Origin: Pyrodictium delaneyi
Lineage (GTDB): Archaea > Thermoproteota > Thermoprotei_A > Sulfolobales > Pyrodictiaceae
DNA: 32,000 nt
Assembly: GCF_001412615.1 (NCBI RefSeq)
Contig: NZ_CP013011.1
Span: 1,020,001 to 1,052,000, forward strand
Reading direction: 5' to 3'
A program made the position numbers and the translations under genes. Below, in pieces: positions 1 through 32,000 of this stretch. Each line of letters starts with the position of its first letter. The stretch's first letter is position 1. The notes under the pieces were generated by a model. That model made no database searches and had not been told where the DNA came from. It saw nothing but the letters and a program-made list of their open reading frames with translations.

Positions 1-42
1 TATACTGGCGAGCCCTTACCTCTACGCTGTACTATCAAGCGC

Positions 43-1449
43 TTACCCATAGCGTAGCACCCGTCCCCAGTGCGTCGCCCCTGGTATACTCTGACTCTTA
101 ACTGTTATCGGTATAGGGAGTATCTTGAAAGGAATCGCTCTCTGCGCCTGCTGGTAGCGGAGAAGAGCTTCGCCAACACCTAGTCTACGAAGCACATCGA
201 GATCCTCATACACGACACCACTATACCTACTGACATCTCTTATGTATACATCATCTACTGATCCGAACATAATCACATTGCTGATATTATTCCATACTTC
301 AGAGCTATAGTCGCTTGGCTGTTGCGATGAAAGAACGAGACTAATATTGCTACTCCTGCCTTCACGAACTAACCTTCTAACAACATCACTGTTCTTAATT
401 CTCCAAAACTCGTCTATTACAAGTACCGAACTCACACTATTGTTTCGAAGCACATCAAAGATGGTATCTAATATAGTTTCTAGCTGGATATACTTTTCAT
501 TCTCACTTAGATACGCCAAGTCTAATACCATAATACCGTGGAAGCTATCACTAAATAAGTTGGAGACAATTAAGTGATGATAACTATATCCATCCTCTAC
601 TACAACATGTTTTGCTAGTCTGGTCCCCTTCAAAAACCTCCAAACATCTCCCTTGGGATCTACCAACACTGCTTTTACGTCGTAAAGTAACGTAGCCAGT
701 AATGCAACTAGGACTGCAAGGGTTGTCTTCCCCCTACCAGTTGGCCCCACAATTAAAGTATGTTGAGCACCCCTATTATCCCATAAAGGTAGCCCGACAA
801 GTTTTCCCAACACCAGGTCGTGTCCGATAGGAACGGTTTTCACACCATCAAGGATCTTACCTAACATGCGTACATACTCCATCCAACTTAAACTCGAGCC
901 TATAATGCTACTGAGTGATTGAATAATATTCCCACTATTGTTTTTTAAAAAACTCACACTTAGGCATTTACGTTTAGGTTTACAACCAAGTACGGCAAGC
1001 ATATCAATAACACTATTGTAATTTTCTTCAATACTTTTTGTACTACCACATACTAGTATGTATAGTGCCGGCTTGACGGGATCATCATAAACCATAATGT
1101 TTTCATATATCTTCCTAAGCACCTCAAGTTTGTTTCTTGCACGCATATTGTTAGGATTGCGTTCTAGCTCAACCTCGTAGGATAGTATTTTGGACTCTAG
1201 AATCCTCGCAGCATAATTACCTCTAACATGTTTATAGAGTAGCATTATGCCACATATTCTTCTATCCAGTAACTTAGATTTGTTGCCCAGTAGCTTTGTG
1301 AAGCATGTCTCGTCGCCCTTAATCTCGATGAGTACGCCAAGAACGCCATCTGTTAGTTCCGAGACACAAAGAGTATTCACAACTTTATCTCTACCCTTTG
1401 TAAGCTTTACTAGCTTGTATAAATACGTAGCAATGGTACTTATAATCAT
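43..1449 (-). CDS. cedB: VirB4/TrbE-like (FtsK-HerA superfamily) secretion ATPase, CedB-like
   Basis: ORF track 43..1461 (472 aa). Walker A LIVGPTGRGKTT and Walker B VLVIDEFW (DExW as in VirB4/TrbE). VDPKGD and SSQQPSD motifs are typical of this ATPase superfamily. No TM segment. Start moved to ATG 1449, which has GGTGAT 5 nt upstream; 1461 is a TTG. Confidence 0.7.
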   Translation of the reverse strand: MIISTIATYLYKLVKLTKGRDKVVNTLCVSELTDGVLGVLIEIKGDETCFTKLLGNKSKLLDRRICGIMLLYKHVRGNYAARILESKILSYEVELERNPNNMRARNKLEVLRKIYENIMVYDDPVKPALYILVCGSTKSIEENYNSVIDMLAVLGCKPKRKCLSVSFLKNNSGNIIQSLSSIIGSSLSWMEYVRMLGKILDGVKTVPIGHDLVLGKLVGLPLWDNRGAQHTLIVGPTGRGKTTLAVLVALLATLLYDVKAVLVDPKGDVWRFLKGTRLAKHVVVEDGYSYHHLIVSNLFSDSFHGIMVLDLAYLSENEKYIQLETILDTIFDVLRNNSVSSVLVIDEFWRIKNSDVVRRLVREGRSSNISLVLSSQQPSDYSSEVWNNISNVIMFGSVDDVYIRDVSRYSGVVYEDLDVLRRLGVGEALLRYQQAQRAIPFKILPIPITVKSQSIPGATHWGRVLRYG

Positions 1450-1454
1450 GTAAA

Positions 1455-1631
1455 TCACCAACTTAGAGTTCTTTTAACAATCATAAATAGAACAATATTT
1501 ATCAATGATATCAGTATTATTGTTATATTTTTTGAATATAATCCCTCAATAACACCATATAATGATAATGCTAAAGCAATATGTAGAGACCTTCTGAATG
1601 TTATATTCGTTATAGCCTTTGTCTGCTTCAT
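1455..1631 (-). CDS. 58-aa small membrane protein missing from the ORF track (occupies the CedA2-like position)
   Basis: My own minus-strand translation: MKQTKAITNITFRRSLHIALALSLYGVIEGLYSKNITIILISLINIVLFMIVKRTLSW. ATG at 1629-1631, TGA at 1455-1457, GGTGA 6 nt upstream of the ATG. Two hydrophobic stretches. It fills the otherwise empty gap between the flanking genes, and its stop lies 5 nt before the ATPase ATG. Confidence 0.55.
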   Translation of the reverse strand: MKQTKAITNITFRRSLHIALALSLYGVIEGLYSKNITIILISLINIVLFMIVKRTLSW

Positions 1632-1656
1632 CCTAATTCACCTTTACTAAGGCTGA

Positions 1657-3096
1657 TTAGTCGAATATTATGCGGGGCGACGATGCACCTATCAGCCTAG
1701 CAAAACTTATGGTCATCATAGACATTATGGTCAAGTATGAAAATACAGTTACAGGAAACGCGGTTCCGTAGACTATGTAGTACACTATCGCGTCCTCCAT
1801 GGTCATGTTAGGGTAATTGTAGCCTTCACTTATTTCTAAATTATATGTATAGTTATCTATTCTTTTATTGAATTTAATGCTAAGTAATTTGATGCCGTCC
1901 GGTACTCTTAGACTGAAAATTATTGTCCTTACTTGCATACCCCTCCAAGGGTTCGTTAGTTCAACTACATTATATTCTTCGAAGAATTCTCTAGCCGGTG
2001 AAATCATGGTCATATTTGCCTTATCTGGGATAGTAATTGTCAACATTATCCATTTCGATTTAGGCTTACACTGTACATTTATCGTATAAACTGTCTGATG
2101 AATATCAGTTATATTGCAACTTCTGACTATCATTAAGCCTACCGGCTCTATAAAGATTGCATCGCTAACCGTGAAATCTAGCCTATACTCTGCCTCATCT
2201 AATTCATAAGTTAGTCTGGCGTCTTCCGGTATGTTAACTATCGATTTTTCTACTCCTAGGTTGTGACCAAGGTATTCAATCTCCACATGGTATTTGCCGC
2301 TTGGAAGCGCTTTTAGTGGCCTAGTTATGTAGTACCCGCCATCCTCATGTATTACGAATCTATATATTCCATTGTTGCCTATATCTATGAATTTTACTAG
2401 CCCTGTAACCGGTCTATACCCATATTTGTCTCTTACAATACCCCACATGTGTACCAGTGCTATAGACTCTGTATAGTTATGAACAAATACTTCGCTCAAA
2501 TAGCTCGTAGCAAGACTACCATATATCAAGGATATCCAATATGGCAAGAATGGTAGCATTACATTACCTACTATTATAAAGGCGAGAAGCGACGCACCAG
2601 CATTCCTACCTATCCTAAAGGGTATTGCCATAAGTGCTATACCGAGAGCAGCCAGTTTAGCTTTAGCAGCTGAAAGTATACTGGCTATTACTATGACTGT
2701 TGCTGCAGCTGTTAACATGCCATAGTGTACTAACATCATAGGTAACATGTATATGCTAAAGAACTTCCCAATTATACTGTGCACTGATGACAGTACACCA
2801 ACAGTTAAACGTGTGATATATTCCATCATTATTATGGCTTTCATTCGCACTTGCATATATGATACTATACTTTCTACCGTGTGTCCACTCATGCTCGCTA
2901 TGGCGTCAGAAAATTTCAGCATAGCAGTGAATAAGGTGATTAATATACTAGCCCATAGACCGTCTTGTATAAGTAGCGGCGCCCAACGCTTTACGCTACG
3001 TAACGGTATTGGAAGCATGTATACAAGTACACCAATGTAGTATGTCAGTACAGCAAGCTGAGCCGCTATGAGCAGAAAGTATGACACAAGCTGCAC
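1657..3096 (-). CDS. cedA: Polytopic membrane protein, VirB6/CedA-like, with a large beta-rich non-membrane domain and a C-terminal TM anchor
   Basis: 479 aa. GTG start at 3096 with GGTGC about 6 nt upstream. About 6-7 hydrophobic helices in residues 1-200. Residues ~205-430 are hydrophilic and beta-rich (e.g. SGKYHVEIEYLGH, resembling carboxypeptidase-regulatory-like sandwiches). Final TM is AIVYYIVYGTAFPVTVFSYLTIMSMM. Operon position lies between the pilin-like gene and the VirB4-like ATPase. Confidence 0.55.
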   Translation of the reverse strand: MQLVSYFLLIAAQLAVLTYYIGVLVYMLPIPLRSVKRWAPLLIQDGLWASILITLFTAMLKFSDAIASMSGHTVESIVSYMQVRMKAIIMMEYITRLTVGVLSSVHSIIGKFFSIYMLPMMLVHYGMLTAAATVIVIASILSAAKAKLAALGIALMAIPFRIGRNAGASLLAFIIVGNVMLPFLPYWISLIYGSLATSYLSEVFVHNYTESIALVHMWGIVRDKYGYRPVTGLVKFIDIGNNGIYRFVIHEDGGYYITRPLKALPSGKYHVEIEYLGHNLGVEKSIVNIPEDARLTYELDEAEYRLDFTVSDAIFIEPVGLMIVRSCNITDIHQTVYTINVQCKPKSKWIMLTITIPDKANMTMISPAREFFEEYNVVELTNPWRGMQVRTIIFSLRVPDGIKLLSIKFNKRIDNYTYNLEISEGYNYPNMTMEDAIVYYIVYGTAFPVTVFSYLTIMSMMTISFARLIGASSPRIIFD

Positions 3097-3113
3097 GACT
3101 TAGCACCCTAGGC

Positions 3114-3383
3114 TTATGCTGTACCGTTGTAGATGACTGGCGGTGGCGACGCAACGGAGCTAACAATATAGGATACCAGTGCAAATATCGAAGAACCGAG
3201 AGCGAGCCAAAATGCTGCCCATACAGCATCCTCTATGAGGTCTTGTCCGGCACGTTTTACTCTCATGAATGGTATGGGTGAGCCTTTTAGTAGCCAACCT
3301 ATACTCCATGTCAGCAGAAACAGACCCCAGGCTATACTCATGACCTTTATGGTTAGAGAGTTTATGAACTCTATAATGTTCAT
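3114..3383 (-). CDS. cedA1: 89-aa two-helix hairpin membrane protein, VirB2/CedA1 pilin-like
   Basis: Two hydrophobic helices (VMSIAWGLFLLTWSIGWLL and AVWAAFWLALGSSIFALVSYIV) joined by a basic loop (PIPFMRVKRAGQD). First gene of the operon; its stop is 18 nt before the next start. AAGGGG lies just upstream of the ATG. Confidence 0.55.
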   Translation of the reverse strand: MNIIEFINSLTIKVMSIAWGLFLLTWSIGWLLKGSPIPFMRVKRAGQDLIEDAVWAAFWLALGSSIFALVSYIVSSVASPPPVIYNGTA

Positions 3384-3470
3384 AATTCCCCTTAAGATAA
3401 GGTGTATAGCATTTCGCTATTGAGGCTGTGCAGAGTGTAAGTATCCGAACTTGCCACCCTTAAAGATGCT

Positions 3471-3480
3471 TTTATATAAA
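3471..3480. promoter_or_regulatory. Palindromic TATA-like element TTTATATAAA between the Lhr stop and the pilin-like gene
   Basis: The only strong A/T box in the 139-nt gap. It sits ~90 nt upstream of ATG 3383, which would imply a 5' UTR (consistent with the SD-like AAGGGG). It could equally be part of the Lhr 3' T-rich region. Confidence 0.25.
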
Positions 3481-3522
3481 TCATAATAATTAACTGGATA
3501 GACATGCTATCAACAATTAGTC

Positions 3523-6393
3523 TTACTTCTCTAACCTGTGCTTATATTTATGATATTTCACCTCAGCTTCCACGAGTGCACGATAAAATGCTTCTTCTCC
3601 AAATACCAGCTTCTGTAAAACACGTTTCGCTGTATGAACACCTACCCCCGTTGATACTAAAGCTTCTATAGCTTTCTTACCGTAGTTTAATACTAATCCA
3701 GCTGCATCCATTACCTCACGCGAAAGCTTCTTTTCACTATTAGAGAGCCTACTGTTATGTTTTATCTTCTCAAGAACAATTTTGGCAACCTCTATACGTT
3801 CCCTTGATAGTGCTGGATAGATCATTCGGGCGCCACAACGCGGACATTCTATTTTATCGCTGAGATGTGATAGTCTTCTTGACCATGTTTTTCCACACAT
3901 TACACACAAGAAGATTACCTCTTTCGACGACAACTTTCTCTTAATCGCTTCGACTAGTATTGTGGAGGGTAAACTATCAACAGAGACACGATCACCAAAT
4001 CTTGCCTCTGCTACAGCATCTTCTGTTATAGGGGATGTGATCCTTAGACTAACTGTTCTTACTTCAACTTTTTTGTTTCTAATCCTTTCAAGGAATGAAT
4101 ATAGAGCATTGATGTCTACTTTTCTTACGTTTATCTCCTTATACGCCTCCTCACCAAGTATAGTATCTTTCAATTTTAGAATAATAGTTTTTATCTGTTT
4201 CAAATTAGTCTCTCTAGTTCTTTTCACAGCGCCTGCACGGAGAGCAACATAGAGTAAAATCCACTGATAGAGCCGACTTCTATAGATAGCCTTACGTAGT
4301 AGATTATCTACATCCTCACGTGTAAAGCTGGCAAGTTTCATCAACGAATCAGCTATAAAACTAGGCCTTTCATGAGATGCCAGCCTAACAGCCACAATGT
4401 ATGGTGTACTCGTAGTTACTGGCGAGTAACCTTTAATCTCAGATATGTAGGCAGATAGTAAATATTCAAGAGCCTTATTACCACGGCTACCGAGGAAACT
4501 ATATATAATGAATGTATCCCCATAGTGCTCTATTACTATTCTTTTATCTGTCGGTAGCGGCAAACCTTTTGATATATGTCTAGTTATTCTGTCTACAATT
4601 ATTCTTCTCGCATTATCATCTAGCGGATAATTGTCTAATACTCTTTCACCAATTTCTTCGTAACGTCGCAAGATGCTACCAAGTTCTCGCGCAACTCCAT
4701 ATTCTACGGGGATTAGGTCACCCTCCCATGCCGGAGGTATTAGACGGTCCTCTCTAGCGGGTTTCACTCTCACATGATCTTCACTGATATCTACTACCTC
4801 CCAGACACGTCCACCTAGTACGAACTTGTCCTCCTTCTCTAGAGTTGCTACAAACTCCTCATCGAGAACACCGAGTTTCTTGCCGCTAGCTACCTCGTAA
4901 ACATTATACTGCCTAGTATCCGGTATCATAGTAACACTAAAGTAGTAGCTCTTACTCATAGACCCTATTGACACTCTTGACTCCTTTGCTCTGGCTATCC
5001 GAGAGCTATCCATATAGTATAATATCTGATATAACTCATCTATGCTAAGATCTCTATAATAACCACTGCTTGTTATAACATTGTAAAGTTTATTTACATC
5101 AATTTCACCAGACTCTATAATCATACCAGCCACTTGATGAATAAGGGCATCATAAGGTTTGTTGTAGAGTGGTATATTCTCCAAGTTACCCCTCATAGCT
5201 CTAGCCGCTATAACTGCAGATTCCAATATATCAAATATGTTGTTAGACGCTACTATTACTCCTCTGGAAACACTGCCCGCTCTATGTCCTGCACGACCTA
5301 CCCGCTGGACAAGCTTCACAACTTGCCTAGGCGACATGTATTGTATAACAAGATCAATACTACCTATATCGATACCAAGTTCAAGACTCGACGTAGCTAC
5401 AAGTGCTTTTATCTTACCGCTCTTAAGCTTCTGCTCAGCGTCTACACGTTTATCACGGCTAAGGCTTCCATGATGCACCTCTATAAACTCGTCACCCACA
5501 ACTTGTTTTAGTAATGCACCTAGAACCTCTGCAGTATCACGAGTGTTTACAAACACTATCACGTTTCCTCGACTCTTTGCAAGGATATTCTTGATTAGAT
5601 TTACTCGTGTCAACGTTTCATTATGAACTCTAGAACGTACGCTGTTAGTGTCATTATTGCTATTCTTAGAGCTATCTCCCGGTGCTGTAACTAGTATACT
5701 ATAACGTTTTTTCGTCTTCTCAGCCTCAATTATCCTGACATATCTTTCACCCATGATTAACTTAGCAACTAGGTATGGATTACTCACAGTGGCTGAAAGA
5801 CCTATAAGCTGGAGCCTAGCCTTAGTATATAACCTAGCAACGCGTTCTAGTGCTAAGGATAGTTCTGCTCCTCGTTTATCTGAAACCAGTTCATGAATCT
5901 CATCAATAACTATATATTTAAGGTTATTTATATTATGTCTGAATTTTTCTACACTAAGTAAGAAGTAGAATGATTCTGGTGTTGTTACCATTATGTGCGG
6001 TGGATTCTCGAGGAACCTTCTCTTCTCCGCAGTAGTACTATCTCCATGCCTAACCTCGAGATCTAGACCAAGACTCGAAGCTATACCTGACATTCGCTTG
6101 AATATATCACGGTTAAGACTACGTAAAGGAGTAATGTATATGCAATATATGCCTCTGGAACGTACACCTATGAGTCTCGAGAGTACGGGAAGAAGGGCGG
6201 CTTCAGTCTTACCACTGCCTGTCGGCGCTATAACTAACACGTTGTTACCTCTAAGAATCTCTGGTATGGCCTTATCTTGTATCTCGGTAGGTTTTACGTA
6301 CCCGTGTTTCTCTAGTACACGCTGAAGTAGCGGGTGTAGCAGTCTAAACGCTCCACTTACTCTACGCTTCTCAATTCTCTCCTGCGCGTTCAT
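3523..6393 (-). CDS. lhr: Lhr-type (aLhr2-like) superfamily-2 DEAH helicase with C-terminal zinc ribbon
   Basis: 956 aa. Motif I APTGSGKT, motif II DEIHE, motif III SAT, motif VI QRVGRAGH. Long DEAD-associated C-terminal region with CVMCGK...CPRCG (CxxC-x17-CxxC). Confidence 0.85.
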   Translation of the reverse strand: MNAQERIEKRRVSGAFRLLHPLLQRVLEKHGYVKPTEIQDKAIPEILRGNNVLVIAPTGSGKTEAALLPVLSRLIGVRSRGIYCIYITPLRSLNRDIFKRMSGIASSLGLDLEVRHGDSTTAEKRRFLENPPHIMVTTPESFYFLLSVEKFRHNINNLKYIVIDEIHELVSDKRGAELSLALERVARLYTKARLQLIGLSATVSNPYLVAKLIMGERYVRIIEAEKTKKRYSILVTAPGDSSKNSNNDTNSVRSRVHNETLTRVNLIKNILAKSRGNVIVFVNTRDTAEVLGALLKQVVGDEFIEVHHGSLSRDKRVDAEQKLKSGKIKALVATSSLELGIDIGSIDLVIQYMSPRQVVKLVQRVGRAGHRAGSVSRGVIVASNNIFDILESAVIAARAMRGNLENIPLYNKPYDALIHQVAGMIIESGEIDVNKLYNVITSSGYYRDLSIDELYQILYYMDSSRIARAKESRVSIGSMSKSYYFSVTMIPDTRQYNVYEVASGKKLGVLDEEFVATLEKEDKFVLGGRVWEVVDISEDHVRVKPAREDRLIPPAWEGDLIPVEYGVARELGSILRRYEEIGERVLDNYPLDDNARRIIVDRITRHISKGLPLPTDKRIVIEHYGDTFIIYSFLGSRGNKALEYLLSAYISEIKGYSPVTTSTPYIVAVRLASHERPSFIADSLMKLASFTREDVDNLLRKAIYRSRLYQWILLYVALRAGAVKRTRETNLKQIKTIILKLKDTILGEEAYKEINVRKVDINALYSFLERIRNKKVEVRTVSLRITSPITEDAVAEARFGDRVSVDSLPSTILVEAIKRKLSSKEVIFLCVMCGKTWSRRLSHLSDKIECPRCGARMIYPALSRERIEVAKIVLEKIKHNSRLSNSEKKLSREVMDAAGLVLNYGKKAIEALVSTGVGVHTAKRVLQKLVFGEEAFYRALVEAEVKYHKYKHRLEK

Positions 6394-6396
6394 AGT

Positions 6397-8328
6397 GTGT
6401 TATTTCACCCTTGTAGCACTACCTTTGCAGCTAGAACCTGGGGGCGCCGCGTTTTGACCAAAGGTAATACCAGCTTATTTACTCGTCTACTATTACTCTC
6501 AATAATCTCGACAACATTGATACTCTTATCTAGAATAATGGATCCTCGCCTATCTATACTACTCTCGACAATATCAACACTACTGGTGCTGGTCGCTAGA
6601 TCCATAATTATTGCGATAGCTGCACTAATCTACAACATTACACTTATACTTTATGTCGTGCCACTGTCACTTACACATAACACCATTATGCAATTAACCT
6701 TGGAGAAAGATGCTTATAGCACAATAATTATTCTGGCAGAAACGACACTCATAGCAATTATGATTGTAACCAAGGTGATGTCATCTCTACGTTCCAAATA
6801 TCATATTGATACATTTATTCGTAATATAGCATATGTTGGCGTGAAAGATGTACTAATATACGCCTTATGTTGTAGACGAAGCTATATCGCGTTATCACTG
6901 ATAACTGCATCTGCTGCTGTATATTCCCTTTCTTCTACTTCACCACTATTCTATACACATAGTGATATGCTGTGCTCCCTTTTACTCTACACTTCCATGG
7001 CATTGGTGCCATTCGCAGTCATACTGGCATCAATAGAAATTTCTGCCACCATTACCGCTATACTTGTAACAGTAGCTGCTGTTGTAGCACCTCAACCCTT
7101 GCTCTTAATGGCGTTTATAGCTATGCTTCCCATAGAGACTACACCAGTCACAATTAAGCTCAAAAAGCGAAACGGGTTTAGCATTGGTTATCTCGAGGCA
7201 GTTCTAGTTGATTCACCTTCACTAAAGTATAATATAGAAGGCCAGAAGTCTTTCTCTACAACACGTAGCTGGTGGTCACCCGCATATCCTACATCATCAT
7301 GGTATAGTGTTAAAATAACTGTAAAAGAGAATCCCCACATCATCGTGACGGGGACTACAGGGTCAGGGAAATCCTTTACAGCAATGCAGTTGACAAGAGC
7401 TATATTGGAGAAATTTGACAATAAAGCAGTACTCATAGTTATAGACCCGCACGGCGAGTATAAGAATCTACTAAACAACCATACAGTAGATATTAGAGTC
7501 GTAGATGCCTCCCAAGAAGCTCCTAACCCCCTGGAACTCATTGGACGAAGCCCACGAGAGCGGGCAGCCGAGCTTGTAGAACTCGTTTCGGAGTTCTACA
7601 ACCTAGGTCCAATTCAAGCAAGGATACTAGAGGACGCCATACTACTATCATACGAGAATGCCGGCATAAGGGATGATGATCCGTCAACGTGGGGGAGATC
7701 GCCACCAACGATTAGAGATGTAATCGCGATACTCGAAGACATGTCTAGACAAGACGCTCGCGCACGCATCGTAGCTATGTACCTGTCGTCTCTAGCGGCA
7801 AAAGCCTTTAGCCAAGACCGTTTACCATTTCCGACACCAGATAGCAGCCTTAGCGCTATTATTTTCGACCTATCTCGGCTAGCTACACGCGAACAGATGG
7901 TACTCTACACTGAAACAATATTATATAAATTGTATAACTTGGTTAAGGCGCTCGGTCCTGCAGATAGTCTACGTTACATACTCCTAGTAGATGAAGCACA
8001 CATTTTCGCGCGTAAGACATCACGGAAAAGAGCAGTCCTACCCTTGATTGCCGCAGAGCTGCGTAAGTATGGTGTCGCATTGATCCTCGTAACTCAACGG
8101 GCAAGCGAACTAGATGAAACAATACTCGCCAATATGGGTACATATATATGTCTAAAACATACAGACACCAGAGAGTCTAAGTTCATAGCAGAGGTTGTAT
8201 CCAAAAACCCTTTGAATAATGACGCTAAAGAGATCCTAGTATATACTTTATCGATTCTACCTAAAGGTTATGCAGTTGTAGGCGATATAGAGATTGAGAC
8301 GCCTCTCCTAGTTAAGCTTCAAGAATGA
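6397..8328 (+). CDS. Membrane-anchored HerA/FtsK-superfamily (DUF87-like) ATPase
   Basis: N-terminal ~250 aa contain ~6-7 hydrophobic helices. The C-terminal half has Walker A VTGTTGSGKS, IDPHGEY, Walker B LLVDEAHIF and LILVTQRASELD (HerA/DUF87 hallmarks). The true start is uncertain: 6397 is a GTG only 3 nt from the divergent Lhr start, and ATG 6538 (MDPRLSIL...) is an alternative. Confidence 0.75.
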   Translation: MLFHPCSTTFAARTWGRRVLTKGNTSLFTRLLLLSIISTTLILLSRIMDPRLSILLSTISTLLVLVARSIIIAIAALIYNITLILYVVPLSLTHNTIMQLTLEKDAYSTIIILAETTLIAIMIVTKVMSSLRSKYHIDTFIRNIAYVGVKDVLIYALCCRRSYIALSLITASAAVYSLSSTSPLFYTHSDMLCSLLLYTSMALVPFAVILASIEISATITAILVTVAAVVAPQPLLLMAFIAMLPIETTPVTIKLKKRNGFSIGYLEAVLVDSPSLKYNIEGQKSFSTTRSWWSPAYPTSSWYSVKITVKENPHIIVTGTTGSGKSFTAMQLTRAILEKFDNKAVLIVIDPHGEYKNLLNNHTVDIRVVDASQEAPNPLELIGRSPRERAAELVELVSEFYNLGPIQARILEDAILLSYENAGIRDDDPSTWGRSPPTIRDVIAILEDMSRQDARARIVAMYLSSLAAKAFSQDRLPFPTPDSSLSAIIFDLSRLATREQMVLYTETILYKLYNLVKALGPADSLRYILLVDEAHIFARKTSRKRAVLPLIAAELRKYGVALILVTQRASELDETILANMGTYICLKHTDTRESKFIAEVVSKNPLNNDAKEILVYTLSILPKGYAVVGDIEIETPLLVKLQE

Positions 8329-8418
8329 TATTAAAATAGCATTATATATGGGCTGTAAAGAGTATAATTAGGGTAAGGATTTTTGCCTAAGGGGTAACAG
8401 GGAGGGAGAACTGCTAGG

Positions 8419-8664
8419 GTGAAATGCGGCATGTCGGAGGAGGAAGCTATTATCGAAGAAGAAGCTACGTCAGCAACCGTAGAAGAGAGTGAGGAAGTTG
8501 AGGAAGTTATCGACCTCAATGCCGCACTTCTAGAAGCTATGGTCAAACGCACAGAAATACTGGAGAGGTTCACCAAAGGCGAGGTAGACGCGACAGAGGC
8601 TGGTAGCCTTCTAGAGGCAGTAAAGGTGCCATCCCTCGAAAAGAGGCGGAGAAGAAAACGCTAA
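8419..8664 (+). CDS. rpo13: Small acidic protein with helix-turn-helix-like core and KRRRRKR tail; probable RNA polymerase subunit Rpo13
   Basis: 81 aa with an acidic N-terminus (SEEEAIIEEEATSATVEESEEVEEV). The core LNAALLEAMVKRTEILERFTKGEVDATEAGSLLE is followed by a basic tail. The layout matches my memory of Sulfolobus Rpo13. Alternative start ATG 8431 has GGTGA 8 nt upstream. Confidence 0.45.
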   Translation: MKCGMSEEEAIIEEEATSATVEESEEVEEVIDLNAALLEAMVKRTEILERFTKGEVDATEAGSLLEAVKVPSLEKRRRRKR

Positions 8665-8675
8665 ACATCCATGAA

Positions 8676-9056
8676 TTAGAATGCCTTCTTTATTTCGACG
8701 TCATATCCTAGCCCTTTAAGAGCTTCTACTATCGCTTCAACACTTACCCTCCTATCGAAAATTATTACAACATGCTTTTCTTCGTCCCTTTTGTAGAGCT
8801 TAACCTTGTCTATTACTGCATTACCTTTAATATAATCATCAGGTCTATGGGGCGGCGCGATGTAGTCTTTGAACTTCTTGCGCATATACTCATAGAATTC
8901 ATCAAAATTGCGTATATACCTTATAGTCTCTTGCATGTCCGGTGTCATCTTGCCCATGATTTCCGCTATTTTTTCTAAAAGTTTTATAGCATCCTGCGCT
9001 GGTATGTCAACAGACTTGTACTTCGCCATATCGACTTCCACTACCACTTTGGACAT
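8676..9056 (-). CDS. Conserved-looking hypothetical protein (126 aa)
   Basis: ORF track 8676..9089. Start moved to ATG 9056 (MSKVVVEV...) because GGAGGGTGAGAGC lies immediately upstream. K/E/I-rich composition is typical of hyperthermophile proteins. No motif recognised. Confidence 0.6.
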   Translation of the reverse strand: MSKVVVEVDMAKYKSVDIPAQDAIKLLEKIAEIMGKMTPDMQETIRYIRNFDEFYEYMRKKFKDYIAPPHRPDDYIKGNAVIDKVKLYKRDEEKHVVIIFDRRVSVEAIVEALKGLGYDVEIKKAF

Positions 9057-9373
9057 GCTCTCACCCTCCACGTACACTAAGCGCCACATAAGTTATCCTT
9101 TCAAGCCATATATTTTTAATAATACCATTATGCATTCATGGAAAGCGGCTTCATCCCTCGTGCCAGCCTACAAAACGGGGCTTCACCACAGTTCTCCTGT
9201 AATGTGCCCCGCCGCGATTACTGCACACTCATCGGTCAGCCGGTAGTCTAGAATTACGGCCCACCACATAAAGTCTAAGCATCGCTCTACACGATTGTAT
9301 AGCAGGGTTCTACCCCTAGGAGCTTTATAACTCAAAGTGGTAGAGGGTATTCTGCGAGGAAGGGTAGATAGCC

Positions 9374-9619
9374 ATGAGCATATTTTGGGAGCGTTGTAGT
9401 ATATGTGGTAGGCATCGTCCGCTACGTCAGTGCTGGATTCACAGTGATCGCAACATCTGTGCATATTGCTGTATAGCGTGTCCGGAGCGGAAGGTGTGCC
9501 CCAAGCCTGTATGGTTCCCCGAGCTACGAGAACCCCGTATAACCCGTGACAGATCTGAAGAGAGGGTAGAAGCGAGGAAGGCTCTTGAAGAACTCTTGAA
9601 GAGACTTGAATCATCCTAG
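9374..9619 (+). CDS. Small Cys-rich (9 Cys) protein with charged helical tail
   Basis: 81 aa: CSICG...C...CAYCCIACPERKVC followed by an R/E/K-rich helix. GAGGAAGGG lies upstream of the ATG. Preferred over the overlapping antisense 143-aa ORF on composition. Confidence 0.5.
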   Translation: MSIFWERCSICGRHRPLRQCWIHSDRNICAYCCIACPERKVCPKPVWFPELREPRITRDRSEERVEARKALEELLKRLESS

Positions 9620-9647
9620 AGCTAAAAATACTAACATCACTTATTCT

Positions 9648-10409
9648 CTATATGCGTGGCGATACCCAGTATATTAATGTGCCTCCGCTTGGCAAGTCAA
9701 AGCTTATCCTCATTGGAAGCGCTTCACCGTATTGCACTGTAACTGTATCGGCAGCCGTTGTAGCCTTTACACTCGCCTTTAGCAGATCTATCGAGTACTT
9801 AGCTTTGACTGGCGTGTTACCAGTAACATCCAGGCTTATGAGGGGCTCACCGACCCGTAGTACTCCCATGTAACGTTTCTGAGCAGACTCTGCATAAACC
9901 TCAATCCTATCCTCATAACTGCTAAACTCTACCTCATCACTAACTATCTTGGCATCATTTATTATGTTCTTGAAGTCGTCCGCCATCATGCGCGCCGTAA
10001 CTGTGAGTTCTACCTGCGGTTCACTAAACTCCTCTACTACGCCCTCACGCAACGGAACGTAGAAACTACGCACTACACCAGTCTTCTTATCTATGAAGTT
10101 TACTTCTAGACGCCTACGTTCTTCATCAAGCTTTAACTCTACTAGGTCATTGCGCGTCCCCCTCTTAGCTATACGGTTAAGCTCGTCAGCTGGCACAATG
10201 AACGTCTTCTTATCCTCATCTAGCTCATATTCCTCGAAAGCCACCATTGGCAACCGTAGTATTATCATAGTAGTCTTATCAGGTGTTAAAGTTCTCACAT
10301 CGATGCCGTCCTGAGTTGCTATGAATGGTATCTCATCCATAACTTTGGCTATTGTCTGGATTATATACTTGAACTTAGTTGCAGCTGGGTATACTGCTCG
10401 AAAGCCCAT
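9648..10409 (-). CDS. pcn: DNA polymerase sliding clamp PCNA
   Basis: 253 aa. PCNA-like sequence throughout by eye (FRAVYPAATKFKYIIQTIAKVMDEIPFIATQDGIDVRTLTPDKTTMI...). Length and two-domain repeat pattern fit archaeal PCNA. Which crenarchaeal paralog it is cannot be told. Confidence 0.85.
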   Translation of the reverse strand: MGFRAVYPAATKFKYIIQTIAKVMDEIPFIATQDGIDVRTLTPDKTTMIILRLPMVAFEEYELDEDKKTFIVPADELNRIAKRGTRNDLVELKLDEERRRLEVNFIDKKTGVVRSFYVPLREGVVEEFSEPQVELTVTARMMADDFKNIINDAKIVSDEVEFSSYEDRIEVYAESAQKRYMGVLRVGEPLISLDVTGNTPVKAKYSIDLLKASVKATTAADTVTVQYGEALPMRISFDLPSGGTLIYWVSPRI

Positions 10410-10488
10410 AGTATCCCCGCTAGGAGAAAACTGGAAGAGGAACCAGCTTTACTATTTCCGACACCTGAGGTATAGGGTCAACTATGCA

Positions 10489-10563
10489 ATGATGCAGCTC
10501 TACCCGCCTCGAGCCCCTCACACATGACGGTTGAGGGGCAGTGAGGACCTTACCACCGGCTGA
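10489..10563 (+). ncRNA. Candidate C/D-box sRNA with an internal hairpin between D' and C'
   Basis: ATGATGC (C, 1 mismatch) - 12 nt - CTCG (weak D') - 29 nt with a perfect 8-bp hairpin - GTGAGGA (C', 1 mismatch) - exactly 12 nt - CTGA (D). Lies in the 178-nt gap between two minus-strand genes. Confidence 0.35.
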
Positions 10564-10587
10564 GCCTTCTCTCAGTTTAGCCATGCT

Positions 10588-11379
10588 TTAGAGCACCTCT
10601 AGCCCCTCCGCGCGCGCTATATCCCTAAATCGCTGTGCATCTTCTCCCATGTACACATTGTTGAACATTATGTAAACTTCTTCAAACCTATATTCATCTA
10701 TATAGCCTCGTACAATCCCGACAAGCCTTCTTAGGTCTTCATCTGTGTATTTGTATTTGTAGTTCACTTCTCTTCCACCAATACCGTGAAGACGTAGATA
10801 CAGAATCTTCTGGCCACTACACACTACTGGTTTTCTCCTAAACGGGTCAACAACATGTATGACTCCTACCCCGCATATTATGTCTTCCAGTATGTCTCTG
10901 TGTTCGTGCCAGTCCCCGCGAGGCTCCCATCCAATAACTATTGTGTTACCCGTATAGCGCGTTGCCAGCATGGAGAACTCCTTAGCGTTTTTGACATTTG
11001 TTTCACTATAGCTGAAGCTTGGTGGCGTCTGCAGCACTACTACTCTTGCACCAAGTATTCTTGCAGCCTCAATAGTCTTTATCCATGCATCTATATTCTC
11101 CTTTGTCGGCTTTAAGTAACCATAGTTCTCTATATTGCCTGTCGGCTTTATACCAGCCCGCCGCCACGTAGGACTTGAGGCTGGATGAGTTATAACCTGC
11201 CACGCTTTAATGTTGAAGACAAAGCTATTAGGCGCCTCTCTACGCCATCGCTCAAGCGTGCTCTTCTGCGGCAGCTTGTAGAATGTTTGCTGTACCTCAA
11301 CGGTATTGAACAACGTGTAGTATTTCTTGCGTGAGAAGGGGAAGCCACAGCAACCAACAAAAACTTTCACACCATCCAT
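10588..11379 (-). CDS. DUF72 (UPF0759) family protein
   Basis: 263 aa. N-terminal VGCCGFP and a later LYLRLHG motif. TIM-barrel-like pattern typical of DUF72. Confidence 0.7.
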   Translation of the reverse strand: MDGVKVFVGCCGFPFSRKKYYTLFNTVEVQQTFYKLPQKSTLERWRREAPNSFVFNIKAWQVITHPASSPTWRRAGIKPTGNIENYGYLKPTKENIDAWIKTIEAARILGARVVVLQTPPSFSYSETNVKNAKEFSMLATRYTGNTIVIGWEPRGDWHEHRDILEDIICGVGVIHVVDPFRRKPVVCSGQKILYLRLHGIGGREVNYKYKYTDEDLRRLVGIVRGYIDEYRFEEVYIMFNNVYMGEDAQRFRDIARAEGLEVL

Positions 11380-11397
11380 GGGGTCCCCTAGTTCCTA

Positions 11398-11820
11398 TTA
11401 GCGCTGGAGAGGCCTGACTTGTATGAATCGGACTTCGTCTAGCTTTGATAGCTCTGTCTTGACCGCATCTATGTCTATACCACTCCGCGATAAATCTATT
11501 ATTATTATACACTCTGCATACTCACCCCGCTTGACAGTAGTACACTGCGTGGTGACTTGATCTACATTAAGCTCGGCCAGTTTCTCAGATGCTTTAGCTA
11601 ACGCACCCGGCACATCTTTAAATTCGATACGCATTTCGAAGAGCTTGCCCTCAGCGCTCGGCAACGGCGTTAATACGATCTCACGCTTATCAGGGTCAGC
11701 TATTAGTATAAGGTTCATACCCTCGATGATGTTTAAAGCTTCCCGAACTACCAGAGGTATTGTCACCCTACCCTTGCTATCAACTTTTACTATCTCAGCT
11801 AGCCGCACTCCTACCACCAT
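11398..11820 (-). CDS. AbrB/SpoVT-like DNA-binding domain fused to an ACT domain
   Basis: 140 aa. N-terminus VKVDSKGRVTIPLVVREALNI (swapped-hairpin AbrB/MazE signature). C-terminus IEFKDVPGALAKASEKLAELNV...IIIIDLS is ACT-like. Confidence 0.7.
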   Translation of the reverse strand: MVVGVRLAEIVKVDSKGRVTIPLVVREALNIIEGMNLILIADPDKREIVLTPLPSAEGKLFEMRIEFKDVPGALAKASEKLAELNVDQVTTQCTTVKRGEYAECIIIIDLSRSGIDIDAVKTELSKLDEVRFIQVRPLQR

Positions 11821-11867
11821 TCCACATGTGGAAATGTAATGAAATAATATAACTTTTTGTCAACACC

Positions 11868-12740
11868 CTACCTGTCCATGTTTTTCTCGACAATCTCTAC
11901 TATTTTCTCTGCAAGCTCTAGTATTGCTTTCGACGCCTTGCTGTCAGGATACTTTACAAAGAATGGCTCGCCGGCATCATTGGCTCGTGATATACGTGGA
12001 TCTATGGGTATCTCGCCGAGGAACCGCACACCGTACTGCTCTGATATCTTCTTAGCTGCACCTTCGCCAAAGATGTAGTGTTTACTACCATCAGGGCATT
12101 CAAAGTAGCTCATGTTCTCTACCACCCCTATTATGTCTACGTTCATCTTACGCGCAAAGTTAATCGCTTTAGCTACGACGACACGAGAGACATCAGATGG
12201 TATTGTAACTATTATTGTGCCGGTAAGATCACGTATAAGCTGCGCTATTGTGAGCTGTTCATCTCCTGTACCTGGCGGGAGATCTATGAACAAGTAATCG
12301 AGTGTACCCCAGTCCGCGTATGCCAACATCTCACGGATAGCTGATGTAGATAAGGTTCCACGCCATATTACTGGCACATCTTCTTGTGGGAGCAGCAGGC
12401 CTATTGAGAGAACCTTTACACCGAGCGGCGCTGTTACTGGTATTATTCTACCATCAGTTGTGGCCATAACTGTTTCTCCTTGTACCCCCATCATCTTTGG
12501 TATCGATGGACCGTAGATGTCGGCGTCTAGCACTCCTACTTTTCTACCTAGATAACTCATAGCGAAGGCCAAGCTAGCAGTGACAAATGATTTACCTACA
12601 CCACCTTTACCGCTGAGGATCGCAACCTTGTACTTAATCTTCTTCATGTTTTCTTGTATCTTTTTCTCTTGTTCACGTATCTTTTTGAATGCCTCTATAC
12701 GCGCTTTAACTTCTGGCGGAATCCTCTGCTGTGACTCCAT
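11868..12740 (-). CDS. Mrp/NBP35/ApbC-family Fe-S cluster carrier ATPase
   Basis: 290 aa. Deviant Walker A ILSGKGGVGKS, DLPPGTGDE switch region, and a CPDG motif after ENMSYFE. Confidence 0.85.
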   Translation of the reverse strand: MESQQRIPPEVKARIEAFKKIREQEKKIQENMKKIKYKVAILSGKGGVGKSFVTASLAFAMSYLGRKVGVLDADIYGPSIPKMMGVQGETVMATTDGRIIPVTAPLGVKVLSIGLLLPQEDVPVIWRGTLSTSAIREMLAYADWGTLDYLFIDLPPGTGDEQLTIAQLIRDLTGTIIVTIPSDVSRVVVAKAINFARKMNVDIIGVVENMSYFECPDGSKHYIFGEGAAKKISEQYGVRFLGEIPIDPRISRANDAGEPFFVKYPDSKASKAILELAEKIVEIVEKNMDR

Positions 12741-12926
12741 ATAGCTTCCCCTAATCGTGGATTCACTACATCTCCGTGTATAGGCTCTACACGATATAAC
12801 GTATTATATTCACACCCTAGTATACTACCACTTAGCAACCTAAGCCAGCAATAGACATGTAAGATAGACCTACTAGTAGCACATAGTCCTATAAGGCAGG
12901 CTGGGGTATAACGAGGGCTACAAGCT

Positions 12927-13610
12927 ATGAGACGAAGTAATCTAGTCAAAAGAACGCTTGCCGTTACTATGTTGAACTACTTGCACAAATTCTACACATA
13001 CAAAGAACTCAGCAAGAAGCTTTCAATACCACAATCTATGATAAGCAGGTATATACGCGGACACAACCTCCCAAGTGAGTATCACGCAGATGCAATAATA
13101 GACTTCTTCATGAAAAGTAGCATCGTTAGAGATTACCTTGGCAAACTCCTTTCTAGAGGCGCTATAGACGAGATAGTCTCAGATAACGACCTACTTGAGA
13201 TATTGGCATTTATATCTCTAGAGAAAGCACGTAAAATAGATCCAGTATTTGATTATATAGTTATAATTAATGATATTTCCTCATTTATAGGTTTGCGCAT
13301 AGCATCACAACTTAGAGCTAAAGTAATTGTTGGATTCATTCCTCCACTCGTCCCTCCCGGTGCAGATCTATGTATAACTATAGGACAGTACATTAATTCG
13401 TTAACTATATGCTTAAAAGCAAGAAATATCGGCAAACTACGTAGATCTAGTGCACTCTTTGTACACCCTCTAACATTACCACTTGAATATAGCATTCATG
13501 TGAAAAGTAAACTCATGGACTTCTTTGGGAATATACGCATACTTGCACCGTTATGCAATAGCAATCTAGATGACGAAAAGATAATCTGCGGCTTTATAAC
13601 GGAGAGCTAG
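12927..13610 (+). CDS. HTH-domain putative transcriptional regulator with uncharacterised C-terminal domain
   Basis: 227 aa. YTYKELSKKLSIPQSMISRYIRGHNLP is an XRE-like HTH. The C-terminal half faintly resembles a phosphoribosyltransferase fold but lacks an acidic PRPP motif (ALFVHPLTLP). Confidence 0.5.
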   Translation: MRRSNLVKRTLAVTMLNYLHKFYTYKELSKKLSIPQSMISRYIRGHNLPSEYHADAIIDFFMKSSIVRDYLGKLLSRGAIDEIVSDNDLLEILAFISLEKARKIDPVFDYIVIINDISSFIGLRIASQLRAKVIVGFIPPLVPPGADLCITIGQYINSLTICLKARNIGKLRRSSALFVHPLTLPLEYSIHVKSKLMDFFGNIRILAPLCNSNLDDEKIICGFITES

Positions 13611-13642
13611 GGTAAATTGTATAGTTGAGAGGCCATTCAGCG

Positions 13643-14143
13643 ATGACCGGGGTTTTAAACACTGATTTACAAGATGATGTCGAACCCACGCAGGGAGCAC
13701 GCTTCTGCAACAATATACTTAGATCGCGAAGCTTAGAGCTAGAGGCATATGCTGAGATAAATGACTGCAAATTACTAATAGTGTATGCTCCAAGTATTTC
13801 TGCAGAAGAGTCAACACCACTACTTGTTGGCTGCATCTATCATGCAATACTACCAATAGATGCTTATGCCACACCAAAACTATTGGAACACGGCGTACTC
13901 ATAGCTACACCATTACGTAACAGAAAAGTAGTAGCACGCATAAACAATCTAGATATAGAGCATACATCATACATATACAAAGACGGCTCGATACTTATCC
14001 TAGTAACCACTAACAGCAATGCCTTGGAAGAAATAATTGATTTCACAAATACTATAGACTTTAATAATATCAACTATTTCTGTGTTAATTCGTTTAACGA
14101 ACTTCCTGATAAAATATATGATGTATTACCTAGCCACAAATAG
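13643..14143 (+). CDS. Hypothetical protein (166 aa)
   Basis: ORF track 13625..14143 begins with TTG; the first ATG is at 13643. AT-rich gene. No motif recognised. Confidence 0.45.
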   Translation: MTGVLNTDLQDDVEPTQGARFCNNILRSRSLELEAYAEINDCKLLIVYAPSISAEESTPLLVGCIYHAILPIDAYATPKLLEHGVLIATPLRNRKVVARINNLDIEHTSYIYKDGSILILVTTNSNALEEIIDFTNTIDFNNINYFCVNSFNELPDKIYDVLPSHK

Positions 14144-14195
14144 CTACATGACAACTATAATACAGTGATGGTTTCAAACCGGCGGAGATGTTGCG

Positions 14196-15809
14196 GTGAG
14201 CAAACAATTGTACCTGAGGTTTAAGATATGCCGTTGGCTCGATAAGGACGAGTTCAAGGACCTAGTCAGATTGGCTTCTTATATTGGTAGGCGTGATGGC
14301 TGCAGCTGGTTCGAGATTAGTTTTAGCAACTCACATGTAGACAAGTTGCTTGATCTACTAGATTCTCTGAAAACATTTGGAGCTGAGTTTGATCAAAGAT
14401 CTAAGCAAATTGTAGATAAACTTCTGGCTGAAGCCAATACTGTTGAAATAGATGCTTCTACTTCAGGATTCCTAGTAAGATCTAGAAGGCTTCTCTTAGA
14501 TTACCTCTCCACTTTCCGTGCAAAAGGCTTAGTTAGGTATTCAAGAAATTACAGAGGCTTTATAGTTAAACCATATGCTATTGTAGATGTCATTGACCGG
14601 TTACAACGCGAAGGATTTAAGGTGAAAGATAATACTGGTCTCCTTTATTCCAAGAAAACTCTCAACATAGTGTTTAATGGTAAGTTACGTAGCTACCAGG
14701 AGGAGGCCATCAATGCCTGGCGTGAGAACCGCTATAGAGGTGTAATAGCTCTACCTACTGGATCTGGTAAAACCATAGTGGCATTAGCAGCCATGGTTAC
14801 TCTATCCGTCCCTACACTCATAGTTGTTTATACACGCGAACAGCTGAATGAATGGGCTGAAAAGATAGTCAAGTTTACTAATCTTGATAAAAATAATATA
14901 GGACTATTCTATTCTGAACAAAAATCTATTAAATTAATTACTATAGCTACATATCAATCTGCCTTTAGAAATATAGATATATTATTCGACAAGTTCTCAT
15001 TACTGATAGTTGATGAAGCACATCATTTACCTGCAGAAAAGTTCAGAGCAATTGCCGAGTCTATACTAGCCCCTTACAGGCTTGGATTATCCGCGACACC
15101 ATATAGAGAAGACGGGCGTCACGAAGAACTCTTCCGACTTGTAGGAGGTGTTGTATACGAACGTTCTCTTAGTGAGCTATTAGAGGAAGGATTCATCGCC
15201 TCTTTCGAGATCGTACCGGTACTTGTCCAGCTCGAAAGAAAGGAATTCGAAGAGTATAAAAAGTTAAAGAAAAAGTTTATAGTTATGGCGCGTGGAAGGA
15301 AGGTGGACGAGCTCGTTAAAGCAGCCTCCGCAGGCGACGATTCAGCTAAACAAGCTCTTCAATTACTCTCACGCATAAGACGTGTCCTAGCGTTATCTAA
15401 ATCCAAGGTAGAGGAGGCACGACGAATCGTTGAAAACGAGCTTGCAAAGGGCTCAAAGATAATAATATTTACACAGTATGTTGATCAAGCTGAGACTATA
15501 GGAAAGGAGCTTGGCATCCCTGTGGTCACAGGCAAGACAGAGAAACACAAACGGAGGATAATCTTCGAGTTATATAAGCGTGGACGTTTCAGAGCCATAG
15601 TCTTGACCACCGTTGGCGATGAAGGCATTGATATACCAGATGCCAATGTAGGAATAGTTTTGTCTGGAACTTCCTCGCGTAGACAGTTCATCCAGAGACT
15701 CGGGAGATTGCTTAGACCCCAACCAGGTAAGGTGGCAAAGCTATACTATATTGCTGTAAAGGGGACTCAAGAAGAAACAGCTCTTAAAAAGCTTCTCAAT
15801 TCTATATAA
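14196..15809 (+). CDS. xpb: XPB/Rad25 (SF2) DNA repair helicase
   Basis: 537 aa, GTG start. Motif I ALPTGSGKT, motif II VDEAHH, SATPYREDG (the XPB RED motif), motif VI QRLGRLLR. N-terminal ~150-aa damage-recognition-like domain. Confidence 0.85.
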   Translation: MSKQLYLRFKICRWLDKDEFKDLVRLASYIGRRDGCSWFEISFSNSHVDKLLDLLDSLKTFGAEFDQRSKQIVDKLLAEANTVEIDASTSGFLVRSRRLLLDYLSTFRAKGLVRYSRNYRGFIVKPYAIVDVIDRLQREGFKVKDNTGLLYSKKTLNIVFNGKLRSYQEEAINAWRENRYRGVIALPTGSGKTIVALAAMVTLSVPTLIVVYTREQLNEWAEKIVKFTNLDKNNIGLFYSEQKSIKLITIATYQSAFRNIDILFDKFSLLIVDEAHHLPAEKFRAIAESILAPYRLGLSATPYREDGRHEELFRLVGGVVYERSLSELLEEGFIASFEIVPVLVQLERKEFEEYKKLKKKFIVMARGRKVDELVKAASAGDDSAKQALQLLSRIRRVLALSKSKVEEARRIVENELAKGSKIIIFTQYVDQAETIGKELGIPVVTGKTEKHKRRIIFELYKRGRFRAIVLTTVGDEGIDIPDANVGIVLSGTSSRRQFIQRLGRLLRPQPGKVAKLYYIAVKGTQEETALKKLLNSI

Positions 15810-15947
15810 GTCCTACAAACCACTATCCATGGCCAGGTATAGGGTTATGTTATGACTAGGCTAGGCTGTATTCGGAAGATAGGCGCGTAATGCAATATAA
15901 GGCGTGGTGTTGCAGCATTGGCGATAGGAGAAGGAGGGGCTACTTGT

Positions 15948-16958
15948 ATGAGCAGTGGCAGTCTACAATTGTACCTTAGCGGCAACGGTAATATTGATCT
16001 ATTGTATGATAATAGCTTGCCAGAGATAACTCTTGGAGGGGCGGGACACCCCACTAGCTATACAGTTACATTCGAACATATATTAAAGACAAGATCCATA
16101 GATAAGGCTCTTCTCGAGCTAGGCATTAGAGTAGCATCCATGGAAATACCTAGGTGGAAGATATCATTTAACGATGTTGTGCTCACACGGGAGTTCAAAC
16201 CTTTACTCTGTGTTGAGATAAGCAATGGGTACTTCTGCAAGATAGTTTTCGATGTGACACCCATTGTAACTTCAAAGGATAGCAGCCAACACAAAGTAGA
16301 CATAGAATACATCGGTGTAAAAGAATTATCTATAGATCACATAGGTCTTCTCATGCTGGGCTCCTATGAAGAAGCTATGTCGATCTATAGTTATTGGAGC
16401 GGCGCTGTATCTCTCCAACCTGGATCAGCGACAGATATCGAGCTTCCGTACGAGTTCGAGCATGCAAAGGCAAAGATTATCGCTTATCTACCTCACAGCG
16501 ATGCCAAGTTACTCATTAGTTCTGACTCTGTTAACACTATAATAGAGAGAACAACTGGTATGAACGAGTTAATTGTTGATCTGGGCACAACCAAGAGGTT
16601 AAAGCTTGAGCATAGAGGAACTGGCAGTTACTACCCAAGGGAGATACTGTTGTCATCTATCCTTGTGTACCAGATGAACGTTCCTGAGCCCAGCATAGAT
16701 GTAAATCATAGAATTGTAAACGATATTGCCGAGATACAGTTATCTAACAGCGGCAGTGATGCAGCCGAGAATGTTGTTGTAGTATCTATAGCTGTTGGAA
16801 ATGTTATAGACAGAAAGGTCCTGGGTAAGCTTGAGCCCGGCGATGCTAAGAAGCTACAGCTCAAGATAAAGCATGGAGCTATAAATACGATTCGTGTAAT
16901 ATGGAAACATAGGGGCAAGACGTTCTTTAAGGACTTAAAAGTTAGAACCGAAAGCTAA
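15948..16958 (+). CDS. Hypothetical protein with C-terminal CARDB-like beta-sandwich
   Basis: ORF track 15918..16958 (TTG). ATG 15948 is preceded by GGAGAAGGAGGGG. The C-terminus IAEIQLSNSGSDAAENVVVVSIAVGNVIDRKVLGKLEPGDAKKLQLKI resembles CARDB domains. No signal peptide seen. Confidence 0.5.
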   Translation: MSSGSLQLYLSGNGNIDLLYDNSLPEITLGGAGHPTSYTVTFEHILKTRSIDKALLELGIRVASMEIPRWKISFNDVVLTREFKPLLCVEISNGYFCKIVFDVTPIVTSKDSSQHKVDIEYIGVKELSIDHIGLLMLGSYEEAMSIYSYWSGAVSLQPGSATDIELPYEFEHAKAKIIAYLPHSDAKLLISSDSVNTIIERTTGMNELIVDLGTTKRLKLEHRGTGSYYPREILLSSILVYQMNVPEPSIDVNHRIVNDIAEIQLSNSGSDAAENVVVVSIAVGNVIDRKVLGKLEPGDAKKLQLKIKHGAINTIRVIWKHRGKTFFKDLKVRTES

Positions 16959-16979
16959 CTCCATATCCTCATAGTCACA

Positions 16980-17036
16980 GTGATGAATTACTCCCGGACA
17001 GACTATGCAAGAGATGAAGAGAACTTACCCAGCTGA
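16980..17036 (+). ncRNA. Candidate C/D-box sRNA (57 nt)
   Basis: GTGATGA (perfect C) - 12 nt - CAGA (D') - 11 nt - ATGAAGA (C') - 12 nt - CTGA (D). Lies in the 90-nt gap between convergent genes. The D guide is complementary to a conserved 23S rRNA motif as I remember it. Confidence 0.45.
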
Positions 17037-17048
17037 GCTCTACACTAC

Positions 17049-17486
17049 TCATTTCATAAACTTCCTAAGTCCAGTATTTGTGACTATGGCGATGAATTCA
17101 TCCAAACTTACTCCATTGTTTAATACTTCATCGTCTATCCTAATTCTACCGGTATTTGTCTCCTTGACTTGATCTATGGGTATAAGCTTCCATCCCTTGT
17201 GTGGTCTCTTTACAGCTATTAATGGAGTTGCGCCCGCCCGCCGTGAAAATTCGATAAGCTTCTCTAGCTGTGTCCTATCTATGTATATTGGCGCATTATC
17301 ACGCCTATACTTAACTTCTATTGCATATATTCTTCCTTTAAAGATTGCGACTATATCTGGATATGCTGCTAGCCTGGTTCTAGCCCCACTAGCTGGTGCT
17401 CTTATGACTGCAAAACCTTTACTCCAGAGCTTTCTTACCAGCTCTCTTTCGGCTTCGAATCCTCTTCTACGCCTGGCATTGTCCAT
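17049..17486 (-). CDS. hjc: Holliday junction resolvase Hjc
   Basis: 145 aa. GFEAERELVRKLWSKGFAVIRAPASG...PDIVAIFKGRIYAIEVKYR matches the archaeal Hjc catalytic core (E...PD...ExK). Confidence 0.9.
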   Translation of the reverse strand: MDNARRRRGFEAERELVRKLWSKGFAVIRAPASGARTRLAAYPDIVAIFKGRIYAIEVKYRRDNAPIYIDRTQLEKLIEFSRRAGATPLIAVKRPHKGWKLIPIDQVKETNTGRIRIDDEVLNNGVSLDEFIAIVTNTGLRKFMK

Positions 17487-17507
17487 ACTTCTCTCCCGTC
17501 ACATACC

Positions 17508-19067
17508 CTAACCTACCATATTGACGCGTATTGTAATACCATACTTATCTTCGAGCTTCTTAAGCCGTTTCATCTTTTTCATCAAAGTTTTAGCTGCTAT
17601 TCTAGGAACATTGACTATTACTAGATTATCTCTTACCTCTACATCTGCTCCAGGTATTATGCGTTCTACGAGACGCTTTATCTTATCAGCATAGGCCGAT
17701 GTCGCAACTTCTCTGACTGGAACCACGACCGTCTGCTCGCCGAATGTGTATATCTCGTATGCAAGCTCGTCTGTTAGTGCGTCACGTACCTCCACGACTG
17801 GTCTAGCCAGATCTGCCTCGCGCAACCCTGTTGGCAACTTTACGGTCATTCGCAACTCATAGACTTTCTCAACGCGTCCCTTGTCTATGAATATCACTGT
17901 ATCTATAATGCTTGGCAGCATGCCTATATCTACTCTTCGGATAAATCTCTGTACTGCATCTATAGGCGTGGTAGCGTGAACAACACCTATCATACCTATG
18001 CCCGCTAGCCTAAGGTCTATATATAGACGGAAGTCCTGGTCGTCGCGTAGCTCGTCAAATACCGTATAGTCGGGTCTGCTTAGTAGCAGTATATCGTGTA
18101 ACTCCCCTATATCTGCGTAATTCTTGGAGTATTGCGTTATATCTGGTGGAAGCAGCATATCGCGAGGAGACTCTATCGTTTTTACAATTTTTCCTTTGCT
18201 TGCATAGTATTCTGCTAGTGCCTGTGCGAACGTTGTTTTACCCATTCCAGGTGCGCCAGCTATCAGTATACCTTCAGCACGCTCATCAAGCCTGCGTAGA
18301 AGTTTAGTTGGAAGTTTATAGTCCTCGAGCCGTAGGCGCTTCACAGGCCTTACTGCAGTTATTTCCCAGCCCTCGCTTAATGGTGGCCTGGTTATTACAA
18401 TTCTGTATCTACCAAGCTGTATGATTGTTGATCCTGCCCGGTCTATCTCTATAAATCCGTCGGGTCTACGCCGAGCTACTTCGACTATTTCTCTAGCAAT
18501 AGCTTCTACTTCTTCGCGTGAAAGAGGTTTTGATGAAAGATCCACTAGCACCCAGTTACCCGGAGTTCCTTTCTTTGCACGCGGTGGACTCCCCTCTTTG
18601 AGATGAACACTCATAGTGTTGTCATCAAAGAACTCATCTATTCTTAGTTTTTCTTCGCGCCGAGGTTGAATATACACTACACTGATTCCCATAGCTTCTG
18701 CTACGAGAGCTTGCACTCTATCTGCAGTTATTAGTGTTGCACCTACTTCATAGGCATACTCCCGTATTAATGCATCTATAGCACCATATCGTGCTCCTTT
18801 AATATCATACATTGAAGGCCTCTGTCCAGCTATTTCGAAATCTATTAATCCTTGAACCGCTAGCTCTCTTAATCGTTTTACTTCGTCGAGGCCTGCATAT
18901 CCGGTTGCCTTGCCCTGATTAGCCTGGTTCTCTAGTTCTGCAAGCACTGCTCTATGGATTATTATTTTGCCTCTAAGTTTTCCTTCTACCACAAGTTTCG
19001 ATACTACTCCTTCTATGAGTACACTTGTATCCGGAACGTACGCTGGTGTATGCTCAAAGCTATACAC
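17508..19067 (-). CDS. PIN domain - PilT/PhoH-like ATPase - KH domain protein (archaeal COG1855-type)
   Basis: 519 aa, GTG start. N-terminal PIN (YVPDTSVLIEG...), Walker A AGAPGMGKTT, VFDELRD Walker B, C-terminal KH-like VIVNVPRIAAKTLMKKMKRLKKLEDKYGITIRV. Confidence 0.8.
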   Translation of the reverse strand: MYSFEHTPAYVPDTSVLIEGVVSKLVVEGKLRGKIIIHRAVLAELENQANQGKATGYAGLDEVKRLRELAVQGLIDFEIAGQRPSMYDIKGARYGAIDALIREYAYEVGATLITADRVQALVAEAMGISVVYIQPRREEKLRIDEFFDDNTMSVHLKEGSPPRAKKGTPGNWVLVDLSSKPLSREEVEAIAREIVEVARRRPDGFIEIDRAGSTIIQLGRYRIVITRPPLSEGWEITAVRPVKRLRLEDYKLPTKLLRRLDERAEGILIAGAPGMGKTTFAQALAEYYASKGKIVKTIESPRDMLLPPDITQYSKNYADIGELHDILLLSRPDYTVFDELRDDQDFRLYIDLRLAGIGMIGVVHATTPIDAVQRFIRRVDIGMLPSIIDTVIFIDKGRVEKVYELRMTVKLPTGLREADLARPVVEVRDALTDELAYEIYTFGEQTVVVPVREVATSAYADKIKRLVERIIPGADVEVRDNLVIVNVPRIAAKTLMKKMKRLKKLEDKYGITIRVNMVG

Positions 19068-19216
19068 GGCTCTTTACAGCCCCCAACGAAGACTACGCAT
19101 CGGGCTGGCCCTATAGCTCTAATTCTTACCACTATCAGCCTCACACTGTTTTAGGTTCGCTTAGCTCCCTGCTGGAGTGCGCCTAGCATCCTCTTCTGAT
19201 TTTTCGGGCGAATGCA

Positions 19217-19435
19217 ATGCCTCGTGTACATATCGACGTACACAGACTTGCCTCAACACTAGTTGTACTTGGTTATGTATATGTTACAGTGGACCAGTTA
19301 GCATCTATACTAGGTGTGTCGACTAGAACAGCAGGTAGACTTCTGGCCGAAATGGCCAGACTAGGTCTAGCAAGACGTTGGAGCAGGAGGGCATATAAGC
19401 TAGAACTTCTACAGCTAACCGAGGTGAATAAGTAG
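19217..19435 (+). CDS. Small winged-helix DNA-binding protein
   Basis: 72 aa. VTVDQLASILGVSTRTAGRLLAEMARLGLARR is a wHTH recognition-helix pattern. Confidence 0.55.
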   Translation: MPRVHIDVHRLASTLVVLGYVYVTVDQLASILGVSTRTAGRLLAEMARLGLARRWSRRAYKLELLQLTEVNK

Positions 19436-19753
19436 TTGGCGAAACCGGTTAAACTAATACTAGTAACAGCAGATCATCATCCACAACATAAGCTATGGTT
19501 ACAGCTTGTAGACGAAGTAGCAAAAGAAACGGGTCTAAGCAAGGAAGTAAGGATAGAGGACTATGTTTTGCTAACCGAATACGGAGATACAGATGATCTA
19601 GGCATGCCATGGCTACCTCAGTTATTAGTTCAATTAGATGACAACTCGGTCAAAGTACTCATATCACGATTACCGCTTGACAAAAACTTGAAACCAGATG
19701 TCGAGGAAGCAAAACAGATAGTGATGAGCAAACTTAATGAGATAACGAATTAA
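19436..19753 (+). CDS. Hypothetical protein (105 aa), translationally coupled to the wHTH gene
   Basis: TTG start immediately after the upstream TAG stop. GAGGTGA lies 8 nt upstream of the TTG. No motif recognised. Confidence 0.55.
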   Translation: MAKPVKLILVTADHHPQHKLWLQLVDEVAKETGLSKEVRIEDYVLLTEYGDTDDLGMPWLPQLLVQLDDNSVKVLISRLPLDKNLKPDVEEAKQIVMSKLNEITN

Positions 19754-20269
19754 CACTATCTACAATATTTTGTTTCTTCAATATTGTTGTAGTAGTGATA
19801 TCCGTGTTTAATCCGACACATGGCTTAGCTTTATAAATTGATGATTTGCAAACGTAAAATATGCAGACCATGTAAGCCTCAAACGTGTGATATTATATGC
19901 ATACAACTGTTCCTCTAGTATCCTACACTCCTACCACTATTGCGTCGTCCGTAAGATGCTTGAAGTTGTCATTGCATCAAACAACAATATGCTATTTTGA
20001 CTTTGACTTCAAAATACGGAGATACTCGCATACTCATTATAACCGTTAGAGAATAGAGTTTCACAGTGTACAACGAACTGTTTCTCATAAGTTCAGAACA
20101 ACTTCGTGATACCATTTGGTTTATGCTCCAGTAAATGATGGACACACTTAACATAGCATATACCTATATATAGTGGGGCGATCCAAGCGTTCCAAACCGA
20201 GATAATTATGCGACGATAGCCTAGTAATACTATGGCTTAAGTCTTACCTATCCATAGGGTGAACTAGGT

Positions 20270-20794
20270 ATGAAAGTACTTGTGATAAGAGCTGATGAGG
20301 GAAAACTTACATCATCTGAGATAATAGATGGAGACTATAATGCGATTGCCAAAGAAGTTGTCAAGAGAGCTTTAGAAGAATGGAACCCCGGAGAAAGCGA
20401 CCTAACAGCAATAAGGACCAAGCTTGAGCTACGCTATAAACTGCCTATAGACCCAGATCTTTACGACAAGATAATGGATTTAAACCTAGAGCTGGTACGT
20501 GAAGGTAACGAACTCATAGTAAATCTTCCCGTCCTAACCATAAGCTTTGACAATGCATGGTTAGACGATGCCTATCTAGATAGACGCATGTATATAGTAT
20601 CAATATACTTAGATGACGCTGCAAAACAGCAGCTCGAGGAATATGCTATAGAAGCCACCAAGGAACCAAAGAGAATTGATACCGGTCAATCAATAACACT
20701 AGGTGAAGAGGAGCTAAGACGGCTTGAAGAGGGTCTAACAGAGATAGAAGAGGAAAAACCTAAGCGTCGCAGAAGCAAGAGAAAGAAGAAGTAA
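20270..20794 (+). CDS. Acidic hypothetical protein with C-terminal KPKRRRSKRKKK tail
   Basis: 174 aa. GGTGA lies 7 nt upstream of the ATG. Coiled-coil-like acidic C-terminal region followed by a basic tail. Confidence 0.6.
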   Translation: MKVLVIRADEGKLTSSEIIDGDYNAIAKEVVKRALEEWNPGESDLTAIRTKLELRYKLPIDPDLYDKIMDLNLELVREGNELIVNLPVLTISFDNAWLDDAYLDRRMYIVSIYLDDAAKQQLEEYAIEATKEPKRIDTGQSITLGEEELRRLEEGLTEIEEEKPKRRRSKRKKK

Positions 20795-20835
20795 AAAACA
20801 TATTTCAATTAAACTCACTATTGTTATGTTCTTAG

Positions 20836-23800
20836 TCAACGTCTGAAGAATAATTCAAGTCTTGATGAACCTATTACCTCGTCCCATGACATATTTATAG
20901 CTAATAGCAATTGTTCAAATACGCTCTTAACACTCTCAATATACTTTTCGGCATCTACCTCAGGTAGACGTGCAAGCTGGACAGGCTTTACGCCTTCTTT
21001 ACCCTTAACTTTGACAAATGATATAACGTCGCCTGGTAGAACTTGAACGCCAGCTCTAATTAGTTGTTTAGCAGCTTTAACATGTTGCGGTGTATTCTTG
21101 GTGTATGCTTCAACCGGCTTATTTAACGCCATACGTATAGCCAGCTCATCAAGATTGAACTCCATATCTCGTAGACCGTGGTAGACTTTTCTTAGCCTTT
21201 CTCTGATTGCGTTGCGCACTCTAATGAAGTCTTCTGGACTTTTTACAGAGCCGAGTATGGCTAGTATTTCGATAAACTCCTTCTTAAGGAATTCTGGGGT
21301 GTTACGCTTCTTAGCTACGAGGCCTTTAACGTCTACACTTCCATCCTCGTATGCGCCTATGTAGTTCTTCTTTAGGCCGCTAAACGTTACGAACTTGTAT
21401 ACTTTATCAACCTCAAGATCCAAGCCAAAATTCTTCTCCACATATTCTTGTAGCTCCTTGAGCCCTTCTTCGCTTGGATTCCAGATAAATAGAGAGTCTG
21501 TATCTCCATATAGCACTTTTAAGCCTATTTCGCCTGCCTTTTGCAACGTTTGCCTAATAGTGTACCTCCCTATAGCTGTAACACTTTCAGCTACAGGAGG
21601 TGCATAGAAGGGGAACGTCTCGGCACCGAATACACCGTAGCTAGCATTTATGTATACCTTCATAGCTGCTTGCACAGTATTGTACCATGCACGCTGCAAG
21701 TCTGGCAGAGACTTGTCCTTAGCTTTCTTCTTGTATATTTTCACACGATAGTCCCTGAGCAGACCAACTATCTGTGATGTAAGCCCGGGAATGCTCATAC
21801 AAACCTTATGTCCTACATCGGGTACTTCTACAAGTTTAGAGCCAGGACAGTATACAGGATTAACTGTTTCATAGCTCAGATTCCATCTCTTAATGATGCT
21901 CGGATATAGGCTCGCAAAGTCCAATACCACAACATTGAAGTAGATACCGCTAGGCGGGTCGAGAACTAAAGCACCTTGATACTTCTTGCCCTTTATCAAG
22001 GCTTCAGACTTTGTACCACCTTTCAGCTTTATTATCTCGTCCTTCGTAGGTATTAGGTAGCCCCTCCTCCTATGCTCCCAGTAGAATAGACTCTTAATCC
22101 ATGCCGAGACTTGACTACGCGTAACATCTTCTAGGGGAAGCTTAGATATACGCATCAAGAGCACTATCAATGTCCATACAAGGTCGTTATTGAAGCTTGT
22201 AAGCTTTAGTGTCAGGTCCGCGTCACGCACGTTATATCTTATAAGATCGAAGAATGAGAGATCACTCACTGTAGACTCTATCTCTACTTTGCGTTCTCCA
22301 AGCAGTGCTGAGGCTATGGCGTCTAGCGTGAATTCACGGTAGGCGTTACCAAAAGCGTATGTTTGTATGGCCTTTATGCTAAAGAACTTGTACAAGTCTA
22401 TATGGAAACCGTAAACTACAGTCATATAATCGCCTTTGACGCGGAACGGGATGAATTCGCGCGGTATGCCTAGTTTCACTGCCCTGTTGTACAAGTAAGG
22501 GAAGTCGAAGTTGTCGCCGTTAAAGCTGAGTACAATCGGGTAATTGGCTATTATACGGAACGTTTCTAGGATAAGTGCACGTTCGTCATCAAATATCTCT
22601 ATATGAAGATTGTCAGGGAGAGGCTCATTAGGCTGCTCCATGGGCATACCAGGTCGTGCAAGAACGAATATAGCGCGCCAACCTTCGTCCGAGGAAAATG
22701 CGACGCTTATAACTGGGTAACTAGCATTAGTTGCATCAGGTATCCTTCCTTTGAAAGGCGTGAATACCTCAATGTCTATAGCTACCCTACGAGGTTTGGG
22801 CGGGGGCTGCTCGAATAGTGGGAACCACTTAACAGCCATCTCTATAGTGCTCTCGTCCTCACCACTAAATATTTCGCGAATACGCTTCTCGTCTTCCTTA
22901 CTAGGCTCTATATCCACTGCAACCAGTCTTCCGTTTTCTACCCTATACCTCATCCCTGGTATCAAACCGTAATCGTATATATAGTTATGATGAAACTTGA
23001 TATTCGCCTCCCAGGCACGTGGAACTTTGTCACGTAGAATACGCACTACATCAGGAGTCTTCACTACTATCTTTGTAACCTTCCTCTGTTGCCATCTGAG
23101 CAAGTCAAACTTTTCAACAACCTCAACATGGTCAAAACCCTTATGTCTAACTATGTCCGGAATTTCCTGAATCTTATCAGGAGGTATATCGGTTAAGAAG
23201 TAGGGTTTGTACCCTGTCTTGTCCCTGTATATATAAACTACTCCTTCACGGTCATCATAGATCTTAGCAGCGGCAACACTAGTTTCACTGTCATAAACAG
23301 TCTGAAGCAGGAAACCTTCAACACCACTTACCGCTTCTCGAGGTTTCCTTACAAGCGGATGAGAGGAAAGTTTCTCAAAGAAGCTGACCCTACGCTCACC
23401 AAGTATTAGCTTAGGCTTGTCATGTTCTACTTCTCTCTCAACATTATTGTACATATCCTTTTTAGCGTCTCTGCCGACACCCCGTACATCCTCTAGCACG
23501 CCTCCACTTGTTATGCCTACGCTACTGCTTATGCTGCCGTACTGTCTACTCGAAGCATAGACACTATTACTCACTATTTCTCCCTTTATGCCACTGTTCT
23601 CTGTATCACTACCACCGCCCTCAGCCCTACGAGATATTTCGGACAGAAGCTCACGAAATTTATTCTCATAAATCTCCTCAACGGAGCCAATGCCGCTTCT
23701 AAAACCACTACCAGTATCTCTGGGGTTAGCAGTAGCTCTAGCCCCTCTATACTCCTCAATACCCTTCTTGTTGTCGGATTTCGTACTGGGTGCTAGAAAC

Positions 23801-23865
23801 TCAAGCAGGTTCCTCTCGCCGGTGCGTCTTCGCACACGCCTTGGCACACAACGCCCCCATACCAT
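20836..23865 (-). CDS. polB: Family B DNA polymerase (PolB1/Dpo1-like) with extended N-terminus
   Basis: 1009 aa. Exo I AIDIEVF, Exo II NGDNFDFPYL, Pol A LDFASLYPSII, Pol C YGDTDS. The N-terminal peptide NLLEFLAPSTKS resembles the Sulfolobus Dpo1 N-terminus as I remember it. GTG 23835 is an alternative start. Confidence 0.9.
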   Translation of the reverse strand: MVWGRCVPRRVRRRTGERNLLEFLAPSTKSDNKKGIEEYRGARATANPRDTGSGFRSGIGSVEEIYENKFRELLSEISRRAEGGGSDTENSGIKGEIVSNSVYASSRQYGSISSSVGITSGGVLEDVRGVGRDAKKDMYNNVEREVEHDKPKLILGERRVSFFEKLSSHPLVRKPREAVSGVEGFLLQTVYDSETSVAAAKIYDDREGVVYIYRDKTGYKPYFLTDIPPDKIQEIPDIVRHKGFDHVEVVEKFDLLRWQQRKVTKIVVKTPDVVRILRDKVPRAWEANIKFHHNYIYDYGLIPGMRYRVENGRLVAVDIEPSKEDEKRIREIFSGEDESTIEMAVKWFPLFEQPPPKPRRVAIDIEVFTPFKGRIPDATNASYPVISVAFSSDEGWRAIFVLARPGMPMEQPNEPLPDNLHIEIFDDERALILETFRIIANYPIVLSFNGDNFDFPYLYNRAVKLGIPREFIPFRVKGDYMTVVYGFHIDLYKFFSIKAIQTYAFGNAYREFTLDAIASALLGERKVEIESTVSDLSFFDLIRYNVRDADLTLKLTSFNNDLVWTLIVLLMRISKLPLEDVTRSQVSAWIKSLFYWEHRRRGYLIPTKDEIIKLKGGTKSEALIKGKKYQGALVLDPPSGIYFNVVVLDFASLYPSIIKRWNLSYETVNPVYCPGSKLVEVPDVGHKVCMSIPGLTSQIVGLLRDYRVKIYKKKAKDKSLPDLQRAWYNTVQAAMKVYINASYGVFGAETFPFYAPPVAESVTAIGRYTIRQTLQKAGEIGLKVLYGDTDSLFIWNPSEEGLKELQEYVEKNFGLDLEVDKVYKFVTFSGLKKNYIGAYEDGSVDVKGLVAKKRNTPEFLKKEFIEILAILGSVKSPEDFIRVRNAIRERLRKVYHGLRDMEFNLDELAIRMALNKPVEAYTKNTPQHVKAAKQLIRAGVQVLPGDVISFVKVKGKEGVKPVQLARLPEVDAEKYIESVKSVFEQLLLAINMSWDEVIGSSRLELFFRR

Positions 23866-23941
23866 GCTACTCTAATGTAACACCGTATAAGGTGGTTGAC
23901 CTATAACACCATAAGGGTTCAACGCGGAATCACATGTAATG

Positions 23942-23951
23942 CTTAAAAAGG
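23942..23951 (+). promoter_or_regulatory. TATA-like box CTTAAAAAGG upstream of the tRNA
   Basis: A/T box ~40 nt upstream of tRNA position 1. The spacing is longer than the usual -26, which implies a short leader. Confidence 0.3.
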
Positions 23952-23988
23952 GATTCACACTGGAAGAATTCCATCGGCAGAGCAAAGT

Positions 23989-24066
23989 GGGCCCGTAGTC
24001 TAGCCAGGATAGGACGCCGGCCTGCGGAGCCGGTAGTCCGGGGTTCAAATCCCCGCGGGCCCGCCA
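23989..24066 (+). tRNA. tRNA-Arg (anticodon GCG), CCA encoded, no intron
   Basis: Folded by hand. Acceptor GGGCCCG/CGGGCCC. D arm GTCT/GGAC. Anticodon stem CCGGC/GCCGG with loop CTGCGGA. Variable loop TAGTC. T arm CGGGG-TTCAAAT-CCCCG. Discriminator G followed by CCA. Confidence 0.92.
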
Positions 24067-24150
24067 ATAATCACCTTACATAGCATACACGACTATCCAA
24101 CACGTTAGGCTCTTGCAGCTTTCTGTCTACTCCGGTCTTGGGGTTTCTGT

Positions 24151-25155
24151 ATGAGGTTACCAGTATGGTGTACATGGTGTAAAGATAGTGTTACACGCAA
24201 TGGATTAACGCCCGGCGATCTCCTAATAACCGATAATGGCAATGTACTACTCTATGTAAGACGCATCCACGGCACAGATGTAATTGTAGTACCCAAATAC
24301 ACAGCTGGCAATGGTCCATGGAGTGTGGCTTATTTCACCACCCTAAAGCGTATCATCAAAACATACTCCCCCAAAGACGTTGACATAGCAGCCAGAATTA
24401 TTGACTCCGTATATAGTCCTAATTATGGCGTCAAAATACCAGTTCTAAGTCTGAGTAATTTTAGAGGACTCCTCTGTACCCTCAGGCCACCACTACACGA
24501 TATCATAGACGAACTGAACGAGTTTACTGACAGCGTATGGAGCATGCTGTCAGAGACTCTGCCCGGACTCACGGAGTGCGGGAGGCCGACCGGGTCCGCG
24601 CTAATGGGTTCCCTTAGAAGCTTCTCGGATATAGACGTAGTTTATGTAACTGATAGGCTTGCTTGCTGGAAGACACTAGACGAGCATACCCAGAATAAGC
24701 ATATCCAACCTCTTCCCCCCAGAGAGCTTCAAGAATGGGCCAACCGTGAAGCTTCTACACGTGGTCTACCGCCTGGACTTGTAGCAAAACTCTATCGCCC
24801 TTGGGCACGCTTTGTCCTAGGGAGACGAATTGTGTCGCTTGTATTTGCCTCGGCCTTTGCACGGTGGAAAGAAGAACGTAGAGTCGTTATTCCAGGCAAC
24901 AAGGTTAAAGAGATTGTGGTCAGAGTCGAGCCACGAAACATTGAACTAGCAGACTTTCCCGCAATAGTTGAAACACTAGAGGGCATCTATCTGGTAGTCT
25001 ATGACGGGCTATTTGTCCCTCCACTGTACGATGGGGGCCGGTTTAGGGTACGTGGCATCACCTCTAAGATTTTGACCGAAAGTGGGGAATTCGATGCACT
25101 AATCATAGGTGCCCGTGAAGCTGTCACTTTTCTTGAACCGTTGCAGCATCCCTAA
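24151..25155 (+). CDS. Predicted nucleotidyltransferase (Pol-beta superfamily) with OB-like C-terminal domain
   Basis: 334 aa. TGSALMGSLRSFSDIDVVYVTD fits the GS-x(9-10)-DxD minimal NTase signature. The C-terminal beta-rich region (VRVEPRNIELADFPAIVE...FRVRG) is OB-like. Confidence 0.5.
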   Translation: MRLPVWCTWCKDSVTRNGLTPGDLLITDNGNVLLYVRRIHGTDVIVVPKYTAGNGPWSVAYFTTLKRIIKTYSPKDVDIAARIIDSVYSPNYGVKIPVLSLSNFRGLLCTLRPPLHDIIDELNEFTDSVWSMLSETLPGLTECGRPTGSALMGSLRSFSDIDVVYVTDRLACWKTLDEHTQNKHIQPLPPRELQEWANREASTRGLPPGLVAKLYRPWARFVLGRRIVSLVFASAFARWKEERRVVIPGNKVKEIVVRVEPRNIELADFPAIVETLEGIYLVVYDGLFVPPLYDGGRFRVRGITSKILTESGEFDALIIGAREAVTFLEPLQHP

Positions 25156-25184
25156 AACAAGGTTAATGCTTTGGAGAAGGATAG

Positions 25185-25544
25185 TTAGCTTGTTGCCTCT
25201 ACCTCAATATTCTTCTTTAGTAACTCCATAGCCTTCTTAAGCGCTTTTTCTTTCTCTTCACTATTCTCCGCCGTTATCGCCTCTACTACGGCTGCGAACA
25301 GTTTGTATAGATTTATTATCTCTTCTCTAAGTTTGCCTGTCTTCTCTTCCAGATCTGTTATACGCGTATTCATTGTATCCATTAGTACATCTAAAGTATG
25401 GAGTACCTCCTCTAACCCCTCAACACCATGATGATGGTGGTGGTGATCATGGTGATGATGGGACTCACTAACTTCTTCCACGACCTTCTGTAAATCATCC
25501 TCTTTCTTGGGCAAAGTCATACGCATACGTTTACCCATATTCAT
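25185..25544 (-). CDS. His-rich coiled-coil protein
   Basis: 119 aa containing SESHHHHDHHHHHHG (11 His in 12 residues), followed by heptad-like E/K/L-rich sequence. Confidence 0.6.
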   Translation of the reverse strand: MNMGKRMRMTLPKKEDDLQKVVEEVSESHHHHDHHHHHHGVEGLEEVLHTLDVLMDTMNTRITDLEEKTGKLREEIINLYKLFAAVVEAITAENSEEKEKALKKAMELLKKNIEVEATS

Positions 25545-25574
25545 GCACCGTTACACGCTATAGGCATGCGGGGT

Positions 25575-25904
25575 TTAACTCTGGTCCGCCTCCTCAAAAA
25601 CCTCCTCCTTATCCTCTACATCACTTTCTCTTACAATATCACTACTATATTGTATAGCATTAGCCAAATACATTATAACCTTCTTAGCCGCTCTATAGTC
25701 GATACACTTAGTCTCATACACAACCCCGCTATTATCTTCAATTACTACACGTTTCATGCCGGGTATACCACAATCTTCCAGCCAATAGCTCTTCACAAGG
25801 CCTACCGCGGCCATGCCCTCCAGCTGAGCAACGTACAAGCGTCTACGCTGACCAGCCATAGCGTCCATGCCGCCCCATCCCTTTGCCATAAGTTTTGTAT
25901 CCAT
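25575..25904 (-). CDS. Hypothetical protein (109 aa)
   Basis: Preferred over the overlapping plus-strand 131-aa ORF on composition (charged, acidic tail EDKEEVFEEADQS). Lies 30 nt upstream of the His-rich gene on the same strand. Confidence 0.5.
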   Translation of the reverse strand: MDTKLMAKGWGGMDAMAGQRRRLYVAQLEGMAAVGLVKSYWLEDCGIPGMKRVVIEDNSGVVYETKCIDYRAAKKVIMYLANAIQYSSDIVRESDVEDKEEVFEEADQS

Positions 25905-25943
25905 CTTAACTCTACCGCTGAAAACTATGGTGAATCTACTATC

Positions 25944-26162
25944 CTAGTGACAGTGAAGTAGAGCAATTAGAGACGATAGAAGAGCCAGTAGTATCGCTAC
26001 CCTGTTTACAATAAGTATAGCATCTGGCCTCCTGCTACGACTCACGAACACTCGCTGCAAAAGCATTCCAGTAGCTGCCAGCGATAGACCCGCCCCAGCT
26101 ATGACTATTGTCGAGTCCCCGCATACCCACGTCAGTTCACGCCACCCACACAAGTAGGGCAA
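25944..26162 (-). CDS. Possible small two-TM membrane protein (72 aa, TTG start)
   Basis: Hydrophobic stretches TIVIAGAGLSLAATGMLL and VAILLALLSSLIALL. Non-ATG start and no clear SD, so weakly supported. Confidence 0.3.
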   Translation of the reverse strand: MPYLCGWRELTWVCGDSTIVIAGAGLSLAATGMLLQRVFVSRSRRPDAILIVNRVAILLALLSSLIALLHCH

Positions 26163-26186
26163 AGCCGAGGGTCTTTAGCCAGGCCG

Positions 26187-26194
26187 TTAAATAG
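26187..26194 (+). promoter_or_regulatory. TATA box TTAAATAG for the leaderless gene at 26218
   Basis: Centred ~28 nt upstream of ATG 26218, the typical spacing for a crenarchaeal leaderless transcript. Confidence 0.4.
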
Positions 26195-26217
26195 GCTAAA
26201 CTGCGGGTACGGGAATT

Positions 26218-26577
26218 ATGGACGGTCAACAGCTGGCAGAGCTAGCCAGAAGAATAGCATTGGCACTAAAAACCTTCCAAGGTTTTATATACCAGCAAGA
26301 CATAGACGATCCAAAAGCCGTACTCACAGTCGTGAGATCCTCCGGAATCGCTATGCTATTAAGCACGGTTACCCTCAGCCAACAACACGGCCTCTACGCA
26401 CTATTACTAAACGACAGAGGCTGCAGAACAGAGTGCATATACGAGAAAGGCTGTAGCCCCAGCGACCACGACTGTATCGAAAAATGCATGCAAGACTGCC
26501 GGTCGAGAATGATAAACAAGATAGCGGAGGCGTTAAACAAGTATGCTGAGCGCAAATCTAGAACCAATAAACATTGA
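26218..26577 (+). CDS. Hypothetical protein with C-terminal Cys cluster
   Basis: 119 aa. Helical N-terminus, then GCRTECIYEKGCSPSDHDCIEKCMQDCRS (CX3C-X5-C-X6-CX3CX3C). Confidence 0.5.
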   Translation: MDGQQLAELARRIALALKTFQGFIYQQDIDDPKAVLTVVRSSGIAMLLSTVTLSQQHGLYALLLNDRGCRTECIYEKGCSPSDHDCIEKCMQDCRSRMINKIAEALNKYAERKSRTNKH

Positions 26578-27163
26578 CCACCTAGTACGCTCGATGCTAG
26601 TACTCTTCATAGCCATAGACCCCCTCGGCAACGCCCCCCTGTTCTACGGTCTTACAGCAACTCTATCCGATGAGAAAAGACGTGTAATAGTCCGCCAAAG
26701 CTGCAAGATAGCAACAATAATACTAATAGTCTTCGCCATAGGAGGCGATATGCTGCTCTCATACTTTGGCTTATCTGTGGCTGATTTCAGAATATCTGGT
26801 GGCATAATCCTATTAATCTACGGTATTGCTGGAATTCTTGGCTGGACAGAAGCATCCATGATAAAACATCCCGAGGAAGCAGAAACTATAGCTGTCGTAC
26901 CACTAGCTACACCATTACTCGCAGGTCCCGCTGCCATTGCAACAGTCTTGTACATAAAGGCAGTCTATGGAATAGAATACGCTCTCGTAGGTATTGCGGT
27001 GAACACCTTGATAACGTTCGTTATGCTCAACAACAGCCAAAAACTCATGGATATACTTGGCCGGAACGGCGCCATAGCATTATCAAAGATAATGTCTATA
27101 CTGCTTGCAGCGATAGCTATTGCTATGATAAGAGAGGGAGTACTCGAAATAATGGGAGGTTAG
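26543..27163 (+). CDS. MarC-family (UPF0056) integral membrane protein
   Basis: 206 aa. FIAIDPLGNAPLF signature and ~6 TM helices. ATG 26543 overlaps the upstream gene by 35 nt; the in-frame ATG 26594 is a non-overlapping alternative. Confidence 0.8.
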   Translation: MLSANLEPINIDHLVRSMLVLFIAIDPLGNAPLFYGLTATLSDEKRRVIVRQSCKIATIILIVFAIGGDMLLSYFGLSVADFRISGGIILLIYGIAGILGWTEASMIKHPEEAETIAVVPLATPLLAGPAAIATVLYIKAVYGIEYALVGIAVNTLITFVMLNNSQKLMDILGRNGAIALSKIMSILLAAIAIAMIREGVLEIMGG

Positions 27164-27262
27164 GCTAGTCTAGGTTTCTAGTTATTGCCCTAAATGCCAG
27201 GACTGATTTTAAAAATAGTAGACGATTGCAGAAACATAGTTAACTAAGTAAAAAGCCTACGA

Positions 27263-29665
27263 TTATGTGTTTAGGCTCCGTAGCATTTTTTCGATCGTTT
27301 CGAGTCTACGGAGCATAATCTTCTTCTCTATTGAGGCTACTAGCCTTCTCGTTGGTATAACAGCATCTGGGTTGACGCTTATACTATCGATCCCGTTAGC
27401 TACTAGGAACTCTACTATTTCTGGGTACACGCTTGGAGCTTGACCACATATCGAGACTGTGCGGCCATGACGGTGTGCAGCCTCAATGAGCATCTTAATC
27501 GCTTTTAGTACTGCTGGATCACGCTCATCGAAGTAACCCATCCCAGCAAGTAGTTGTGAGTCACGATCAACTCCTAAGACTAGCTGTGTTAGGTCGTTGC
27601 TGCCTATGCTGAAACCGTCTACTAGCTTCGCAAACTCGTCTGCTAGTAGAACCACGCTTGGAATCTCCGCCATTATCCATACCTTGAAGTCTTTGTTCCT
27701 CTCCAGTCCTTCTTCAGCCATTATGTTTAGTACTCTTTCTACCTCCCATGTCGTTCTCACGAAAGGTAGCATTACCCAAACGTTCTTGAGCCCCATCTCA
27801 TCGCGTACCTTCTTTATAGCCCTCACTTCTAGCCGGAATGCTTTCTCGTATGCTGGATGGATGTATCTAGAGACACCACGCCAGCCTAGCATCGGATTAC
27901 GCTCTTCCGGCTCGTACTTCTCACCTCCGCGGAGGCCACGGTACTCGTTAGTCTTGAAATCGCTAAATCTCACTACCACGGGGCGCGGGTATATTGCGCT
28001 CGCGACTTTGGCTATACCCTCCGCCAGCCTCTGTACGAAGAAGTCTGCCTTCCCGGTTTCTAGGAGGTATACTGGATGGTATCCTATCCAATCAGTTAGT
28101 ATGAATTCTATCCTCATAAGCCCTATACCATCGAAGGGCAAGTCTACATACTTGTCTATTACATCTGGCTCGCCAAGGTTCATGTAGATCTTTGTCGCTG
28201 TTACAGGATATAGCTCACGGAGTGCTTCAGCGCTTACCCCAGTACCCTTCTCCTCTTCTTTCTTACTCTTACCTATCTCTACCTTGCCCTCGTAGACGAC
28301 GCCACGGCTAGCATCGACTGTAATGAGCATTCCAGTCTTTATTACTTGTGTAGCATTTCCTGTACCCACTATAGCTGGTATGCCCAGCTCGCGGGACACT
28401 ATAGCGGCGTGGCTCGTCATACCACCTTCGTCTGTGACTATTGCAGCCGCTTTCTTCATTAATGGAACCCAGTCAGGGTCTGTCATCTTTGTTACGAGTA
28501 TGTCACCCTTCTGGAACTGCTGGGCCTCAGGGCCGTGCGGGTCAAGGATTACCCGAGCTACACCAGTTGCTACACCCGGACTTGCCGGCAGACCGCGTAC
28601 TAGGATTCGACCACCCTCAACCGCCTCAGTACCACTCTCTTTCTCCTCGACTTTACCCTCTTTCATCTTCCTGCTCCAGACTGTCTCATGGCGAGCCTGC
28701 ACTATGAAGATATTGTTGGGCGGCTTTATGTCCTTATCGATGGCCCACTCAATGTCCATAGGATTGCCGTAGTGCTGCTCTATCTTTATACCATACTTAG
28801 CCAGTATCTTAGCCTCTTCATCGCTCAAGCTGGGTGCAAGAGCCTTCTCCTTGGGCAGCTCTATTACTACGTTTTCGCCACGCTCGGGATCATAGGTTAT
28901 CATTATATTCTTAGGATTAATCTTCTTCTCAACTATCTCGAGCGTCTTCTTATCGATTATGAATTCGTCGGGTGTAACCTTACCTCCTACTACTGCCTCG
29001 CCAAGGCCCCAGCTGGATTCTATAACTATTACGTTTGGGTCACCAGTTGCGGGGTGTATTGTGAACATGACACCAGCTGAGCGTGAGTTAACCATTTTCT
29101 GGACCACTACAGCCATACCTACCTTGGAATCGTCTATCCCCTGCTGAGCCCTATAGAATATCGCGCGAGCTGTGAAAAGGCTGGCCCAACAAGCCTTGAC
29201 CTTCTCGACTACTGCATCCTCACCCTTGACGTTGAGGAATGTATCTTGTTGTCCAGCAAAACTGGCCTCGGGGAGGTCCTCTGCAGAAGCGCTACTTCGA
29301 ACAGCAACTAGTGGCTCCTCTACACCCACACGCTTTGCTAGTTCTCTATATGAATTCTTTATGGCTTTGGCTATTTCTTCTGGAACCTCGGCCTTTAATA
29401 TCATCTCTCTAATTTTCCGACTTGCCTCGTCAAGAGCCTTAGTATCTTCTACATTAATACCGTCAAGAATGTTCTTGATTTTTTCCCAGAGGCCAGTTAC
29501 TTTCATGAAGCGCCAATACGCCTCAGTTGTAACAACAAAGCCCGGCGGGACCGGGACGCCAGCTGAAACCAGCTCGCCTAAGTTGGCACCCTTACCGCCA
29601 GCCAGGTCAACATCCTTGGCACGTAAGTTCTCAATCCAGATTATTAGTGGCCTCTGCTCAGACAT
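27263..29665 (-). CDS. ppsA: Phosphoenolpyruvate synthase (pyruvate, water dikinase)
   Basis: ORF track 27263..29704. Probable start is the second ATG ([14 protein letters not shown]...). ATP-grasp N-terminus ([15 protein letters not shown]), phospho-His motif [21 protein letters not shown], and a C-terminal PEP-utilising TIM barrel with SIGSNDLTQ. Confidence 0.92.
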
Positions 29666-29798
29666 GGTGCCATACCGTGCCTCTTGCTCCCCGGGAACAC
29701 ACATATAAACCTTTAAACAGTGTAAACTATGCTAGAACGCTATATCGGTTACTATAACATTGGGGTGTCCAAAACGTTGCCTAAAATGGAAGCCAGTC

Positions 29799-30191
29799 TC
29801 ATTTAGCTTCCTTAGATTCTTTACCCAATTCGGATGCTTCATAGTTTAAAGGTACCTTGTACTTACTGCCATCGTAGTCGATTATTGCATATACCTCATC
29901 AATGTTCTCTATTGGACCAAAGTATATTTCTAATCTAGAGTTTGACTCAATTGTCTGATCCACAGTTATACGCTCCGTTATCTCCTTTCTGATTGTCTGC
30001 GGCTCGAGCTCTGTCGACGTAGTCTCACTCCTTGTAACAGTTATATAGTACTTAACTTCGATTGCATGCACTTTTAACGTTTCGCTGCATTTGTTTACAA
30101 CAATTATATATGGCCCGTCAACACTATAAAGTATGCATCCTCTTAGCTTTTCTACTACCGTACCTGGTAGAGACAAAAAGCCCACCTCCAT
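29799..30191 (-). CDS. Hypothetical protein (130 aa)
   Basis: Clean ORF with a TATA box at the expected distance. Beta-rich sequence, no motif recognised. Confidence 0.5.
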   Translation of the reverse strand: MEVGFLSLPGTVVEKLRGCILYSVDGPYIIVVNKCSETLKVHAIEVKYYITVTRSETTSTELEPQTIRKEITERITVDQTIESNSRLEIYFGPIENIDEVYAIIDYDGSKYKVPLNYEASELGKESKEAK

Positions 30192-30212
30192 CTAGTATTG
30201 TCCACGAACTGG

Positions 30213-30220
30213 TATTTATA
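30213..30220 (-). promoter_or_regulatory. TATA box (TATAAATA on minus strand) for the leaderless gene 29799..30191
   Basis: Centred ~25 nt upstream of ATG 30191. Confidence 0.45.
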
Positions 30221-30354
30221 CAGAGTCATTAAACAGGCTTAGGCACGTTAAGAAACCCTAACAATTAATGCAGAACTGAACCTCGTAGAAGCAAAAACTG
30301 CCTATCACATCTAAATTAACTTAATTCTCTAGCTAACTAAAATATCTATTCAGC

Positions 30355-30790
30355 AGTTCGAGCAGCAAGGATCAGACCCGGTGGAGGCCAGGCATCCCCC
30401 TGTTACGGGCTTAGCGACGTGCAATCGTCATCATCTCCTGGATATTACTTGACCTCTTCGGCTACCCTATTTTAAGTCAGCTTAGGTTATAGATTGCGAA
30501 GTGACAACACTGCATTCGGGGATGAGGATAAACCCCGTCTCGTGAGCCTTGTACGCCGTGAAGAGTGCACCGGTTACCGACCCACTACTATATCGTCATA
30601 TCGCGATAAATCATAGCCTTGATATCGGCCATGCAAGATTCCTTGCCAGCTAGGCAGACAAGGTTTGTATCAACCTCACGACTGTTTGGGGCGGCTGGCA
30701 TCGGCAGAGCAACTCCTCGTCACGACATCATCAGCTGAAAACCGGGCTCCTCCCAGCCAGCCGCCCCACTCGTTTACAACGTGAAGCTGT
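30355..30790. other. ORF-free, GC-rich, hairpin-dense block: candidate structured ncRNA(s), family unresolved
   Basis: No ORF of 60 aa or more in six frames over 640 nt. One hand-counted line is 57% GC, against 33-38% in lines of the left-end operon. Perfect 11-bp stem 30688-30698/30757-30767, plus further stems at 30517-30537, 30633-30646, 30641-30663 and 30661-30676. A/T boxes on both flanks. Confidence 0.35.
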
Positions 30791-30800
30791 AAGGGCGGTA

Positions 30801-30808
30801 GATATATT
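30801..30808 (+). promoter_or_regulatory. TATA box GATATATT for the MoxR gene (near-palindromic, could also fire leftward)
   Basis: Centred ~28 nt upstream of the TTG start at 30833. Confidence 0.45.
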
Positions 30809-30832
30809 CCCTGACGTGGGAGAGTTGTCCCC

Positions 30833-31999
30833 TTGGGCAGTAGCAATTTGCAGGGAAATGTTAGTACACGTCACCTATTAGAACGTATACGTAAGTTCTA
30901 CGAGGCTTTAGCTGAGCCATTCATAGGTAGAGATGAAGAAGCGCGAGCAGTAACATTAGCCATACTTGCACGTGAGCATGTAGTATTAATAGGAGAGCCT
31001 GGTACAGCAAAATCGGCTATAGCTAGGCGTAGCGCCGAGCTAATTAATGCCAAGTTCTTTAAATACCTCTTGACAAAGTATACCGAGCCAAGTGAACTCT
31101 TCGGCCCCCTAGATCTTAACGCATTGAGAGAGGGTAGATATGTCAGAATAACTCGAGGCAAAATGCCGGAGGCCGAAATAGTATTCCTCGATGAGGTATT
31201 TAATGCGAACTCTGCCGTTCTCAATGCATTGCTAAGCATTATGCAGGAGCGTGTATGGTATGACGGCTACACCGAGGTACATGTGCCTTTATGGACACTC
31301 ATAGGCGCTACCAACAGAGTACCCGAGGAGCCGGAACTAGAAGCTATATATGATAGGTTCCTTGTCCGCCAGTATGCTAAGCCACTTCCAGAAAACAAGT
31401 GGAGCGAACTTCTCGACGCCGGCTGGAGAATAGAAGCCGGCAAAATCCCTCCAGCACAGCCTGTACTCGACATAGACACGTTAAACGAACTTCATAAACT
31501 AATATTCGAAGTTGACATGTCTGATATTAAGCCTAAACTTTTACGCCTATTTGCTGTCCTAGAAGAAAGGGGACTCCACCTAACAGATAGGCGTAAGGCA
31601 AAATCACTAAAGATAATCGCCGCTAATGCACTTCTCGAAGGAAGGCTGAAAGCTGAGGAACGTGACCTCATAGTCCTCAAGTACATAGCACCAAGGGATA
31701 TCGAGGACTTCGACAAGGTTAGCATAGTGCTTTCAGAAGAACTACGTATGCCGGAACGCTTTATAAAAGAGTTAAACGATATTAAGGCTAACGTCAAAGA
31801 AGCTGCAAGACTCGTAGACTCTATGAGGAGTTACGACCCACGTCTTGTCGACCTATTTAGGAGCCTAAAGATAGCAAAGAGCAGGATACTGAACATACTA
31901 AAGGAGGCAGACGATGAACGTGTAAGAATGCTTGCCGACGAGACCCTCCATGAGATAGACGAACTACTAGAAAAGATATCTTACAAGCTGGGGATGTAA
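30833..31999 (+). CDS. MoxR/RavA-like AAA+ ATPase
   Basis: 388 aa, TTG start. Walker A LIGEPGTAKS, Walker B IVFLDEVFNANSAVLNALLSIMQER, sensor region ATNRVPEE, helical C-terminal domain. Confidence 0.85.
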   Translation: MGSSNLQGNVSTRHLLERIRKFYEALAEPFIGRDEEARAVTLAILAREHVVLIGEPGTAKSAIARRSAELINAKFFKYLLTKYTEPSELFGPLDLNALREGRYVRITRGKMPEAEIVFLDEVFNANSAVLNALLSIMQERVWYDGYTEVHVPLWTLIGATNRVPEEPELEAIYDRFLVRQYAKPLPENKWSELLDAGWRIEAGKIPPAQPVLDIDTLNELHKLIFEVDMSDIKPKLLRLFAVLEERGLHLTDRRKAKSLKIIAANALLEGRLKAEERDLIVLKYIAPRDIEDFDKVSIVLSEELRMPERFIKELNDIKANVKEAARLVDSMRSYDPRLVDLFRSLKIAKSRILNILKEADDERVRMLADETLHEIDELLEKISYKLGM

Positions 32000-32000
32000 G

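Follow-up and report, generated by a model that had tools for sequence, protein, structure and literature searches.

[quoted passage not shown]

The window analysed in this study comprises 32,000 nucleotides of Pyrodictium delaneyi DNA (NZ_CP013011.1:1020001-1052000), in which four closely packed, co-directional genes occupy positions 43-3383 of the minus strand and encode proteins of 89, 479, 58, and 468 aa. They are cedA1 (Pyrde_1033; 3114..3383, ATG start), cedA (Pyrde_1032; 1657-3096, GTG start), a small ORF in the cedA2 position (Pyrde_1031; 1455..1631, ATG start), and cedB (Pyrde_1030; 43..1449, ATG start, with an alternative TTG at 1461 that would give 472 aa). The intergenic gaps are 17, 25, and 5 nt, the first of which had been put at 18 nt in an earlier sequence-only reading of this DNA that gave the other two correctly. 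As that reading had noted, GGTGC or GGTGA stands 5-6 nt 5' of the start of all three internal genes, and such Shine-Dalgarno-like motifs accompany the close spacing along the operon. The 139 nt that separate lhr from cedA1 include a TATA-like box (TTTATATAAAA; 3470..3480, minus strand) about 87 nt 5' of the cedA1 ATG, which is a candidate for the promoter of the operon. All four products have exact matches in public protein collections and dozens of diverged genomes carry the same string of genes, which indicates that these are genuine genes and not chance ORFs.

The 89-aa product of cedA1 scores 131.5 bits against the NCBIfam CedA1 model NF041797 and passes its equivalog cut-off of 100. Residues 2-73 match 8dfu_B, the solved Ced pilus of Aeropyrum pernix in the PDB, with an E-value of 2.1e-25, and the proposal that this protein is a helical-hairpin pilin of the VirB2 type is thereby supported. 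In the PDB search with CedA1, no pilin entry other than A. pernix 8dfu was found at E-values up to 10. The protein lacks an N-terminal signal sequence, and its hairpin starts at residue ~3. RefSeq already names this product "DNA import protein CedA1", whereas the other three are annotated as hypothetical or ATP-binding proteins, so that the prediction of a largely hypothetical annotation held for these three and failed for the pilin.

The N-terminal membrane domain of CedA (residues 1-207; 2476..3096, minus strand) begins with a CedA1-like hairpin, and the CedA family profile matches 8dfu (E 7.8e-6) at this N-terminus. Residues 4-197 match the CedA model NF041796 with an E-value of 1.4e-36 and 126 bits; the equivalog cut-off of 330 bits for this 259-position model is not reached, the match being confined to profile positions 4-197 and a full-length match being interrupted by an insert of ~220 residues. 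The cut-off is narrow, since a short CedA of the Sulfolobaceae type (L067; 237 bits) likewise falls below it. In the AF2 model (pLDDT 83.9 for the whole model), helices span residues 2 to 207 and strands are found from 217 to 427. The insert (residues ~212-430; 1807..2463, minus strand) comprises two predicted beta-sandwich (Ig-like) domains that are probably extracellular, and its matches to known domains are weak and of Ig-like, filamin, or CarboxypepD_reg type only. Three of the five N-X-S/T sequons of CedA lie within residues 212-430 and the other two at 207 and 430, Cys columns are conserved, and K/R-rich loops lie on the opposite side. A C-terminal TM helix (residues 433-469 in the AF2 model; 1690..1800, minus strand) is followed by the tail G-A-x-x-P-R-I, and the whole C-terminal block, tail included, is conserved (alignment A1). 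CedA is thus polytopic, as had been proposed, but not only so, since the beta-rich soluble domain separates its sixth long helix from the last TM helix. No VirB6 match was obtained for CedA in sequence searches or in Foldseek searches against the PDB, and its kinship with VirB6 is taken from published HHpred results. The long form is the rule outside Sulfolobaceae; 72 long and 3 short CedA proteins were counted.

The 58-aa ORF encodes a two-TM hairpin; its homologues, of 52-74 aa, are flanked by cedA and cedB in the loci of Pyrodictiaceae and Desulfurococcaceae. An HMM of these homologues yielded 46 matches among 6199 ORFs, all at that position. The CedA2 model NF041798 does not match the 58-aa protein; hhalign comparison of its family with Sulfolobaceae CedA2-like ORFs gave a probability of 13% (E 0.002), and the family HMM weakly matched one CedA2-like ORF (E 1.4e-3). 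Position, size, and hairpin architecture are all conserved, and we regard the gene as the positional equivalent, and at most a putative homologue, of cedA2. A CedA2-like ORF is common outside Sulfolobales.

The cedB product, an ATPase of the VirB4/HerA type, carries the motifs Walker A GPTGRGKTT (nt 747-721) and Walker B DEFW (nt 414-403). Both had been recognised previously, and both fall on columns that are invariant in an alignment of 60 family sequences (G235, P236, G238, G240, K241, D346, E347, and W349), in which other catalytic-site columns are invariant too. Among curated families, CedB (NF041017) scores best at 84 bits, followed by CedD (32), the HerA models (14-27), and VirB4 (24). 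This ATPase stays below the CedB equivalog cut-off of 700 bits. The CedB model nevertheless matches 56 of its 60 nearest relatives in an exhaustive search, and the family profile reaches, at an E-value of 4.5e-19, a relative (P0120) that passes the cut-off with 761 bits. With the AlphaFold model of the ATPase (pLDDT 90), the best seven PDB matches in Foldseek were all R388 TrwK/VirB4 (E 4.8e-17 to 4.3e-14, TMq 0.54-0.58, 455-575 aligned columns) and preceded HerA; 8rtb_A gave an E-value of 4.8e-17 and a TMq of 0.57 vs 0.41-0.46 for HerA. Over its full length, including the N-terminal domain, the chain is therefore structurally closest to VirB4, although by sequence profile the HerA, DptH, and FtsK chains score above VirB4 for this family. 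With this caveat, the assignment to a VirB4/CedB type and not to HerA stands. The ATPase had also been called soluble, and it has no clear TM anchor; at its N-terminus, however, residues 2-17 (pLDDT ~62) form a short helix of weak hydrophobicity, which suggests that the protein may attach to the membrane peripherally.

Downstream, the ATG of rpl2 (5' end MGKRLIVQRRGKGSPV..., 1..50, minus strand; ATG at 50-48, identified from sequence and translation) overlaps the final codons and stop of cedB (ATGGGTAA). Directly upstream and co-directional is lhr (Pyrde_1034; 3523..6393, minus strand), encoding a 956-aa Lhr-type helicase with the Pfam domains DEAD, Helicase_C, WH_Lhr, and DEAD_assoc. Farther upstream of cedA1 and on the plus strand lies Pyrde_1035 (6454..8328; 624 aa from the annotated TTG, with other possible starts at 6397 and 6538), a membrane-anchored CedB paralogue with a polytopic N-terminal region and a DUF87 ATPase domain. 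Its family is related to the CedB family with an hhalign probability of 99.95%. The CedD model NF053655 matches Pyrde_1035 across the whole ATPase domain with 60.7 bits, against a cut-off of 600, and matches all 17 of the 17 family members at no more than 1.9e-27, all far below that cut-off; HerA models score about as well. Pyrde_1035 may be considered a candidate CedD. Other repair and replication genes are abundant in the window, which encodes PCNA, XPB, Hjc, PINA, and PolB in addition to Lhr.

Gene order was compared in 82 related loci. The gene after cedA1 is cedA in 77 of 77 loci, and in 55 of 68 informative loci, drawn from four families, cedB completes the order cedA1-cedA-(small ORF)-cedB. 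The expected conservation among relatives was thus found across Pyrodictiaceae, Desulfurococcaceae, Acidilobaceae, and Caldisphaera. Immediately 3' of cedB lies rpl2 in 33 of 55 loci, and the junction is overlapping or at most 5 nt long in 16 of 27. The gene lhr directly precedes cedA1 in 14 of 62 loci and is found elsewhere in the flanking region of another 7. As a linked gene it may belong to the Ced system. A CedB paralogue is encoded upstream of cedA1 on the divergent strand in 20 of 55 loci. The conserved order with rpl2 usually next, the recurrence of the lhr-ced-rpl2 position despite CedA identities of only 25-40% between genomes, and the frequent cedB/rpl2 overlap argue for a locus inherited vertically at a fixed chromosomal site and not for a mobile element. 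The overlap of the cedB stop with the rpl2 start further hints at constitutive transcription, and ced expression is probably at least partly constitutive and not strictly damage-induced.

Compared with known systems, the locus most closely recalls the Ced apparatus, which imports DNA in Sulfolobus and whose CedA1 builds a conjugative-type pilus in A. pernix (PMC9905601). The pilins of P. delaneyi and A. pernix (8DFU; Beltran et al., 2023, PMC9905601) are ~60% identical over 72 residues and neither has a signal peptide. Both organisms are traditionally placed in Desulfurococcales, and in both the operon is chromosomal and includes CedA and CedB; the P. delaneyi window showed no genes for Ups pili. 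A. pernix lacks CedA2 according to the literature, whereas in P. delaneyi that position is occupied by the conserved 58-aa ORF. The Ced systems of Sulfolobus acidocaldarius and Saccharolobus islandicus consist of CedA1, CedA, CedA2, and CedB plus CedD and CedE, CedD being a membrane-anchored CedB paralogue required for import (PMC11868833, PMC11823120). With the 58-aa ORF as a putative CedA2, P. delaneyi shares with them the same four protein types and the order cedA1-cedA-cedA2; it also shares a second, membrane-anchored, CedB-like ATPase and a CedA N-terminus that resembles CedA1. Different from these systems, its CedA has 479 aa with an ectodomain of ~220 residues vs 266-268 aa in Sulfolobaceae-type loci and 259 positions in the NCBIfam model; its CedB has no clear TM anchor; cedB lies inside the operon, whereas Saci_0748 of Sulfolobus is distant from Saci_0567-0569 (literature); and the ced genes are joined to rpl2 and linked to lhr. 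CedA1 alone passes its equivalog cut-off; CedA and CedB score far below theirs, and the CedA2 model gives no match to the 58-aa protein.

The inner-membrane complex of the bacterial conjugative T4SS of R388 (7O41, 8RTB) contains TrwL/VirB2, TrwI/VirB6, TrwM/VirB3, and TrwK/VirB4, and TrwK/VirB4 gives the best superposition of the ATPase model. P. delaneyi likewise combines a hairpin pilin with a polytopic platform protein, and just before the ATPase gene it encodes a small TM protein, as virB3 stands before virB4; at the sequence level, no protein of the locus matched the VirB2, VirB3, or VirB6 families. Unlike R388, it lacks VirB5, VirB7-11, VirD4, and a relaxase among the scanned window ORFs, is chromosomal and non-mobile, and has import as its presumed direction. 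Ted (TedA/TedB/TedC) of Thermoproteales is another minimal T4SS-like machine that has been domesticated on the chromosome, with linkage to DNA-repair genes (HerA, Rad50, and ParA for Ted, Lhr for P. delaneyi). The P. delaneyi pilin, however, matches 8dfu and not the TedC entry and has no cleavable signal peptide, and Ted and Ced components share no recognisable sequence similarity according to the literature.

We consider it highly probable (roughly 0.87) that the four genes encode the chromosomal Ced apparatus (for crenarchaeal exchange of DNA) in P. delaneyi, a minimal and domesticated machine of type IV secretion-like design. The sequence-only reading had reached the same identification; we find a confirmed CedA1, a CedA-type domain, CedB as the nearest ATPase family, and a syntenic gene order, the profile ranking of the ATPase being the one caveat. 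By analogy, we infer that the apparatus would import DNA. In a working scheme modelled on Sulfolobus and Aeropyrum, CedA1 hairpins would be drawn out of the membrane and assemble together with lipids into a thin pilus of the VirB2 type, at the base of which the VirB6-like polytopic CedA, with its CedA1-like hairpin N-terminus, would provide the membrane platform and channel. Its beta-sandwich ectodomain would probably be exposed beyond the membrane, either surrounding the base of the pilus or within the S-layer space. Translation of the 58-aa hairpin protein would immediately precede that of the ATPase; this small protein probably serves as a stoichiometric partner in the membrane, CedA2-like or VirB3-like in role, and CedB may act as a VirB4-like hexameric ATPase that drives assembly and/or DNA translocation. 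The likely cargo would be single-stranded chromosomal DNA from a neighbouring cell, destined for recombinational repair. Further components could plausibly be the divergent CedD-like paralogue and the Lhr helicase encoded next to the operon.

That Ced occurs in Pyrodictiaceae is already known from the RefSeq name of the pilin and from a 2024 preprint in which Ced is reported to be conserved in all Pyrodictiaceae (bioRxiv 10.1101/2024.12.30.630787). The complete Pyrodictium operon is a gain in annotation only, and the comparative by-products are more useful than its confirmation. These are the large CedA ectodomain, present in most Ced systems and missing from the Sulfolobus model, the widespread CedA2-like gene, the physical linkage of a CedD-like ATPase and Lhr in many genomes, and the frequent fusion of cedB to the rpl2 start. 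They offer candidates for what prepares or receives the DNA strand and for what makes contact in Ups-less species, and they suggest a regulation unlike the UV-inducible Sulfolobus paradigm. To our knowledge, Ced is the only conjugation-type machine that cells have domesticated to import chromosomal DNA for repair. Taken jointly, the by-products allow a tentative and rather doubtful reading, in which the Ced module of the Ups-less Pyrodictiaceae and Desulfurococcaceae exceeds that of the Sulfolobus model in size and differs from it in wiring. The two-Ig ectodomain of CedA may support a real extracellular pilus or recognise a partner, replacing Ups pili; the 52-74-aa hairpin, translationally coupled to CedB, may be a VirB3-like adaptor, in contrast to the literature position that archaea lack VirB3 and that CedA2 is not conserved; the divergent CedB paralogue and Lhr may process the transferred strand, replacing a relaxase; and the ced unit may be co-transcribed with rpl2-rps19 and hence be constitutive.

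Among other explanations, the CedA1 pilus could serve mainly in adhesion, cell-cell contact, or DNA export or donation, the CedA ectodomain then acting as a module for adhesion or recognition. According to the literature, CedA1 and CedE have a part in export as well in Saccharolobus; Ups-less lineages require another means of contact, the Ig-like form of CedA prevails outside Sulfolobaceae, and Pyrodictium cannulae may carry DNA (bioRxiv 10.1101/2024.12.30.630787). The sequence itself indicates no direction, and the sole available genetics, from Sulfolobales, require CedA and CedB in the recipient for import, which makes this option improbable. An integrated conjugative plasmid or ICE exporting its own DNA through a T4SS-like apparatus is far less probable and is largely refuted by synteny. 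Its VirB2-, VirB6-, and VirB4-like parts are indeed those of conjugation machines, and the cedA-cedB stretch has the lowest G+C of the window (35.6-39.4% vs 37.0-49.3% elsewhere); however, the site between lhr and rpl2 recurs in diverged genomes, no integrase, relaxase, VirD4, replication, or partition gene was found among scanned window ORFs of at least 100 aa (several of which gave no family match, TrwB/TraD matches being weak and restricted to the P-loop region), and the sole tRNA of the window is 20 kb from the ced locus, so that the earlier view of a chromosomal machine and not an integrated plasmid is upheld. Equally remote is a DNA-repair cluster without transport function, in which a HerA-type helicase happens to adjoin unrelated small membrane-protein genes: HerA chains match well by sequence profile and repair genes are plentiful nearby, but NurA, Mre11, and Rad50 are absent from the window, curated family scores and the full-length fold favour CedB and VirB4, and the ATPase gene remains coupled to cedA1 and cedA across families.

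The operon at 43-3383 is a known system, the crenarchaeal Ced DNA-import machinery, which the sequence-only reading identified correctly, and is not a discovery. ORF coordinates confirmed four minus-strand genes at the places assigned to them, namely cedA1 (Pyrde_1033, 3114-3383, 89 aa, ATG start), cedA (Pyrde_1032, 1657-3096, 479 aa, GTG start), a small ORF (Pyrde_1031, 1455-1631, 58 aa, ATG start), and cedB (Pyrde_1030, 43-1449, 468 aa, ATG start), for which starting at an alternative TTG farther upstream (1461) would yield 472 aa. Identical protein records for all four products are these Pyrodictium delaneyi entries, named in RefSeq "DNA import protein CedA1," "hypothetical protein" (CedA and the small ORF), and "ATP-binding protein," respectively. 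GGTGC or GGTGA was seen 5-6 nt ahead of every internal start, and the ATPase carries both Walker motifs, A as GPTGRGKTT at nt 747-721 and B as DEFW at nt 414-403. The reported intergenic gaps of 25 and 5 nt were reproduced, but the first gap measures 17 nt and not 18 nt. Because RefSeq names the pilin CedA1 and CedA1 homologues, hence an endogenous Ced machinery, have been stated for all Pyrodictiaceae (bioRxiv 10.1101/2024.12.30.630787), Ced in P. delaneyi was already known; published descriptions of the system also cover Sulfolobales, Desulfurococcales, and Acidilobales (PMC9905601). The added value lies in comparative points, including the long CedA, the small ORF, the linkage to a CedD-like gene and lhr, and the cedB-rpl2 overlap, none of which was found in earlier literature in a limited check.

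The pilin assignment of the 89-aa protein is upheld by both a curated model and a solved structure. It scores 131.5 bits against the NCBI CedA1 equivalog model (cut-off 100), and its residues 2-73 align (E 2e-25) to 8dfu_B, a chain of the Aeropyrum pernix CedA1 pilus solved by cryo-EM (PMC9905601). Twenty-six columns are invariant among seven CedA1 orthologues.

The ATPase might instead have been a NurA-associated HerA, and the comparisons point away from this identity. Among curated families, CedB is the best match (84 bits, cut-off 700), followed by CedD (32), with VirB4 at 24 and HerA models at 14-27. An exhaustive profile search collected 749 relatives, and 56 of the best 60 match the CedB model; one of them, P0120 (E 4.5e-19 in that search), itself passes the CedB cut-off with 761 bits. 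R388 plasmid TrwK, a VirB4 protein, supplies all seven of the best PDB matches to the AlphaFold model (pLDDT 90, pTM 0.85), at E 4.8e-17 to 4.3e-14 and TMq 0.54-0.58 over 455-575 aligned columns, and HerA structures rank behind them (TMq 0.41-0.46). The sequence profile alone reverses this ranking, with HerA, DptH, and FtsK chains outscoring VirB4. Such a division between structure and profile agrees with the published view of CedB as a HerA-like ATPase core with a VirB4-like N-terminal domain (PMC11868833, PMC11823120).

The NCBI CedA model matches residues 4-197 of the 479-aa protein (E 1.4e-36, 126 bits), below its cut-off of 330. Residues 1 to ~65 resemble CedA1, and a CedA1-like N-terminus has been published for CedA proteins (PMC9905601). 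In the AlphaFold model (pLDDT 83.9, input of 20 homologues), long helices (residues 2-207) are followed by a beta-rich region (residues 217-427) and a final transmembrane helix (residues 433-469). The modeled beta region resembles a pair of Ig-like sandwiches; Foldseek against the PDB returned only weak tandem Ig-like matches (E about 0.01), and CedA sequence and profile searches there matched only the CedA1 pilin and, below threshold and within the beta region, Ig-like, filamin, SdrD, and carboxypeptidase regulatory domains. PF13620 (CarboxypepD_reg) was found in some CedA homologues. A relationship of CedA to VirB6 has been published; Foldseek, sequence, and profile searches of CedA against the PDB gave no VirB6 match. 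The beta insert is probably extracellular in the predicted topology, since it is placed across the membrane from the K/R-rich loops (residues 27-38 and 155-165, the latter including the invariant residues R161 and R164), has a higher density of N-X-S/T sequons than the rest of CedA (1.24 vs 0.13 per 100 residues in a 20-sequence alignment), and contains conserved Cys columns. CedA is at least 440 aa long in 72 loci of the 82-locus set and shorter than 300 aa in three, which makes the short Sulfolobus CedA the exception and the long protein the usual form. The short form (~267 aa), which lacks the beta-sandwich insert, is restricted to three related loci, all Sulfolobaceae-type (L061, L067, and L070), and may go together with Ups pili being present and with Ced pili not being visible in Sulfolobus.

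The 58-aa product contains two hydrophobic segments, and in loci of Pyrodictiaceae and Desulfurococcaceae a 52-74-aa gene of the same architecture separates cedA from cedB, often overlapping the start of the latter. Identity among these small ORFs is low (8-32%), and among 6199 ORFs their HMM matches only ORFs positioned between cedA and cedB, several of them absent from its training set. A weak match (E 1.4e-3) was also seen to the ORF after cedA in one Sulfolobaceae-type locus, which itself matches the NCBI CedA2 model (E 3e-8). The 58-aa protein of the window has no match to that CedA2 model, and profile-profile comparison of the small ORFs with CedA2-like ORFs is weak (probability 13%, E 0.002); the gene is thus regarded as the counterpart of CedA2 by position, homology being unproven. 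A detached CedB anchor was also considered and dropped, because the small-ORF HMM matches no CedB N-terminus and in several loci the small ORF coexists with a CedB bearing N-terminal transmembrane helices. The small ORFs show no similarity to CedA1, for which hhalign returned nothing, or to VirB3 or VirB2, no member matching a relevant Pfam family. The small ORF is absent from Acidilobaceae and Caldisphaera loci, in which cedA abuts cedB (gap at most 20 nt). In the loci without it (L047, L048, L052, L056, L073, L078, and others), every CedB carries a hydrophobic helix at its N-terminus; this helix is missing from many of the CedBs preceded by a small ORF, and the complementarity is only partial.

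Synteny was scored with purpose-built HMMs in 82 non-redundant loci, comprising a scan with the CedA1 alignment (80 loci, one genome per species), further related loci, and the window. The gene next after cedA1 is cedA in 77/77 loci, and cedB follows cedA within 700 nt in 55 of 68. Ribosomal gene rpl2 lies immediately 3′ of cedB in 33 of 55 loci and on the same strand within 5 kb in a further 10. Of 27 cedB-rpl2 junctions, 16 have a stop and a start that overlap or are separated by no more than 5 nt; in the window, the end and stop of cedB overlap the rpl2 start codon as ATGGGTAA (50-43, minus strand). This arrangement suggests that cedB could be co-transcribed or translationally coupled with rpl2-rps19, and the overlap suggests that transcription may be at least partly constitutive. 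An integrated conjugative element is excluded by the fixed chromosomal position together with the scanned window ORFs, which include no integrase, relaxase, VirD4, or replication gene, in line with the chromosomal assignment made from the sequence. The lowest G+C of the window, at 1001-3000 (cedA, the 58-aa ORF, and 5′ cedB; 35.6-39.4% vs 37.0-49.3% elsewhere), probably reflects membrane-protein composition and not foreign origin, because synteny is conserved. The wider neighborhood is only partly conserved, as a MoxR/VWA pair lies a few kb past rpl2-rps19, downstream of rps19, in four relatives (L001, L002, L005, and L006); in the window, a MoxR-type AAA ATPase ORF (bpMoxR/AAA_5) is located at the edge (30833-31999, plus strand).

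Directly upstream of cedA1 and on the same strand is a gene for an Lhr-type helicase with a C-terminal zinc ribbon (3523-6393, 956 aa), and divergent from both lhr and the ced operon is Pyrde_1035 (6454-8328, plus strand; alternative starts at 6397 and 6538), annotated merely as "ATP-binding protein." Pyrde_1035 combines a polytopic N-terminal region with a DUF87 ATPase whose homology to the ATPase domain of CedB is clear (hhalign 99.95%). CedD has been described as a membrane-anchored CedB paralogue needed for DNA import and reported together with CedB in most Desulfurococcales (PMC11868833, PMC11823120). A Pyrde_1035-family gene occurs upstream of cedA1 in 20 of 55 loci, on the opposite strand every time, and this linkage supports Pyrde_1035 as CedD; one lhr-less locus has the gene directly adjoining cedA1. 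It remains a candidate because the CedD model, matched by 17/17 family members, scores far below cut-off and HerA models score similarly. A search for a bona fide CedD to compare with yielded none, as the ten long relatives examined all proved to be CedB, and hhalign gave a negative result for the transmembrane domain as a CedA relative. Of 62 loci, 14 have lhr immediately 5′ of cedA1, and seven more have it elsewhere in the flank; a limited literature search on Sulfolobus found no papers tying Lhr to DNA import. A defense system is disfavored by the conserved position of the locus among housekeeping genes, PADLOC matches being generic only (HerA, mad8, and DndH ATPase domains; BrxHI-type Lhr-like helicase).

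By analogy with Sulfolobus genetics and the Aeropyrum structure, CedA1 would polymerize on the CedA platform into a VirB2-like pilus, with assembly and DNA translocation powered by CedB and probably also by the CedD-like ATPase. The imported single-stranded DNA would then enter homologous recombination, with Lhr as a possible processor of the transferred strand. The CedA ectodomain may stabilize a genuinely extracellular pilus or, where Ups pili are absent, mediate contact, and the small hairpin protein may serve as a membrane tether for CedB.

Elsewhere in the window, genes for replication and repair are densely clustered (9648-23865), among them PCNA (9648-10409, minus), XPB helicase (14196-15809, plus), Hjc resolvase (17049-17486, minus), the branch-migration ATPase PINA (17508-19067, minus), and a family-B DNA polymerase (20836-23865, minus). 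A 346-aa ORF directly 3′ of XPB (15918-16958, plus) has no Pfam or NCBIfam match and, judging by position, could be a putative XPB partner nuclease (Bax1-like). ARAGORN and Rfam detected a single RNA gene in the window, tRNA-Arg (GCG) at 23989-24066 on the plus strand.

Follow-up and report, generated by a model that had tools for sequence, protein, structure and literature searches.

The window is the whole 32,000-nt stretch of Pyrodictium delaneyi DNA that was analysed. The features studied are a putative Ced operon, a Lhr helicase gene upstream of it on the same strand and, divergent from the helicase, a gene encoding a membrane-bound ATPase. The latter is followed by genes for a Rpo13-like protein, a conserved protein (p137) and PCNA. 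Coordinates and main characteristics are given in Table 1.

Table 1. Features of the locus. X is the name given here to the uncharacterised family of the ATPase encoded at 6538-8328 (+).
Feature	Positions	Strand	Characteristics
CedB-like VirB4/HerA-type ATPase, last ced operon gene	43-1461	-	472 aa; Pfam AAA_10
58-aa ORF between cedA and cedB	1455-1631	-	Two hydrophobic helices; candidate second pilin-like subunit
CedA-like polytopic membrane protein	1657-3096	-	479 aa, ~250-residue extra C-terminal part
CedA1 pilin-like protein	3114-3383	-	89 aa; NCBIfam CedA1 131.5 bits (cut-off 100)
Lhr-cedA1 gap, 139 nt	3384-3522	-	TTTATATAAAA TATA-like element; AAGGGG just before cedA1 ATG
aLhr1-type Lhr helicase	3523-6393	-	956 aa; Pfam DEAD, Helicase_C, WH_Lhr, DEAD_assoc
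Shared divergent intergenic (promoter) region, Lhr/X	6394-6537		X start from homologue P0001
X, multi-pass membrane domain fused to HerA/VirB4-clade ATPase	6538-8328	+
X N-terminal polytopic membrane domain	6538-7164	+	~6-8 helices; hydropathy, AF2 model
X beta linker and HerA/VirB4-clade ATPase domain	7177-8328	+	Pfam, motifs, fold matches
X Walker A	7351-7374	+	ATPase motif
X DPHGEY	7444-7461	+	ATPase motif
X Walker B	7987-8001	+	ATPase motif
X RKYG	8056-8073	+	ATPase motif
X TQR	8089-8100	+	ATPase motif
Rpo13-like small protein	8419-8664	+	Downstream of X; Pfam RNA_pol_Rpo13 25.3 bits (cut-off 25)
p137, conserved	8676-9089	-	In all Desulfurococcales-type loci, separates X/Rpo13 from PCNA
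PCNA sliding clamp	9648-10409	-	NCBIfam sliding clamp 330 bits (cut-off 267)

The operon flanking Lhr is assigned to the Ced system, as proteins recognisable as CedA1, CedA and CedB are encoded together in it and the same trio recurs in related loci. The best NCBIfam match of the CedB-like protein is CedB (84 bits; cut-off 700), and its orthologues occupy the same position in all Pyrodictiaceae loci. The CedA-like protein matches NCBIfam CedA with 126 bits, below the cut-off and confined to residues 4-197; its orthologues are matched by the Pfam CedA1 family. The small ORF between them has no Pfam match, and ORFs of 49-81 aa are found in the same place in L017, L018, L019, L023, L024 and L109. 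The operon probably has its own promoter, located in the Lhr-cedA1 gap. No family match (Pfam, NCBIfam) was found for p137.

The first-pass annotation had described a 956-aa Lhr-type helicase, encoded on the strand of the pilin-like gene and 139 nt upstream of it; this is borne out by the ORF, the Pfam matches and the coordinates. The SF2 core (Pfam DEAD, 1.6e-40; Helicase_C, 2.9e-21), the Lhr winged helix (PF19306, 8e-20) and domain 4 (DEAD_assoc, PF08494, 2.5e-28) are all detected. Motifs I (APTGSGKT), II (DEIH) and III (SAT) are intact. Near the C-terminus, a CxxC...CxxC zinc ribbon (residues 830-853, nt 3835-3906) is kept in 8 orthologues, including that of Saccharolobus islandicus. The same core and the same group-defining zinc-finger C-terminus characterise aLhr1 (SSO0394, Saci_0814, SiRe_1605; PMC8301817). 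The protein is thus assigned, from its sequence, to the aLhr1 group. By synteny, its gene corresponds to the S. islandicus gene that adjoins X (33% identity of the products), with no difference of note.

The gene of X had been said to start essentially at the Lhr start codon. That position is an artefact of the longest ORF, 6397-8328 (+), which opens at a GTG (6397). The homologue P0001, 92% identical to X, begins with MDPRL, which corresponds to the ATG at 6538. The start is accordingly placed at this ATG with the support of the homologue; an in-frame TTG at 6517 is a possible alternative. The divergent gap between Lhr and X is about 120-144 nt here and 34-144 nt in other genomes.

X matches Pfam DUF87/HerA (E=4e-14) and HerA_C. 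The motifs quoted in the first-pass annotation (GTTGSGKS, DPHGEY, VDEAH, VTQR) are all found exactly as quoted. Among 78 X representatives, G272, G275, G277, K278, E486, R509 and Q520 are invariant and D485 is nearly so. Walker A, Walker B and the core Arg and Gln being present, X is classed by these motifs in the FtsK-HerA superfamily. The proposed N-terminal region with membrane helices also stands: it comprises ~210-250 residues with about 6-8 hydrophobic helices. In the AF2 model, helices are found in residues 3-209 (pLDDT 50-79); the membrane domain modelled alone gives pLDDT 57 and pTM 0.38. Across the family, 4-8 membrane segments are predicted for most members. A fused CedA/VirB6-like channel was considered for this domain and rejected (profile-profile probability 0.1%).

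Family X includes ~80 cluster representatives (50% identity) with a common architecture. It is sharply delimited: scores fall from 309 to 120 bits at the step to the next relatives. X was found in every named Sulfolobales genus returned, including genetic model organisms. Wider searches added little: a contig scan with a single X protein returned only three close loci, a word-indexed profile search only three further relatives, and a metagenome scan with a 21-sequence X alignment mostly canonical soluble HerA. None of 153 X representatives reached any curated NCBIfam family. The published survey of aLhr1, based on TIGRFAM annotation, found no neighbour kept across all archaeal genomes, and X is therefore not described in the literature searched, where the family appears unstudied.

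One of the closest known systems is CedD (Saci_0667 / SiRe_1715), a VirD4-like Ced ATPase whose requirement for import was established in 2025 (PMC11823120, PMC11868833). The earlier statement that Ced systems lack a coupling protein is thus out of date. Both CedD and X are membrane-bound ATPases of the HerA/VirB4 clade, and they occur in the same archaeal orders (PMC11823120, PMC11868833); for most X members, no curated family scores higher than CedD (47-101 bits). The identity of X and CedD is nevertheless rejected. The two are encoded by separate genes in S. islandicus, where CedD adjoins tfb3 and X adjoins aLhr1 (SiRe_1605), and scores on the CedD model (NF053655, cut-off 600 bits) are far under the cut-off: 60.7 for X of the window and 40.2 for the S. 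islandicus orthologue (P0123). None of the 150 closest X cluster representatives attained the CedD model, or any NCBIfam model at E<=1e-40. Unlike CedD, X has a large polytopic N-terminal domain.

The ATPase fold is shared with CedB/VirB4 (C-terminal domain of Thermoanaerobacter pseudethanolicus VirB4, 4ag5: TM-score 0.72 on the target; 75.7 bits for the X profile against the 4ag5 sequence). However, X has no VirB4-type N-terminal domain; only its C-terminal ATPase matches VirB4, and it scores 49.8 bits on NCBIfam CedB (cut-off 700). Among solved structures, the strongest sequence matches are to HerA of the HerA-NurA system (102-115 bits). X has membrane helices where canonical HerA has a soluble N-terminal barrel, and its score on NCBIfam HerA is 69 bits (cut-off 970). 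X shares its overall plan, a membrane anchor at the N-terminus and an FtsK-HerA-superfamily ring ATPase at the C-terminus, with FtsK/SpoIIIE and VirD4/TrwB. However, PF10412 and TrwB (1e9r) align to X over residues ~263-361 only, i.e. the P-loop, and PF01580 and FtsK structures over ~45 residues only. No FtsK gamma domain was found in X, and neither FtsK/SpoIIIE nor VirD4/TrwB is among its 50 best fold matches. X does not belong to the VirD4/TrwB or FtsK families: by fold and sequence, it is of HerA/VirB4 type.

The neighbourhood of X was surveyed in 12 lineages carrying it. In 11 of them, rpo13 and/or PCNA come next after X, and in 11 PCNA is no more than 2 kb downstream. The gene that follows X in L110 shares 4 nt with it. 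In 8 lineages, X and aLhr1 form a divergent pair. Thermogladius has Lhr 7 kb away from X; in L025, L109 and L030, X has no adjacent Lhr. No Lhr remnant was found upstream of X in L025, where the gap consists of AT-rich non-coding DNA and a tRNA. In 5 of the 12 lineages, all Desulfurococcales-type, X has ced genes no further than 5 kb away, in four gene orders; none was found within 10 kb either side of X in Thermogladius and L021. A literature search on whether Ced occurs in Thermogladius and Staphylothermus returned nothing. By constancy, the neighbours of X rank as rpo13 and PCNA first, Lhr second and ced third. Co-occurrence does extend beyond this genome: the Lhr-X unit recurs widely, and ced is near it in several Desulfurococcales-type lineages. 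Consistent unrelated partners (such as NurA-like nucleases or defence genes) had been named as the pattern that would speak against a link to Ced. This pattern is borne out in part, in that rpo13 and PCNA are such partners. No NurA-like gene is annotated near X in the loci with precomputed Pfam gene tables.

A different arrangement is found in the Sulfolobales, in which Ced was genetically dissected. There, the Lhr-X-rpo13-PCNA block is far from ced, and unlinked from cedA, cedB and cedD. In S. islandicus, the X orthologue adjoins aLhr1 (SiRe_1605; PMC8301817), ~110 locus tags from cedD (SiRe_1715; PMC11868833). rpo13 (69 bits) starts at the base right after the X stop codon, and PCNA 12 nt further. 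Since Lhr and X are paired in 8 of 12 lineages, ced is near X in 5 of 12 and the two are unlinked in Sulfolobales, the conserved unit is aLhr1 with X, not Ced with X. The block, including rpo13 and PCNA, spans Sulfolobales, Desulfurococcales/Pyrodictiaceae and Acidilobales. The preferred reading, held to be moderately probable, is that Lhr and X are a divergent pair in a chromosomal, housekeeping-type block with rpo13 and PCNA and not a dedicated component of the Ced operon.

Inherited gene order alone, with no joint function of Lhr and X, is an improbable explanation. It would fit the Pyrodictiaceae, in which the whole region is syntenic from the ribosomal genes through PCNA, DUF72 and Mrp, and the four lineages in which Lhr is missing beside X or has moved from it. 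Moreover, the sampled lineages may form one fairly compact archaeal clade, in which case the order would partly be inherited synteny and not functional coupling. However, of 12 window proteins compared with S. islandicus, only Lhr, X, rpo13 and PCNA are still together; the other compared genes are gone from the block. The head-to-head orientation of Lhr and X and their short shared gap are also retained.

The first-pass annotation had proposed Lhr and X as an accessory motor module of Ced. The gene identities and the recurring Lhr-X unit stand; the link to Ced is weakened by the unlinking in Sulfolobales and by the list of damage-induced genes. In its explicit form, X, with or without Lhr, would be an accessory or coupling motor beside CedA/CedB, passing incoming DNA to Lhr. 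This is considered unlikely. Proximity within 5 kb in five lineages with four arrangements (L109 has cedA1 immediately next to X and divergent from it; in L110, ced is on the far side of PCNA) may have been selected for. CedD tops the curated families for most X members, and the named taxa with X all come from orders for which Ced has been reported (PMC11823120). HerA-like ATPases are also found in the Ted loci of Thermoproteales (PMC9905601): TedD, described as a CedD homologue, is a HerA-type ATPase beside a Ced-like DNA-import system (PMC9905601, PMC11823120). On the other hand, the VirD4-like role is already taken by the import-essential CedD, Thermogladius and L021 have no ced near X, and the Sulfolobales block is unlinked from ced. 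Furthermore, one published table gives the S. islandicus genes with >30-fold induction by DNA damage: it includes cedA, cedA1, cedA2, cedB, cedD and cedE, but neither gene of the pair (SiRe_1604-1606 are absent). Adjacency itself is weak evidence at these loci, because ribosomal-protein genes are likewise conserved beside ced. In Desulfurococcales-type genomes, ced sits between the Lhr/X block and the ribosomal-protein operon: rpl2-rps19 directly adjoin cedB in Pyrodictiaceae and L109, and in L108 and L110, rpl3-rpl4 lie at least one gene away from ced.

In the preferred reading of a divergent housekeeping-type pair, X would form a membrane-anchored ring, by analogy with its HerA/VirB4 relatives, and would drive nucleic-acid movement at the membrane with ATP. 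DNA is its presumed substrate. aLhr1 would unwind this DNA or pass it on, in putative cooperation with X. Expression of both is probably constitutive, as that of rpo13 and PCNA would be, and not induced by damage. Cells deleted for aLhr1 are reported to be sensitive to H2O2 and MMS; aLhr1 is also among the candidate interacting proteins of the SSB-ssDNA complex (PMC10003305). The constant partner of X thus already has DNA-repair phenotypes.

A decidedly unlikely reading is that X, together with aLhr1, is an FtsK-like device of the cell cycle, serving to clear or resolve chromosomal DNA at the membrane or the site of division. The plan of X parallels FtsK/SpoIIIE, with membrane helices at the N-terminus and, at the C-terminus, a ring ATPase from the same superfamily; its linkage to PCNA is also tight. 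In S. islandicus, a binding box for aCcr1, a cell-cycle regulator, is present in the Lhr promoter, the intergenic region that Lhr and X share. Against this, the FtsK match is limited to the P-loop, with no gamma domain, and the Saci_0814 transcript was scored non-cyclic.

The donor side of DNA exchange provides a further reading, still more doubtful than the FtsK-like device. X would be a constitutive donor-side motor: aLhr1 would unwind the chromosome and ssDNA would be exported through a channel made by the X membrane domain to the Ced pilus of a neighbouring cell. Wu et al. named "unknown ATPases" for DNA export. X is predicted to be membrane-embedded, and its own multi-helix domain could line a channel. 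Its apparently constitutive expression would fit, on the assumption that donors need no induction, and its distribution matches the Ced-bearing orders. However, this distribution is equally explained by shared ancestry, and a pore formed by the membrane domain is conjecture; the model of this domain is of low confidence.

A role of Lhr-X in DNA exchange is possible. Donor exit and membrane processing of DNA in archaeal chromosomal exchange are the questions on which X may bear. The pair is a concrete candidate for a part in DNA transfer or, alternatively, in some other DNA transaction linked to the membrane, e.g. chromosome clearance at division. Pyrodictiaceae genomes are compact and strongly syntenic, which calls for caution in deriving function from adjacency.

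An anti-virus defence module of the HerA-plus-helicase type is extremely improbable. PADLOC relates Lhr to BrxHI, SngC and DpdJ, and X to mad8, HerA and DndH; the best fold match of X is the C-terminal domain of DndH/DptH. These PADLOC matches are at superfamily level only, and a defence system was rejected on this ground. In addition, the pair was found wherever looked for in the sampled named taxa, in stable synteny with housekeeping genes, and the locus has neither a nuclease or effector partner nor island features.

The whole 8.3-kb block had been described as more AT-rich than the rest of the window. It is slightly so (40.7% GC for 1-8328, 44.5% for the rest), but not distinctively. A foreign or AT-rich island was rejected: the difference in GC is small, synteny is stable, and third-position GC is equally low further along the window, in XPB, Hjc, PINA and others.

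The gene of X (the name used here for a family joining a membrane domain to a HerA/VirB4-clade ATPase) lies in the divergent ORF 6397-8328, which matches DUF87/HerA (Pfam). All ATPase motifs quoted in the first-pass annotation are present, and the 6-7 N-terminal membrane helices it claimed correspond to about 6-8 hydrophobic helices. It had placed the start essentially at the Lhr start codon; a 92%-identical homologue starts at ATG 6538, so that Lhr and X are about 120-144 nt apart instead of 3. The block, described as AT-rich, has a slightly lower GC content, with a small contrast (40.7% versus 44.5% in the remaining window); third-position GC of XPB, Hjc and PINA is as low as in the Lhr/X/ced block.

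The AlphaFold model of X (21 input sequences; mean pLDDT 79.9) has an ATPase domain predicted with confidence, about ten helices of moderate confidence (residues 3-209) and a short stretch of beta structure. A model of the membrane domain alone was too poor for use, and homology between this domain and CedA was looked for and not found. In a fold search of the PDB, X came closest to the C-domains of DndH/DptH and VirB4 (4ag5, TM-score 0.72 on the target), S. solfataricus HerA, and HerA-NurA and SIR2-HerA complexes. That Lhr and X form a defence module is highly improbable. A profile search of PDB sequences agrees with the fold search (HerA proteins, 102-115 bits; VirB4, 75.7 bits), and FtsK and TrwB align over the P-loop only. 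These results place X in the HerA/VirB4 clade. Assignment to the VirD4 or FtsK families was rejected on the P-loop-only alignment. In its overall plan (membrane anchor and ring ATPase) X resembles VirD4 and FtsK. An FtsK-like chromosome-clearing device is an unlikely reading.

Ced systems had been taken to lack a coupling-type ATPase. This view is outdated: CedD (Saci_0667, SiRe_1715), a membrane-bound HerA/VirB4-type ATPase termed VirD4-like, was described in two 2025 papers as essential for DNA import (PMC11823120, PMC11868833). X and CedD are distinct. In Saccharolobus islandicus they are separate genes: cedD (SiRe_1715) is two genes from tfb3, and the X orthologue P0123 (UniProt C3MR19, strain L.S.2.15) directly adjoins, in divergent orientation, an Lhr that carries the zinc ribbon of aLhr1 (aLhr1 is published as SiRe_1605 / C3MR20). 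On the CedD model P0123 reaches 40 bits, against a cut-off of 600. CedD is the top-scoring curated family for most X members (47-101 bits); X is a more distant paralogue inside the same clade.

Among 1.84 billion cluster representatives, searched exhaustively, 73 match X at E<=1e-30. Nearly all of the best ~80 share one layout of 520-660 aa, with 4-8 predicted membrane segments and a Walker A motif at residue 200-330. The family has a sharp boundary: its last member scores 309 bits and the next relatives 120. Members assigned to named taxa belong to Pyrodictium, Hyperthermus, Thermogladius, Desulfurococcaceae, Acidilobales and Sulfolobales; X is the single best-scoring protein in every Sulfolobales genus returned (Saccharolobus, Sulfolobus, Metallosphaera, Sulfuracidifex, Sulfurisphaera, Acidianus, Stygiolobus). 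Members are annotated merely as 'ATP-binding' or 'DUF87' proteins, none of 153 representatives reached an NCBIfam family at E<=1e-40, and no study of X was found in the searchable literature on locus tags and on aLhr1. As far as this literature shows, the family is present in databases but unstudied. X is rated as a separate paralogous family among the membrane HerA/VirB4-type ATPases; its N-terminal domain is its own, and its helicase partner is conserved.

Features of the window
Feature	Position	Strand	Remarks
CedB-like ATPase	43-1461	minus	
58-aa ORF	1455-1631	minus	two hydrophobic helices; between cedA and cedB
CedA-like membrane protein	1657-3096	minus	479 aa
CedA1	3114-3383	minus	NCBIfam, 131.5 bits (cut-off 100)
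Lhr helicase	3523-6393	minus	956 aa; Pfam DEAD, Helicase_C, WH_Lhr, DEAD_assoc
X	6538-8328	plus	
p137	8676-9089	minus	no family
XPB	14196-15809		adjoining 346-aa protein without family match (Bax1 position)
Hjc	17049-17486		
PINA	17508-19067		697 bits
Family-B DNA polymerase	20836-23865		

The size and strand first reported for Lhr, and its 139-nt gap to cedA1, are borne out by ORF and Pfam analysis. Its motifs I-III are intact and its C-terminal CxxC...CxxC zinc ribbon, the mark of the aLhr1 group (PMC8301817), is kept in eight orthologues; the helicase is an ordinary aLhr1. The gap 5' of cedA1 contains the TATA-like TTTATATAAAA and, ahead of the ATG, a run rich in purines, suggesting that the ced operon is driven by its own promoter.

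Gene orders around X (12 lineages)
Locus	Order
Pyrodictiaceae (window, P. abyssi, H. butylicus, six metagenomic loci)	rpl2-rps19, cedB, (small ORF), cedA, cedA1, Lhr; divergent from Lhr: X, rpo13, p137, p81, PCNA
L109	Pyrodictiaceae order without Lhr; cedA1 directly divergent from X
L108, L026	cedA-cedA1, PAPS-reductase-like gene, Lhr, X
L110	Lhr, X, small ORF, p126, PCNA, Alba, transferase, cedA1-cedA-cedB, rpl3-rpl4
L021, L027, L028/29	Lhr, X, PCNA; ced absent from flanks covered
L025	X-p137-PCNA; no Lhr
L107 (Thermogladius calderae)	X-PCNA; Lhr 7 kb off
L030 (distant member)	X alone amid pyrimidine-synthesis genes
L105/106 (S. islandicus)	Lhr, X, rpo13 (starts at base after X stop), PCNA (12 nt on); surroundings: S-layer, Cbf5, riboflavin genes, no ced

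PCNA is found within 2 kb of X in 11 of the 12 lineages, a divergent Lhr in 8 and ced within 5 kb in 5. Relative to Pyrodictiaceae, the order in L110 is consistent with one inversion of the block from Lhr to PCNA. Of the proteins of the window that were compared, the only ones still together in Sulfolobales are Lhr, X, rpo13 and PCNA. The conserved unit is aLhr1 and X, tied to rpo13 and PCNA, and not Ced and X. The proposal that Lhr and the membrane ATPase form an accessory module of Ced holds for the module and only in part for the tie to Ced; a true accessory role on the import side is rather unlikely. Ribosomal-protein genes also adjoin ced (rpl2-rps19 directly beside cedB in Pyrodictiaceae and L109; in L108 and L110, rpl3-rpl4 at a distance of at least one gene), so adjacency is weak evidence of function in such genomes. 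The 12 lineages may form one clade, in which case shared ancestry inflates apparent conservation. A published survey of aLhr1 neighbourhoods reported no neighbour that is conserved in all archaeal genomes. There is a small chance that Lhr-X is an inherited gene order without functional coupling.

One published table of S. islandicus genes induced >30-fold by NQO contains cedA, cedA1, cedA2, cedB, cedD and cedE, and neither X nor aLhr1; this evidence is indirect. Repair phenotypes are published for aLhr1, which was also among the candidates for interaction with the SSB-ssDNA complex (PMC10003305). Its promoter, the intergenic region shared with X, carries in S. islandicus the box ccr-2 of the cell-cycle regulator aCcr1, whose overexpression lowers Lhr expression (PMC9976892). 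The reading moderately favoured is that X would be a membrane-anchored ring ATPase moving nucleic acid at the membrane jointly with aLhr1, and would be expressed alongside rpo13 and PCNA, outside the damage-induced Ced regulon. Wu et al. name a donor-side DNA export motor as missing; that X fills this place is decidedly unlikely.

The S. islandicus Lhr/X gap, common to both genes, is 39 nt (L105 9962-10000). ORFs of 49-81 aa occupy the position of the 58-aa ORF in six related loci; this ORF has no family match and may encode a second Ced subunit of pilin-like type (CedA2-like). The window CedA matches the 259-aa CedA model at residues 4-197 only; ~250 more, mostly non-hydrophobic residues, which may be an extracellular domain, precede the last membrane helix, and orthologues of 465-515 aa are present in all Desulfurococcales-type loci. 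In each of these loci p137 lies between X/Rpo13 and PCNA (identity 31-80%); the S. islandicus locus lacks it. At the Lhr 3' end, four lineages (L021 5135-7105; L026 2283-4196; L108 5087-7084; L107 from 21676) encode a PAPS-reductase-like protein of ~660 aa that has a 4Fe-4S domain (NCBIfam PRK13795, 'hypothetical protein'); this position is held by the ced operon in Pyrodictiaceae. L025, the one close lineage with Lhr missing, has directly upstream of X a 2.4-kb AT-rich (33% GC) ORF-free stretch with one tRNA (3806-6263). In Altiarchaeales (L007, L011, L013) a weakly Lhr-like SF2 helicase and a soluble HerA-like ATPase are 2-6 kb apart, a pairing that may be unrelated to Lhr-X. Window positions 9648-23865 are rich in replication/repair genes (PCNA, XPB, Hjc, PINA, family-B DNA polymerase).
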